Shown one piece after another: positions 1 through 64,000 of a stretch of DNA of 64,000 nt; the first letter of the stretch is position 1; the number at the start of each line of letters is the position of its first letter. This stretch comes from a bacterium (lineage in GTDB: Bacteria; SAR324; NAC60-12). A program made the translations under genes and the position numbers. The stretch spans positions 207,860 to 271,859 of the forward strand of contig CBDBHR010000025.1 of the NCBI GenBank assembly GCA_965205865.1, in the 5' to 3' direction. The notes under the pieces are model-generated. The model ran no database searches. It was not told where the DNA came from and worked only from the letters and a program-made list of their open reading frames with translations.

Positions 1-108
1 CCATAATTCTTAATATTGAAGTTATTCACAGTTATTTCAATGAATTATGGCACTTTTTAACCTCAAGTTAAAGATATAATTCTAAAAAATACCTTTTCGG
101 CTAGGATC
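1..108 (-). mobile_element. Terminal part of an IS5/ISNCY-like element (third copy of the element at 45656 and 56112), running off the left edge
   Basis: 1-108 is near-identical to 57836-57944. It includes the transposase ATG (CAT at 2-4) and the terminal IR ...CCTTTTCGGCTAGGATC, followed by the hexamer CAGCTA (109-114). Confidence 0.95.
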
Positions 109-3100
109 CAGCTAGATGATTGTTTTACGAGAAGATCCACGGCAGAAAACCTGGTACTCGGAGCAAATATCTCAGTGTGCCCAAACTAGCGGATGCGGTG
201 CGAGCCGCCTTTGGGCGGCCAGCACTAGACCAGCTATTACGCGAGGTTATTCCGAATCTGGAATACGAACCATCACCAATCCAAAAGCAGTTACTCAATC
301 TACCTTGGTCGGATGTATTCACGACAAATTACGACACATTACTGGAGCGGGCATGCAATGCAGTCATCTCTCAAAGATATGATGTGGTTGTCAATAAAGA
401 GGATCTGACATACTCGCAAAAACCACGAATCATTAAACTGCATGGTAGTTTTCCATCTGATCGACCGTTTGTCATTACCGAGGAAGACTACAGGCGTTAT
501 CCTGAAAATTTTGCCCCATTCGTAAATACTGTCCGTCAATCACTCTTGGAAAATACGCTTTGTCTGGTCGGATTTTCCGGGGACGACCCCAACTTCGTGC
601 AGTGGATCGGATGGATAAGAGATAACTTGGGTGAAAAGAATGCTCCCAAAATATATCTCATTGGCCTGTTTAACCTGTCAATCGCGGAGAAAAAACTTCT
701 TGAACAGCGTAACATCTTTCTGGTTGAAATGTCTGAATACCCTGACATAAAGAGTGAAAATCATTATAAGGCAATGAAACGATTTCTTGAGTACCTACAC
801 TTAAGAAAAGAGGATGATAATAATCTTGGATGGCCAAAAGAAAATGAACTTTCGCATCCAGATCAGGATACAGAAAAAATAGAACAGCTTTCGCGACTTC
901 TCCCAGTCTGGAAAAAACAGCGTCTTTCATACCCAGGATGGGTAATTGTTCCCGAAGATCGACGTAGCGTTCTTTGGAGAGATACCTTTTCTTGGCTCCA
1001 TTATCTCTCTGCGACAGACAACCTCCCTGAATTAATCGACCTCGAATTCGCCTTCGAGCTGAGTTGGCGCATGGAAAAATGTCTCTGTCCGGTCTTCAGT
1101 AACCAAGTAGCATTTTTTGAAGCGATACTGGAAAAGTACCTGCCCTATGACGATGTGGAAACAAAGACTGATTCATTTCACATGCGATCAGCCGAAGTGA
1201 ATTCTCAAGAGTCTGATCGAATCGATGTCAGGGAAATGTTGCCACACCTGCTACTGTGGATGTTACGATTTTACCGCGAAGAAGGGTTGTTGGAAAAATG
1301 GGCAAGACTGTGTGAAAAGATACAACAAAATGTCGAGAATTTATCCGCCGGACACAAAGCGTATTTCTACTATGAACGGGGCCTTTATGCGTTGTTTGGT
1401 TTGAACTTGCGGGAACTCAAAGAAATTCTGGCAGAATGGCAGGTCAATGAATCGTTACCATTCTGGGAGGCCAAAAGAGCGGGATTGCTTGCTGAAATCG
1501 GGCAAGTGGATGACGCGAAAAAAATTCTTGAACGATCACTGAAAGATATCCGCTCCAAACTGAATCTGAAATCGATTACATCGGATTATTCCTTGGTTTC
1601 ACAGGAATCTTTTATAATGCTCTTACTGCAATACGTGCAAACATCCGTAGCTTACAACAATGTTGACCGGTCAGAAATTCAAGCGCTTCGCAATGAATTT
1701 TCAGAACGCTGGAATGCGCTCAACCAGTATAAATGCGATCCATGGAATGAATTGAAACTTTTTAGAAGCACTCTCAAACAACCTCCGGTAAAGCAATCAG
1801 AGGTCACAGAAAGGAATGAATTCGACATCGGACGGGTCACACGAACGTACCAATTTGGCAGTGGGAATAAGGAAACATTGATCGCGTATAGTTTTCTACG
1901 TTTTTGTGAAGATGCGGGCATACCTTTCAAAATACCTGGAAGCATTATTGGGAAAGAAGCCGCAGAAGGGACGTTATCCTGGATCATGGAGTCTTCCCCG
2001 TACTGGGCATTGGCAACCATGGTTAGGATTGGCGATGAAAACGTCGTAGATCATATTTTCAACAGGGCGTCCTTATCTAAAAAGGAGACAGCTTTTGTTG
2101 ACAGTCTTATCGAAAAATATCTCTGCTGCCTTGAGCAAAGCGTGGCAGGTATCCGTACAGGGAGTGGTTTTCTAATGGACAATTTTGAGAAAGTACTGGC
2201 GGGAGTCGTCCCCGAGATTTTATCCAGACTGTGTTGCAAATGCTCACCTCAATCAAGAGACCGGCTTTTCGACTTTCTCTTTGGCGTTTACCAGTCGGAC
2301 CATAGAGGTAAGTATGGAGAAATCCGCAAGCTGACTGAAAGGCTTTTGAGTGCTTTCCCGGCTCAGCATCGTTATGATTTGATTCCGAGATTGTTGGAGT
2401 TTCCTGTCGTTGAAAGTTCCGACCCCATCGAAGCAAGGAACTTCATTAATCCGTTTCACTTTCTCAGTCTCGAAATAGAATGGACCGAAACCTGGGACAA
2501 GCCGATAATCCCGGACGAAAAAGTAAATATTTTCCTTGAGAGAGCATCATCTGAACACTCCTACGTGCGGAAATGGGCAACGCACGAACTTGGCGAGTTG
2601 CATATCCTGGGACTGTTAACAGATAGTCAGATGGATAAATTTGCTGAGTCGCTCTGGAGTAACCTGGGTGATTTTGATCTCCCAACTGAAACCGATTACT
2701 ATAAATTTGCCTTTCTGGAAATGCCTCATCCTCCGAGCATAGAGCCAATACTATTATTCAAAAACTATGTTGAAAGTGAGCAATTTCCCGTTCAGAAAAA
2801 TCGCGAAGATCAAAGAATCACTTTTACTGGAGGAGATATCCCGCTCTGCAACGATATCGATAGAGCCAGCAAGCGTATCGAATGGTCCGAAGACGATGTC
2901 AATTCCATACTGGATCGCCTTGTTGAATGGTGGGACGCTGACAAGGAGTATTTGAAAGCAGACGACCGCGCCGCCCCATTTGGTTCTCTCGCAGATGAAT
3001 TCAAAGCGAGGTTTGCGCGTTTGGTGGACGTCTTGGCAGCCGTGATTACTCCCAATTTCAATCCGAGTGAAGAAGATTACAGAAAAAAGACGTTAGGGCG

Positions 3101-3671
3101 CCTAGTCATTGAACTTCTTGACTATGGGATTCCTGCGCTTCGTCTGCAGAGTGCCTGTCTTCACCTATATCCCGAATGGAAAGATGACGTTTTCCAGAGA
3201 ATCGAAAACGGAATGACTTCCTCCGATCATGCAACAGTTATCGACTGTCTTGAAGCATTTTTGGTCATTGCGGAGAGAAGCGAGTCGGACGCAGATAAAA
3301 ACGACTTTTCAAGAATCTTGCACGTGTTGGCTCAGATGGTTCGCTGGCAAAAGAATACGGGTCTGGCGAGCGCACTCTTCACTATCGCTCAACTGACAAA
3401 AAAATTTCCTTGGGTCTTTACGGAGGAATTTGAACGGTTGACGCTTATGGGGTTGCGTAACATTGCCAGGGATACCGCCACAAATGTGGATGGCGTTGAC
3501 TTTGCTGATAAGTTGGAGATCCGGCGTGCGGCGGCAAGCCTGGCATATAACTTATTCGAGCACTACACCAGGCAGGGCAAACCTGCTCCTGATGCGATAA
3601 CAGAATGGAAGAAAATTTGCCTGTCAGACAATGAATTCGCCGAAGTCAGAAACCAGTGGATACGACACTAG
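109..3671 (+). pseudogene. Large SIR2-domain defence protein (DSR-like), 5' end cut off by IS insertion
   Basis: SIR2_2 motifs VFTTNYDTLLE, IIKLHGS and LVGFSGDDPNF, then a long helical C-terminal region. The N-terminal GAGxS motif is missing and the ORF begins directly after the IS end. Confidence 0.8.
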
Positions 3672-3860
3672 CTCTGATCTCAAGAAAGCAACCGTAAGGT
3701 AAGAATGGAGTCAGCGAGGAGCATCTCTACCTCCTTTTAAAGCAGTTAGATATTAAATCATTCCGTGACGGGAATTGTTCAATATAAGAAAGGCAGAAAT
3801 TCTTAAAGCTATATCCTTTGTTCTCTCATGAGCCTGTTTTTCAAATTTTTTGTTAATCTC

Positions 3861-3970
3861 ATGCAACCTATGTTTGCAAGAGTACGAGTAAATTCGGAAG
3901 AATCCCGATCCTCTCCACCTCGCGCGATACGCTGCTGCCGAAGCTGGTATCGAGGAAAATACGGGTGAAA
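3861..3970 (+). pseudogene. Remnant of the hsdS (type I R-M specificity subunit) 3' end
   Basis: Reads MQPMFARVRVNSEESR, then after a frameshift LSTSRDTLLPKLVSRKIRVK, matching the typical HsdS C-terminus ESRTLAxLRDTLLPKLISGELRVK. Confidence 0.75.
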
Positions 3971-4032
3971 CACGAGTCGATTCTTCAACCCCTTAAACCA
4001 AGTCCAGATAGAAACGAACAAAAGGAAAGGGA

Positions 4033-5058
4033 ATGATGCTGACTGAACCACAAAAAAAGTGTCCGATTTGGCCAAACTATATCGCGACCATTGACTACTC
4101 AAACAACAGTATTCGCGTAGAGTCTGCACGAGCCGGTGGATGTTACACGATTACCAACACTGCAAAGGAGATGTTAAATGATCTGGACGACTTGTCGAAG
4201 GTACGCTTGACTACCCTGCTCATTAATCAAAGAGAGCAAGGATTGGAGATTCCGGAAGTTACACACATATTGATAGAAGATGCAAAATCCGGGACTTCTC
4301 TTCTAGCTCACGACCGCGCAGACAGGCTTCTCAAATACTTTGTGGGTTGCTCGGGGATTGTAGGTAACGAAGTAAACATTAGATACAATACTCCTGAAAT
4401 ATGGAGTGCAATCCCTGGGGCAGAATCAACGAAGTTGGATGAAGTCTTCTCTCTGAAATTATGGGGGGCAATGGCTTGGTCCGAATCAACGGAGTTTCAA
4501 GAAGTCTTCTTCCTGACCACATACTTAAAGGAGCAAGGCTGGATCAAAACAAATCATACGTTTGGTGAAATGGGGATTTGCGTGTCAATTGATGGATACA
4601 GACACATCAATGATTCGATTACAACAATCGATCCGGCTCAGGCATTTGTCGCCATGTGGTTTGATGAAGAGATGACGATTGCGTACGAGGAAGGAATAAA
4701 GAAGGCGGTGGAGTCAGCCGGCTACACGCCTATGAGAATTGATAAGAAACCGGATGTCAACAAAATCGATGATGAGATTATCGCTGAGATTCGACGCTCT
4801 CGATTCCTGATAGCGGATTTCACGCATGGAGACGACGGCGCAAGAGGTGGCGTCTACTTTGAAGCGGGATTCGCATTCGGCCTTGGGCTTCCCGTGATTT
4901 ATACTTGCCGAAAAGATATGGTAGACCAACTTCACTTCGACACGCGGCAATACCATCATATCGTTTGGGAGCAGCCTGCCGACCTGCGGCGTGATCTGAA
5001 AAACAGAATCCAAGCGTTGATCGGAGAAGGTCCAAACAAAGGCATCCCCGTCACTTAG
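4033..5058 (+). CDS. Protein with a C-terminal nucleoside 2-deoxyribosyltransferase-like (NDT/TIR-like fold) domain, putative defence effector
   Basis: Motifs QAFVAMWF, IDDEIIAEIRRSRFLIADFT, GGVYFEAGFAFGLGLPVIYTCR and LHFDTRQY; RBS-like AAGGAAAGGG upstream. Confidence 0.75.
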   Translation: MMLTEPQKKCPIWPNYIATIDYSNNSIRVESARAGGCYTITNTAKEMLNDLDDLSKVRLTTLLINQREQGLEIPEVTHILIEDAKSGTSLLAHDRADRLLKYFVGCSGIVGNEVNIRYNTPEIWSAIPGAESTKLDEVFSLKLWGAMAWSESTEFQEVFFLTTYLKEQGWIKTNHTFGEMGICVSIDGYRHINDSITTIDPAQAFVAMWFDEEMTIAYEEGIKKAVESAGYTPMRIDKKPDVNKIDDEIIAEIRRSRFLIADFTHGDDGARGGVYFEAGFAFGLGLPVIYTCRKDMVDQLHFDTRQYHHIVWEQPADLRRDLKNRIQALIGEGPNKGIPVT

Positions 5059-5137
5059 AGAGCAGAAAACAGCAAAGTGTATAACATGGGTGGCCATGGC
5101 ATGAGATGATACTGAATCCATAGAAAAGGAAAACCGT

Positions 5138-6859
5138 ATGATTGATCCAATTCATTCTTTAGCGTTTGCACTCCAATCCAATCGTGGCATTTACGCTGTC
5201 TTGCTTGGATCCGGTGTGTCTCGTTCGGCGGGTATTCTGACAGGTTGGGAGATTACGCTCGACTTGATTCAAAAAGTTGCAGTTCTGCACGGTGAGACAG
5301 TTGCCTCCGAACCAGAGAGTTGGTATCAGGAGAAATTCGGAAAGGAACCCGACTATTCCGAGCTTCTTGATAACCTCGCTATAACAGCGGCTGAGCGACA
5401 ACAATTATTGCGTTCCTATTGGGAGCCGAATGAACAAGAGCGTGAGGAGGGATTAAAACAACCCACTGCGGCACACCATGCCATTGCAGCGCTGGTTGCA
5501 CGAGGTTTTGTCAAGGTCATTATTACGACGAATTTCGACCGCCTGATTGAAAGCGCATTGAGGGAGCAAGGTGTTGTACCAAAGATTATAAGTTCGCTTG
5601 ACCATGTGCAGGGTATGCTTCCACTTATCCACACAAAATGCTGCGTATTCAAGATTCATGGGGACTATCTCGACACCCGTATTTTAAATACACCCAATGA
5701 ACTTGCAGCCTTTCCCCATGAGTTCAACCGACTTCTCGATCGCATTTTCGATGAGTTCGGTCTAATCGTATGCGGCTGGTCAGCGGAGTGGGACGGGGCG
5801 TTGCGTGAGGCAATCTTCCGGACTCCATCGCGACGATTTACGACCTATTGGACGGCAAGGGGTGAACTCGGGGATGAAGCTCGACGACTGGTTGAACATC
5901 GTGATGCCCAGGTGATTTCAATTAAGGACGCTGACACATTTTTTCATACCGTCCATGGATTTGTCGAAGCCTTGGAAAAATTTTCAAAGCCACATCCGTT
6001 AACGACAGAAGTTGCTGTCGCGAATCTTAAACGTTATCTCTCCGAACCTCGATATCAGATACAGCTAACCGATCTGGTCATTGAAACTACAAATCGAGTG
6101 GTTGAATCAACGTCTAGTGAAGCTTTTTCAGTATCAGGACGTCCAACGAAGGAATCTTTAACGGAGCGGATGCTTGCCTACGAAGCGATCTGTTCAACTC
6201 TACTGGCGATGGCAGCAGTAGGAGGTTACTGGGCGAAGCAAGATCAATATCGTATTTGGCAAGATGCCCTTATTCGTCTCAGTGAAAGGAACCACAGCAG
6301 AGGAGATCAGTCATGGCTTGTTTTACAAAAATATCCGGGAACACTCTTGCTTTACTCCTTGGGTCTCGGGGCAGTCGCGAAAGATCGAATTGAATTTCTG
6401 AGAGAGATTTTTCTTACTCCGATCCATCAACAAAATAGTGTCGATCGTCTCGCAGTTGATTTACTTTCGCCGAGTCGTTTGTACTCTGAATTGCGAGCTG
6501 ATTTCCAGGAGAATGAAATGTTCCTTAATAATCGTTTGCACAAAGAGTTAAAACAATATACTACGCGACTTATTCCGAACGACGACCGATACACGGCGAT
6601 CTTCGACAAGCTCGAGATTTTACTGGCACTCAATCGTAAGTATAGTTCTGGTTGGTTTTCAGTGGGCAGATTTGCGTACCAATTCCAGAATGCAAAGAAA
6701 GTCTTTCAGGAAATAGAGGAATCCATAACACGGTTGCAAGATAAGTCACCTTTCGTACAATGCGGAATCTTCGGAAAAAATGCCCAAGAATGCAATCAGC
6801 GCCTTGATGAACTGAAGAATTTTATTGCCGGCCTCACTCCTTTAATAAGGTCTTATTGA
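5138..6859 (+). CDS. SIR2 family (SIR2_2) protein
   Basis: YAVLLGSGVSRSAGI, IITTNFDRLIE, FKIHGDY and GLIVCGWSAEWD; RBS AAGGA upstream. Confidence 0.9.
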   Translation: MIDPIHSLAFALQSNRGIYAVLLGSGVSRSAGILTGWEITLDLIQKVAVLHGETVASEPESWYQEKFGKEPDYSELLDNLAITAAERQQLLRSYWEPNEQEREEGLKQPTAAHHAIAALVARGFVKVIITTNFDRLIESALREQGVVPKIISSLDHVQGMLPLIHTKCCVFKIHGDYLDTRILNTPNELAAFPHEFNRLLDRIFDEFGLIVCGWSAEWDGALREAIFRTPSRRFTTYWTARGELGDEARRLVEHRDAQVISIKDADTFFHTVHGFVEALEKFSKPHPLTTEVAVANLKRYLSEPRYQIQLTDLVIETTNRVVESTSSEAFSVSGRPTKESLTERMLAYEAICSTLLAMAAVGGYWAKQDQYRIWQDALIRLSERNHSRGDQSWLVLQKYPGTLLLYSLGLGAVAKDRIEFLREIFLTPIHQQNSVDRLAVDLLSPSRLYSELRADFQENEMFLNNRLHKELKQYTTRLIPNDDRYTAIFDKLEILLALNRKYSSGWFSVGRFAYQFQNAKKVFQEIEESITRLQDKSPFVQCGIFGKNAQECNQRLDELKNFIAGLTPLIRSY

Positions 6860-7255
6860 ATTTTAGTAAGTTCGATTAATTCTGAGATGGCGACAATGTC
6901 TTTTCTTGGAAAGTGGGAACAAGGGTTTTTAGCTCCATAGTAGCAATTCCCTACACGACACGACCCGGGTAGTTTTTCGAAGATAAGATTATAGAATGGA
7001 GCTACCGCCAAAAATGAACTTGGTTGAATTTACTCAAGAGAAACGGTACGAGAGGCGGAGTAGATGAATAGACCGGAATTGCGCATACTTGACCTGCCAG
7101 TTATCTTTACATATCATGAGGATTCGCTGTAAACTCTGCATTGCGACACCGAGCGCTACTGTCTATCGTATGGACCGGCTCGCTGGATTTGCGTAGAAAA
7201 CTGAAGAATCACACACTTGCAGTGATTGGCCATGGTAAAAAGCTTATAAGATCCC

Positions 7256-7320
7256 ATGACCACTCTGCCCGAAGTGACTTCGAGCACGCCTTGCTGACTT
7301 GACTGAAGGGCTTGGCCTGA
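7256..7320 (+). pseudogene. Remnant of an hsdR 5' end
   Basis: MTTLPE(frameshift)DFEHALLT*LKGLA* aligns with the hsdR start [22 protein letters not shown] at 10737; both Trp positions are TGA. Confidence 0.6.
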
Positions 7321-7370
7321 ATGCAACCGCCCATCGGGACCGGCCACGTGTAGATAAGGAGATCAATATA

Positions 7371-8492
7371 ATGGTTGAGCATATTGATATTAAAGAGAAA
7401 ACCAAAGCTCTTGCTGAAGTTGAAATCGAGGGTCTTGAAGACAAAGAGGAAGCGTCATGGGGAGACTACCCGATAGACACGCTTCATATTCGGCACGATA
7501 TTCGCACAGTCTTTGATGTGTTGCGACGAATCAAAAGTCGGACCTTTGTGATGGACCCGGAGTTTCAGAGAGATTTTATATGGGATATTGACAAGCAGAG
7601 CAAGTTCATCGAATCCGTGCTGATGCGGATTCCTCTGCCGGTTTTCTACCTGGCGGAAGACAACCAGGGACAGGTGGTGGTTGTGGATGGTTTACAGCGC
7701 TTGTCGACTTTCAAGAATTTCGTTGATGGCAAATTACGTTTGAAAATTCCAGGTCACGGCGAACTGAACGAAAAAAAATTTGGAGACCTGACGCCAAAGC
7801 TTCAGAATCGCATCGAAGATTGTAACCTGATCCTCTACATCATTGATGCGAAAGTGCCTGAGCGCGCATGCCTGGACATTTTCGATCGAGTAAATAGTGG
7901 CGTTCCCTTGACGCGGCAGCAGATGCGCAACTGCCTTTTCATGGGTCCGGCGACACGATTCCTGAAAGAAGAATCCCGTACCGAAACCTTCCTGGAGGCA
8001 ACCGGAGGTAGCCTGAAAAAAGAAAAGATGCGTGACAGGGAATTCGTGAACAGGTTTTGCGCATTCCAACTTCTCACTCCCGACAGGTACAAGGGCAGCA
8101 TGGACGATTTCCTGGCAGATGGATTGAGAGATATGAACAGAATGCAGCCAGAGGAATTGGAGAAGCTATCCAAGCAGTTTCAAACGGGGCTGGCTAACAA
8201 TTTCAAGGTGTTTGGCAGGCATGCCTTCAGGAAACATCACAGCAGAGAAGAAAACCGTAGTGTGATCAATGCTTCGCTCTGGGACGTGATGTCGACCGGG
8301 CTCTCGCGCTACTCGCCGGGTTTGGTTGAATCCCGGGACCAAGACCTGCGACATCGGTTCTACAGGTTGATGAAAGACGAAACATTCCAGAATGATATTA
8401 CATACGGTACGAACGGTTTGCGACAAGTCAAACAGCGCTTCCAGGCTGCTAATTTCATTCTTCAGGAGGTGTTCAATGATCACTCGGATTGA
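7371..8492 (+). CDS. DUF262 (GmrS/ParB-like) protein, Menshen NsnA-like
   Basis: PEFQRDFIW, VVVDGLQRLST and IFDRVNSGVPLT; RBS AAGGAG upstream of ATG 7371. Confidence 0.9.
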   Translation: MVEHIDIKEKTKALAEVEIEGLEDKEEASWGDYPIDTLHIRHDIRTVFDVLRRIKSRTFVMDPEFQRDFIWDIDKQSKFIESVLMRIPLPVFYLAEDNQGQVVVVDGLQRLSTFKNFVDGKLRLKIPGHGELNEKKFGDLTPKLQNRIEDCNLILYIIDAKVPERACLDIFDRVNSGVPLTRQQMRNCLFMGPATRFLKEESRTETFLEATGGSLKKEKMRDREFVNRFCAFQLLTPDRYKGSMDDFLADGLRDMNRMQPEELEKLSKQFQTGLANNFKVFGRHAFRKHHSREENRSVINASLWDVMSTGLSRYSPGLVESRDQDLRHRFYRLMKDETFQNDITYGTNGLRQVKQRFQAANFILQEVFNDHSD

Positions 8493-9606
8493 TCTGGAGA
8501 AATTCAAGTGCTTCGATATTCTCAAACTCCCGTTGGGTTCGCTGACGGTACTATCAGGCGCAAATGCCTCAGGAAAGTCCTCGGTCTTGCAGTCTTTCGC
8601 ATTGTTGCAGCAGACCATGCGCGAGAACGAGTGGTCGAGGACTCTCATCCTCAATGGCACGGTTGCGCAACTTGGTACAGTCCTGGACGTCGTGGACAAA
8701 GTACATGGTCGGCATGAGTGTAGTATTGGATTGATAGATGGAGACTCTAGTTACCGGTGGACTTTTACGGGAGACCGTACTGACATGTCCATGCCTGTTG
8801 AGCGTGTGGTCGTCGATGGAAAGACGTTCGACAAACCGGATCGACTGCGCTACTTGCTTCCTACCGAGAACAAAACGTCTTCGTTATCCCTGCGTCTGCG
8901 AGACCTGACATACATCACGGCAGAAAGGCTCGGTCCCCGTGAAGTTTACAACCTGTATGATCCACAGATTGCTCCGGTGGTGGGTTCGGCCGGCGAATAC
9001 GCTGTCAGTGTTCTTCATTCAGGACGCGACGAAAAAGTCTGCCCGGAACTGGTCCTTCCGGATAACCCAGTTACGCTCCTGCAGCAAACGGTAGCACGAA
9101 TGCGGGTCTTTTTTCCGGGTTGCGGATTGGACATCCAACCGGTGTTCCACGCGAATGCGGTGACAATTGGATTTCGCACTTCGGAGAATACGGACTACCA
9201 TCGTCCCATTCATGCCGGATTCGGTCTCACCCAGATTCTGCCAATAGTCGTCGCCTCGCTATCCGCCAGACGAGACGACCTTCTCCTGATCGAAAATCCG
9301 GAGGTTCACCTTCATCCGGCCGGGCAGGCGCTGATGGGAGCGTTCATGGCCGAAGTGGCACAGGCGGGGGTTCAGGTGATCCTGGAGACTCATAGCGACC
9401 ACGTGTTGAACGGTATCCGGCGAGCTGTAAAGGCTGGAAAGCTTTCCTTCGAGCACGTTGCTATCCACTTCTTCAGGCCAAGATCATCCGATTCTGCGCA
9501 GGTAGTCAGTCCTGTTTTGGACAGTACAGGCAACATAGACATGTGGCCGGAGGGTTTTTTTGACCAATTCGACAAAGATATGAACCATTTTGCCGGATGG
9601 GAGTAG
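8476..9606 (+). CDS. AAA ATPase with DUF3696, Menshen NsnB-like
   Basis: Walker A GANASGKS, signature-like AGFGLTQILP, Walker B LLIENPEVHLHP, H-loop ETHSDH and C-terminal WPEGFFDQ. RBS AGGAGG; overlaps the upstream gene. Confidence 0.9.
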   Translation: MITRIDLEKFKCFDILKLPLGSLTVLSGANASGKSSVLQSFALLQQTMRENEWSRTLILNGTVAQLGTVLDVVDKVHGRHECSIGLIDGDSSYRWTFTGDRTDMSMPVERVVVDGKTFDKPDRLRYLLPTENKTSSLSLRLRDLTYITAERLGPREVYNLYDPQIAPVVGSAGEYAVSVLHSGRDEKVCPELVLPDNPVTLLQQTVARMRVFFPGCGLDIQPVFHANAVTIGFRTSENTDYHRPIHAGFGLTQILPIVVASLSARRDDLLLIENPEVHLHPAGQALMGAFMAEVAQAGVQVILETHSDHVLNGIRRAVKAGKLSFEHVAIHFFRPRSSDSAQVVSPVLDSTGNIDMWPEGFFDQFDKDMNHFAGWE

Positions 9607-9610
9607 GAAT

Positions 9611-10558
9611 TTGGATTTTATTGTTAACGACCTGTCTTTCCACGGTCAGTTTTTTAACATCACGACATTCCTTCAGTCACTTGGACGAGTCCTGAGGATG
9701 CGAACGATAGCACGGCGCTTTGGTCGGGAATTGTATTGTCACAGAAATATCGCTTCGACTTGCGTCATGCCGAACATGTCGTTGCAGAAGGCAATTCAAA
9801 GATTGTCGCAAGACAAGCGTCGATCAATAATGGTGTGGCTGACGAAGAATGGACCGTTCTGGGAAGATGAGCGAAGTCATGGGTCGGATGATTATCTTGA
9901 ATGCAAGGGGGAAGTAGTCACGGACACCGCCGTTGGAGAAGCTGCTTACTGCTGTCTGAACCTCAGTGAACGCCATCTCGTGAGTCTGGTGCCTTCGTCA
10001 TGGGATTTCTCGCCTGTCGTGGTGAAGTGGTACAGGGACGATGCCGATGTCCGGGAAGTCTTGGTCGCTAATTACCGTAACTCCACCGAACTGGAAGACA
10101 TACTCAGATCTGCTCCTGCTGCCATCAAATCGTGGAAAGATCTGGAACAATCTTCAAGATCCCGCTGCTCACATCTGACCTTCTTGGCAGATTGCTTTGA
10201 CCCTCTCCTCGGCCACCCTTTCGTAAACAGTGCTGCACGTCTTGTATCGAGACAGTTGGAGACGTTGGACCGGTTCAAAGCTGTAAGGGGAAGGAATTCC
10301 ACAGAGGGGAACAGACTTTACCAAGATCATTTCACGGGAACAAGGGCGTGGTTCTCGGACTCGTCAGATACCGAGAAAGTCGAGTTTCGAAACAAGTTGA
10401 CATTCCAGCATCCGGCCAATACGCAAAAAACATTGTTTTGTACGTGGCACGGGAAAGTTAACTACCATACACCGATCCGTATTCACTTTTCATGGCCTGT
10501 ACAGGCTTCGGAACCACTGTACGTGACTTACATTGGACCAAAGCTCACCCTTAAGTAA
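9611..10558 (+). CDS. Putative nuclease/toxin effector, Menshen NsnC-like
   Basis: Coupled to the ATPase gene. The C-terminal WHGKV...RIHF...LYVTYIGPK pattern resembles RelE/ParE-like effector domains. Start is TTG 9611 or 9590. Confidence 0.6.
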   Translation: MDFIVNDLSFHGQFFNITTFLQSLGRVLRMRTIARRFGRELYCHRNIASTCVMPNMSLQKAIQRLSQDKRRSIMVWLTKNGPFWEDERSHGSDDYLECKGEVVTDTAVGEAAYCCLNLSERHLVSLVPSSWDFSPVVVKWYRDDADVREVLVANYRNSTELEDILRSAPAAIKSWKDLEQSSRSRCSHLTFLADCFDPLLGHPFVNSAARLVSRQLETLDRFKAVRGRNSTEGNRLYQDHFTGTRAWFSDSSDTEKVEFRNKLTFQHPANTQKTLFCTWHGKVNYHTPIRIHFSWPVQASEPLYVTYIGPKLTLK

Positions 10559-10680
10559 GCGCCTACTGTCCCAGTCCGGATCATGGGTATGATTCACGAT
10601 GTGTTCAGGTCATCATTGGAACTCGACATGAACTCCACATGCAATTGGATTGACACGCAAACCAACCGATGATTTGGAAA

Positions 10681-10724
10681 GAAACAGCTACACTGGAATC
10701 AGGGATGACTTGTTGCCTTCCGGG
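10681..10724 (+). pseudogene. Second, more decayed hsdS 3'-end remnant directly before hsdR
   Basis: ETATLE(frameshift)RDDLLPSG resembles HsdS ESRTLAxLRDTLLPKLISG. Confidence 0.45.
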
Positions 10725-10736
10725 AAAAATTGAACC

Positions 10737-13700
10737 ATGACCACCATCACCGAATCCGATGTTGAACAGAGCGCGCTGGGCTGGCTCGAAAGACTGGGCT
10801 GGAGGGTTGTTCGGGGAGGCGACATCGCCCCCGGCACCGTCAATGCGGAACGTTTCGACTATGGGCAGGTGGTGCTGGAAAGACGTCTGCGCGATGCGCT
10901 TGCACGGCTCAACCCGGATCTTCCCGCCGTAGGGTTGGACGATGCCTTCCGCAGGCTGACTCGCGCGGAGGGAGCGACGCTCGAAATCCGCAACCGCGCG
11001 TTCCACCGCATGATCGTGGATGGGATAACGGTCGAACACCGCGTCGACAACGGAAGAATCCGGGGTGCGCAAGCCCGCGTGATTGACTTCGACAGTCCCG
11101 CCAACAACGATTGGCTGGCGGTCAAGCAGTTCACCGTAGTCGAGAACAAGCATGAACGGCGTCCCGACCTGGCGCTGTTCGTCAACGGCTTGCCCCTGTG
11201 CTTGATTGAACTGAAGAACCCGGCAGACGAGGAAGCGACGATTTGGACTGCCTGGCAGCAACTCCGGACCTACAAAGCCGAGTTGCCGTCGCTGTTTGCC
11301 ATGAATGCGGCCCTGATGGTCTCGGACGGTATGGAAGCGCGGGTCGGCACGTTGACTTGCGGACGGGAGTGGTTCAAACCCTGGCGTACCATATCGGGTG
11401 AGACGCTGGCTGATGCTCACCTGCCCCAATTGCAGGTGATGCTGGAAGGTATTTGCGAGCCGCGCCGGTTCCTTTCACTGGTTCGTGATTTTATCGTATT
11501 CGACGACGATAGCAGCGGCATGCTGGTCAAAAAGATGGCAGGCTACCACCAGTTTCATGCAGTCGAGGTGGCGGTCGCCGAGACCCTGCGCGCCACCGAG
11601 TTGCAACAAGAGATCGAGCAGGTCTCTGATATAGGCCGCTATAAATCGGGTCGTCAACCTGGAGGCGCGCCTGGCGACCGGCGCATCGGCGTAGTCTGGC
11701 ACACCCAGGGTTCGGGCAAGAGCCTGACCATGGCCTTTTATGCCGGGCGCATCATCCGCGAGCCGGCGATGGCCAACCCGACCGTGGTCGTGCTCACCGA
11801 CCGCAATGACCTGGACGACCAGCTCTTCGGCACCTTCGCCCGTTGTCGTGACTTGCTTCGCCAACCACCGGTACAGGCCGAAAACCGGGCCGACTTACGC
11901 GACAGACTGGCGGTCGTATCGGGCGGCGTGATTTTCACCACCATCCAGAAGTTCTTCCCCGAGGAGAAGGGAGACCGGCATTCCATGCTCTCGAAACGGC
12001 GCAACATCGTGGTCATCGCGGACGAAGCGCACCGCAGTCAATACGACTTCATAGACGGATACGCGCGCCACATGCGAGATGCCCTGCCCAATGCCTCCTT
12101 CGTCGGCTTCACCGGTACTCCGATTGAACTTCTGGACGCCAACACCCGCGCCGTATTCGGTGATTACATCAGCATTTACGACGTCCAACGCGCCGTCGAG
12201 GACAAGGCGACGGTTCCGATCTATTACGAGAGCCGGCTGGCCAGGTTGACACTGGACGAAGATGAGAAAGCGAGCATCGACCCCGAGTTCGAGGAGGCCA
12301 CCGAGGGTGAGGAGATCGAGCGCAAAGAGAAGCTCAAGACCAAGTGGGCGCAACTCGAAGCAATCGTCGGCGCAGAAACGCGGCTCAAGCTGGTTGCCGG
12401 GGACATCGTCACTCATTTCGAACAACGCCTGGAAGCCCTTGAAGGCAAGGCGATGGTCGTCTGTATGAGCCGTCGCATCTGCGTCGATCTCTATGGCGAA
12501 CTGGTGCGATTGCGCCCTGACTGGCACAAGGAAAACGACGACAGCGGAAAAATCAAGGTGGTGATGACCGGCTCCGCATCAGACCCATCCGGCTGGCAAG
12601 CGCATATCCGCAACAAACTCCGGCGCGAGGCTTTGGCGAATCGATTCCGTGACAACGACGATCCACTCCGTATCGTGCTGGTGCGTGACATGTGGCTGAC
12701 CGGGTTTGACGCGCCGAGCCTGCACACCATGTATATCGACAAACCGATGCGCGGTCACGGGTTGATGCAGGCAATCGCCCGCGTCAATCGCGTGTTCAGG
12801 GACAAGCCAGGTGGGCTCGTGGTGGATTACCTCGGCCTTGCTCATGAATTAAAACGCGCGCTGGCGACCTACACCGAAAGCGGCGGCATAGGACGCACCG
12901 CGGTCGACCAGACAGAAGCGGTGATGGTGATGCTTGAAAAATACGAGATCTGTTGCGGCCTGTTCCACGGATTCGACCGCTCCGGGTGGATTACCGGTAC
13001 GCCGGCGGATCGGTTGAGCCTGCTGCCGGGTGCGCAGGAACACGTCCTGAAACAAGAAAACGGCAAGGACCGTTACCTGCATTCGGTACGTAATCTCTCT
13101 CAAGCCTTTGCGCTTGCCGTGCCGCATGAAGACGCGCTGCGCATCCGCAACGAGGTGGACTTCTTTCAGACCGTCCGGTCGGTGCTGTCCAAGCGAGCCA
13201 CAGGCGATGTACGGCCGGAAGAAGAACTCGACCACGTGGTACGCCAGATCATCTCGCGCGCTGTGGCGTCGGAGGGGGTGATCGACGTCTTTGCCGCAGC
13301 CGGATTGCAAAAGCCGGATATCGCGATACTGTCCGACGACTTCCTGGCCGAAGTGCAGGGCATCCCCCAGCGCAACCTCGCCGTGGAACTGTTGCAAAAA
13401 CTGCTGAAGGGTGAACTTGCTACCCGCCGCCGCAAAAACGTGGTGCAGGCGCGCTCTTTCGCGGAAATGTTGGAACAGACGCTCCGCCGCTATCAGAATC
13501 GCACGGTCGAGGCGGCCCAGGTCATCGAGGAACTGATTCACCTCGCAAAGGATATGCGCGAAGCCAACCAGCGAGGCGAGAAACTGGGTCTCGCGGAGGA
13601 CGAACTGGCCTTCTACGACGCCTTGGAGAGCAACGATAGCGCCGTCCGGGTGCTTGGCGACGAGATCCTGCGGACGATCGCGCGCGAACTGGTCGAGACC

Positions 13701-13880
13701 GTACGCAGCAACGTGACCATCGACTGGACCATGCGCGAAAACGTGCGCGCGAATCTTCGCGTGTTGGTCAAACGCACTTTACGCAAGCACGACTACCCAC
13801 CGGATAAGCAGGAAAAGGCGACGCGGACCGTCCTGGAACAGGCGGAGGTTCTCTCCGGAGGGTGGGCTCTCTCGGGATGA
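10737..13880 (+). CDS. hsdR: Type I restriction endonuclease subunit R
   Basis: Nuclease motif [19 protein letters not shown]; helicase motifs [26 protein letters not shown] and MQAIARVNR. Confidence 0.97.
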
Positions 13881-13958
13881 CAAAGGATTTATGGAAAACA
13901 AGTTGACTATTCAAGAAACGTCAAACAAATTTATTGGTTTCAAGCTCATCGACAAGAA

Positions 13959-14480
13959 TCACAGCCTCATATAAGTTTCTGTCACTTTAAATTTCTCTTC
14001 GTTTATTATGCCTGTGTAGGTTAATTGAATTCCATTGTCGATCAACTTGTATATTGCGTTTTCTACTTTTGCCCCTCCACTGATAGAAGGAGGTGGTAAA
14101 CAACCTTTTTCCCGAAGGTCGACGCTGATTACCTCGCCATTTTCATCGAGTGTAATTTCAACAATATCGTTAGAAGAGCAGTCAATTACAAAAGACTCCT
14201 CTAGAAAAAGTATGTTCGCCATCCCTCCCGATGTTGCGGAATATTTTCCCTTTCCCAGCCATTTAAAAGTAACATGTAAATCCCCCTGGATTGTTGGGGC
14301 TATCGTTCCTATTTCATTGTTCTCGAGAACAAATGCCGACAGCCTGTATTTTCCGTCAGGGATCAATTGTTTCTCAGCAGGTACCGGTTCGGAATCGCCT
14401 CCCCCGCCTCCTGCACAGGAAAACAAAAATAACGCAAGAGCAACCAATCCTAAGTTCCTTAATTTTTCAAGTCTTTTCAT
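13959..14480 (-). CDS. Hypothetical lipoprotein
   Basis: Basic N-terminus, hydrophobic stretch, lipobox LFSC followed by a Gly linker; RBS AAGGAG. Confidence 0.75.
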   Translation of the reverse strand: MKRLEKLRNLGLVALALFLFSCAGGGGGDSEPVPAEKQLIPDGKYRLSAFVLENNEIGTIAPTIQGDLHVTFKWLGKGKYSATSGGMANILFLEESFVIDCSSNDIVEITLDENGEVISVDLREKGCLPPPSISGGAKVENAIYKLIDNGIQLTYTGIINEEKFKVTETYMRL

Positions 14481-14507
14481 AACGCATACTCCTTTTATTC
14501 ATGAAAT

Positions 14508-14651
14508 GTAACTATTCAGGTGCGAAAACACTGGGCTAGAGGTCGACAGAACCTCTATATTGCGTCAAAATACATCAAAAGTGGATGATTTAGTGCGCTT
14601 TTTCAAAGGGAAATGCCCGCAAGCCCAGGAAACCCGCACCTGAATAGTTAC
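14508..14651. mobile_element. 144-bp MITE with IS66-type ends
   Basis: Perfect 17-bp terminal IR GTAACTATTCAGGTGCG/CGCACCTGAATAGTTAC and 8-bp TSD CATGAAAT (14500-14507, 14652-14659). The same terminus precedes the IS66 transposase remnant at 49315. Confidence 0.9.
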
Positions 14652-14793
14652 CATGAAATTATAAATCTACTGATTTTTAGACACGACCAGTGCTCTTTAA
14701 CCACTGAAATTCCACAGACATATGACCTTTGCAAAAAATTATGCAATGGCTTGAAGGGCTGATTCTATCAAAGTTCGTTTACATATCAAATAC

Positions 14794-16203
14794 TCAATGC
14801 TCAAGAGATTTTTTCAATCTGCGCAGCATTGCATCAATCGTGGTGAATTTTTCACGGGGCTTTCCTTTTGACGATCCTGCTTCGATTTCGGCATTGTCTA
14901 TTTTTTTCCAGTCTGCAAAGGACACCCAGGCAATATTTTTTGATTGTAGCCATGCTTGGACTGCTTCAGGTTTAAGCGCCTCGGTTGCTTCCGCCTTGCG
15001 ATCCTCGTAGTCCACTAACAATGCCCGGACTGTCTCACCGGCATCAGGCTTATTGGTGCCAATCACCCCGGAAGGCCCACGTTTTGCCCAGCCTACCACA
15101 TACTCGCGTGGCCTCACGGAATTGCTTTCCGCATCCGTCACTCGCCCCTCCCGATTGGGGATGACGCCCTTTCGTTCATCAAAAGGCACCCCCTGGAGAG
15201 GCACTCCTTGATAGCCGATGGAACGAAAAACCAGGTCCACTGACATTTCTTTGAATTCATCCACCGGTCTGGCTTTGATGCGGCCTCCTTCATCCTGGAG
15301 CAATTCGTTTTTAACCAATTTGATACCGGAAACCCGTCCATCTCGTTCAAAAAGCTCCACCGGTGAGTATTGGAACATCAAGTATAATTGACGGGGTTTT
15401 TCCTTGCCGGTAAATTCAGCCATCTTACGCATGATTTCAATATTGCGTACGACGTCTTTGCGCTTGGTGGTCTGTAAGACATTCTCACTGGCCGGGTCCA
15501 ATTTCAGTACTTCGGGGTCCACTAAAGTCACGGTTTGTTCCAATTCCAGCAATTCCCGCGCTTCCGGAGGCGTGAATGCGGCCTGAACGGGACCGCGGCG
15601 GGCGATCATGTAGATTTTCCGCACTTGACTTTGTTTCAATGCTTCCTGCGCATAATCGGCCATGTCCGTATGTGCCAACTCTGCCGGGGTCTTTGCCAGG
15701 ATGCGGGCGACATCAACAGCCACGTTCCCCATTCCGATCACGGCAACACTGTCCACCGACAAATCGAAAGTCCTGTCCTGGTAATCAGGATGTCCGTTGT
15801 ACCAGCCCACGAACTCCGTTGCCGAATAGCTGCCAATCAATTCTTCTCCCGCAATGCCCATTTGGCGGTCCGATTGCGATCCCACTGCATAGATCAGGCT
15901 GTCATAACGTTGCAGAAGTTCTTCCCGGCTGATGTCTTTCCCAAAGGTCACGTTGCCCCAAAATCGAAATTGGGACCGCAATGCGGTTCTTTCGTAAATC
16001 CTGATCACGTTCTTGATTTTCTGATGATCCGGCGCCACTCCTCCCCGCACCAGGCCATAGGGGGTGGGCAGTCGTTCGAACATGTCCACGTCAATATGCG
16101 CGTCCTGCTTCAACAAATCAGCAACTGCATAAAAGGCGGCGGGTCCTGAGCCGATGATGGCGACCCGCAACGGGCGTTGTTCGCTTCCAATGGCAAATTG
16201 CAT
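14794..16203 (-). CDS. Ferredoxin--NADP+ reductase (FprA/adrenodoxin reductase type)
   Basis: VAIIGSGPAAFY, GLVRGGVAPDH, FVGWYNGHP, GMGNVAVDVAR and GWAKRGPSGVIGTNK. Confidence 0.92.
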   Translation of the reverse strand: MQFAIGSEQRPLRVAIIGSGPAAFYAVADLLKQDAHIDVDMFERLPTPYGLVRGGVAPDHQKIKNVIRIYERTALRSQFRFWGNVTFGKDISREELLQRYDSLIYAVGSQSDRQMGIAGEELIGSYSATEFVGWYNGHPDYQDRTFDLSVDSVAVIGMGNVAVDVARILAKTPAELAHTDMADYAQEALKQSQVRKIYMIARRGPVQAAFTPPEARELLELEQTVTLVDPEVLKLDPASENVLQTTKRKDVVRNIEIMRKMAEFTGKEKPRQLYLMFQYSPVELFERDGRVSGIKLVKNELLQDEGGRIKARPVDEFKEMSVDLVFRSIGYQGVPLQGVPFDERKGVIPNREGRVTDAESNSVRPREYVVGWAKRGPSGVIGTNKPDAGETVRALLVDYEDRKAEATEALKPEAVQAWLQSKNIAWVSFADWKKIDNAEIEAGSSKGKPREKFTTIDAMLRRLKKSLEH

Positions 16204-16288
16204 CGCATGTTTCCATTTGCTGATTGAAGGGCTGGAGAAAATCCCTCTTGGGAGCGGCGAGGGTGGGACGAAACGGAACGGAAGCTTC

Positions 16289-17071
16289 TCAAATTTCCAT
16301 GCAGCTTTCCACCAATCCCGTCAAATAATGTTGATATCCTTGCGACCCTTTTTCCTGCCAGTTTCGCAACAGTGCCGATCCCACAATGGCGATTTCCACT
16401 TTCCCCTGAAGCTGCCGGATGTCATCAGCGCTCGAGAGTCCGAATCCCAGCGCCAGTGGCAAGCCAGACACTTTGCGACAACGACCGATAAAAGACTCGA
16501 GGGAGTGATCCAGATGGGTCAAAGTTCCCGTGACTCCCTTACGAGCGACACAATACAAGAAAGCGGAGCCATGAGCGGCGATTTCGCTCAGGCGTTCTGC
16601 AGTATTGGTCGGTGCGCAAAGCAGGATGGGAGAAAGACCGGATTCCTTGCTGTATTGAAACAAATCCCCAAATTCCTGCACAGGCAGGTCTGGTAAAATA
16701 AAACCACCTGCGGCGCAGGCGCGCAATTCATGGCAGAATGCCTGATGTCCCATCACAAACACGGGGTTGTAATAGCTCATCATCAGAATGGGGAAGTCAA
16801 AGGCCCGAGTGGCTTTTTTCATGAAATCAAAATAATCATCGCGACGTACCCCATTTTTTAAAGCTTGCTGATTGGCTCTGACGAAAATCGGACCGTCGGC
16901 GGTAGGTTCCGTGAATGGAAACTGAAGCTCGACCAGGTCCACCCCGGCCTTTTGCATGATTTCCAGCATGGTCCAGTTGTCCTCCAGGGAAGGATATCCC
17001 ACAATCGCATGGGTCATCAGCAAAATGTTCTTCTGTTGCAATCGTTCTTGAATATAACGGCTAAGGTTCAT
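16289..17071 (-). CDS. trpA: Tryptophan synthase alpha subunit
   Basis: ELQFPFTEPTADGP, MSYYNP, GVTG and LGFGLS motifs; overlaps trpB. Confidence 0.96.
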   Translation of the reverse strand: MNLSRYIQERLQQKNILLMTHAIVGYPSLEDNWTMLEIMQKAGVDLVELQFPFTEPTADGPIFVRANQQALKNGVRRDDYFDFMKKATRAFDFPILMMSYYNPVFVMGHQAFCHELRACAAGGFILPDLPVQEFGDLFQYSKESGLSPILLCAPTNTAERLSEIAAHGSAFLYCVARKGVTGTLTHLDHSLESFIGRCRKVSGLPLALGFGLSSADDIRQLQGKVEIAIVGSALLRNWQEKGSQGYQHYLTGLVESCMEI

Positions 17072-18306
17072 AGACGCTGAGCTTTCTGTTTAATAAACTG
17101 ATTCCATTTTTCATCACCAATGGCCTCGGCGATGTTGAAGATGTCTTTGTCTCCCCGGCCCGAGAGATTCACTAGGATGATTTCATTCGCTCCCATTTGG
17201 GGCGCTTCCCGGATGACGCCTGCGAGAGCATGACTGCTCTCCAGTGCCGGAATAATGCCTTCCTGGCGGATCAGCATCTTGGCCGCTTCAATGATTTCTT
17301 CATCCACGGCGCTTTCAAAGCGAATCCGCCCCTGATCGTGCAGATAACTGAGAATCGGCCCCACGCCAATATAATCCAATCCGGCTGCAATCGAATGCGT
17401 TTCTTTCATTTGCCCTTCATCATCCTGCAGAAAATAGGTTTTGTATCCTTGGGCCACACCAACGTGTCCACCCTGCAATCGAGATGCATGCAACCCGGTT
17501 GCAATGCCTTTTCCCCCTGCTTCCACCCCAATCAATTCTATGCGGGGCTCATCGATGAAGGGCAGAAACATTCCACTCGCATTCGAGCCACCTCCCACGC
17601 ATGCATAGATGCGGTCCGGCAGTCGCCCGGTCAATTTCAGCATTTGCTCATAGCTTTCCTGTCCGATGATGGATTGAAAATAAGTCACCATTTGAGGAAA
17701 GGGGTGAGGGCCACAGACGGTTCCCATGACATAATGCGTGTTTGCCATGGAAGCTGCCCAATCGCGCATGGTTTCATTGATCGCGTCTTTCAACGTCGCA
17801 GTCCCGTCTGTCACCGAAACGACCTCGGCTCCCAGTTGTTCCATCCAAAACACGTTCGGCCGTTGCCGCTCCACATCAACCACTCCCATGTAAATTGCGC
17901 ATTCCAATCCAAATCGCGCAGCCATGGTTGCCGTGGCCACCCCGTGCTGTCCCGCACCGGTTTCCGCAATGACACGGGGTTTTCCCATCCTTTTCACCAG
18001 TAGTCCTTGTCCCATCACATTGTTCGCTTTGTGCGCTCCGGTGTGGTTCAAATCCTCGCGCTTGCAGAAAATTTGAGCGCCTCCCAGGGTTTTGGAAAGA
18101 TTTTCCAGCGGCGTGACAGGAGTGGGCCGACAGGAATAAGTCTGCATGACATCCAGATAACTTTGCCAAAATGAAGGATCCGCTTGCGCTTCTTGGAAAG
18201 CACTGGTCAATTCATCTATGGTCGTCTTCAAAATTTCAGGGACGAACGCCCCTCCGTAGGGGCCGTAATACCCGGGTGTTTCAAAGTCGAACAATTCCTT
18301 TAACAT
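17068..18306 (-). CDS. trpB: Tryptophan synthase beta subunit
   Basis: KREDLNHTGAHKANN, AETGAGQHG, CVGGGSNA and VNLSGRGDKD. Confidence 0.98.
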   Translation of the reverse strand: MLKELFDFETPGYYGPYGGAFVPEILKTTIDELTSAFQEAQADPSFWQSYLDVMQTYSCRPTPVTPLENLSKTLGGAQIFCKREDLNHTGAHKANNVMGQGLLVKRMGKPRVIAETGAGQHGVATATMAARFGLECAIYMGVVDVERQRPNVFWMEQLGAEVVSVTDGTATLKDAINETMRDWAASMANTHYVMGTVCGPHPFPQMVTYFQSIIGQESYEQMLKLTGRLPDRIYACVGGGSNASGMFLPFIDEPRIELIGVEAGGKGIATGLHASRLQGGHVGVAQGYKTYFLQDDEGQMKETHSIAAGLDYIGVGPILSYLHDQGRIRFESAVDEEIIEAAKMLIRQEGIIPALESSHALAGVIREAPQMGANEIILVNLSGRGDKDIFNIAEAIGDEKWNQFIKQKAQRL

Positions 18307-18620
18307 ATCCAAATCCTTTCACCTGTCTCAAAACAGTAATAATTTGATGAGCCGGTCACTCAACAGAAAGAAGGTTTTTAACAAAATCATCCGCTTTAGT
18401 CGAGTTGTAATAAACCGATAGGACGAACTAACAGATTGCGCAGACGCTGAAGAATCAGCAAATGTTGAAAAGCGCCGGTACGGACATTGACGGACGTCGT
18501 GTGGACTCGGCTTGATGACGTCGATATTGAAAATTGGTAAGTCCCGAATGGTACTAAGATAAGAAATAATCGTAATGATTACAAAGGTTTAATCATAACG
18601 TTGATTAGAGGTAGAATTTG

Positions 18621-18689
18621 GTAGGGCCGGGTTACGCCCCGGCCTCTGCAAGCCGTGTGTTTCTTGGCCGGGACGTAACCCGGCCCTAT
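18621..18689. repeat. GTAG-type REP doublet (hairpin)
   Basis: GTAGGGCCGGGTTACGCCCCGGCC ... GGCCGGGACGTAACCCGGCCCTAT inverted pair. Confidence 0.75.
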
Positions 18690-18704
18690 CGTTCTATTAA
18701 TTCA

Positions 18705-18921
18705 ACCTGAGTTCGACATAAATCTTCAATAATATGAGTATCCTGGTGTATATGTCATCCTCGCGAAAGCGGGGATCCGGATTTCGGTCTGGCTGCATAC
18801 CTCGATTCCTGCTCCCTGCTTTCGCAGGGACAATCGCAGGGACAAGCTTCGCAGGAATGACAAATTTCTCTAAGATAGAAGATTCCATAACATATTGAAT
18901 TTATTAAATTCAGATCCAGGT
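18705..18921. mobile_element. ~220-bp MITE (IS982-like ends) carrying an internal palindromic repeat, copy 1
   Basis: Ends ACCTGAGTTCGACATAA.../...CCAGGT, flanked by direct repeat TAATTCA. Near-identical to 40600-40832. Confidence 0.85.
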
Positions 18922-19110
18922 TAATTCACTGTTATTATGATGTTTTCCCTTATCTTAGTGCCAGCAAGTCCCTGAAAAAAGTCCCGAGGAACTGATTGGT
19001 GAGATAGAGTCTGAGACCGGCGTGTTTCAAATGAACCGGCCGATTCTCAGAAATGCGCTTATCGAACGATTGGAATCCGGGATTAAAAAGAGAGGCAGTC
19101 CCAATCATTG

Positions 19111-19752
19111 TCAAGCTTGTCCGAGACGATTCATGAGGGAACGTTTGTAACCTTTTTGACGTGAATGGAAACGGTATCCGAAAATTACTCCCATCAGGCC
19201 CCCGCTGATATGACAAAATCTTGAAATGTTATCCGTCACGTATATCCCCAAATAAATTTCTCGTCCCAAATATAAGAAAAACACCAACAAGGCGGTCAAG
19301 GGGAGGTTCCCATTTTTCATTTCCGTCATCGAGAACAAGATGATCAGCATGAAGACGATACCACTCGCTCCTTTGAGCGCGGTCGACATCAGGAACATGT
19401 TCAATAACCCCGTCACGCAAGCAGTGATAAATATCCATTTCAGCAAATTTAAAGAACTGTAATTCTCCTCTACTTTTCCTCCCAACAAAAGAATGATCGA
19501 GAGATTCCCGAACAAATGAAACCAATCGGCATGACCGAGGATATGAGTGAAAATCGTTATATATGCGAGAGGATTATCCCCGTATGCGGTCCACGGTTTG
19601 ACCAGAAAATAATCTTCCCTCAAATAAGGTAAAATTTGCGCAGGAATGATGGAGATGATGTTGGGAGGCAACAACTGATGTGTCGTCAGAAATATGAACA
19701 ATATCAGAAAGGAGAAGAAAATAGTTGCAGGAGAATCCAATTGTAATCTCAT
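19111..19752 (-). CDS. Rhomboid family intramembrane serine protease
   Basis: HILGHADWFHLFGN, GASG catalytic Ser, conserved His in HISGG, multiple TM segments. Confidence 0.9.
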   Translation of the reverse strand: MRLQLDSPATIFFSFLILFIFLTTHQLLPPNIISIIPAQILPYLREDYFLVKPWTAYGDNPLAYITIFTHILGHADWFHLFGNLSIILLLGGKVEENYSSLNLLKWIFITACVTGLLNMFLMSTALKGASGIVFMLIILFSMTEMKNGNLPLTALLVFFLYLGREIYLGIYVTDNISRFCHISGGLMGVIFGYRFHSRQKGYKRSLMNRLGQA

Positions 19753-20155
19753 GTTTTACCTCTTCTTAGAAATTGAAGATAAAAATTTGGTTCTGTAGAG
19801 TTGTAGCAGGAATCAAGCCAAATCCATGAGGGCGGGCAGGATTGGTCTCATTTATGCTGCCGGGGAATGTCTGCTAAGGGGTGCGACTTCAGATGAGGTC
19901 AATGGTCTTTCCACGGCAGGAATTCATGGAGTTCCGCGATTGAAGACAACGGAAACATCCTTGTCGAGGCGCCCAACGTCAAGCAGGTGGAAAATGCGGT
20001 AAAGGAAAATCCGGCGATCTCATGATAAAGGCCGCCTGTCGACTCACGGTTGCTTCGGGCACTCGTAATTAATTTACGAATTCCCGCAGTCCGGTTTCCA
20101 TTCCACGGCCCCTGTGATTCTCAATTCCCGATGGGCGCCATAGTTTCTTTGATGC

Positions 20156-20593
20156 TCATCGAGTCAGGTGAAAAGCACGATCGAATGCTCTTTTTAAATA
20201 GTTGGCAGAACGCTCTCCCTGCAAGGTTGTGAGTTTTTTTCCGTCCGCAAAAAACATCAACGTCACACTGCCTACTCGATGAAATTGGGCAAAGGCTTTT
20301 CCCTCTTTGCTCGTCAAATCTACTATTCGAAAATGAATCTTTCCTTCATATTCGGATTTTAGAGAGTCGACCACTCTCTTCAATGCGCGGCAGCGTGGTC
20401 AATTGGGGTCGTGGATTTGCACCACCACGTTGACCCCCTGATCGATGATGGACAAATCCAATTCCCCCTTGCCGGGATTTGCCAGAATGATATAAGCGGC
20501 CGTTCCAGCAACAATTATCCCGATGGTGAGCATTATTTGCCACTGCAGGTTTTTTAGCTGCTTGCGAGTCGACATTCTTATTTGCTTTGCCAT
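20156..20593 (-). CDS. Membrane-anchored thioredoxin-like protein with in-frame TGA (UxxC), probable selenoprotein
   Basis: The two annotated ORFs are in frame across TGA 20399-20401, giving HDPN-U-PRC-RALKRVV. RBS GGAGGAG precedes ATG 20593; N-terminal TM helix. Confidence 0.85.
20361..20379 (-). promoter_or_regulatory. Putative bacterial SECIS hairpin
   Basis: AGAGAGU-GGUCG-ACUCUCU; the loop starts with G, 27 nt after the UGA. Confidence 0.7.
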
Positions 20594-20721
20594 AAACTCC
20601 TCCCAGGATATTGAAATCAAACTTCATTTATTCCCCCGAGGACGGGGAAGGAATCTTCAAGAATAAAATAGTCCACAACACTCATACATTCAAGAGGAAT
20701 TGTCCGATTCTTCTCAACATT

Positions 20722-20785
20722 GTATGGACAATTCAAGCGGGAATCGCTACAAAGTATGGACAATTCAAGCGGGAATCGCTACAAA
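20722..20785. repeat. Perfect 32-bp tandem duplication upstream of leuB
   Basis: GTATGGACAATTCAAGCGGGAATCGCTACAAA x2. Confidence 0.9.
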
Positions 20786-20857
20786 GATTCATTACTTTTC
20801 AATCTTGTCCCAATACATATTGCCGATATTTCGCAAAACCCTCAATCGGAGCAAACT

Positions 20858-21931
20858 ATGACTCTGAAAAAAATTGCTGTGCTGCCTGGAGATGGCATTG
20901 GTCAGGAAGTCGTGGAGCAAGCAGTCAAAATTTTAAAGCATCTGGCACCGCGTTTTGATTTGCAATTGGAACTTCCGGAAGAGGCAGTGGGTGGAACTGC
21001 TTACGACATGACAGGCAACCCTCTGCCTGATAAGACATTAGAGGTTTGTAAAAACGCGGATGCTGTTTTATTGGGTGCCGTAGGCGGTCCCAAATGGGAA
21101 TCTCTACACTTTTCTGTTCGTCCCGAACGGGCATTGCTGGGCTTGCGTTCCGAATTGGGATTGTATGCCAACTTGAGGCCTGCCCAAATTTATGGAGATC
21201 TGGTCGAGGCATCCACCTTAAAAAAGGAGGTTGTGGAAGGAACCGATATCATGGTGATCCGCGAATTGACAGGCGGGATATATTTCGGAGAGCCTCGCGG
21301 GGTGGAAATCCGCAATAACGAACGAGTCGGCTTCAACACATTGATCTATTCCGAATCCGAAATTCAACGTATCGCCAGGGTCGGATTTGAAACAGCTCGG
21401 AAACGTTCTAAAAAATTAACTTCGGTGGATAAGCACAATGTGCTGGAATCCACGGAACTGTGGCGCGAAGTGGTCAACGAAGTTTCCAAGGACTATCCGG
21501 ACATTACCCTCAACCACATGTATGTCGACAACGCGACCATGCAGCTGATCCGGGATCCTAAACAATTCGACACGATCGTCACCACCAATATGTTCGGAGA
21601 CATCCTCAGCGACGGCGCCGCCATGCTGACGGGTTCTATCGGCATGCTCCCTTCTGCCAGCATTGGTGGGCAGATTGGACTTTATGAACCGGTTCATGGA
21701 ACCGCCCCCGATATCCAAGGCAAAGATCTGGCCAATCCTTTGGCGACGATTTTATCCGTGGGTATGATGTTCCGCTATTCTTTCGATCTCACAGATGCGG
21801 ATGTGATGATTCAGCAAGCCGTCGTTGCCACACTCGACAAGTATCGTACCGGCGATATTATGACTGCCGGCAAAACGCAGATTGGCTGCCAGGAAATGGG
21901 AGATCGGGTTCTGGAACGCCTGCAAGGGTAA
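20858..21931 (+). CDS. leuB: 3-isopropylmalate dehydrogenase
   Basis: [32 protein letters not shown] and [10 protein letters not shown]. Confidence 0.97.
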
Positions 21932-21988
21932 AACCAATATAAAAAGAGACTTTCTGGCACTTTTTTTATTCGCAGGGATTGGTAAATT

Positions 21989-24570
<2,582 letters not shown>

Positions 24571-25514
24571 GCGGGAGGCAAGCTACAAGATGTGATCCGC
24601 CAGGCAACCGCTCGCGGTTTCACTCATTATGGCCTCTCCGAGCATATGCCTCGAGCCCGCATAGAAGATTTTTATCCGGAAGAACATCAACGGCACCGCA
24701 CTCCCGAGCAACTCGAACAAATGTTTGCCATGTATATCCGGGAAGCCCGCCAGTTACAACATGATTATAGAGAACGATTGCATATCTTGGTCGGCATGGA
24801 AACCGAAATGACAGAGGACAGTTTCACCCAAATTGAACTAATCCGTAACCGCTATTCTCCTGATTACCTGGTAGGATCTCTCCACCATGTTCAGGGAATT
24901 CCTTTTGATTACAGCCTTCAAGAATATGAGAAATTGAAACAAGTGTTGGGGGGAACAGAAGCTGTTTATGGCGCCTATTATGATGCCCAATTGCAATTGA
25001 TGAGGAAATTTCACCCCGGGGTTATTGGCCATTTTGACCTCATTCGTCTCTATGAACCCGATTTCTCGCTTTCCAAAAAAACTTGGGAAAAAATAAAAAG
25101 AAATCTTGCTTACGGTATTTCCTATGATGCCCTTTTTGAGGTCAATGCGCGAGCTTTCAAGAAAAAATTGAACGCCCCCTACCCCCAAGCCGAAATTCTT
25201 CAAAAGCTTCTTGCCATGGGAGGGAAAATTACACTGGGAGATGACTCGCACCATCCTGAAGAAGTCGGACTGAATTTTGATCGGCTCTTTCATTTTCTGA
25301 AAGCACAGGACGTTTCTTCAATTTATGCGCTCGAAAAAGACGACAAAGGACAGTTGATCCAGAAAATCATACCGCTTTCTCCCATTGGTATTTCCCACAA
25401 AAATCTTGCCAAAACCCTTTACAATGCATAAGATTGCCTCGAAAAAAAAAGTGGCGCAGTTTGACCTTTTGAGACTCGCGATGCGTGTTTTTCTCAAACT
25501 CGAAGGAGGATATT

Positions 25515-26303
25515 TTGAACATAATTGTACTGATCAAACAAGTGGTAGACGTTGAATTGAATCTTCGCGTTAAAAATGAAGCCCTTCTGGAAGAGGGTCT
25601 CAACTATGTGATCAGCGGTTGGGACGAAGTGGCAATTGAAGCGGCTTTGCAATTGGTTGAAAACGTGGGGAAGGGGGAAATCACTTTGCTCACCATCGGG
25701 CCCGAACGTGCGTCCGACGCTTTGCGCAAAGGATTGGCCATGGGTGCGGATAAAGCCGTTCACGTACTGGACCCGGCATTCGATGGCTCTGATTCTTTTG
25801 CATATGCGCGAGGATTGGCCAAACTCCTGGCAGGACAAAGTTACGATCTCGTGCTGGCCGGAAAACAATCCCAGGATACCGATGCCGGCCTGACTCCATC
25901 GATGCTGGCCGAATTCCTTGATCTTCCTCAAGTGAGCAACGTCGTCGAAATCGAACAAATCGCGTCCGACAAATTGCTTTTGCATCGTAAAGGAGATCAC
26001 GGCAATGAAGTGATCGAACTCTCTCTTCCTGCTGTCGTCACTGTCAATGACAGTCTTTTCGAACCTCGCCTGGCGTCTTTGCGAGGCATTATGCAAGCTA
26101 AGAAAAAACCTATGGACATTCTGCATCTTGCTGCAGTTGGAATTGATGCGACGAAAGTTGGCGAAGCAGGACGGCAAACCAGGATTGTCCGTTTCCTGGA
26201 ACCGGAAGCACGGAAAGCGGGACAAAAATTTGAAGGCAACGAAGAAGAAACGACCAGACAGGTATTGGATCTTCTTGTCAACGAAGCAAAAATATTTGCA
26301 TAG
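25515..26303 (+). CDS. etfB: Electron transfer flavoprotein beta subunit
   Basis: IIVLIKQV, ALRKGLAMGAD, GKQSQDTD and EPRLASLRGIMQAKKK; RBS AAGGAGG before TTG. Confidence 0.95.
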   Translation: MNIIVLIKQVVDVELNLRVKNEALLEEGLNYVISGWDEVAIEAALQLVENVGKGEITLLTIGPERASDALRKGLAMGADKAVHVLDPAFDGSDSFAYARGLAKLLAGQSYDLVLAGKQSQDTDAGLTPSMLAEFLDLPQVSNVVEIEQIASDKLLLHRKGDHGNEVIELSLPAVVTVNDSLFEPRLASLRGIMQAKKKPMDILHLAAVGIDATKVGEAGRQTRIVRFLEPEARKAGQKFEGNEEETTRQVLDLLVNEAKIFA

Positions 26304-26369
26304 TTGGATATGATTTTCTCTTTTCAAAACCCGGAACTTTCATCAATCAGATAATCAAGGAATGAACGA

Positions 26370-27335
26370 ATGACAAAAATACTCGTAGTTGCCGAAGTGA
26401 AAGGGAGAGAAATCAAAAAACCGACTTTGGAGTTGCTTTCTCACGCAAAAAATTTAAACCTTGAAAGCGAGGCGATTTTGATGGGTGATGGCATCAGTGA
26501 TCGAGCCGAAATCCTGGCAGGTTATGGTGCCCGTAAAGTTTACGTTGCCGATGATTCATCGATAGCTCTCTATCATACTGCCACATACACTGCCCTTGTC
26601 GTGGATGCTGTCAAGCAATCGGGCGCTTCTCAAGTGTGGCTATGCGCTTCAGAGTTGGGGAGGGACCTGACCCCTCGTGTGGCTGCTCGACTGGGGGTTG
26701 GCGCCCTTTCTGATAATATCAGATTAAATGTCAACGGAGATGAATTGGTTACGCGACGTCCCTGTATGGCGAGCAAAGTCATTCAGGAGTGTACCTTCAC
26801 TCATGAAGGAATCCGGGTACTGAGCGTTCGTGGCGGCGCATTCGATATCATTCCCGCAAACACGGCCCCCGCGAACGTGGTGAATCTCTCGCTGCCTGCG
26901 CGAGACATGCGGACTTTGGTGAAGGAATTGGTGAGTGAAAGCGCTGGTGAGATCGATTTACTCGAAGCCCGCATTGTCGTATCGGTCGGCCGCGGCGTGA
27001 AAGGACCCGAAGGGGTTGAAATGGTCCGTCCTTTGTCTCGAGCATTGGGAGCCGCTTTCGGATCTTCAAGAGCCGTCTGTGATGCGGGTTGGATGCCGCA
27101 TACTGCTCAAGTGGGTCAAACCGGAAAAGTGGTTACCCCGGATGTTTATTTTGCCATTGGCATTTCAGGCGCTATCCAGCATTTGGCTGGCATGAGTGGA
27201 TCCAAATTGATCGTTGCCATCAATAAAGACCCCGATGCCCCGATATTCAAGGTCGCCGACTATGGCATTGTCGGCGATTTGTTCAAGGTCGTACCCCTCT
27301 TGATTGAAGAAATCAAAAAAATGAAGGGAAGCTGA
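26370..27335 (+). CDS. etfA: Electron transfer flavoprotein alpha subunit
   Basis: [21 protein letters not shown] and [11 protein letters not shown]. Confidence 0.97.
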
Positions 27336-27386
27336 TCGCCTGTGTGAAACCGGTCATTCTTTCTCGTACTTTAACAGAAAACAAAC

Positions 27387-29435
27387 ATGAATCCGATTTT
27401 GATCAGTTTGATGTTGATCCTTTCTTTGGCAACCTTTGCTTATTTTATCTACGTGAAGGTCCACATATTGCTGCTCGTTGCTCCGGAAAATCGATTCAAT
27501 CGGATACCTGAACGGATCAAACAGTTGTTTGACTTGGGCATCAAACAGCGCCGGCTCATTGGGCGCAAGCATGAGCGTGCTTCCGGGGCTATGCATAGTT
27601 TTATTTTCTGGGGATTCCTCGTCCTTGGATTACGCTCGCTGATTCTTTTAGGAGAGGGCTTCACGCCAGGATTTCAAGATTTGCTTCCCTTACTTCATTC
27701 GGATTCGGTGTTGGGATATCTTTATACTCTGCTCAAAGATATTTTTGAAGGCATCGTCTTGTGCATGGTTCTTTTTGCCCTTTATCGCCGAATCATTCTC
27801 AGACCATCTCGCCTTTCCAACAGCTTTGCCGCCTTTCTGATCTTAGGATTGATTGGCACGCTAATGGTCACCGATTTAATTTACGATGCTGCCAAATTCA
27901 AGCTGATTACCCTCCATCAGATAGAATTGGAATACTTACGCAGTCCGATCTATGGCAGTGAGATGGTATGGGCGCCCCTTGCTTTTCTGGTCAGCAAAAT
28001 CCTGGCGGGATTGGGTGAAACAGCAACATGGGGTTTTTACTACTTCGCATATTGGATCCATGTAAGCGTCCTACTGACATTCTTACCCATCCTTCCAGGC
28101 TCGAAACACATGCACGTGATCACTGCATTGCCCAACGTTTTTTTTGGTTCCCTGGATTATCCACACGCTCCGGCTCCTTTGCTGGATTGTGAAAATGAAG
28201 AAGCGTGGGAAAACGAAAATCTCGGTATGAGCCGAATCGAACACCTCTCGTGGAAACAGGTTCTTGATTTATATACCTGCACCGAATGCGGTCGATGCAA
28301 AGCGGTCTGTCCGACCTACGTGACCTTCAAACCTTTGACTTTGATGGACATGAACGACAGCTTGAAGCAACATCTGGAAGAAGAAATTCCCTCTTTGAAA
28401 AAGCAGCGGAAAAGCAGTGGTAGGAAACAATTGGTGGGAGACGTCATCCATCCGGACACCTTGTGGGCCTGTACGACATGCAGGGCCTGTGAGGAAGTTT
28501 GTCCGGTTGGCATCGAACATGTGCCTCGTATCATTGCTATGAGACAAGCGCAAAATTTGCTTTATGAAGCGCAGCCCGTTGAAATCAATAACGCCTACAA
28601 AGGGATGGAACGCAATGCCAATCCCTGGGGTATCGGCTACGATCAGCGCGCAGATTGGGCCAAGGATTTGAAGATCCCACAAATGTCGGAATCCAATGCA
28701 GACCAGATAGACGTGTTGATGTGGGTTGGCTGTGCGGGTTCCTTCGACGATCGCAATCAAAGAGTAGCAAGAGCAACCGCCCGGATTCTGCAAAAAGCCG
28801 ACATAAAATTTGCTATTTTAGGCAGTGAAGAAAAGTGCACGGGCGATCTGGCCCGTCGCTCGGGAAACGAAATGCTTTACCAGATGCTGGCAGGAGAAAA
28901 TGTTGAAAGATTGAATCAATACAAAATCAAAAAGGTGGTAACACAATGTCCTCATTGCCTCAATGCGCTGAAAAACGAATACCCTCAACTGGGAGGGAAG
29001 TATGAGGTCTATCACCATTCTCAGTTTATCGCTCAATTGCTGGAAGAAGGTAAATTGGAACTCCAACCTGAAATCGAAGGGAAAGTCACATTCCATGATC
29101 CTTGTTACTTAGGGCGCTACAACAAAGAATATGAGGCGCCCCGCCGCCTGATCGATGCAGTGACACAAGAAAAAAAGCTGGAAATGCCAAGAAGCCGCAA
29201 TGAAAGTTTTTGTTGCGGAGCCGGGGGAGCACGCATGTGGTTGGAAGAAACCATCGGTACTCGCGTCAACGAAGAACGCGTCACTCAGGCAGCAGAGATT
29301 GGTGCCACCATGATTGCAACCGCATGTCCTTTTTGCATGACCATGATCCAGGATGGCATCCTGGCAACTGGCAATCAAGAAAAAATCCAAAGTAAAGATA
29401 TCTCGGAATTGATCCTGGACTCTCTACAAACCTGA
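27387..29435 (+). CDS. Membrane-bound Fe-S oxidoreductase (FadF/EMO-like: TM domain, 4Fe-4S dicluster, CCG domains)
   Basis: CTECGRCKAVCP, CTTCRACEEVCP, HDPCYLGR, CCGAGG and ACPFC; follows etfBA. Confidence 0.92.
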   Translation: MNPILISLMLILSLATFAYFIYVKVHILLLVAPENRFNRIPERIKQLFDLGIKQRRLIGRKHERASGAMHSFIFWGFLVLGLRSLILLGEGFTPGFQDLLPLLHSDSVLGYLYTLLKDIFEGIVLCMVLFALYRRIILRPSRLSNSFAAFLILGLIGTLMVTDLIYDAAKFKLITLHQIELEYLRSPIYGSEMVWAPLAFLVSKILAGLGETATWGFYYFAYWIHVSVLLTFLPILPGSKHMHVITALPNVFFGSLDYPHAPAPLLDCENEEAWENENLGMSRIEHLSWKQVLDLYTCTECGRCKAVCPTYVTFKPLTLMDMNDSLKQHLEEEIPSLKKQRKSSGRKQLVGDVIHPDTLWACTTCRACEEVCPVGIEHVPRIIAMRQAQNLLYEAQPVEINNAYKGMERNANPWGIGYDQRADWAKDLKIPQMSESNADQIDVLMWVGCAGSFDDRNQRVARATARILQKADIKFAILGSEEKCTGDLARRSGNEMLYQMLAGENVERLNQYKIKKVVTQCPHCLNALKNEYPQLGGKYEVYHHSQFIAQLLEEGKLELQPEIEGKVTFHDPCYLGRYNKEYEAPRRLIDAVTQEKKLEMPRSRNESFCCGAGGARMWLEETIGTRVNEERVTQAAEIGATMIATACPFCMTMIQDGILATGNQEKIQSKDISELILDSLQT

Positions 29436-29794
29436 TCGTCCATTCTCACTCCAAACCCTCTGTCTTCATTACTCCTCTAAAGTGATATGAAATTTATTCT
29501 GAATTGCTTCAAAAAATTCTCTTCGTTTGCCCGTGTCTTGAAAAGATTGGGGCTCAACAACTGCCACTTTTCCTGGTCATTGCCAAGTTAGTGTCCGACT
29601 GGAACCCCTTGTCCCTTTTAAAGAAAAGGGGGAAGTTAAAACAGTCCTTCTTTAGTAACAATGGTTCTGACTTTTTTTTAATTCTTATTAAATTGAAAAT
29701 AAATCATTTCAAATACTTAGAAAAAGTATCTGAATTATTTACAACTCTGAGTCAGTTTCTCAGTTTGAAATAATTCAAGCAATCCCGATGACTG

Positions 29795-29871
29795 TGTCAT
29801 GCATGACTTGATAAGGCATCCAGGAGTTCTTTGGCAGGCCCCCTGGATTCCTGGGCAAGCCAGGAACGACA
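29795..29871. repeat. RPE-like palindromic repeat
   Basis: TGTCATGCATGACTTGATAAGGCATCCAG ... CTGGATTCCTGGGCAAGCCAGGAACGACA imperfect inverted structure. Confidence 0.6.
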
Positions 29872-30202
29872 TTGATTCTGCGTACGGAACAAAGAATACT
29901 TCATATGTATTTCAAAACTGTCAGAAGTATTGTAGTAAAGTAAAATGGAAAATCGTCGGTTTTCATGACAAAAATCGGAAAAGCTTCTGGAATTCATTTA
30001 TACAAATAAAAAAATCGACAAATTCTATATCTGGTGTTAACATAACGGATTTCCTTTCGTCTCATGAAAGGTTTCGAAAAAGAAGGAAATGCCGCCAACC
30101 ACTTCGCGGTCTCGAGGGACGCGAAGCATTTGCATTTCGCAAAACGGCGAAACGATTAGTCACGCAGCAAGCTGCGTGGGAACAGACCCGAAGAATTAAT
30201 AA

Positions 30203-30649
30203 GTGACTGATACCGAACAGATTGCGCAACTTCTGGAGCCGCCCATCGAAAAAGGGGGTTATGAGTTGTGGGACCTAGAGTATCGAAGAGAAGGAAGCAA
30301 TTGGGTGCTTCGTTTGTTCATTGACCATCCTCGAGGGGTTACTTTGGACGACTGTGTCGCAGTGAATCATATCGTCAATCCAATTTTGGAAGCGCATGAT
30401 CTCATCCTGCAAAAGTACACCCTCGAAGTTTCTTCTCCAGGCATTTATTGTTCTCTTAAGAAAGCAGATCATTTTAAACGGTTTGTCAGGGAAACCATTC
30501 AAATCACGCTTTACCAAGCTGTTTCGAATCGTAAAAAGCTTACAGGACAGCTGGTTTCGGCGACTACAAAAGGATTTGAAATCCTCTTGGAAAACGGAGA
30601 GCGCCTGCAACTGGCATATCAACAAGTGGCCAAGGCGCGAATCAAATAA
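30203..30649 (+). CDS. rimP: Ribosome maturation factor RimP
   Basis: LRLFID, TLDDC and YTLEVSSPG; directly upstream of nusA. Confidence 0.95.
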   Translation: MTDTEQIAQLLEPPIEKGGYELWDLEYRREGSNWVLRLFIDHPRGVTLDDCVAVNHIVNPILEAHDLILQKYTLEVSSPGIYCSLKKADHFKRFVRETIQITLYQAVSNRKKLTGQLVSATTKGFEILLENGERLQLAYQQVAKARIK

Positions 30650-30669
30650 TTTTTCTCAGGAACACAAAA

Positions 30670-32106
30670 ATGGCTGCAGTAAAAGAAAATTTAATGGATG
30701 CGATCAGTGACCTTGCCAGAGAAAAAGGCATTGACCGGGAAGATCTTGTTCAAATTGTGGAAGAAGCTGTAGCTGTAGCAGCGCGCAAAAAGCTGACAAA
30801 CTACAATACGATTGAAGCAGAGGTGAATCAGAAGACCGGGGAAGTTGAATTGTTCCAATACAAACGGGTGGCTGAATTTGCAACCGATCCTGAAAATGAA
30901 ATTCCACTGGAAGAAGCTTTGGCAATGGATGAATCGGCAGAAGAAGGAGATGAAGTCGAATATGAAATCGATGCCAGAGAATTCAATCGCATTGCTCAAA
31001 CAACTCGCCAACTTATCTTTAAAAAGATCAAGGATGCCGAACGGGAAATCATTTTTAAGACCTTCAGCGAACGCAAAGGGGAGATCTTGACAGGGACGGT
31101 GATTCGAACGGAACATGGCGGTCATATTGCGATCAATTTCAATCGTACGGAAGCTTATCTTTTCAGAAGAGAACAGATTCCAAGTGAACGATTTGATCAG
31201 GGCGATCATATTCGTGCTTTTCTGATGGATGTTTCCAATGATCCCAAACAGCCTTCTCAGCTGATGATTTCCAGAACCCATCCCAGTTTCTTGATGAAAC
31301 TGTTTGAGATGGAAGTACCGGAAGTATACGATGGCATTGTCGAAGTGATCAATGCCTCACGGGAACCTGGAAAACGTGCTAAGGTTGCGGTATATTCCAC
31401 CGACAATGATGTCGATCCTGTTGGTGCCTGCGTGGGAATGCGTGGCAGTCGCGTGCAATCGATTGTCAGCGAACTGCGAGGAGAAAAGATCGACATTGTC
31501 CGTTGGAGTGAAGATCTTCCCACTTATCTCGAAAACGCGATGGCGCCTGCAGAGATTGTGCGTATGGGAATCAATGAGGAACAACGGGAAATCAACATTT
31601 GGGTGGAGCAGGATCAGCTTTCTCTGGCAATCGGCAGACAAGGTCAAAACGTTCGACTGGCGTCCAAATTACTTGGTTATAAAATCAACGTATCCTCACT
31701 GGATGAAGGCCCATCGATTTCCATCGAAGATCAAATTGCGCTGGAATTGGAAAAAGAACGTTCCTCCGAAGAAATCGTTCCACGGACAACCCGGGCCGAA
31801 GCCATCGAGCCCGGAGCATCAGAAGTAATCGAGGAGTCCGTTGCTGAAGGAGAAGTAGCTGCAGAAGCAACTGAGGAGCCTGTTTCCCGAGAGGAAACGC
31901 CATCCGAAAATGAACAAACGACAGCAACGGCTGATCAAGCAGTCTCATCGACGGAAACCCTTGTGGAAGACAATCAACAATCAGAAACAACTGTACTAAC
32001 AATAGGCGATCAGGTATTGGAAGAGGTTGGAGCAAAGGACCAGTCGGTATTCCAGGCTGAAGAAGAGTCCGTAACTGCAGAAAAAAAGATTTCGTCCGAA
32101 GATTGA
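30670..32106 (+). CDS. nusA: Transcription termination factor NusA with acidic tail
   Basis: EVPEVYDG, GACVGMRGSRVQ and AIGRQGQNVRLA. Confidence 0.98.
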   Translation: MAAVKENLMDAISDLAREKGIDREDLVQIVEEAVAVAARKKLTNYNTIEAEVNQKTGEVELFQYKRVAEFATDPENEIPLEEALAMDESAEEGDEVEYEIDAREFNRIAQTTRQLIFKKIKDAEREIIFKTFSERKGEILTGTVIRTEHGGHIAINFNRTEAYLFRREQIPSERFDQGDHIRAFLMDVSNDPKQPSQLMISRTHPSFLMKLFEMEVPEVYDGIVEVINASREPGKRAKVAVYSTDNDVDPVGACVGMRGSRVQSIVSELRGEKIDIVRWSEDLPTYLENAMAPAEIVRMGINEEQREINIWVEQDQLSLAIGRQGQNVRLASKLLGYKINVSSLDEGPSISIEDQIALELEKERSSEEIVPRTTRAEAIEPGASEVIEESVAEGEVAAEATEEPVSREETPSENEQTTATADQAVSSTETLVEDNQQSETTVLTIGDQVLEEVGAKDQSVFQAEEESVTAEKKISSED

Positions 32107-32173
32107 ATTGGCATAGAGCAAAACAAAGGTCGTTGAATCACCAGTGTGCCTTAGTTAACAGGAAAAAGGGAGC

Positions 32174-34807
32174 ATGACAAAAAAGACGAAGGTGTTTGAA
32201 TTGGCAAGAGAATTGAACATGCCATCCAAAGATTTGATTCATCAAATGATGACATTCGGGATAGTTGCTGAAAGTAACTTCAAGGGATTGACAGAAGAAG
32301 AGATCATTTTCATCAAATCCAAACTGATAGAGGCCCCTGAGCAAACCGCCTCATCTGATGCCTCCATTGCCCGCACAGGCAGAGTCATTCGTCGTAATAG
32401 TATTTTCGCCAAATCCGATGTCGACGCAACAGAGGTGACACCTGAAAGAAGAGCTCGTCGCATCATCAAAACCAAGAGAACGCCTGAAGTCGAACTTCCC
32501 CCCACAGCTGAAAAACAGGTATCCCCACCTCCTCGCGAAGAAGCGCTTGCTGAAATTGAGAAGGTAACTCTCAAGGCAGAGAAAGAAATTCCTGAAATAC
32601 CCAAAGTCGCACCAGATGAACCTGAAAAACTGCCGGTACTGAAAGCTGCTGATACTCAACCTGCCGCAATAACCAAGTCAGCGCCCACGATTCTTAAAAA
32701 GCAAGCGGACGTCGAGTTAAGGCCCCTCCCGGAAACAAGCGAAAAAGAAATCGCTCCTGCACCAGAAGCTAAAAAAACTGCAGAAGCTGCGACTCCTGAA
32801 GAGAACAAGAAAAAACCGGTCGATTTCATCGACCTCGATTCCAGAAGACCTGCTGCTAAAGAACCAAAACGGGATAAACGCTCCGGTTGGGGAGAAGAAG
32901 TTCTCACCGAAGGATGGACCAAAAAGTCCCCCAAACGCATCCACATTCTGGTTCCTCCTGAAGAAGAAGGAGATCAATGGGAACGAACCCGGCGTAAAAG
33001 AAATCGGCGGAATCGGCAAAAAGTCAAAGTTCTGGAAAAAAGGAAACATACCTTCAACCCCAGAAAGAAAAGCATCAAGATCGGCTCCAGCATCACGGTT
33101 GGTGAATTGGCAGGACAAATTGGCATCAAGGCCACGGACATCATTAAAAAATTGATGGCGATGGATGTGATGGCTACGATCAATCAGAACATTCCAGGAG
33201 AAACCGCCGCTTTGATCGCTTCAGAATTCAATATTGAAGTCGAGTTGGTCACTGCAAATCTCGAAGACGCCTTGGAAATAAAGCAAGAGGAGCAGGAACT
33301 CATCGAGCGCGCGCCGATTGTTACTATCATGGGACACGTGGATCATGGCAAAACGTCGCTGCTGGACAAAATACGAGAAACTCAGGTCTCAGAAGGAGAA
33401 GCCGGGGGGATCACCCAGCATATTGGCGCGTATCGGGTGGGAACCCCGATGGGGGATATCACCTTCCTGGACACTCCGGGTCATGAGGCTTTCACTGCCA
33501 TGCGGGCGCGGGGAGCGAATGTCACCGATATCGTCGTCCTCGTCGTGGCTGCCGATGATGGAGTGCAACCCCAAACAATCGAAGCCATCCATCATGCTCA
33601 GGCGGCAGAAGTTCCCATCATCGTTGTGATCAACAAAATAGATCAACCGCAGGCAAACCCGTCCCGAGTTCAGAGAGAACTGTTGGAACACAGTTTGGTC
33701 AGTGAAGAATTGGGAGGAGAAACTATTTTTGTCAAAGCCTCCGCAAAAACCGGAGAAGGCTTGGAAACCTTGCTGGAAATGATACACCTGCAAGCAGAGG
33801 TGTTGGAACTGAAGGCTCCTGTGACAGGATATGCGCGGGGAACTATTATAGAATCCCAAATCATCAAAGGGCGCGGACCTGTGGGAACGGTTTTGATTCA
33901 ACAAGGGACTTTGAACGTGGGAGATTTCTATGTGGTCGGTGAAACTTTCGGCAAAGTCCGCGCCCTCTTTGATGACAAGGGGCATGCGATTAAAAATGTC
34001 ACCCCATCGACTCCTGCCGAAGTGTTGGGATTCAATAGGGCGCCGAGCATCGGTGAACATTTTATTGTTCTGGATGATGAAAAAGCAGCACGTCAAATTG
34101 CAGAAAATCGAGCCGATAAAAGCAAAGATGACGTGGCGGCTCAACAACAAAAATTGCATTTGGAAAATCTATTCAATCGCATCACCTCGGAAGAGCATGT
34201 GGAATTGAAAATCCTGATCAAGGCAGATGTTTTGGGTTCTGTCGAAGCATTGCAATCCTCCCTTTCCCAATTGGGAAATGAACAGGTTTCCATTCGTTTT
34301 CTGCATACGGGAATTGGAACCATTACCGAAAATGATGTCTTACTGGCTTCTGCGTCGGATGCCATCATTATCGGTTTCAACACCATGCTCGACGTCAATG
34401 CGAAAATCGTCAATGCCCGGGAGGACGTGGACATTCGCCTCTATGAGGTGATCTACAATGCCATTGATGACGCAAAAAAGGCATTGGAAGGATTGCTCAA
34501 ACCCATGCTTCGGGACCAAGTGATCGGCCGATGCGAAGTCCGCCAGATTTTCAATGCCAACAAATCAGGTCAGATTTTGGGGTGCTATGTCACAGAAGGA
34601 AAAATGTTGCGAGATGCATTGGTGCGTATCTTACGAAGTGAAGATGTCATTCACGAAGGAGATTTGATTTCCTTGAAACGTTTCAAAGATGACGTTCTGG
34701 AAGTGTTGAATAACTATGAATGCGGGGTGGTGGTTAATTCTCATGAAGTGGAAGTTGGCGACGTCATTGAAGCTTATGTCCAAGTGGAAGAATCTGCCAC
34801 ATTGTAG
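32174..34807 (+). CDS. infB: Translation initiation factor IF-2
   Basis: [23 protein letters not shown] and [15 protein letters not shown]. Confidence 0.99.
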
Positions 34808-34812
34808 GAACC

Positions 34813-35163
34813 ATGCGAAACGTAAAAGATGGCATTCAAAATGCTTTGATTCATCGGAAATTATCAGAAATTCTTATCAAAGAGAGCAATGATCCCCGCT
34901 TTAAAAGGGTAACCATCAGCCGTGTTGAGGCTGTCAAAGGACTTTCGGTTGCGCAGATTTATTTTTCTGTTTATCCTCCCGAACAGATTGAAGAACTCAC
35001 CATTTCGCTGAACCATGCCGCCGGTTTTTTCAGCAACAGTCTGGGTCATGCCTTGAAAACAAAAAATACTCCACGCTTGACTTTTATCTACGACAAAGGA
35101 TTTGATTACAGCGGACAAATTGATACAATCCTCAAGCAGGTATCGAAAAAAGAAAATCTTTAA
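34813..35163 (+). CDS. rbfA: Ribosome-binding factor A
   Basis: DPR, TISRVE and TPRLTFIYD; synteny infB-rbfA-truB. Confidence 0.9.
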   Translation: MRNVKDGIQNALIHRKLSEILIKESNDPRFKRVTISRVEAVKGLSVAQIYFSVYPPEQIEELTISLNHAAGFFSNSLGHALKTKNTPRLTFIYDKGFDYSGQIDTILKQVSKKENL

Positions 35164-35172
35164 AAGGTTGAT

Positions 35173-36084
35173 TTGAACACAATTATCAATGTCGATAAAG
35201 AGCAGGGTATCAGCTCCTTCGGCGTGGTCAAGGCACTTAAAAAACTATTCGATGTAAAAAAAGTCGGACATCTGGGGACCTTGGATCCTTTGGCAAGCGG
35301 AGTTTTGCCCGTCTTTATGGGCAAGGCAACCAAGCTCATTTTCCTCTTCAATGGATCAGACAAAGAATATCGCGCTACCTTGAAACTGGGTCAGCAAACC
35401 GACACTCTGGATGCTGAAGGTAAAATCATTACCGAGGCCCGCATCGACCATCTGACCCACGAGGTCATTGAACAATGTCTTTTCCACTACAAAGGGAAAC
35501 AACGCCAGCAAATCCCGGCATTTTCGGCAATCAAGTACAACGGTGTCCCTGCTTACCGCCTTGCCCGAGAGGGAAAGCCGGTGCTGCGCAAAGAAAAAAC
35601 AATTCGTATCGATTCCATTCGGCTCGAGTCGTTTCAACTTCCCCTCGTCGTCATCCGGGTGCGCTGCTCCAGCGGTACTTACATGCGCTCTCTGGCCGAT
35701 GACGTTGGTCAGAGTTTGGGAGTGGGCGCCTATTTGGCTGACTTGCGGCGGCTCGCCGTAGGAGCTTATTTCAATTTGGAAAATGCTCATCCTCTGCAAA
35801 CACTATCCCTCTTCAAGAAACGTGCTGATTTTTCCTGTTGCATCAATCCTGTTGACATTTTAAATGAATTCCATACTGTGTTTGTTAACCAAGAAGCGCA
35901 AAAACGTTTGAGTGATGGACAGTCGCTTCCTCTGGAAACCATACAACCCTCTTCTCCACTCACGGAAAAAGATCTCCCTCTTCTCACCAAAGCAGTCGAT
36001 TCCAAAAAAAACCTGGTGGCGATTGGACAGATTGCTGCTCACGAAAACCACTGTCAATTCAATCCTTCAAAAATCTTTATTTAG
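35173..36084 (+). CDS. truB: tRNA pseudouridine(55) synthase
   Basis: [23 protein letters not shown] and [11 protein letters not shown]. Confidence 0.97.
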
Positions 36085-36092
36085 AGAAATGC

Positions 36093-36359
36093 ATGCTAAC
36101 CAAAGAAGCAAAGACGGAAATCAGCAAAAAATACGGTCTCAATGAAAACGACACGGGTTCTGCCGATGTACAAGTGGCCTTGCTGTCTTCCCGTATCCAT
36201 TATCTGACCACACATCTGCAACAAAAACCCAAAGATCATGATTCCCGCAGAGGACTCTTGAAACTGGTTGGACGTCGCCGCAGCTTTTTGAATTATATAA
36301 TGAAAAAAGACATGGAGCGTTACCGGGACATCATCAAGCGTTTAGGAATCCGCAAATAA
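36093..36359 (+). CDS. rpsO: 30S ribosomal protein S15
   Basis: [12 protein letters not shown] and [16 protein letters not shown]. Confidence 0.98.
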
Positions 36360-36380
36360 ACCCGCTCGGAGTAATACTCT

Positions 36381-38447
36381 ATGAAATTAATTGAAACAGA
36401 ATTTGGTGGCAGACCTTTTTCCATCGAAACAGGAAAAATGGCCAAGCAAGCCGGTGGTTCGGTGGTCGTCCGATATGGAGACACCGTAGTCCTGGTTACT
36501 GCCACTGCAGAAAAAGAAGCCGGAAAAGCACGTGATTTTTTTCCTCTCTCCGTCCATTATGTGGAAAAAGCCTATGCAACCGGGCGAATTCCAGGTGGAT
36601 TCTTCAAAAGAGAAGGTCGTTTGTCAGATCGAGAAACCTTGATTTCTCGTTTCATCGACCGCCCCCTGCGCCCTCTTTTTGACAAGCATTTCCTGGCTGA
36701 GACCGTTGTGCAGGCTACGGTCTTGAGTTCAGACCTGGTCAATAGGCCCGATGTGGCTGCCATGAACGGCGCATCGGCTGCTCTCCTACTCTCCGACATC
36801 CCATTCACCACACCCATTGCAGGAGTCCGTATCGGCTACATTGACGACGAATTCGTTGTCAATCCCGTGCCATCCGAATTGGAAAAAGGCGCATTGGATC
36901 TTTTGATTGCCGGCTCGAAAGATGCCATTTTGATGGTGGAAGGAGAAGCCAATCAGCTTTCTGAAGAACTGATGCTTGAAGCAATTCTTTTTGGCCATCA
37001 AGCCATTCAGCCTATCCTTGCCATCCAGCAAGAACTGGTGCGAGAGTGTGGAAGGCCCAAACGAACTGTAATTCCACCAGAAGAAAATGAGGAGCTTCAA
37101 GTCCGGGTTGAAAAATTCGCCCTTCCCAAAGTGCAGGAAGCCCTGAGAACCAAGGATAAATTGGAACGCTACGCCTTGATGGATACGATTGGGGCTGATG
37201 TCGTGGAAGCCTTGGGGGTGGAGGATGACCAAGAAAAACAGGAAATCGAGCAGATTCTTGCCTCATTAAAAAAACGAGAAATGCGAACCAAAATTTTAGA
37301 TGAAGGCGTTCGTATTGATGGACGATCCTTGACGGATATTCGGAATATTACCTGTGAAACCGGTGTCTTACCGCGGGCTCATGGTTCGGCATTGTTCACC
37401 CGGGGAGAAACCCAAGCCTTGGTCGTCACCACCCTGGGCACCAAAGAAGACGAACAAATGATCGACGCCCTGGATGGCATTTCCTTTAAAAACTTTCTCC
37501 TCCACTACAACTTTCCCGCCTTTTCTGTCGGTGAAGCCCGCCCTCCGCGCGGTCCGGGACGACGTGAAATCGGCCACGGGTTCCTGGCAGAAAAAGGAGT
37601 GACCCCAATTCTTCCGGAGCGTGAAGAATTTCCTTACACAATCCGGGTGGTTTCCGAAATATTGGAATCCAACGGATCTTCTTCCATGGCAACCGTCTGC
37701 GGTACTTCCTTAGCCATGATGGATGCCGGTGTACCACTGCGAGCGGCCACGGCGGGCATTGCAATGGGGTTGATCTATGAAGACGACCGCACCGCCATTC
37801 TCTCCGACATTTTGGGAGATGAAGATCATCTTGGAGACATGGATTTTAAAGTGGCAGGCACGGAAAACGGCATTACGGCCTTACAAATGGATATCAAAGT
37901 CACGGGCATTGACCGGGATATTATCGAAAGGGCGCTCTCCCAGGCAAAAGAAGGACGGCTCCACATCCTGGAAGTGATGAAAGAAGAGATCTCTTCTTCC
38001 CGGGAGGGCTTGTCCAGTTATGCCCCTCGCTTCGTCACGTACAAGATCCCGGTTGATAAGATCCGTGACGTCATTGGTCCTGGCGGCAAAGTGATCAAGC
38101 ACATCACGGAAAAAACCGGCGCAAAAATCAATGTCAATGACGATGGCATCATTTCTGTCGTCTCTACCGACCACCAGGCAGTGGATGAAGCCTTGGAGAT
38201 GATTCAAGATCTCACCCGTACTGCCGAAATCGGGACGGTGTACAAAGCAATGGTGGTCAAGGTCGTCGATTTTGGAGCCTTTGTGGAAATTTTTCCGGGC
38301 ACTCAAGGTCTGGTCCATATTTCCAATTTGGCTGAAGGACGCGTGAAAACGGTGAGCGAGGTTGTCCAGGAAGGTCAAGAAGTCCGCGTCCGTGCAATCG
38401 GGTTCGACCGTCGGGGTAAATTACAGCTTAGTATCAAGGATGTATGA
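36381..38447 (+). CDS. pnp: Polyribonucleotide nucleotidyltransferase
   Basis: IPGGFFKREG, RREIGHG, ESNGSSSMA, GDMDFKVAG, KH and S1 domains. Confidence 0.99.
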   Translation: MKLIETEFGGRPFSIETGKMAKQAGGSVVVRYGDTVVLVTATAEKEAGKARDFFPLSVHYVEKAYATGRIPGGFFKREGRLSDRETLISRFIDRPLRPLFDKHFLAETVVQATVLSSDLVNRPDVAAMNGASAALLLSDIPFTTPIAGVRIGYIDDEFVVNPVPSELEKGALDLLIAGSKDAILMVEGEANQLSEELMLEAILFGHQAIQPILAIQQELVRECGRPKRTVIPPEENEELQVRVEKFALPKVQEALRTKDKLERYALMDTIGADVVEALGVEDDQEKQEIEQILASLKKREMRTKILDEGVRIDGRSLTDIRNITCETGVLPRAHGSALFTRGETQALVVTTLGTKEDEQMIDALDGISFKNFLLHYNFPAFSVGEARPPRGPGRREIGHGFLAEKGVTPILPEREEFPYTIRVVSEILESNGSSSMATVCGTSLAMMDAGVPLRAATAGIAMGLIYEDDRTAILSDILGDEDHLGDMDFKVAGTENGITALQMDIKVTGIDRDIIERALSQAKEGRLHILEVMKEEISSSREGLSSYAPRFVTYKIPVDKIRDVIGPGGKVIKHITEKTGAKINVNDDGIISVVSTDHQAVDEALEMIQDLTRTAEIGTVYKAMVVKVVDFGAFVEIFPGTQGLVHISNLAEGRVKTVSEVVQEGQEVRVRAIGFDRRGKLQLSIKDV

Positions 38448-38511
38448 AAGCAAAAAGTGTAAATTCAGAGCCCGATTTCATTTACATCCGGATTGATTTT
38501 CCAAATTTACT

Positions 38512-38540
38512 TTGCAATCTCTTCCAACCTGTATTATATT
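38512..38540 (+). promoter_or_regulatory. Putative sigma70 promoter for ssrA
   Basis: TTGCAA-17 bp-TATATT. Confidence 0.45.
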
Positions 38541-38614
38541 GAAAAACACTCGCTTCGCCAGCAATCTTTTCTGCGGAAGAGATTTACTGGGGAAGCAATT
38601 TCCCTCCCAATAAT

Positions 38615-38992
38615 GGGGGTGTCTTGGCTTCGACTGCAAGCGGAAATAAAGTAAGCAAGCCGTGGTTGATACTCTGGGCCACGTAAAAAGGAGTATCTTT
38701 AAAATTAGCTGCAAACAACGCAGACTATCTTCCTGCAGATCTGGCACTTGCTGCCTAATCATTGAATGCAGGCGCTTTCAGGTGGGTTTGCCTGAGACGT
38801 ATTTGAAAGTGTCATAAAAATCAGGCTGGTTTACCTGAACCTCCGGCAGGTAAATAAGATCCCTGGAGGTGTTCCGATGTGAGGTGGTTCACTGCCAACA
38901 CCAGCGGCAAAAACGAGCAAAGTGGACTAAGCTTGTAGAAATCTTTATGGAACCTCTGTAGGACGCGGGTTCGATTCCCGCCACCTCCACCA
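38615..38992 (+). ncRNA. ssrA: tmRNA; tag (A)ANNADYLPADLALAA encoded at 38711-38758
   Basis: 5' GGGGGTG pairs with 3' CACCTCC-ACCA, T-arm GCGGGTTCGATTCCCGC, and a tag reading frame ending LALAA-stop. Confidence 0.97.
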
Positions 38993-39156
38993 ATTTTACG
39001 ACCCTTCCGGAACTTGTTAAAATCTCATGAAAGCTGGTATCCTGTCCCATCAATAAGTAGTATTATATACCGCTGGTATGCGCCGCTGGTTCACAGGATA
39101 TCGTATCTTCTTGGGTATCTTCAGACAAAGTTGTGATTTTAAATCGGAGATAAATT

Positions 39157-40212
39157 ATGAAAGCAGCAGTGACCACAGGAAAGTTACGTGAGATTACCCT
39201 GCAGGAAGTTCCCATACCCGAACTGCGACCGGGAAAAATATTGTTGAAGACCGCTTATTGTTCGGTGTGCGGTACCGATTTGGAATACCTGGACAATACC
39301 CTGGCCTACCGCAAAGGGGGGGCATTGCACGCCGGGGCTATTCTGGGACACGAGTATTCTGCCGTGGTCGCGGAGGTCGACGAGGGAGTAACGGGTTTTG
39401 AGGTAGGGGACCGGGTCACCGGCAGTGGGTTGTGGGACTATTGTGGCGAATGTTACTTTTGCCGTCGGGGTATGGTGCGGATGTGTTTGGGCAAAGAGCA
39501 TGAGCGCTCAGTATACACTCAGGTCCCTGAAGGGGGCTATGGCAACCGCAACGGCGCGATGGCAGAGTATATGCTGCGTTCGCCAAGTCAATTGATGAAG
39601 TTGCCGGACGAGGTGTCCGGTGTCGAAGGCAGCTTGATGGAACCCCTTATGGTAGCCACGGGGTCAGTCCAGGCAGCGGAGCTCACCATCGGAGACACAG
39701 TAGTGGTGATCGGCACCGGAAAAATTGGCCTGGGAGTGATAGGCGTTGCCAAAGCCTCCGGCGCATCGAGAGTGATTGGCGTGGACGTTCATGCAAACCG
39801 CTTGCGGACGGCCTTGCGGATGGGGGCTGACGTAGTGCTGAATCCGCAGAAAATCGATCTCGTCCCAGAGGTGGTGCGGATGACCGGCGCTGGCCCGGAT
39901 GTGGTGATTATATGCGTGCGTGATAGCCAGGTGTTGGACACTGCGGTGGACATGGTACGGCGTGGAGGTAAAATTGTCATTGTAGGGCAGATTCCGCCCA
40001 CCGAGGTCAATCCGGGTATGTGGCTTGTCAAGAAGTTGCGGATTGAGGCGGTGCTAGGGGGACCCCCATGGATTATTCCTCTGAATCTCGTTGCCAGTGG
40101 CCGAGTCGACCTCACCCCGATGATCTCCGAGGTGATTCCTCTGGCTGAGGTGCAGCGGGCATTTGATGATCTGTGGAGCGGAAAAAATGTTGTATCGATG
40201 CTGAAACCCTGA
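39157..40212 (+). CDS. Zinc-dependent alcohol dehydrogenase (threonine/sorbitol dehydrogenase-like)
   Basis: CGTD, GHE, CGECYFCRRG...C structural Zn site and GTGKIG. Confidence 0.92.
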   Translation: MKAAVTTGKLREITLQEVPIPELRPGKILLKTAYCSVCGTDLEYLDNTLAYRKGGALHAGAILGHEYSAVVAEVDEGVTGFEVGDRVTGSGLWDYCGECYFCRRGMVRMCLGKEHERSVYTQVPEGGYGNRNGAMAEYMLRSPSQLMKLPDEVSGVEGSLMEPLMVATGSVQAAELTIGDTVVVIGTGKIGLGVIGVAKASGASRVIGVDVHANRLRTALRMGADVVLNPQKIDLVPEVVRMTGAGPDVVIICVRDSQVLDTAVDMVRRGGKIVIVGQIPPTEVNPGMWLVKKLRIEAVLGGPPWIIPLNLVASGRVDLTPMISEVIPLAEVQRAFDDLWSGKNVVSMLKP

Positions 40213-40403
40213 ATGATGATAAATGCGCTTATGAAAATTCACCTTTCAACTCTCTCGTCTCCAATTCTATCCTGCCGGATGCATTTGCCGATTTTTCAGT
40301 AAAGCTTCACGTTTAATAAACTCACTGAACTGATCGACAAAACATCCGCTTGGCACCGGTTTCCTGGCGAAACCGCTGCCAGGATTTCCTCCTTTTTCGT
40401 ACT

Positions 40404-40905
40404 CTCTTTGTCATTATTTGCTCTGCCCAAATTTCCCTTCGATGGGGATTCGATCGAGTTCATCCCGGCAGACAAGACGCCGGTTTCTCAGAATCTGTTG
40501 ATGGTTTTCGGAAGTCGTTTCGAGTGGACGTCCGAGCAGATGGCGGCCCAGCCATGTTCTCTTGGCTTTGCGCCAGGCGCGGTTGGCTTTGGTACGTTAA
40601 CCTGAGTTCGACATAAATCTTCAATAATATGAGTATCCTCGTGTAAATGTCATCCTCGCGTAAATGTCATCCTCGCGAAAGCGGGGATCCAGACTTCAGT
40701 CTGGCTGCATATCTCCGGATTCCTGCTCCCTGCTTTCGCAGGGACAAGCTTCGCAGGAATGACAAGGTTTCTCTAAGATATGAAGATTCCATAACATATT
40801 GAATTTATTAAATTCTTATCTCGAAACCAGGTTACGTTAAATCTTGTCGACGTACGCCGATTGAAGATAATGAGCGTGGCGTTTGCGAATTGATTGCCTC
40901 AAACT
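40404..40905 (-). pseudogene. IS5-family transposase C-terminal remnant interrupted by a MITE
   Basis: With the MITE removed, the minus strand reads HYLQSAYVDKI*RTKANRAW...LGRP...DELDRIPIEGKFGQSK, matching the ADKIYRTRxNR...IEGKFGQGK pattern. Confidence 0.7.
40600..40832. mobile_element. MITE (IS982-like ends), copy 2
   Basis: ACCTGAGTTCGACATAA ... TTATCTCGAAACCAGGT, flanked by direct repeat TACGTTA; homologous to 18705-18921. Confidence 0.88.
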
Positions 40906-41086
40906 CCTGAGGGTTCCCGACCGATCGATTAAACGATAACGCCGGATTGTGGATCGAACGTTCGCCAACGTATTTATTCCCCAATAGCTCCTTTCGCTTT
41001 ATCCCTATCATAAAGGAGCGAATCTCCCTGATTCATGGATTTTTTATTTTTTTTTGCCAATCTCGCATTTATTTTACACCAGGGGT

Positions 41087-41115
41087 TTGACATTGCGTAG
41101 TAGTAGTGCTAGAAT
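41087..41115 (+). promoter_or_regulatory. Near-consensus sigma70 promoter upstream of SBP-1
   Basis: TTGACA-17 bp-TAGAAT; a degenerate paralogous copy lies near 50883-50909. Confidence 0.7.
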
Positions 41116-41147
41116 CATGCTTTCACTAAGTTGTTTTGGTGAAAGAC

Positions 41148-41259
41148 GAGGGTTGCCGCTCGATCGATTGAACAATATCGTGGGAGGGTTGCCGCTCGAT
41201 CGATTGAACAATATCGTGGGAGGGTTGCCGCTCGATCGATTGAACAATATCGTGGGAGG
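41148..41259. repeat. Three exact tandem copies of a 36-bp hairpin unit
   Basis: GAGGGTTGCCGCTCGATCGATTGAACAATATCGTGG x3 plus a final GAGG. Related units at 40909, 49699 and 50941. Confidence 0.95.
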
Positions 41260-41411
41260 ACTTGAAAACGATTGATCTTCCCTGGGAATCTTTTTTAACG
41301 ATATTTAACTAAACGGGTTTTTCAGAGACCTGAATAGTTACACTTCACGTTAACAAATCATATAAGGAGGTAGTTATGAAACGAAAATTATCTTTATCAA
41401 GCGAGGTTCCT

Positions 41412-43345
41412 ATGTATCTTAAGAAATTTCTGACCCTCTTGGTAGGGTTGATCGTGGCAGACGTCATGTCTGCCGCAAAAATTCGATTCGCCACGGAGTG
41501 GGTGAATCGATCTCGTCACTCTCAATTAAAAGAGGTTATTATGTATATGATAAAGAAACTTGTCTCCCCCGTCGTGGGGCTAACCCCGGCAGGCGCCTGG
41601 TCTGCTGCAAAAACGCAATCCTTTTTGCTCACCCTAACCCTGATGGTGGTAGCCATCTGGGTCAGCCCGGCCGTGGCGGCTGAGAAAATGATGGTCACAG
41701 ACCCCAGCACCGGCAAGGTGGTGACTGCGCCGGAGTATGGCGGGACCATCACCTTTGCCCGGACTACGACGGGTGAGCATCCGGATGCCTGGTACATTGG
41801 TGGTTTTGCCTACCATTACATCACTTTGGTTAATGAGAAGCTAGGCATCGGGGACTGGGGTATAGATAGGGACGTATTTGACTGGAGGACCTCTGCCCAA
41901 CCTCTATCTTTCTTTAAAGGCCACCTGGCTGAAAGCTGGGAAACGCCCGATCCTACAACGATCATCTTCCATATCCGCCAGGGCGTTCACTGGCACGACA
42001 AAGCCCCCTTGAATGGCAGAGCCTTGACGGCCCAGGATATCGAGTTCAACATCATCGCCTCTTGGGTATCGGCAGCGGCTTCAGCGAAGCCTCGCCGCAC
42101 GCCCGTTATGCGCTGACCAAGATGGCATCCGTGACAGCCACCGACCAAGGGACGGTTGTTTTCAAGCTGAAGGAGATAGACCTTAACGGTCTGGCTAAAA
42201 TCATCGACGGCTGGATTTCTTGTATCTACCCTCCGGAGGTCATCAAGCAACACGGCGACTATAAGGATTGGCGGAACGTGGTCGGCACCGGACCCTATGA
42301 GCTGACGGACGTTACCGAAGGCAGCTCGATAACCTGGACCAGGAATCCCGAGTACTGGGGCACCGACGAAAAATACCCACAGAACCGCTTGCCCTATGCT
42401 GACCAGATCAAAACCTTGATCCTGCCAGATCCGGCAACACGTCTGGCGACACTGCGCTCGGGTCGGATTGATCTGCTGGGGTCTGCCGGCGATACTCAAT
42501 TACGGTCGCTCGACCAGATAGAGAACCTTCGGAAGACCAACCCCGAATTCGAGCTGTGGCCGTTTAAGTCTCGGAACGACAACAGTTTTACTTACAATAA
42601 TGTGAACAACCCGCCCTTTAATGACATCCGGGTGCGCCAGGCGATGCAGATGGCTTTGGATCGAGAGACGATCGCGAACACCTACTTCAGGGGGTTTGCC
42701 GATCCGACCCCGCAGGGAATGATAGCCAGTGAGGTAAAAGGGATTGGCACGCCCTTTGATGAGTGGCCCGAAGCGCTCAAGAAAACCAATAGGTATGACC
42801 CGGAAGGGGCGAAGAAGCTTCTGGCTGAGGCGGGCTATCCCGATGGCTTCAAGGCCACCCTGGACTACCTCGACCGGTTCGATGCGAGTTATGCAGAACT
42901 GATCGCGGCCTACTGGCGTGCGATTGGCGTGGAGGTCCGGATAGAAATTGTGGATGTTGCGCGACACGTATCGCTCACTAAAAATAATAGTTCCGACGGA
43001 ATAGTTATGGGTTCAACTGCCCAAAGGGTTAATGCGATGGGTGCACTGAATTGGTTCGCTCTCACCGAGAACCCCACCGCTCAGAACGATCCGAAATTTA
43101 TCGCTCTGGTGGAGGCCGCCTCCGCTGCTACCACCCTCGAGGAGCAGGAGAGGATCCTCAAAGAGGCAGTCATGTACCATGCCGAACAGCACTGGCAGGT
43201 AGAGGGTCCCGAAGCCCCACAGTTCAATGCAACCCAGCCGTGGGTCAAAGGTTACAACGGCGAAATCAACTTAGGAAACGGGAACCATGCCGTCTTAGCC
43301 CGCCTTTGGATCGACCAGGATCTGAAGAAAGAAATGGGGTATTAG
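41412..43345 (+). pseudogene. Family 5 ABC solute-binding protein (SBP-1), 1-bp frameshift at 42050/42051
   Basis: APEYGG, LAESWE, GTGPY, DIRVRQAMQMA and QPWVKGYNGE. The expected EFN-YHRLLG is broken as TTCAAC^ATCATCGC. Confidence 0.88.
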
Positions 43346-43445
43346 GGGTTTTCACCCTGACTGACCTCAGGGAAAAGGGGGCTGGCAGACTTGAACTTCC
43401 CGGCTCCCTTACTCATTGAATCATGAGAGGAGGAGATTCTGTCCT

Positions 43446-43547
43446 AATAGACTTCCAGAAAATTATCTTGGCAGTAGGTGGGCGTCCCGCCCATCTGGAG
43501 CGGCGGGACGCTGCCTCTACCCCAAATTATTTTTCTGGAATACTATA
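43446..43547. repeat. GTAG-type REP doublet inside a short inverted-repeat element
   Basis: GTAGGTGGGCGTCCCGCC...GGCGGGACGCTGCCTCTAC (43474-43520) flanked by TTCCAGAAAA/TTTTCTGGAA. Confidence 0.65.
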
Positions 43548-43857
43548 AGTACAAGGACAACCTCTATCTAGGGCTCAAGACATTCCGGAAGCAATGGAGA
43601 CGGCAATGGCCCTCCCCTCTTCCAGGGTTCGTCGATGTCGTACAGAATCACACTGAGCATATCCTCAACGAGCATAATCCGGAGCCCAAAACATCCGGTG
43701 ACTATAGGTTCCACTGATTTAAGAACCTCTTCCGAGGTCTATTTCGATACTCATACAGGTCGTAAAGGGGTCAGGCCTTTGATTAATTGATTTAATTGTG
43801 TTTTGTTAAATTCTAAGGTTAGAATAGTTACAGACTCGAGAGCAACCGAGGGGAAAA

Positions 43858-43965
43858 ATGGCAAGAAAACGAAGAGTTCATTATCCTGGAGCGGTCTATC
43901 ATGTGGTGCTTCGTGGCAATGGGGGGCAGGGCATTTTTTTGATGATGATGATCGATTTTATTTTG
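43858..43965 (+). pseudogene. REP-associated tyrosine transposase (RAYT) N-terminal fragment
   Basis: MARKRRVHYPGAVYHVVLRGNGGQGIF, then (frameshifted) DDDDRFYF, then truncated. Confidence 0.8.
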
Positions 43966-44149
43966 GAGAATCGCCAAGGGGAAAGAGAGGAAACTCTCCA
44001 AAATACTCCGCTTGAGCGAAGCGAAAGTCGAGCCTCAACGAGAGAGCTTGCTCCGGGATAGTTTATTTGAAGAATGAAACGTCAAATGAAATAATCAAAG
44101 TCACCGTAAAGAACTGACTTATAGTGGTTTCCAGCCACCTTTCGTCATT

Positions 44150-44520
44150 CCTCCGGTACAGATCCGGACCTGCGCTGCTAACGCATCCGGCTCCTGCTTC
44201 GAGTCAGACGCTCAAACGTTGCCGTTTGGCGCACCCTGCTTAAACCGCTTTCTGATTTTACGGCCTCTGAGTTCCGAACACAGGAGGACAAGCAGAATTC
44301 CTCTCAGCCAAGTCCCTTTGCTCCACAGGCTCCGTTGATTTCCTTTGCATTATTACTCTCTACAAATGATCTCATTGTTCGCCGCTTCATCGCTACTACG
44401 AACTTGTCCGACTTCCTGAAGACGTAGATATCGGGGTTATTTATTAATTTTCCCGATCCGACTACCAATAGAATGTTGACAGTCGTCTTCAGGATCTCCC
44501 AGGTTCCGATGGTCTTGGAG
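44150..44520 (-). ncRNA. Group II intron remnant lacking the RT ORF and most of domain I
   Basis: Domain V-like GAGCCGGATGCG-TTAGCAG-CGCAGGTCCGGATC (44161-44193), with upstream intron-like motifs GGAACCTGGGAGATCC, GGAAGTCGGAC..GTAGTAGCGATGAAGC and GGAGCAAAGGG. Confidence 0.75.
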
Positions 44521-44955
44521 AGCCGGGAAGAATTGGCAGAAAAAATACCGCAATGGAAAGCCACTCTGGAGACGTTGGATTCCCCGGAGTCCGAAAAGAG
44601 GCATTTGAGAGAATTGTTAACCTATGCTATTGTAGAGAAGTTTTCTAAACTGACGAGAGAGGAGATAGAGAAGATGCTCAAACTGACCCCATTAGACGAA
44701 ACCGTCGCCGGAAAAGAACTGATCCAAATCGGAAAATCACAAGGTTTGCAAGAAGGTCGAGAAGAAGCTCTGGAAAAAGGTCGAAAAAAAGGTCTGTAAA
44801 AAGGTCGAGAAGAAGGGATACTGATTGGTCAAATCCACATGACTCAAAACCTTCTCAAACAAGAGAGGACTCCTCAAGAAGAGTTGATTCGAAAAAGGAA
44901 AGAAGAGTTACAAAGCCTGCTTCAACAGCTTCAATCTCAACTCAATCGCTCCTAA
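44520..44955 (+). pseudogene. Rpn/DUF2887-like protein C-terminal fragment with internal TAA
   Basis: KLTREEIEKML, LDETVAGKEL and EGREE/KGREEG repeats continuing past the stop at 44797-44799; 5' part absent. Confidence 0.7.
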
Positions 44956-45384
44956 AAAGTGAGCCATCCTTCGACAAAAGGAAGAACGATTTTCAATCTT
45001 GATCAAATGGTTCTCCTTTCAAAATGGTCACGGGATGAAGGCGCATCACGGAGTATTTGACCTCCTCCCTCGGGTGCTCCAGGAAAGCAAAGAGGGTTTC
45101 CCTGGTGGAAATGGTTTCCTCATCCGCTGCTTTTTCTTCCTTGGTAAGGCGCTGAGTTCAATTTGGTGAGGGGATGCCTTTTTGGAGAGAATCGTTGATT
45201 TTGAGAAAATTTGTCTATTCTGTCGAGTTTTTCTGCGGTGCCAATCGCAAAGTTCAGGCTTGTGAGGGGGAAGGCAAACAAGTCGCGGCCTTCATCAGGG
45301 CCTCTTGTTTTTCACAAGAGGGCCAACGATCAAAATAGGCCTTGACCCCTTCTGAGGTCTCAAAGAGGGTTAAAGAATTTCTGC

Positions 45385-45513
45385 TTGTCTTTCGTTTTCT
45401 TTTGTGATAGTTCTCGAGAAATCGTCTTTACCTGAAGGTTTTTCAAAATGGCTGATTGTCTTTCGTTTTCTTTTGTGATAGTTCTTGAGAAATCGTCTTT
45501 GCCTGAAGGTTTT
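45385..45513. repeat. ~58-bp imperfect direct repeat x2
   Basis: TTGTCTTTCGTTTTCTTTTGTGATAGTTCTyGAGAAATCGTCTTTrCCTGAAGGTTTT at 45385 and 45456. Confidence 0.85.
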
Positions 45514-45655
45514 ATTTCAATTTCGCTAATATTAATTTAGCCGAAAGTCATGTAAAACATCATATCATCACCAGAGGATTTTTAGAAACTGTCAACTGGG
45601 AATTGAAAAGTGCCGGATATTCTTAAAAAAACATATTGACTTACTTTTCTAGATA

Positions 45656-47512
45656 GACCCTAGCCGAAAAGGGTTTCGAAAATAGTAAATATAACCGATT
45701 GGATTCTATTTGATTCTCTATTTGATTCAATATGACGAGAAAACGATTTATTTTTGTTTTTTATTCGCCCACAGCACAGTTTTTATAGGGAAAAAATCTT
45801 TTTTGGACATACTTTCCTCGCCCCTGCTCATATTTCACACTCCCCCATTGAATATTCAGGCCGCTTGTTTGAGTTGTCTTTTTTTCAACTCAATCATTTT
45901 GCAAAAATTATAGGTTAATGCTTTTTCCAGCAACTCTGCCCGAACGTTTTCAATCCCTCTGCGCATAACTTGTCCGAAATGGAAACGATGCTTAAGATGA
46001 AACATCAACGACTCTGCAGCAGATCTTCCATTTCGTGATTCCAAATAGATTTCACTTTCCCATTCTTCAATCGGGGTCATCTTTTTTCCCTTTGCCCCAC
46101 TAATACTAAAAACCTTAACGCCTTTGCCCATCCACTTTTCTCTGATCGCCTGATTGGCATATCCATCATCAAGGCTCACTTCAGAGGGAATGGTGATGGT
46201 GCATCGCAAATGTTCAACAAGGGCAGGGTCGAGTTGCCCTGAATCAGCAGCATTGCCCTCCGGAGTAATTAACACGGAAATAAAACCATTTCCGCTCCTT
46301 CCTAATTGAGGCTTATATCCGATAAGCGCTTCTCGATCTCCCTTTTGAATATAAGCCGAACTCTGATCGGAAAGACTCAATACTTTCTCAGTAGAAGGAA
46401 CCTTCTTTTCTTCAAAAACTCTTTGATGACAGTAGATGATTACCCGTTGCAAATTAGAAATATCTTCATTCATCATTTCAATGAGGCGAATCAAACGCGT
46501 TTTCCGAGAAGGGGGGAGAAGAGCTTTTTGGGCACGGATATCCACCTTTGCCATTTCTTTTAAAAATTTCCCATGAGCGCTTTGAGCTTTCTTCAATAGG
46601 GTTTTGTAATGTTTTTTTCGCTTCGTTTTACTGTCCTTTTTACCTGTCTCAAAAGCAATCATCTTAGAGAGCTTATTCATCTCCTTGATGAGGAAATCAA
46701 AATTTCTTTCACTGATCTCAGCGATTCCAAATGTATCAAGGGAACGCCCTCGATGGTAGCTTCGCTCCACGAGACGAGTCAATATCGACGAATCAGTAGG
46801 CCAAGCTGTATTTCCTTTTACAGAGGTGCTATCCAGTTTTAAAATATCAAAATCGTCCAACTCTTCATTGAGAACCATTCGAATTTGAGCATCGAAAATA
46901 AACTGTCTGGTCTCGTTGCTGACAGCATTGACATTATCAAGGATTGTACTCGCTCCCGGCATTTTCAATCCACGGTTGAGCAGAAGCAGATGCAGTGTGA
47001 TTGACTCTGAAAGAAATATTTGGGCCGTTTGGGATTTGATACTTCCTAAGTATCCCCGAATCATCATAAAAAGGTAGACTAAAAAAGCCGACATCCGAGG
47101 ACACCCTATTTCCAGCCTCAGTTCTTCCGGCTTCAATTCCTCATCTTCTACGGGAAGATGAGGAAGCCATGGATTCCGGGCTTCCTGCCATCGTTTATCC
47201 TCTAAACGCTCTTTCTTTTTATTTCTTGCGTATTTCTCCAAATCCTGTTCAATTTTGTCCAATATCTCCGGCTCTCGCTCAGACAATTGATCAAGTTCTG
47301 ATAAGAAATTTTCAAATTCTGTATCAGGAGCGCTTAAAAAAAGATGTTTTTCTGCTCGAATGAATGGTTTCATTTTGGGTGCCATAATTCTTAATATTGA
47401 AGTTATTCACAGTTATTTCAATGAATTATGGCACTTTTTAACCTCAAGATATAATTCTAAAAAATACCTTTTTAAAGATATAATTCTAAAAAATACCTTT
47501 TCGGCTAGGACT
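45656..47512 (-). mobile_element. IS5/ISNCY-like insertion sequence, copy A
   Basis: IR GACCCTAGCCGAAAAGG / CCTTTTCGGCTAGGA; flanks TAGATA and CAAATA do not match; 27-bp duplication at 47446-47501. Confidence 0.9.
45856..47385 (-). CDS. DDE transposase (IS5/ISNCY-like), 509 aa
   Basis: DST...WPTD, SLDDGY and RSAAESLMFHLK; differs from the 56310 copy at only a few residues. Confidence 0.9.
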   Translation of the reverse strand: MAPKMKPFIRAEKHLFLSAPDTEFENFLSELDQLSEREPEILDKIEQDLEKYARNKKKERLEDKRWQEARNPWLPHLPVEDEELKPEELRLEIGCPRMSAFLVYLFMMIRGYLGSIKSQTAQIFLSESITLHLLLLNRGLKMPGASTILDNVNAVSNETRQFIFDAQIRMVLNEELDDFDILKLDSTSVKGNTAWPTDSSILTRLVERSYHRGRSLDTFGIAEISERNFDFLIKEMNKLSKMIAFETGKKDSKTKRKKHYKTLLKKAQSAHGKFLKEMAKVDIRAQKALLPPSRKTRLIRLIEMMNEDISNLQRVIIYCHQRVFEEKKVPSTEKVLSLSDQSSAYIQKGDREALIGYKPQLGRSGNGFISVLITPEGNAADSGQLDPALVEHLRCTITIPSEVSLDDGYANQAIREKWMGKGVKVFSISGAKGKKMTPIEEWESEIYLESRNGRSAAESLMFHLKHRFHFGQVMRRGIENVRAELLEKALTYNFCKMIELKKRQLKQAA

Positions 47513-47558
47513 CAAATAGTTAACACCAGAATCAACATTTTAAGAGATCACCATTACC

Positions 47559-48941
47559 ATGAAAAACAAAGGTAGCGCAAGATCGGCAAGAACGACAGCA
47601 AAAAACATCCATATCAGCCAGGGAGGCAGAGACCTGACCGCGCAAGCAGGCTTGATTCCGGTTGTCAAATTTTTTCACAAAGAAGGGATTGTTTCAAAGA
47701 CAGAGCAGACCGTAGATCATCGGCGTGGCGCCACGGGTCTTTATGACGCGGTGGACATGGTCATTTTGTCGGTGGTCGGCATTGTTGGTGGCGCCCGTTC
47801 GATTCGTTCGATTGTGACAGTTTGGAACGACCGTGTTTTGAGTCGTGTGGCCGGTTGGCTGAGGATTCCGGATGAAACCACATTCGGCCGGATACTGCGT
47901 ACTTTCACACAGAAAAACATCAATGAGATGGAGAGCTTGAACCATCGGATTCGAGCCGGTATCTGGCGTAAGGCGCTTCGAAGTGGGACAAGCATCGTTG
48001 GGGTGTTACACTGTCTTGTGATTGACGTGGACTCCACTGTGAAAACGGCCTACGGCAAGCAGCAAGGAGTGTCTGTCGGATATAATCCCCACAAACGCGG
48101 TGCAGCTTCGTATCATCCTCTGCTGGCATTTTGCGCAGAGACAAAGGAGATTCTTCAGGGTTGGCTTCGTGATGGGAGTGCCTATACCAGCAATGGAGTC
48201 GTTGAATTCATGCGGCAACTTCTCGCTCACCTTCCAAATCGGACTCGCACTCTGTTTCGTGGAGACAGTGGTTTTTTTGTGGGGGATTTGCTGGATTTCC
48301 TCGAAGAACGAGGCCATGGCTATCTGATCAAGGTCAAACTCAAGGGGCTTGTCTCGTTGTTGGAAACCCAAAAATGGCAAAAAGTGAAGGGGCAGCCCGC
48401 TTGGGAAGGGTGTGAGTTTTCCCACCAATGTGAAACTTGGAGGAGGTCAAGAAAATTCATGGCCGTACGCAGGGAGAAAGAGGAGGAACTCAAAGGGATG
48501 GCCACCCTCTTTGAGATGAAGGAGTACGATTATTTTTGTTATGTTCTCACTGACGCGCTCACTCCCTGGCAGGCTCACAAAGAGTATGGCCAAAGGGCGG
48601 TCGCTGAGACATGGATTGAGGAAGCAAAAAATCAAACTGCGCTGGCTCAGATTAAAACCGACGATTTTTGGGCCAACAGTGCCTTGTTCCAATGCGCGAT
48701 ACTCGCTTACAACACGCTGCGCTGGATGGCCCTTTGTAGTGGTAACGCAATACTGCGCCGTTGGGAACCGGCCACCATGCGCACCTATCTTGTCCGAATG
48801 GCAGGAAAATGGACGAGTGGCGCTCGTCAACAAAAACTGAGAGTTCCGGAAAGAACACTTTACAATGCTCAATGGGATGCATGGGTCGCTGTTGGAGAGA
48901 CCTGGATCCTTTGTTTCACTCCAGTGGATACATTTTGCTGA
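47559..48941 (+). CDS. IS1380 family transposase
   Basis: IDVDSTV, YHPLLAF, LRDGSAYT, FRGDSGFF and QRAVAETWIEEAK; putative right IR GCAGGATTTAGG ending at 49158. Confidence 0.92.
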   Translation: MKNKGSARSARTTAKNIHISQGGRDLTAQAGLIPVVKFFHKEGIVSKTEQTVDHRRGATGLYDAVDMVILSVVGIVGGARSIRSIVTVWNDRVLSRVAGWLRIPDETTFGRILRTFTQKNINEMESLNHRIRAGIWRKALRSGTSIVGVLHCLVIDVDSTVKTAYGKQQGVSVGYNPHKRGAASYHPLLAFCAETKEILQGWLRDGSAYTSNGVVEFMRQLLAHLPNRTRTLFRGDSGFFVGDLLDFLEERGHGYLIKVKLKGLVSLLETQKWQKVKGQPAWEGCEFSHQCETWRRSRKFMAVRREKEEELKGMATLFEMKEYDYFCYVLTDALTPWQAHKEYGQRAVAETWIEEAKNQTALAQIKTDDFWANSALFQCAILAYNTLRWMALCSGNAILRRWEPATMRTYLVRMAGKWTSGARQQKLRVPERTLYNAQWDAWVAVGETWILCFTPVDTFC

Positions 48942-49314
48942 GATGTAGATTCCCAAATCCAGGGAGAAGTACGTCTTGAATCTTGTGCCCGCGAAAGCGG
49001 GTATCAGATCATCACAAAATATGACGATCTAATGGAGGGCGGAAAAACCTTTATGAGCAAGGACTGATGGAAATTCAACTCTCAAATCCTTTTTTTTAAA
49101 AAAACCTCTCAAAGAGTGGGGGGAAACTCAATCAAAATATTCAATTGCAGGATTTAGGTCATACTCAGTATGGGTGAGAATACAAATAATAAACACTTTT
49201 TGAGAATTATAATTAATGCGGGTTATGAGCCTATAATTATTTCCTCCAATATTGAAGACGGTTCGTCTTCCTACTTGATCAGCATGGGGATATAATGAAC
49301 GGATTTCTTCGATA

Positions 49315-50570
49315 GTAACTATTCAGGTATCTTCAGAGAACCCATCGATTTAAGCACGGATTTTGCACTGCGCAAAATACAGAAAGGATTTTATGCTCTC
49401 GAAAGTTCAAAAATATATTGATTCTATTTCATCGACTCTCCAGCTCGAGGCTCTTCAAGTTCAAGAAGCCTGTCTACTCTCTGAAAAAGAAGGTGAGCAA
49501 TGGAAGCAAGAGCGCTTAGAACTCCTCAAACGTATTGAAGTTCTCGAGACAGAAAATAAGCGTATTGAAGCTCTCGAAGTGGAAATTAAGCAACTTCGGG
49601 ATCGGCTGGCTCTCAACAGCCAAAACTCGAGCAAGCCACCATCCTGCGATGCAAGTCGCAAGAGCAAAAGTTCAGGTAAAAGCAGGGGTCGCTCTCGCGG
49701 AGGGTTCCCACACGATCGATTAAACAATATCGTGGGAGGTCAACCCGGTCATCAAGGCCTTCATTTGGCTTTCAGTGAATCGCCAGATCGTATGGAATTG
49801 TCAACACCTGTGAAGCCTGTGGAGAAGATTTATCCAAGGTGACGGTTGAGGCCACGCTTAAACGTCAGGTGTTTGATCTCCCCTCTCTGCAATGAGAGGT
49901 TACCGAACACCAAGTGGAACAAAAAATTTGTCCCTGCTGCCAGCATCTGAATCACTCGACGTTTCCGGCAGGGGTGTCAGCACCGACTCAATATGGTGCG
50001 AGAATCAAAGGCTTAGCCGTTTACCTGCACCCCTATCAATTCCTCCCCTTTGAGCGATGCCGTCAATGCTTTGAAGATCTTTTCGGCCAGTCTCCCAGCG
50101 TAACCACGATTCATGAAAGCCTCCGGCAAGCAGCCCATTTGCTGCATCCCTTGCAACAACAAGTGGCTCAGGCTTTGATTCAATCCCCGCTCGTTCATTT
50201 TGATGAAACCTCACTGTTTGAAAACAAACAACGTCGCTGGCTTCACTCAGCCTCGAGCAAGCAGATGACTTTTTATTTTATCCATGACAAACGCGGCAAA
50301 GCGGGAATGAAGGAAAGCTTGTTATTCATGCATGACTTTCAAGTTCCTTTTGACAACAACCAAGCCGAGAGAGATATTCGCATGGTTAAATTGAAACAGA
50401 AAATCTCAGGTGGCTTGCGAACTGCTGAAGGATCGCAGGCTTTTTGTACCATCCGAGGAGCTATTTCCACTAGCAGAAAACAGGGGAAATCCATGCTCGA
50501 GTTGCTCACTCGGGCTTTGCATCCCCCGGATCAAGTCCGGGACAGGCTTCACCTGCTCCTCCTTGTTACT
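49315..50570 (+). pseudogene. Degenerate IS66 family element (single TnpC type) with frameshifts and an internal deletion
   Basis: Left end GTAACTATTCAGG; NSQNSSKPPS, GQPGH, VHFDET and VPFDNNQAERDIRMVKLKQKISG. Confidence 0.88.
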
Positions 50571-50619
50571 GAAACTCTCCTTTTTTTTAAACGTTCGGCC
50601 TCCTGCGTGGCTAAAAGTA

Positions 50620-50780
50620 TTCATAGCAAACATAGCATCGTCAATGCGATTTTGTATGTCCTGAAAACGGGTTGTCAGTGGAGCATGCTTGCCCATGATT
50701 TACCTCCCTGGCAAAGCGTTTACGATCATTATCGCCGTTGGAAAAAACGCTGGACTGTGGAGCGAACATTCGCTTTTTGG
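50620..50780 (+). pseudogene. Internally deleted IS5-family (DUF4096) transposase fragment
   Basis: IVNAILYVLKTGCQWSMLAHDLPPWQSVYDHYRRW fused directly to the C-terminal KRWTVERTFA. Confidence 0.8.
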
Positions 50781-51083
50781 CTCATGCCGAAGACTGAACG
50801 GCTTCTGACTGTCCCCGGATTTGAGCAGATTTATTGATTTTTTATTTTTTTGCGAATCCCGCATTTATTTTGCCTTGGGGGGTTGATATTGGGTTGTTGT
50901 ACTAGGATCATGCCATCTCTGAGTTGTTTTGGTGAAAGAAAGGGTTCCCGATCGATTGAACAATATCGTGAGAGGAATTGAAAACGATTGATCATCCTTG
51001 GGAATCTTTTTTAATGATATTTAACTAAACAGGTTTTTCAGTGACCTGAATAGTTTCACTCAATTATGTAAGAAGAGGTTCCA

Positions 51084-53012
51084 ATGTATCTTAAGAAATT
51101 TCTGGCCCGCTTCGTTGGGCTGACCGTGGCAGACGTCGTGTCTGCTGCGAAAATCGGATTCGCTCCCTGGCGGGTGAATCGTTCTTGTCACCCTCAATTA
51201 AAAGAGGTTACTATGGGTATCGTAAAGAAACTTGTTGCCTCCATCACGGGGCTGAACCCGGCAGGCGCCTGGTCTGCTGCAAAAACGCAATCCTTGTTGC
51301 TCACCCTTATCCTGATGGTGGCCGCTCTCGGGGTCGGTTCAGCTGTCGGGGCTGACAAAATGATGGTCAAAGATCCGTCTACTGGAAAAATGGTGACCGC
51401 GCCGGAATACGGCGGGAGCCTGACCTTCACTAAGAGGCAGTGGCCAGCGAATACGGACACTTTGGCCGGTGGCAGGTGGGCGTCCCAGTTGGTCTTTGCC
51501 GTGCTGGATAAGCCGGCTCTCGCGGACTGGGGAATCAATAGAGACGAGTTTTCATTGAATTTGCCCTGGCCAACCATCGATTTCCTAAAAGGGTCACTGG
51601 TGGAACGCTGGGAACAAACGGACGACCTCACCATCATCTTCCACATTCGCGAGGGCGTGCGCTGGCATAACAAGGCGCCGATGAACGGTCGAGAATTTAC
51701 TGCGGATGATATGGTATTCAACTTTCACCGTATGCTGGGTCTGGGCAGCGGCTTCACCGAACCAAGCCCCCAGCTGACGGCTCAACTTGCTCCGATCAAA
51801 GTCGAATCCATAACGGCTATAGACAACACGGTTGTCTTTAAACTGAGGGAGCCGAACATTGGGGCGCTGCAGGGTCTCGTCGACGACGAAACCGCATATA
51901 TGTATCCCCCCGAGGTCATCAAGCAGCACGGCGACGCCACCGATTGGAAGGTCTTGGTTGGCACCGGACCTTTTGAGCTGACTGACGTGGTCGAGGAAAG
52001 CTCGGTAACCTGGACCAGGAATCCCAACTACTGGGGCTTCGACGAAAAATACCCGGAGAACCGCTTACCCTATGTTGACGAGCTAAGAGCTCTGCATATG
52101 CCAGAAGCAGCAACGTATTTGTCGGCACTACGCACGGGTCAAGTTGATACTGGATATAAGTTAACTAGTATCGACCAGGTAGATAGTCTTCAGCGGACCA
52201 ACCCCGAAATCCAGATATATATGCAGTACACTCGGTCGAATGATACGTGGGGTTTGAACGCTCAAGAAGAGCCCTTTGACGACATCAGGGTACGCAAAGC
52301 GATGCAGATGGCGCTGGACCTCGATACAGCTAACGCCACCTTCTTTAAGGGTCTGGCAGAAATGAGGCCTTATGGGGTTACCCGGTTGCCGGGTCATCAC
52401 GTTCCATTTGAGGAGTGGCCCGAAGAGGTCAAGAAAGGCTTTACATACGACCCGGAAGGTGCAGAGGCGTTGCTTGATGAAGCCGGGTATCCTCGCGGCT
52501 CGGATGGCATTAGATTCAAGACCGTGTTGAGCCACTACGCCGCGCGCAATTTGGGCTATACGGAACTAGCCGCTGGATTCTGGCGTGACATTGGCGTTGA
52601 CGTAGAGATTGAGATACAGGCGACCGGTGCCGAAGTTGTCGCTGCGAGAACAGATAGGAACTTCAAAATGGCCTCTGCCGAAGGGGGCCTCCTCAACGCC
52701 TATCCAGCCCGCTTTTGGTCGGGAAACATACACAACACCGCGAACGCAAAAGACCCGTGGTATGACTCCGCGTATGAAGCCATCTCAGAGGCTAAATCAC
52801 GCGCGGAGTACGAGGCAATGGTTCGAGAGATGGATATGTATAGTATAGAGCAATTCTGGCATATATGGGGCGGCATGGCCCCGGAGATTGTGCCGGTGCA
52901 GCCGTGGGTCATCGGGTATAACGGTGAACTCAATCTGGGAAGCGGTCAATATTGGCTCCAGTATTCCCGCATGTGGATTGACTCAGCGCTGAAGCAAGAA
53001 ATGGGGCAGTAG
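51084..53012 (+). CDS. Family 5 ABC solute-binding protein (SBP-2), intact; alternative start at 51213
   Basis: Same motifs as SBP-1 with an uninterrupted frame. Confidence 0.93.
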   Translation: MYLKKFLARFVGLTVADVVSAAKIGFAPWRVNRSCHPQLKEVTMGIVKKLVASITGLNPAGAWSAAKTQSLLLTLILMVAALGVGSAVGADKMMVKDPSTGKMVTAPEYGGSLTFTKRQWPANTDTLAGGRWASQLVFAVLDKPALADWGINRDEFSLNLPWPTIDFLKGSLVERWEQTDDLTIIFHIREGVRWHNKAPMNGREFTADDMVFNFHRMLGLGSGFTEPSPQLTAQLAPIKVESITAIDNTVVFKLREPNIGALQGLVDDETAYMYPPEVIKQHGDATDWKVLVGTGPFELTDVVEESSVTWTRNPNYWGFDEKYPENRLPYVDELRALHMPEAATYLSALRTGQVDTGYKLTSIDQVDSLQRTNPEIQIYMQYTRSNDTWGLNAQEEPFDDIRVRKAMQMALDLDTANATFFKGLAEMRPYGVTRLPGHHVPFEEWPEEVKKGFTYDPEGAEALLDEAGYPRGSDGIRFKTVLSHYAARNLGYTELAAGFWRDIGVDVEIEIQATGAEVVAARTDRNFKMASAEGGLLNAYPARFWSGNIHNTANAKDPWYDSAYEAISEAKSRAEYEAMVREMDMYSIEQFWHIWGGMAPEIVPVQPWVIGYNGELNLGSGQYWLQYSRMWIDSALKQEMGQ

Positions 53013-53021
53013 GGGCTTTTC

Positions 53022-53984
53022 ATGAGAGCCTATCTCATCCGGCGGATATTGCTGATCATCCCCACCCTGTTTCTTTTGACCATCCTGGTCTTTCTCTCGG
53101 TGCGTTTCCTCCCCGGGGATGTCGTAGACGCAATGCTGGCTCGGCTGATGAATGTATCAACGGTGGGGACGGTTGACCGAGAAGCGCTTGAGCGTCAGCT
53201 GGGACTGGATGTGCCTGGCTACGTCCAGTATGCACGCTGGTTGGCCGGTATTTTCCGGCACGGCAGCCTTGGTGAATCTCTGATGGGTCGAGGGGCGGTG
53301 GAAGAGCAGATAATCAGTAGACTCCCAGTCACCCTTGAGCTTGGCCTCCTGGCCATCGTCATCGGGTTGCTGATCGCCCTGCCGGTGGGTATCTATTCGG
53401 CGATTCGACAGGATACGGCCGCCGACTACGCGGGGCGCTCCATCGCCATCCTCGGCCTGGCCACGCCGAACTTCTGGCTGGGAATCATGGTCATGGTCTA
53501 TCCGGCCATCTGGTGGGGCTGGTCGCCCTCGATGGAGGTGATTCCTTTCTCCGAAGACCCGCTGGGCAATCTCGGCATGTTCTTCATTCCCAGCCTGATC
53601 CTGGGGACAGCCTCGTCTGCCGCCATCATGCGGCTGACGCGCACCATGATGCTGGAGGTGCTGCGGCAGGACTATATCCGCACCGCCTGGTCCAAGGGGC
53701 TCCGGGAGCGGGTCGTCATAATCCGGCACACCATCAAAAATGCCCTCATCCCGATCGTGTCCCTGATCGGCCTGCAGTTGCCGATCCTGGTTGGCGGCTC
53801 CGTGATCATGGAAAACATCTTCAACCTGCCGGGGTTAGGTCGTCTCTTGCTGAGTGCCCTCGAAGACCGGGACTACCCGGTGGTCTCCGGAGTCAACCTG
53901 TTTTTCGCCACCGTGGTGTTGGGGATCAATCTCCTCATCGATCTGCTTTATGCGTATTTGGACCCGAGGGTGCGTTATGAGTGA
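53022..53984 (+). CDS. ABC permease, DppB/OppB type
   Basis: YLIRR, PGD, EAA-loop QDYIRTAWSKGL and DLLYAYLDPR. Confidence 0.95.
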   Translation: MRAYLIRRILLIIPTLFLLTILVFLSVRFLPGDVVDAMLARLMNVSTVGTVDREALERQLGLDVPGYVQYARWLAGIFRHGSLGESLMGRGAVEEQIISRLPVTLELGLLAIVIGLLIALPVGIYSAIRQDTAADYAGRSIAILGLATPNFWLGIMVMVYPAIWWGWSPSMEVIPFSEDPLGNLGMFFIPSLILGTASSAAIMRLTRTMMLEVLRQDYIRTAWSKGLRERVVIIRHTIKNALIPIVSLIGLQLPILVGGSVIMENIFNLPGLGRLLLSALEDRDYPVVSGVNLFFATVVLGINLLIDLLYAYLDPRVRYE

Positions 53985-54533
53985 GGCCAAGCGACGAGGC
54001 CGGCTGGCTGAATTCTTGATCAGGTTGGTCAAGGAGAAACCCGTGGGTGTTCTTTGCGGGATGATCGTCTTGCTCTTGATTTTTGTGACGATCTTCGCCG
54101 ACGTTCTGGCTCCTTATGAATATTATAAAATGCACCTGTTAGACCGGTTGAAGGGCTCGTCAGCCCAGTATCCGCTGGGGACCGACCACCTGGGGCGAGA
54201 CTTGTTGAGCCGCCTGATCTACGGAGCTCGTATTTCGTTACTGGTCGGTCTGGCCGCGACCACTCTCAATTGGGATTCGGGTTACCCCCTAAGATTCCCA
54301 GCTGGGGAGAGATGCTCAGCCAGGAAGGACGTCAGTACATGGAGATGGCCCCCTGGCTGGCTCTCTGGCCTGGTCTTGCCCTGACGATTGTCGTCTACTC
54401 CTTCAACATGTTCGGCGATGCGGTGAGAGACCTGCTTGATCCCCGACTGCGAGGCGGGCAAGGCCGTTACGGCACCGCGAAAATGAAACGCAAACGAGGA
54501 TTCCTGTCCCGGCTAATCAATCCCTTCTCTTAG
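53977..54533 (+). pseudogene. ABC permease, DppC/OppC type, with a large internal deletion near 54270
   Basis: LGTDHLGRDLLSRLIYGARISL joins out of frame to GFGLPP...SWG...GDAVRDLLDPR; the central part present in the 61573 paralogue is missing. Confidence 0.88.
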
Positions 54534-54749
54534 GTGAAGCCCCTTCCCCAATCGGGTCGCAGACCTCATCCAACCGCATGGTCTCAAAGCAAGCGGGCGA
54601 TGCCTTATTGGGGATGACCCGTTTTCAAAAGCGCCTCTATCTTATATCATTCTCGCTGGAGCATTGTTCCTCCGTGAACCGGTCTTACAAAAACAGGCGC
54701 GCAGGGGACAGGCGCGCAAGGTCCGGGGGACAAGAGAAGAAACGTTCCT

Positions 54750-54826
54750 GAAATAATGGCGCGAACTCCTCTTTCGGTGACGTGATGGGCAACACCTGGA
54801 AGGACCACTCTCGCTAACCTGGCGAT
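54750..54826 (-). pseudogene. Second RAYT N-terminal fragment
   Basis: Minus strand reads ARLARVVLPGVAHHVTERG downstream of RBS GGAGGT. Confidence 0.7.
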
Positions 54827-54962
54827 CTTACCTCCAATTTCTGAAGTGAAAATTCAATGCTAGATAATGATTCACAATCATTATCAAATTAAGAAATCCA
54901 TTGTAAAAATGAGTAACTGTCCCCGGATTAATTACTTTTCCCATAATAACCTTTTATCATTA

Positions 54963-55226
54963 TCATAGCTCACCTTTATAAGTAGAAGACCATCCTAATA
55001 ATTTTCTTAATTTCTGACCGGGATTGAATTTGAATGCGCAAGATTCGCATCTTTGATCTAAATAAAAACTACCCACTCCTGGGAGAGGGGCTCCTCGTCC
55101 TTCTTTAAATGTTTTCCAGATGGTCTCAGTGACTCCTTCCATCCAGGCCGTTGCCGTTTTTTCATCAGTATTCATTTGCAAGGCGAGTATTTGAATGAAT
55201 TCTTTTTTTGTAATAGAACTGGCCAT
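54963..55226 (-). CDS. HU/IHF-like DNA-binding protein (short, divergent)
   Basis: ITKKEFI, LPGVGSF and FKFNPGQKLR. Confidence 0.8.
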   Translation of the reverse strand: MASSITKKEFIQILALQMNTDEKTATAWMEGVTETIWKTFKEGRGAPLPGVGSFYLDQRCESCAFKFNPGQKLRKLLGWSSTYKGEL

Positions 55227-56111
55227 TATTTCTTCGAATATGGATTTTTAATATGGAAGCCATACAATATTTTGAAAACAGTGGGCTTCCTGAAGCGATG
55301 GGCTATGGTGTTCAATGGTATTTATCAATTTTTTAAATTATTTTCAAACTGAAACCTGTTGATATTTTTGCTTATAATCAATTTCACAAATTAACTCGGA
55401 TATTTATTAAAAAAATGTTGACTTCTTTATTAAATTTATATGAATACGCTCATGCGTTAATCAGTCGTCGAATTTAAAAATATTGACACACATTTGTAGG
55501 GCGAGTAAAAGATTCTTTCCAAGGACGAAAGGGTATAAGTAAGTCGCCGTTTAATAAAAGCTTTACAAAATGTTTATATGCGTGTTGCGTTCCAAGTTCT
55601 AAGTGTAATGGGTACGAATTCACTTTCGAAATCCATTTTCATCAATAATATTTGAGGAGATAATCATGAAAAAGATCAGGAAAAAATTGATGCTGGTAGC
55701 TTTGTCGGGGGCGATTGCTCTGGGGATGGGCTTGATTGCTTTAGCCCAAGAAATGCTGAAAGACCCGGCCACCGGAAAAATGGTGAGCGAGCCGGTCTAT
55801 GGGGGAAGCTTCACCACGATGTTGTCTGCGGACATTCCGTATTGGGACACCTATCAAGGTTCGTTGGCAACCGTGATCACTTCCTATGTTTACGAAAAAT
55901 TAGCCTATGGCGATTGGGCGGCAGACCGCATGGTATTCCCTTTCACCAGTGACTATATTCCCTTCGATTCCTACCGGGGCCATCTGGCAGAGAGTTGGGA
56001 GCAGACCAGTCCCACGACCTTTACCGTCAAATTACGCCAGGGGGTGCATTGGCAAAATAAGGCACCCATGAATGGGCGGGAGATGGTCGCGCAGGACGTT
56101 GAGTTTAGCTA

Positions 56112-57944
56112 GACCCTAACCGAAAAGGGTTTCGAAAATAGTAAATGTAACCAATTTGATTCTATTGGATTCTCTATTTGATTCAATATGACGAGAAAAC
56201 GATTTTTTTGTTTTTTATTCGCCCACAGCACAGTTTTTATAGGGAAAAAATCTTTTTTGGACATACTTTCCTCACCCCTGCTCATATTTCACACTCCCCC
56301 ATTGAATATTCAGGCCGCTTGTTTGAGTTGTCTTTTTTTCAACTCAATCATTTTGCAAAAATTATAGGTTAATGCTTTTTCCAGCAACTCTGCCCGAACG
56401 TTTTCAATCCCTCTGCGCATAACTTGTCCGAAATGGAAACGATGCTTAAGATGAAACATCAACGACTCTGCAGCAGATCTTCCATTTCGTGATTCCAAAT
56501 AGATTTCACTTTCCCATTCTTCAATCGGGGTCATCTTTTTTCCCTTTGCCCCACTAATACTAAAAACCTTAACGCCTTTGCCCATCCACTTTTCTCTGAT
56601 CGCCTGATTGGCATATCCATCATCAAGGCTCACTTCAGAGGGAATGGTGATGGTGCATCGCAAATGTTCAACAAGGGCAGGGTCGAGTTGCCCTGAATCA
56701 GCAGCATTGCCCTCCGGAGTAATTAACACGGAAATAAAACCATTTCCGCTCCTTCCTAATTGAGGCTTATATCCGATAAGCGCTTCTCGATCTCCCTTTT
56801 GAATATAAGCCGAGCTCTGATCGGAAAGACTCAATACTTTCTCAGTGGAAGGAACCTTCTTTTCTTCAAAAACTCTTTGATGACAGTAGATGATTACCCG
56901 TTGCAAATTAGAAATATCTTCATTCATCATTTCAATGAGGCGAATCAAACGCGTTTTCCGAGAAGGGGGGAGAAGAGCTTTTTGGGCACGGATATCCACC
57001 TTTGCCATTTCTTTTAAAAATTTCCCATGAGCGCTTTGAGCTTTCTTCAATAGGGTTTTGTAATGTTTTTTTCGCTTCGTTTTACTGTCCTTTTTACCTG
57101 TCTCAAAAGCCATCATCTTAGAGAGCTTATTCATCTCCTTGATGAGGAAATCAAAATTTCTTTCACTGATCTCAGCGATTCCAAATGTATCAAGGGAACG
57201 CCCTCGATGGTAGCTTCGCTCCACGAGACGAGTCAATATCGACGAATCAGTAGGCCAAGCTGTATTTCCTTTTACAGAGGTGCTATCCAGTTTTAAAATA
57301 TCAAAATCGTCCAACTCTTCATCGAGAACCATTCGAATTTGAGCATCGAAAATAAACTGTCTGCTCTCGTTGCTGACAGCATTGACATTATCAAGGATTG
57401 TACTCGCTCCCGGCATTTTCAATCCACGGTTGAGCAGAAGCAGATGCAGTGTGATTGACTCTGAAAGAAATATTTGGGCCGTTTGGGATTTGATACTTCC
57501 TAAATATCCCCGAATCATCATAAAAAGGTAGACTAAAAAAGCCGACATCCGAGGACACCCTATTTCCAGCCTCAGTTCTTCCGGCTTCAATTCCTCATCT
57601 TCTACGGGAAGATGAGGAAGCCATGGATTCCGGGCTTCCTGCCATCGTTTATCCTCTAAACGCTCTTTCTTTTTATTTCTTGCGTATTTCTCCAAATCCT
57701 GTTCAATTTTGTCCAATATCTCCGGCTCTCGCTCAGACAATTGATCAAGTTCTGATAAGAAATTTTCAAATTCTGTATCAGGAGCGCTTAAAATAAGATG
57801 TTTTTCTGCTCGAATGAATGGTTTCATTTTGGGTGCCATAATTCTTAATATTGAAGTTATTCACAGTTATTTCAATGAATTATGGCACTTTTTAACCTCA
57901 AGTTTAAAGATATAATTCTAAAAAATACCTTTTCGGCTAGGATC
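56112..57944 (-). mobile_element. IS5/ISNCY-like insertion sequence, copy B (1833 bp), 6-bp TSD TAGCTA
   Basis: IRs GACCCTAACCGAAAAGG / CCTTTTCGGCTAGGATC; TAGCTA at 56106-56111 and 57945-57950. Confidence 0.96.
56310..57839 (-). CDS. DDE transposase (IS5/ISNCY-like), 509 aa
   Basis: Near-identical to 45856-47385. Confidence 0.9.
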   Translation of the reverse strand: MAPKMKPFIRAEKHLILSAPDTEFENFLSELDQLSEREPEILDKIEQDLEKYARNKKKERLEDKRWQEARNPWLPHLPVEDEELKPEELRLEIGCPRMSAFLVYLFMMIRGYLGSIKSQTAQIFLSESITLHLLLLNRGLKMPGASTILDNVNAVSNESRQFIFDAQIRMVLDEELDDFDILKLDSTSVKGNTAWPTDSSILTRLVERSYHRGRSLDTFGIAEISERNFDFLIKEMNKLSKMMAFETGKKDSKTKRKKHYKTLLKKAQSAHGKFLKEMAKVDIRAQKALLPPSRKTRLIRLIEMMNEDISNLQRVIIYCHQRVFEEKKVPSTEKVLSLSDQSSAYIQKGDREALIGYKPQLGRSGNGFISVLITPEGNAADSGQLDPALVEHLRCTITIPSEVSLDDGYANQAIREKWMGKGVKVFSISGAKGKKMTPIEEWESEIYLESRNGRSAAESLMFHLKHRFHFGQVMRRGIENVRAELLEKALTYNFCKMIELKKRQLKQAA

Positions 57945-59276
57945 TAGCTATCACCGCATGACCGGCCTGGGCAGTGGTTTCACCGAGGCCAGCGGCACGG
58001 CCCCCACGTTTACTGGGATACCATGGAAATCCATCACGGCCACCGATAATTATACCCTGGAGGTGGAACTGGAGGAAATCAACCTGGCTGCCTTGGGAGT
58101 TTTCCTCACCGAGAGCTACGAAGCGAGCTGGATCCATCCTCCCGAAGTCATCAAGGAACACGGCGACCTGAGTGATTGGAAAACCTGGGTCGGGACGGGA
58201 CCTTGGATGGTCGAAGAACATGTCAAGGACAGTCACGTGACTCTTGACAAGAATCCGGATTATTGGGCATATGATGAAAAGTATCCGGAGAATAAGCTCC
58301 CTTATGCGGATTCGGTCGTTTTGCGTTTCATTCCGGACCCTGCCACTCAGCTCTCAGCGCTCCGTACCGGGAAGGTGGACCACCATTGGCTGGGCCTCAG
58401 CGCCACCCAGGTAGAAGACCTGACGAAAACGAATCCGGAAATCATCGTGCAATCGATCACCTCTTTTTCGGAAGCAGCCGGGTTGCGCTTGGATTTTGAG
58501 CCGTTTAAAGACATTCGGGTGCGCAAAGCCATGCAAATGGCCATTGACCTCGAGGCGATCAACGATAACCTCTATGGTGGCTTGGGAGATCCTAAACCTC
58601 AGGGCTCGATCGATGAAGTGGTCTCGGGCTACTATTACCCTTATGAGGAGTGGCCCCAATGGCTAAGGGACGAGTATACTTATAACCTGGAGAAGGCCAA
58701 ACAATTGATGGTGGAAGCCGGCTATCCCGATGGTTTTGAGGTGACGTTCGATTTCACCAGTGAAAAAAACCCGTTCTTTGGCAATTCAGAGCTGTCGCAA
58801 ATCTTAGCCGCCTACTGGAGTCAAATCGGGATCAAAACCAAGCTCAACCCGGTGGACACTACTGCCTTCATGGCTGCGGTGAACAACAAGTCCTTCAGCC
58901 CGATTCGGCATCAAGGCTATACTTTCTTGTACCAACCAGTGGGTATCCTGAATATCCATCACGTGGAAGTCAGTCAATGGACCGTCAGTATGGTGGGCAA
59001 GGGGTCGCGGGATTTATATCCCGAATATCACCTGCTAGTGGAAATGGCCGGAGCGGCAAAGACGGTCGAAGAGCAAAAGTTTATCGTCAGGGCCGCGGAT
59101 AAGTATTCCGTTGAGCAGCATTGGATGGTCTGGGTGCCCCAGTTTCCCGCTTTTGTGGCCTATCAACCCTGGGTCAAGGGCTATAACGGGGAACGGCAGC
59201 TCGGCGGAGGGTCCTTCGGGATCTTTTCCAGCCGGGTTTGGATCGATAAAAATTGATGTAATCAAAAGGAGAAGTT

Positions 59277-60224
59277 ATGAATATTGCTGATTTGAAAAAG
59301 TCCCCCAATGCGGATGCGTTGGTAGGGGATATATTTAAATACGGGTTGGAACGTCACATTGTGGAATTGGATGCTTATGGATTCACGGTCGTCCCACCGA
59401 AGACGCTCCGTAGCCGGGAAGGATTTGTGGACGATTTGCGTGACGCGATTTTGCATGTGAGTGAGCGGCGCAACAACGTCCAATATGGAGATTACCGCAC
59501 CGCAACAAAATCCGTGGATTTTAATACAAATAACTGGTGGCTACTAGAAGAGGATGATGTCTTTGTAGAGTCGATGTTGAATCCGGTGGTACTGACCTTT
59601 GCCCGTTGGATGTGTGGCCGAAGCGCCGCCCTGGCCGGGACCGCCTCGATCATCAAACCTCCGAAGCCCGCAGATGTGGAAAACACTGGCGATTATGACG
59701 ATGTTTGGAAACACAGTCATCTGCCGCTGCACAATGACAACCATGCCTTTCCTCCTCCCTTGCCGGAGATGTGCCATTGGGTCAATACCAGTTGGATTCT
59801 GACCGATTACGCAACCCCGGAAGACGGTCCCACTGTCTTGGTGCCGGGGAGTCATCGCTTTGGCCGGGTTCCCTTTGACCATGAGAAAAATTGGTGGGAG
59901 GAAACAAATCCTTACGAAGCGGTGTCTTTGCAAGCTGTGGCAGGATCCCTGGCGGTGTGGCATGGATTCACCTGGCATGGGGCCATGATGCGCACCAAAC
60001 CAGGACTGCGGGTCAGCCTGGTGCTGGTTTGGGCCCGGGCTTTCATCAAGCAGATCAATCAGTGGCGGGAAGACGGCATCTCCCCCGAACTGATCGAACG
60101 ATATCCCGAACTGCATACCGCCCTCGGTATGAATTCGTTGTATCCCTCACCTAAGAGTGGTGAGGCCCCGCTCATGGAACGAGTCGAACCCTTCATGCGA
60201 CTCGGTCAGGACAAGTTTGCCTGA
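59277..60224 (+). CDS. Phytanoyl-CoA dioxygenase (PhyH) family Fe(II)/2-oxoglutarate oxygenase
   Basis: HxD (LHND), GPTVLVPGSH, distal WHGAM and RVSL; RBS AAGGAG. Confidence 0.9.
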   Translation: MNIADLKKSPNADALVGDIFKYGLERHIVELDAYGFTVVPPKTLRSREGFVDDLRDAILHVSERRNNVQYGDYRTATKSVDFNTNNWWLLEEDDVFVESMLNPVVLTFARWMCGRSAALAGTASIIKPPKPADVENTGDYDDVWKHSHLPLHNDNHAFPPPLPEMCHWVNTSWILTDYATPEDGPTVLVPGSHRFGRVPFDHEKNWWEETNPYEAVSLQAVAGSLAVWHGFTWHGAMMRTKPGLRVSLVLVWARAFIKQINQWREDGISPELIERYPELHTALGMNSLYPSPKSGEAPLMERVEPFMRLGQDKFA

Positions 60225-60529
60225 TGTGACAGGCGGAAAGCTGAAGGGGATCATCCGGAAACGCCGTCTCCTGTCTCGGATGCTCCTCCCCCGGAGCATT
60301 CCGCCCCCCATCAAGGGCATTGGTGACAGGTTAAGGGTTAATATATTGTTATCTTCGATAATTTGTGTCGAGAGAATCCCCTCTTCCCATGTGGGCATAG
60401 GTGTCAGGTTAAACGAATTCCCCCTTTTGCAAATGGGGGAAATATGAGGATCAATCCGTAACTTGACGCACATACCCATCAAAGGGAGGTCGGGAGGGCA
60501 GGCACGGGGCATTTCACACCTTTACTACA

Positions 60530-61498
60530 ATGCGTACCTATATCATCCAACGATTATTGCTCATCATCCCTACTTTGTTGATTGTGACAATGCTCGTCTT
60601 TTTCAGCATCCATTTCATTCCTGGCGATGTCATCGACATCATGATGGGTTCGACCGTCTCGCCGCAAGTGGGGGAAGCCGGAGTGACACGGGAGTGGGTG
60701 GAGGAGAAGCTCGGGTTGGATGTCCCCATCCATATTCAGTATAGCCGATGGTTGGGGAAGATTCTCCTGCATGGCGACCTGGGCACCACCCTGGTGTCCG
60801 AGGAACCGGTATGGGAAAACTTCATCCGTCCAAGAATCCCGGTATCCCTGGAACTGGGTCTCATCGCCCAGTTGATCCTCTTGCTCCTGGCGATCCCTAT
60901 CGGTACCTATTCCGCGATCCGCCAGAACACCCTGGGGGACTATGCGGGGCGCAGTCTGTCCATCTTCATGCTCTCCGTCCCGGAATTCTGGATAGCAACC
61001 ATCGTTTTGGTCTATCCGGCCATCTATTTTGGCTGGTCGCCTCCCATGCAATATGTTTCATTTACGGAGAACCCAGAGGAAAACCTGCTGATGTTTCTCG
61101 TCCCCGGTGCGATTCTCGGCGCGGTGCACTCTGGTCCCCCGATGCGCTTGGTGCGCACTCTCGTGCTGGAGGTGCTCCGGCAGGACTATGTGCGGACAGC
61201 CTGGTCGAAGGGCCTGGCAGAGCGGATAGTGATTTTGAGGCATGTCTTGAAGAATGCGATGATTCCGGTCCTCACCGTCATCGGGTTGCAAATTCCTTAT
61301 TTGATCGGGGGGGCCGTCATTTTGGAGCAGATGTTCTTGCTCCCGGGACTTGGCCGTCTCATCGTACAATCGCTTCTGGATCGCGATTATGCCATTGTCG
61401 CCGGAGCCAACCTGGTGGTAGCGACGCTGGTCGTGTTTATCAACTTGGCGGTCGATCTGACCTATGGCTTTCTCGATCCCAAAATCCGTTATGGGTGA
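60530..61498 (+). CDS. ABC permease, DppB/OppB type
   Basis: YIIQRLL, PGD, QDYVRTAWSKGL and DLTYGFLDPK. Confidence 0.95.
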   Translation: MRTYIIQRLLLIIPTLLIVTMLVFFSIHFIPGDVIDIMMGSTVSPQVGEAGVTREWVEEKLGLDVPIHIQYSRWLGKILLHGDLGTTLVSEEPVWENFIRPRIPVSLELGLIAQLILLLLAIPIGTYSAIRQNTLGDYAGRSLSIFMLSVPEFWIATIVLVYPAIYFGWSPPMQYVSFTENPEENLLMFLVPGAILGAVHSGPPMRLVRTLVLEVLRQDYVRTAWSKGLAERIVILRHVLKNAMIPVLTVIGLQIPYLIGGAVILEQMFLLPGLGRLIVQSLLDRDYAIVAGANLVVATLVVFINLAVDLTYGFLDPKIRYG

Positions 61499-61572
61499 GG
61501 AGGACTGAAAAAGGTTCCCCTTTTAGCAAAGGGGGAAGTTTACGAGCAAACAAAAGGTGAAATAAAAAAAAC

Positions 61573-62541
61573 ATGTCAATAGAAACCCCATTTGTAATGA
61601 CGGAACCTAAAAGACGATCTCCTCTGGCCAATTTCTTTTATAGACTGGTCAAAGAGCAGCCCTTAGGGTTGATCGGGGGATTGATTGTGCTGGTCCTACT
61701 CTTGGTGGGGATCTTTGCCGATCAACTGGCGCAGTATGGGGAAAATGAAATTGATCTGTATGACCGTTTGAAACCGCCCCATGCCAAGCATTGGCTGGGG
61801 ACCGATAATTTAGGACGAGACCTCTACACTCGCATTGTCTACGGGGCGCGCATTTCGCTGGTGATCGGGGTCTCCGCTACGGCAGTTTCCCTCTTGGTCG
61901 CCTTGGTGGTCGGCGGACTGAGCGGCTTTATCGGGGGAAAAACGGACTTGATCGCGCAGCGCTTTGTGGACGCCTGGGTGGCTTTCCCGGGGTTGCTCAT
62001 TCTGTTGACGGCGATGTCCATGCTCGGCAACGGGCAGTTGCAGATCATTATTGTCGTGGGGATCACTTTTGGCATTGGAGGCTCCCGCATTGTGCGCAGT
62101 ACGGTGATTGGTTTGAAGGAGAACACCTACATCGAGGCCGCCCGGGCCATCGGCACGCCGCTCCCCCGCATCTTACTCCGGCACGTCTTGCCCAATATCA
62201 TGCCCCCCTTGATCATCATATACACCGTGACGCTCGGTGGCGTGATCCTAACCGAAGCGGCGCTCAGTTTTCTCGGATTCGGACTGCCTCCCGATCGAGC
62301 CAGCTGGGGCGGGATGCTCAGCAACGAAGGGCGGCAGTATATGGAAAAGGCCCCGCACTTGGCTCTCTGGCCCGGCCTCAGTCTGGTCATTGTCGTTTTC
62401 GGAGTCAACCTGTTCGGCGATGCCTTGCGCGACCTGCTCGACCCCCGCCTGCGAGGCGGCGCGGGTCGTTACGGAGGCGGGCCGAAAGTCATCCGAAAAC
62501 GCAGTCTCTTGTCTCGCCTCCTTTTTCCGTACAAGAAATAG
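61573..62541 (+). CDS. ABC permease, DppC/OppC type
   Basis: LGTDNLGRD, YIEAARAIG, RHVLPN, EAALSFLGFG and GDALRDLLDPR. Confidence 0.95.
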   Translation: MSIETPFVMTEPKRRSPLANFFYRLVKEQPLGLIGGLIVLVLLLVGIFADQLAQYGENEIDLYDRLKPPHAKHWLGTDNLGRDLYTRIVYGARISLVIGVSATAVSLLVALVVGGLSGFIGGKTDLIAQRFVDAWVAFPGLLILLTAMSMLGNGQLQIIIVVGITFGIGGSRIVRSTVIGLKENTYIEAARAIGTPLPRILLRHVLPNIMPPLIIIYTVTLGGVILTEAALSFLGFGLPPDRASWGGMLSNEGRQYMEKAPHLALWPGLSLVIVVFGVNLFGDALRDLLDPRLRGGAGRYGGGPKVIRKRSLLSRLLFPYKK

Positions 62542-63076
62542 GGGTCCGCTGTTAAGGTATATACGACCTGAACCACTGAATGAGGGCAGGTCACTACCCC
62601 TGGCTATCAGTTCAAATAAACAGAACCTGCTCCAGGAGTTGAATCCGCGAGCGAACAAAAAGAAGAAACAAGAGAAAGGAGAAAAGACAATGATCAGAAT
62701 TAAATGGTCCGTGATGGGGGTCTGGCCTTTGATTATTTGATTAAGAACGAGTCCAGATTTTTTGCCTCCTTTTCATTTAATCAAAGGCCTGCCTCCTCAT
62801 TAATGTGAAAATAAAAAGGAGTACTATGAAATTTGGAGTCCAAGTCAGTTGTTGTGCTTCAGGGTATTTTCATTCATGAGCGATGGCAGTACCGAATTTG
62901 CTCCAACGGAGCATCTCATAACAGTATGGGTGGTCTCCGAATGCGGCCCAGGCATTCCGGTGGAGCGTAGATGAAGAAGGCTCTGTGAAAAAACCCAAGG
63001 ATGCGACCTCCAGCGCTGCGGCCGGTCACCGGTGACGCAGTCCAAAACATGATCATTTAGAAAGGTAGGTATACTC

Positions 63077-63874
63077 ATGACTGATTTCAAGGCAATCGCC
63101 TCCTCGCTCGAGGAACGGGGTTTCTGCGTTATCCCGGAATTCCTCAGCCGTGAAGAGATCGACTTCTTCGTAGCAGAATTCGAAGCAAGCCTGGACTATG
63201 GTCCGGAGTCCATGGCCTCATCGCGAATTGGTCGAAAAGCAGCCTTCGCAAAAATGCGACCTCGCATGGAAGCGTTCGCCCAGGGGATCACCGGAGCCAA
63301 GGCCGCGCTCTATCAAATCCAATATCTCCAGACACCGGTAGTCAATCTCCCCTTTCATCAGGATCACGAACAGTTCTTCATGACGGAGTACAATCGAACT
63401 CATTTCAATGCCTGGATTCAGTTGGTCAAGCCCTCGCGCACCGAGTGAGGAGTGTACCTGATTCCCTTTGATCGACTTGGCGAAAAGTCGCCACGACTCT
63501 TTAACATCTGTCGGCGCTCGGGCGCGAGTAGACTGTTCTCGCTTCGTGACGTGGGGACCTTGTACCTATCCGACTGGAGCGGGGTCCACTGGGTGGAGGA
63601 GAGCCTCGAAGTGGAGGAGGTCATAGAGACTCCGGAGTTGGGCTCCGGCGACATGCTGCTGATGCGCGTCAACGTAATCCACGCGACACAGAACAAGGAT
63701 AGGAAGTGGTATCTCGGATCAAACAGTTCTATGCCTAAACCCTCCGCGACGCAGACGACCGAGGATCGGCGCATCGCTGTGTCGTTACGCACTTGCGATC
63801 CGGAGACGCCGATCGACTGGCATCGGGTGGCCGCCTGTCACACACCAGTAGAAATGCTTCTTCTCGTAGACTAG
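63077..63874 (+). pseudogene. PhyH-like Fe(II)/2OG dioxygenase split by an in-frame TGA at 63446-63448
   Basis: GFCVIPEFLS, FHQDHE, GDMLLM..VIHAT and RIAVSLR; the two ORFs share a frame. Confidence 0.7.
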
Positions 63875-64000
63875 AATCCTTTGAGTCTCCCGGTCTTTCG
63901 ACACACCCGGGAAAACAACTTCGGCATCACTCTGGGAGACATCGTGCCGACCCTGACTGGCGAGCGCGAGTAGCCGAAAATCCGGGGACAGTTTCAAAAG

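What the first reader, a model, noticed from the sequence alone, without database searches (positions are those of the whole stretch)
41148..41259. 36-bp GAGG-flanked hairpin unit that inserts in frame and amplifies in tandem
Seen: three exact copies in the SBP-1 5' leader, one shortened copy in the paralogous SBP-2 leader (50941-50975), a partial copy at 40909, and a clean insertion in the IS66 gene (49699-49739). There GGAGG is duplicated around a 31-bp core and 12 residues (GGFPHDRLNNIV) are added before the conserved GGQPGH. The core folds as CACGAT..ATTG-AA-CAAT..ATCGTG. Inferred: an ultra-short mobile element that targets Shine-Dalgarno-like (G)GAGG, regenerates its own target so arrays can grow, and preserves reading frames. 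The mobiliser is unknown; HUH/RAYT remnants are nearby.
Basis: partly seen in the sequence, partly recalled or inferred. Interest (0 to 1): 0.72.

Follow-up and report, generated by a model that had tools for sequence, protein, structure and literature searches.

The report
36-bp repeat that inserts in frame
A 36-base imperfectly palindromic repeat found in only one bacterial genus sits next to GGAGG-like motifs in ribosome-binding sites, inside at least ten genes without breaking their reading frames, and in the end of an insertion sequence that now carries most copies.

Summary

The two "SBP leaders" are not gene leaders. They are the right end of an IS66-family element: a promoter-bearing cassette that ends in the IS inverted repeat. 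Four such elements are bounded by 8-bp target duplications. Of 133 unit arrays in the genome, 107 lie in such cassettes.

The unit also occurs on its own. Six sites show an exact 36-nt presence/absence between paralogues or between the two species of the genus: tnpC, a ribosome-binding site, one intergenic site, recC, a 5'-nucleotidase gene and pheT. Three of these are polarised as insertions. All 10 copies inside ORFs are sense and in frame, and all three frames are used.

Tandem arrays carry private variants, so they grew in place. No transposase is associated. None of 15 Y1/HUH loci lies within 1.7 kb of a unit, and none is on the window's contig.

The element resembles REP/RPE elements; intragenic REPs in recBCD genes are already published. 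It lacks their GTAG/CGTC tag, inverted dimers and RAYT flank. Verdict: a real, new variant of a known kind, with its mechanism unresolved.

The parts
41148..41259 (+). Tandem array of three identical 36-bp units carrying a private variant (GTTGCCGCT)
   Evidence: TRF gives period 36, 3.1 copies, 100% matches. nhmmer scores each unit at 50.7-51.7 bits. All three units are identical.
41030..41341 (+). Solo right-end cassette of the IS66-family element, previously read as the 'SBP-1 leader'. Parts in order: T-run, promoter, hairpin at 41120-41145, unit array, GGAGG..CCTCC hairpin, T-run at 41291-41296, IS inverted repeat.
   Evidence: BLAST coverage against the genome rises from 11 to 41-136 copies at about 41025 and falls to 4 at 41350. 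The conserved flanks were seen. No left inverted repeat lies nearby.
41087..41115 (+). Sigma-70-like promoter TTGACA-17-TAGAAT with an extended -10 TG
   Evidence: It matches 11 of 12 positions. This is a consensus match only; shuffles give a mean of 1.2 such sites in the region.
41328..41341 (-). Right terminal inverted repeat of the IS66-family element (GTAACTATTCAGGT read on the - strand)
   Evidence: Exact match at C25:249187-249200. The same 14-mer starts the IS left ends upstream of tnpC.
40908..40947 (+). Degenerate solitary unit outside any cassette
   Evidence: nhmmer gives 19.4 bits, E 0.0029, model positions 1-25. The core has 2 mismatches.
49315..51057 (+). Decayed IS66-family element, from left inverted repeat (49315-49328) to right inverted repeat (51044-51057). 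The tnpC is broken and internally deleted, and the cassette lies at its right end.
   Evidence: Inverted repeats located, element size 1743 bp. Pfam finds DUF6444 and DDE_Tnp_IS66 on the fragments. ORF fragments are listed.
49704..49739 (+). 36-bp unit inserted in frame in tnpC, with GGAGG at 49699-49703 and again at 49735-49739. It adds GFPHDRLNNIVG-type residues between the DUF6444 and zf-IS66 domains.
   Evidence: Sequence, translation. In the 18-copy alignment, 6 copies carry the 12-aa block and 12 lack exactly it.
50940..50976 (+). Single short-form (32-nt) unit in the cassette of the decayed IS, previously read as the 'SBP-2 leader'
   Evidence: nhmmer gives 44.6 bits. Sequence.
41376..43345 (+). 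SBP-1, a family-5 solute-binding protein gene downstream of the solo cassette, split into two overlapping ORFs (41376-42116 and 42062-43345)
   Evidence: ORFs. Pfam SBP_bac_5 matches both pieces.
51084..53012 (+). SBP-2, a 642-aa family-5 solute-binding protein gene immediately downstream of the IS right end
   Evidence: ORF. Pfam SBP_bac_5, E 2.3e-60.

Best explanation
The unit is a short, imperfectly palindromic repeat restricted to one genus, of the REP/RPE kind. Its consensus is AGGGTTCCCRCNCGATCGATTGAACAATAYCGTGGGAGG.

Shown:
1. It exists as an exact 36-nt block that is present or absent at otherwise collinear sites. The block lies directly 3' of a (G)GAGG-like pentamer and itself ends in GGAGG, so an occupied site again offers GGAGG.
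2. It lies in ribosome-binding sites, where its terminal GGAGG serves as the Shine-Dalgarno sequence.
3. It lies inside at least ten genes, always sense and always in frame. Because 36 = 12 codons, it adds about 12 residues, in linkers or loops.
4. One copy became part of a promoter-bearing cassette at the right end of an IS66-family element. That IS, its deletion derivatives and its solo ends now carry about four fifths of all arrays. The window's two 'SBP leaders' are such IS ends.
5. Tandem arrays (2-4 units) grew in place.

Inferred, not shown:
- New solitary copies arise by a strand-specific single-strand cut-and-join reaction. It would cleave 3' of GGAGG at both ends of the unit, as IS200/IS605 elements and REPs are handled by HUH/Y1 enzymes, with the enzyme supplied in trans. 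This would give footprint-free empty sites and no true target duplication.
- Arrays grow by slippage between the flanking GGAGG repeats.

My odds are about 0.85 that it is a mobile REP-like mini-element as described. They are about 0.45 that an enzyme acting in trans, rather than template switching, makes the new copies.
For: Distribution
- nhmmer finds 158 units in 133 arrays in G000.
- The sequence-only model R1 finds 163 matches in G000 and 97 in the same-genus genome G001. It finds only single marginal hits (E 0.35-0.48) in the 2 other genomes searched.
- Cassette DNA is found in 2 of 41 relatives, both in this genus.
- The genome-collection scan found the unit pattern only in the G001 record, plus one core-only match in a Desulfosporosinus contig.
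- Two metagenome scans found nothing.

Exact 36-nt presence/absence (6 sites)
- tnpC: in the 18-copy alignment 6 copies carry the block and 12 lack it. nhmmer later found a seventh filled copy.
- C28:440753: the empty site in G001 is tGGAGGcttgaagagaaATG.
- C30:698423: the empty site is GGTAGGAGGATTG.
- recC: a 36-nt gap in G001, and a 12-aa gap in both G001 and the outgroup G004.
- 5'-nucleotidase: a 36-nt gap in G001 and a 12-aa gap in G001, G005 and G004.
- pheT: the unit is in G001, with a 36-nt gap in G000.

Older copies shared by both species
- Tricorn protease: exactly a 12-aa gap in 4 outgroup genera.
- recB: net 12 aa longer than G004.
- The SNF2-like helicase gene and C25:94554.
- C27:107213, with 2 units in G000 and 1 in G001, a 36-nt difference; the unit's GGAGG is the SD of the downstream ATG in both.

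Host genes and strand
- The host genes are real by Pfam.
- All three reading frames are used, so this is not a conserved peptide motif.
- 10 of 10 ORF-internal loci are sense. GGAGG itself is sense in only 2887 of 4649 occurrences in long ORFs, and the antisense unit is open in all three frames.

IS context
- The 14-nt inverted repeat occurs at IS left ends, at cassette ends and in about 130-bp MITEs.
- 4 of 12 elements examined have perfect 8-bp target duplications that enclose tnpC plus 1-3 cassettes.
- An intact tnpC has DUF6444, zf-IS66 and DDE_Tnp_IS66 domains.

Arrays and sequence conservation
- Within-array distance is 1.22 against 4.3-4.9 between arrays; 0 of 5000 permutations reached the observed value.
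- The stem TCCCRC/GYGGGA shows A-U 21, G-C 8 and G-U 35 at one pair. 85% of cells are paired, against 37-53% when partners are slid.
- G001 carries a compensated ATGGAACCAT variant of ATTGAACAAT.
Against: - No transposase is linked to the unit. The 15 PF01797 (Y1) matches are 1.7 kb or more from any unit, and two of their contigs hold no unit at all.
- The 330-aa Y1 proteins have their own 29-nt terminal inverted repeats and score below NCBIfam's REP-transposase cut-off (70.8 against 80 bits).
- The hairpin is thermodynamically unremarkable and RNAalifold finds none in the unit alone. Known HUH substrates rely on hairpins.
- Both junctions lie in the same 4-5-nt repeat. This is equally the signature of microhomology-mediated templated insertion or deletion. 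It also means that target duplication and insertion without duplication cannot be told apart.
- Only three of the six presence/absence sites are polarised by an outgroup or by paralogues. The other three could be precise deletions.
- In the three ORF cases the empty allele reads GAAAGG, CGAAG or GAGATA, not GGAGG.
- No donor identical to any solitary copy remains. The nearest cassette units differ at 3-7 of 40 positions for four of the six copies examined, at 1 for C30:1133185, and tnpC's nearest non-tnpC unit was not listed. Nothing shows current activity.
- Solitary copies number only a few dozen, against thousands of GGAGG sites.
- My list of solitary copies is incomplete. The first HMM missed at least C25:77861 and C29:865241, and 112 matches were not listed.
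Confidence: 0.55

Rival explanations
1. The unit has no mobility machinery. It spreads only as a passenger of the IS66-family element and by replication slippage. The few solitary and intragenic copies arise by microhomology-mediated template switching. In that process a nascent strand ending in GGAGG anneals to the GAGG that precedes any of the roughly 130 unit arrays, copies 36 nt up to the next GGAGG, and then returns to its own template.
For: - Every junction lies in the same GGAGG/GAGG repeat.
- Arrays carry private variants, as slippage predicts.
- No transposase is associated.
- The hairpin is weak.
- Solitary events are rare relative to the number of GGAGG sites.
- 107 of 133 arrays are in IS cassettes.
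Against: - The same 36-nt donor family was used at more than 15 unlinked sites over a long period, in both species. Random template switching should copy many different GGAGG-bounded segments. Whether others have spread was not tested.
- The tnpC copies carry the long 36-nt form, whereas the cassette of the window's own copy of that IS carries the 32-nt short form. The nearest possible donor, in cis, was therefore not the source.
- The orientation is 10 of 10 sense.
- The unit consensus stays conserved between two species whose orthologous DNA is only about 75-82% identical.
Confidence: 0.25
2. The unit is mainly a functional module kept by selection. It could be part of a transcription terminator or attenuator, or a small-RNA-like structure, in the cassette. 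At gene starts it could be a hairpin-plus-SD module that tunes translation. Copies outside cassettes would then have been recruited for regulation rather than being selfish insertions.
For: - In the cassette consensus, the unit's GGGTTCCCG pairs with CGGGAATC just before a T-run, enclosing the unit hairpin and a GGAGG..CCTCC hairpin. 97.6% of cells are paired, against 31-65% when partners are slid.
- The 188-nt leader folds at -62 kcal/mol, z -2.92.
- A strong promoter match lies upstream.
- The solitary copies at C27:107213, C28:440753, C30:33123 and C29:865241 put GGAGG 6-12 nt before a start codon.
- The C27 copy is conserved in both species.
- A 64-nt contig from an RNA library matches the array junction 64/64.
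Against: - Almost all pairs in the cassette structure are invariant or change on one side only, so covariation does not test the structure.
- The simple terminator scan finds none and Rfam finds no family.
- Ten copies lie inside unrelated ORFs in all three frames, where a regulatory role is unlikely.
- Copy number varies from 1 to 4 among otherwise equivalent cassettes, and cassettes without a unit exist.
- Contigs from an RNA library do not show transcription.
Confidence: 0.12
3. The intragenic copies are a native conserved peptide motif (EGSHPIDQ..WEE or GGFPHDRLNNIV) and not inserted DNA.
For: Six ORF copies share the EGSHPID-type reading.
Against: - The same DNA is read in three different frames in different genes.
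- Orthologues or paralogues lack exactly 12 residues in tnpC, recC, tricorn protease and 5'-nucleotidase.
- Most copies are non-coding.
Confidence: 0.01

Closest known systems
REP elements and intragenic REPs (Di Nocera et al. 2013, PMC3733652; passages read)
   Same: - A short (20-40 bp) imperfect palindrome in tens to hundreds of copies, specific to a lineage.
- Copies inside genes that encode known proteins. The paper notes intragenic REPs in recBCD, uvr and tRNA-synthetase genes, probably in linkers or loops.
- Here the hosts include recB, recC, an SNF2-like helicase gene and pheT.
   Different: - No GTAG or CGTC tag. GTAG occurs in 1 and CGTC in 1 of 158 units. GACG occurs in 21, and there it overlaps the downstream cassette flank (my reading).
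- No inverted dimers: 0 opposite-strand against 27 same-strand neighbour pairs within 150 nt.
- No Y1 gene is flanked by the unit.
- The stem is weak.
- Exact empty sites and a GGAGG-type flank are documented here. I did not see either reported for REPs in the passages I read.
Rickettsia palindromic elements, RPE (as described in the MITE review PMC10969869; passages read)
   Same: Palindromic repeats that insert in frame into unrelated housekeeping genes and add a peptide segment compatible with function.
   Different: - RPEs are about 150 bp according to that review, against 36 bp here.
- They are said to encode a conserved peptide, whereas here all three frames are used.
- No sequence comparison with RPEs was made.
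- The organism here is not a Rickettsia. No relative outside the genus has the unit.
Pneumococcal BOX elements (modular boxA-boxB(n)-boxC). The modular structure is recalled from memory; BOX is only mentioned in the passages read.
   Same: It works like BOX at the level of the cassette. This is a composite intergenic repeat with a central short module present in a variable number of direct tandem copies (1-4 here). It sits next to genes, with predicted RNA structure.
   Different: - Here the composite is the right end of an IS66-family element, with an inverted repeat and 8-bp target duplications.
- The central module also occurs alone and inside genes.
- No sequence relationship was tested.
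IS200/IS605-type single-strand transposition by HUH/Y1 enzymes, including RAYT action on REPs. The mechanism is recalled from established knowledge; RAYT cleavage of single-stranded REP DNA at its GTAG motif appears in the passages.
   Same: Insertion directly 3' of a specific 4-5-nt sequence, seamless empty sites, no obligatory target duplication, strand specificity, and dependence on a small palindrome. All of these are compatible with the six exact indels and the 10/10 sense orientation.
   Different: - No enzyme is linked to the unit.
- There is one weak hairpin instead of two subterminal ones.
- The target and the 3' end are the same pentamer.
- Nothing biochemical was tested.
Small dispersed repeats (SDR) of Nostocaceae (Elhai et al. 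2008, Genome Res 18:1484). The paper is not held. I saw only a citing sentence in PMC5861425; the rest is recalled.
   Same: Very small (under 40 nt) repeats proposed to be mobile. They have a short specific sequence as insertion site; the citing paper says HIP1 may be the insertion site for SDR5.
   Different: A different phylum, sequence and target (GGAGG here). I could not check their evidence for frame preservation or for empty sites.

Membership tests
REP / REPIN-RAYT system | Short (20-40 bp) imperfect palindrome repeated many times in one lineage | tested here: met
   The unit is 36 nt, with 158 units in 133 arrays. Stem pairs are 85% paired against 37-53% when slid. However, the folding energy is not better than shuffles.
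REP / REPIN-RAYT system | Conserved GTAG (or CGTC) tetranucleotide at one end (Di Nocera 2013) | tested here: not met
   GTAG occurs in 1 of 158 units and CGTC in 1 of 158. GACG occurs in 21 of 158, overlapping the downstream cassette flank by my reading. The consensus contains none of them.
REP / REPIN-RAYT system | A RAYT (Y1/HUH) gene flanked by the repeats | tested here: not met
   There are 15 PF01797 matches. The nearest unit is 1,744 nt away, most are more than 5 kb away, and two contigs have no unit. The 330-aa Y1 genes are flanked by their own 29-nt inverted repeats.
REP / REPIN-RAYT system | Predominant arrangement as inverted dimers (REPINs) | tested here: not met
   Among neighbour pairs within 150 nt, 0 are on opposite strands and 27 on the same strand.
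Rickettsia palindromic elements (RPE) | In-frame insertion into unrelated protein-coding genes | tested here: met
   There are 10 ORF-internal loci, all in frame. Orthologues or paralogues lack exactly 12 aa or 36 nt in tnpC, recC, tricorn protease, 5'-nucleotidase and pheT.
Rickettsia palindromic elements (RPE) | Size of about 100-150 bp and sequence similarity to RPE families | tested here: not met
   The unit is 36 bp. The size criterion is taken from the review passage. Sequence similarity to RPEs was not tested.
MITE (IS-derived, terminal inverted repeats plus target duplication) | Terminal inverted repeats matching a resident IS, and a fixed-length target duplication | tested here: not met
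   The ends of the 31-nt core (GTTCCCAC.. and ..ATCGTG) are not inverted copies of each other or of the IS66 repeat GTAACTATTCAGGT. The flanking GGAGG could be a 5-bp duplication, but this cannot be told apart from an element that ends in GGAGG. The genome's true MITEs of this IS are separate 130-bp elements.
IS200/IS605-like non-autonomous element | Insertion 3' of a fixed short sequence without duplication, and seamless excision sites | tested here: inconclusive
   Six exact 36-nt indels have GGAGG or purine-rich empty sites. These are compatible, but equally compatible with a 5-bp duplication or with microhomology-mediated events.
IS200/IS605-like non-autonomous element | Cleavage by a Y1/HUH transposase that recognises the element's hairpin | not testable with these tools
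   This needs biochemistry. Candidate genes exist.
IS66 family (the carrier element, not the unit) | DDE_Tnp_IS66 transposase with zf-IS66, terminal inverted repeats, and 8-bp target duplication | tested here: met
   Pfam matches on an intact 505-aa copy are PF03050 at 161.6 bits, PF13005 and PF20042. The 14-nt inverted repeats were found. 8-bp duplications occur at 4 of 12 elements examined. Accessory tnpA/tnpB genes were not looked for.
Known RNA families (Rfam 15) | A covariance-model match at or above the gathering score | tested here: not met
   In window 40000-52000 the only hit was NEAT1_2, at 22.7 bits against a gathering score of 60, E 0.34.

The most novel reading that the evidence does not exclude
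The unit is a minimal autonomous-in-form, non-autonomous-in-function transposable element of 36 nt. It would have a single small palindrome and a 3' end identical to its target, the Shine-Dalgarno pentamer GGAGG, and be moved as single-stranded DNA by a trans-acting HUH-type enzyme. Three properties would follow from that design.
1. It can land on ribosome-binding sites without destroying them.
2. It can build arrays by inserting next to itself.
3. It can enter genes as a 12-codon, stop-free cassette in the sense orientation.

If so, it would be among the smallest mobile DNAs with a mapped target and mapped empty sites. It would also be a natural system of 12-residue insertional mutagenesis of housekeeping proteins (RecB, RecC, PheT, tricorn protease).
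Probability: 0.3. Interest if true: 0.8.

Novelty: new variant of a known kind. Interest (0 to 1): 0.62.

Why it matters
1. How REP-like repeats get to new places is poorly documented. Here six seamless empty/filled pairs define the inserted block to the nucleotide (36 nt) and point to a GGAGG-type flank. That makes the mechanism directly testable with oligonucleotides and the genome's own Y1 proteins.

2. The element adds 12 residues to essential or repair proteins: RecB, RecC, PheT, tricorn protease and the E3 (Lpd) linker. This parallels the published but unexplained enrichment of intragenic REPs in repair genes.

3. An insertion that lands on a Shine-Dalgarno sequence and regenerates it is an unusual way for selfish DNA to be tolerated at gene starts. 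It may place a hairpin directly in front of ribosome-binding sites.

4. For annotation, the 'leaders' of many solute-binding-protein genes in this genome are IS66 right ends with a strong outward-facing promoter match. The expression of a very large transporter gene family may therefore depend on IS-borne cassettes.

Tried and rejected
- **Rfam.** A scan of window 40000-52000 gave no family, only NEAT1_2 at E 0.34.
- **Structure of the unit alone.** RNAalifold on 106 distinct units gave no structure.
- **Terminator scan.** The simple scan found none in 40900-41450.
- **First MAFFT alignment of whole loci.** It was unreadable and was replaced by anchored printing.
- **First regex census.** It found 57 hits but missed tandem neighbours, and was replaced by nhmmer.
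- **Strand of replication.** Local GC skew is weak and noisy. 11 of 20 solitary units lie on the G-rich strand, which is uninformative.
- **Orthologous-site comparison failed at four loci.**
  - C23:155879: the match stops at the unit.
  - C28:445863 and C30:33123: the flanks could not be aligned.
  - C30:1133185: it lies in another repeat family.
- **Lpd linker.** The unit is absent from 5 relatives, but the linker is too variable for an exact gap length.
- **Reverse ascertainment with the 20-nt core in G001.** Of 47 unit hits in the 42 loci fetched, 43 were cassettes and the other 4 were cassette variants or chance. This was replaced by the sequence-only model R1, which gave the pheT case.
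- **Metagenome scans.** Two patterns gave 0 matches each.
- **Public runs.**
  - Only Logan contigs were served, broken at the repeats, and no listed contig spans the array.
  - No copy-number variants could be read.
  - Holding by an RNA library is not evidence of transcription.
  - Small word shares in other runs were not used for habitat.
- **RAYT link.** Not found.
- **CRISPR.** Rejected: the 36-bp repeats are head to tail without spacers.
- **Conserved peptide motif.** Rejected: three frames are used.
- **Other.** Elhai et al. 2008 is not held.
- **Literature search for SD-targeting repeats.** Searches with 'Shine-Dalgarno' + 'REP element' + 'target site' + 'palindromic repeat' + 'insertion' and with sponge-symbiont repeat terms listed nothing relevant. 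This covers only the held library.
Full report
**The observation**

- Tandem Repeats Finder reports 41148-41259 as a 36-bp period, 3.1 copies, 100% matches and no indels (sequence).
- The 20-nt core, with up to three mismatches, occurs six times in the window and never in 100 shuffles.
- The copy at 50941-50975 is a shorter 32-nt form.
- The copy at 40909 is degenerate (19.4 bits).
- The copy in the IS66 gene is a 36-bp block, 49704-49739. GGAGG lies on both sides and the frame is intact, reading ...GRSRGGFPHDRLNNIVGGQPGH....

**The surroundings: the 'SBP leaders' are IS66 right ends**

The genome holding the window (G000) has 4.74 Mb in 30 contigs. The window is C25:207860-271859. Printing the flanks of all core matches showed that almost every copy sits in the same conserved context of about 250 nt. 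Its parts, in order:
- a T-run followed by GCGAATCCCGCATTTATTTT;
- a promoter-like TTGACA-17-TAnnAT (11 of 12 matches with a TG at 41087-41115);
- a hairpin, CACTAAGTTGTTTTAGTG;
- GAGAGG, then one to four units;
- a GGAGG...CCTCC hairpin;
- CCGGGAATC and a T-run;
- about 45 nt ending in ...CCTGAATAGTTAC.

That last 14-mer is the reverse complement of GTAACTATTCAGGT, which also lies just upstream of every IS66-type transposase gene.

Elements from the left repeat, through tnpC and one to three cassettes, to the right repeat are flanked by perfect 8-bp direct repeats in 4 of the 12 candidates I examined:
- C25:128939-130900, GGTATTTT;
- C30:935130-937095, CTCAATTT;
- C24:98538-101085, GATTTTTT;
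- C30:80812-84456, AAATTGCT.

The other 8 candidates have none. An intact transposase (505 aa, sister genome) has DUF6444, zf-IS66 and DDE_Tnp_IS66 domains. The cassette is therefore internal to an IS66-family element.

A motif classification counted 63 cassette-type right ends, 33 left ends and 24 ends of about 130-bp MITEs. There were 17 left-right pairs, 420-3645 bp apart, and 46 solo right ends.

In the window:
- 49315-51057 is a decayed copy whose right end is the 'SBP-2 leader';
- 41030-41341 is a solo right end, the 'SBP-1 leader'. BLAST coverage rises at about 41025 and collapses at 41350.

Cassette DNA was found only in G000 and the one other genome of the genus (G001), that is in 2 of 41 genomes searched.

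**Census of the unit**

nhmmer, with a profile built from the core matches, found 186 hits at E up to 10 and 158 at 14 bits or more, grouped in 133 arrays. With two variants of the downstream cassette motif, the arrays classify as follows:

| Class | Arrays | Array sizes |
|---|---|---|
| In cassettes | 107 | 90 single, 12 double, 3 triple, 2 quadruple |
| tnpC insertion | 7 | all single |
| Other | 19 | 18 single, 1 double |

By eye, some of the 'other' arrays are truncated cassettes. The rest are solitary copies.

The HMM was biased toward cassette copies. A sequence-only covariance model built from 16 units, most of them solitary, found 163 matches in G000 and 97 in G001. In the two other genomes searched it found only one marginal hit each (E 0.35-0.48). 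It also revealed solitary copies I had missed: C25:77861, and C29:865241, which has two units followed by GGAGGAAGTGATG. 112 of its matches were not listed, so my list of solitary copies is incomplete.

Elsewhere:
- A scan of 185,579 species genomes with a 26-nt degenerate pattern hit only the G001 record (twice) and one Desulfosporosinus contig, where only the core matches.
- Two metagenome scans found nothing.

**Evidence that the unit moves as a 36-nt block**

*tnpC.* In an alignment of 18 transposase N-termini, six decayed copies carry GGFPHDRLN(N/Y)IV. Eight intact copies in G000 and four in G001 lack exactly those 12 residues. nhmmer found a seventh filled copy. This is one ancestral insertion, in the linker between DUF6444 and zf-IS66.

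*Other sites.* I compared solitary copies with the orthologous DNA of G001, which is about 75-82% identical.

| Site | State | Notes |
|---|---|---|
| C28:440753 | in G000; exact 36-nt gap in G001 | the empty site tGGAGGcttgaagagaaATG is the ribosome-binding site of the downstream gene |
| C30:698423 | in G000; exact 36-nt gap in G001 | empty site GGTAGGAGGATTG |
| recC | in G000; exact 36-nt gap in G001 | 12-residue gap in G001 and in the outgroup G004, so an insertion in the G000 lineage |
| 5'-nucleotidase | in G000; exact 36-nt gap in G001 | 12-residue gap in G001, G005 and G004 |
| pheT (B5 domain) | in G001; exact 36-nt gap in G000 | the reverse case |
| C27:107213 | two units in G000, one in G001 | a 36-nt difference; the unit's GGGAGG lies 7 nt before the start codon in both |

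*Older copies shared by both species:*
- tricorn protease, with an exact 12-residue gap in G004, G008, G009 and G010;
- recB, net 12 residues longer than G004;
- a SNF2-like helicase gene, with two units;
- C25:94554.

*Less clear cases:*
- An MFS transporter has a composite 63-nt extra segment relative to G001. G004 also lacks it.
- The lipoamide dehydrogenase (E3) linker has a copy absent from five relatives, but the linker is too variable for an exact gap.
- A copy in a phage-integrase gene was not compared.

*Summary.* There are six exact 36-nt presence/absence sites. Three of them (tnpC, recC, 5'-nucleotidase) are polarised as insertions.

The host ORFs are real genes by Pfam. The unit is read in all three frames:
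- the EGSHPIDQ..WEE type in six genes;
- GGFPHDRLNNIV in tnpC;
- the RVPxRSI type in three.

This rules out a native peptide motif.

All ten ORF-internal loci are in the sense orientation. GGAGG itself is sense in 2887 of 4649 occurrences in 1075 long ORFs. The antisense unit is open in all three frames, whereas one sense frame of the consensus has a stop. The bias is therefore not explained by target availability or by stop codons alone (0.62^10 is about 0.008).

**Target**

In the three non-ORF or paralogue cases the empty site is exactly GGAGG. In the three ORF cases the empty allele in the other species is GAAAGG, CGAAG or GAGATA, after about 20% divergence. Five of the six filled alleles have GAGG immediately to the left of GTTCCC.

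Because the unit ends in GGAGG, the junction can be drawn in several registers. A 5-bp target duplication, insertion 3' of GGAGG without duplication, and microhomology-mediated events cannot be distinguished from sequence alone.

Cassettes without a unit also exist. One is in the unit-bearing family, at C30:1220935, reading GAGAGG|GCGTGAAAACGA... Four belong to a sub-family that also lacks the CCGGGAATC partner. This is consistent with the unit having entered an ancestral cassette at the GGAGG arm of its terminal hairpin.

**Arrays**

Seven arrays of long-form units have two to four members. The mean pairwise difference is 1.22 within arrays, against 4.3 between these arrays and 4.9 between all arrays. 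None of 5000 permutations reached the observed value.

The three- and four-unit arrays each carry a private variant (GTTGCCGCT in the window). This shows growth in place.

No core pair 36 nt apart was seen among the 65 core matches in G001.

**Structure**

The unit is an imperfect palindrome: TCCCRC/GYGGGA, GAT/ATC and ATT/AAT.
- In 67 distinct long-form units, 85% of cells pair, against 37-53% for slid partners. One pair shows A-U 21, G-C 8 and G-U 35.
- G001 has a compensated ATGGAACCAT variant.
- The energy is ordinary: -2.2 to -6.0 kcal/mol as DNA, with z-scores from 0.64 to -1.77. RNAalifold finds nothing for the unit alone.
- In the cassette, RNAalifold pairs the unit's GGGTTCCCG with CGGGAATC before the T-run. 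The pairs hardly vary, so this is a plausible but untested terminator-like fold.
- The 188-nt window leader folds at -62 kcal/mol, z -2.92.
- Rfam has no matching family.

**Mobiliser**

PF01797 (Y1/HUH) matches 15 places in G000. None is on the window's contig, and none is closer than 1,744 nt to a unit.

The 330-aa proteins combine a RAYT-like domain (70.8 bits, below the NCBIfam cut-off of 80) with a DnaA C-terminal domain. They are flanked by their own 29-nt inverted repeats, which contain GGGGTCAG. This resembles the 'TIRYT' class in Di Nocera et al. 2013.

For four of the six solitary copies examined the nearest cassette units differ at 3-7 of 40 positions; C30:1133185 differs from two units at only 1, and tnpC's nearest non-tnpC unit was not listed. 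No identical donor remains, so nothing shows current activity.

**Comparison with what is known**

The closest published description is of REPs and intragenic REPs (Di Nocera et al. 2013, PMC3733652; abstract and passages read).
- REPs are 20-40-bp palindromes tagged by GTAG or CGTC.
- They are often arranged as inverted dimers.
- They are sometimes found inside recBCD, uvr and tRNA-synthetase genes, probably in linkers.

The present unit shares the size, the copy number and, strikingly, the kinds of host genes. It fails the tag, dimer and RAYT-flank criteria.

Other comparisons:
- RPEs insert in frame but are about 150 bp (review PMC10969869; passages read).
- The cassette, with its variable-number module, works like a pneumococcal BOX element. 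That structure is recalled from memory; BOX is only mentioned.
- Very small repeats with a specific insertion site were proposed in Nostocaceae by Elhai et al. 2008. I saw only a citing sentence, because the paper is not held.
- Searches for a Shine-Dalgarno-targeting repeat listed nothing relevant in the held library.

**Verdict**

The finding is real and richer than described. It is a genus-restricted, 36-bp REP/RPE-like mini-element with nucleotide-exact empty sites, GGAGG-type flanks, in-frame sense copies in at least ten genes, and a second life as a module of an IS66 right-end cassette.

It is a new variant of a known kind. How new copies are made, by an enzyme in trans or by template switching, is not settled.

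Public runs gave only fragmented contigs. A 64-nt contig from an RNA library labelled sponge metagenome matches the array junction 64/64. This neither proves transcription nor gives copy-number variants.

Noticed in passing
G000 C25:222367-222510, C29:3995-4138 and about 10 more: MITEs of about 130 bp carry the same 14-nt terminal inverted repeat as the IS66-family element. The one at C29:3995/4138 is flanked by the 8-bp direct repeat GCTCAATC. The motif classification counted 24 such ends.
   Followed up: partly
window 41400-43350, 51100-52550 and 53020-53500: The family-5 solute-binding-protein and ABC permease genes match 30-100 other places in the genome at the DNA level. This is a very large, recently expanded transporter gene family, many members of which have an IS66 right-end cassette directly upstream.
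   Followed up: partly
window 41376-42116 and 42062-43345: SBP-1 is split into two overlapping ORFs, both matching SBP_bac_5. This is probably a frameshifted pseudogene or a sequencing error.
   Followed up: no
window 40600-40825: Another dispersed repeat of about 225 bp, with about 65-73 BLAST matches in the genome, lies just upstream of the solo cassette. Its nature was not examined.
   Followed up: no
window 45856-47385 (-) and 47559-48941 (+): Two DDE_Tnp_1-type transposase genes (509 and 460 aa) each lie in a repeat present about 35 times in the genome. The region between the two SBP genes is a pile-up of insertion sequences.
   Followed up: no
G000 C29:722065-745972: Five near-identical 330-aa genes within 24 kb combine a RAYT-like Y1 domain with a DnaA C-terminal DNA-binding domain. 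The one examined is flanked by 29-nt inverted repeats (TAAATGGGGTCAGGC...). This resembles the 'TIRYT/TIRtron' class of Di Nocera 2013.
   Followed up: partly
G000 C29:145135 and C30:1117529: IS66-family copies are inserted into other copies' cassettes. One sits in the last cassette module and one in the loop of the CACTAAGTTGTTT hairpin. This suggests nested insertion or a preference for its own cassette.
   Followed up: no
window 50500-50837 and after tnpC in G001 loci L020, L022 and L024: A fragment resembling the N-terminus of an IS4/IS5 transposase (DUF4096) lies between tnpC and the cassette in all IS66-family copies looked at. It is fused to the broken tnpC frame in the window.
   Followed up: no
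window 41400-41480 and 51090-51200: A further repeated module containing the hairpin GGCAGACGTCATGTCTGCC lies between the IS end and the signal peptide of many SBP genes. It translates as ..LVGL.VADVVSAAK... It may be non-coding sequence wrongly included in the ORFs.
   Followed up: no
G000 C30:1133185, C24:173997 and C29:79000: Three solitary units share identical wider flanks (..aatcatattttcagcagtgtttgtg[unit]gatttcaaaa..). They are therefore part of yet another repeat family that carries a unit.
   Followed up: no
G000 C30:333314, 347286, 347517 (coordinates on the reverse-complement strand) and C24:101191: A cassette sub-family has no 36-bp unit and has AAAATA in place of CGGGAATC before the T-run. 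The unit's GGGTTCCCG and its predicted pairing partner therefore occur together.
   Followed up: partly
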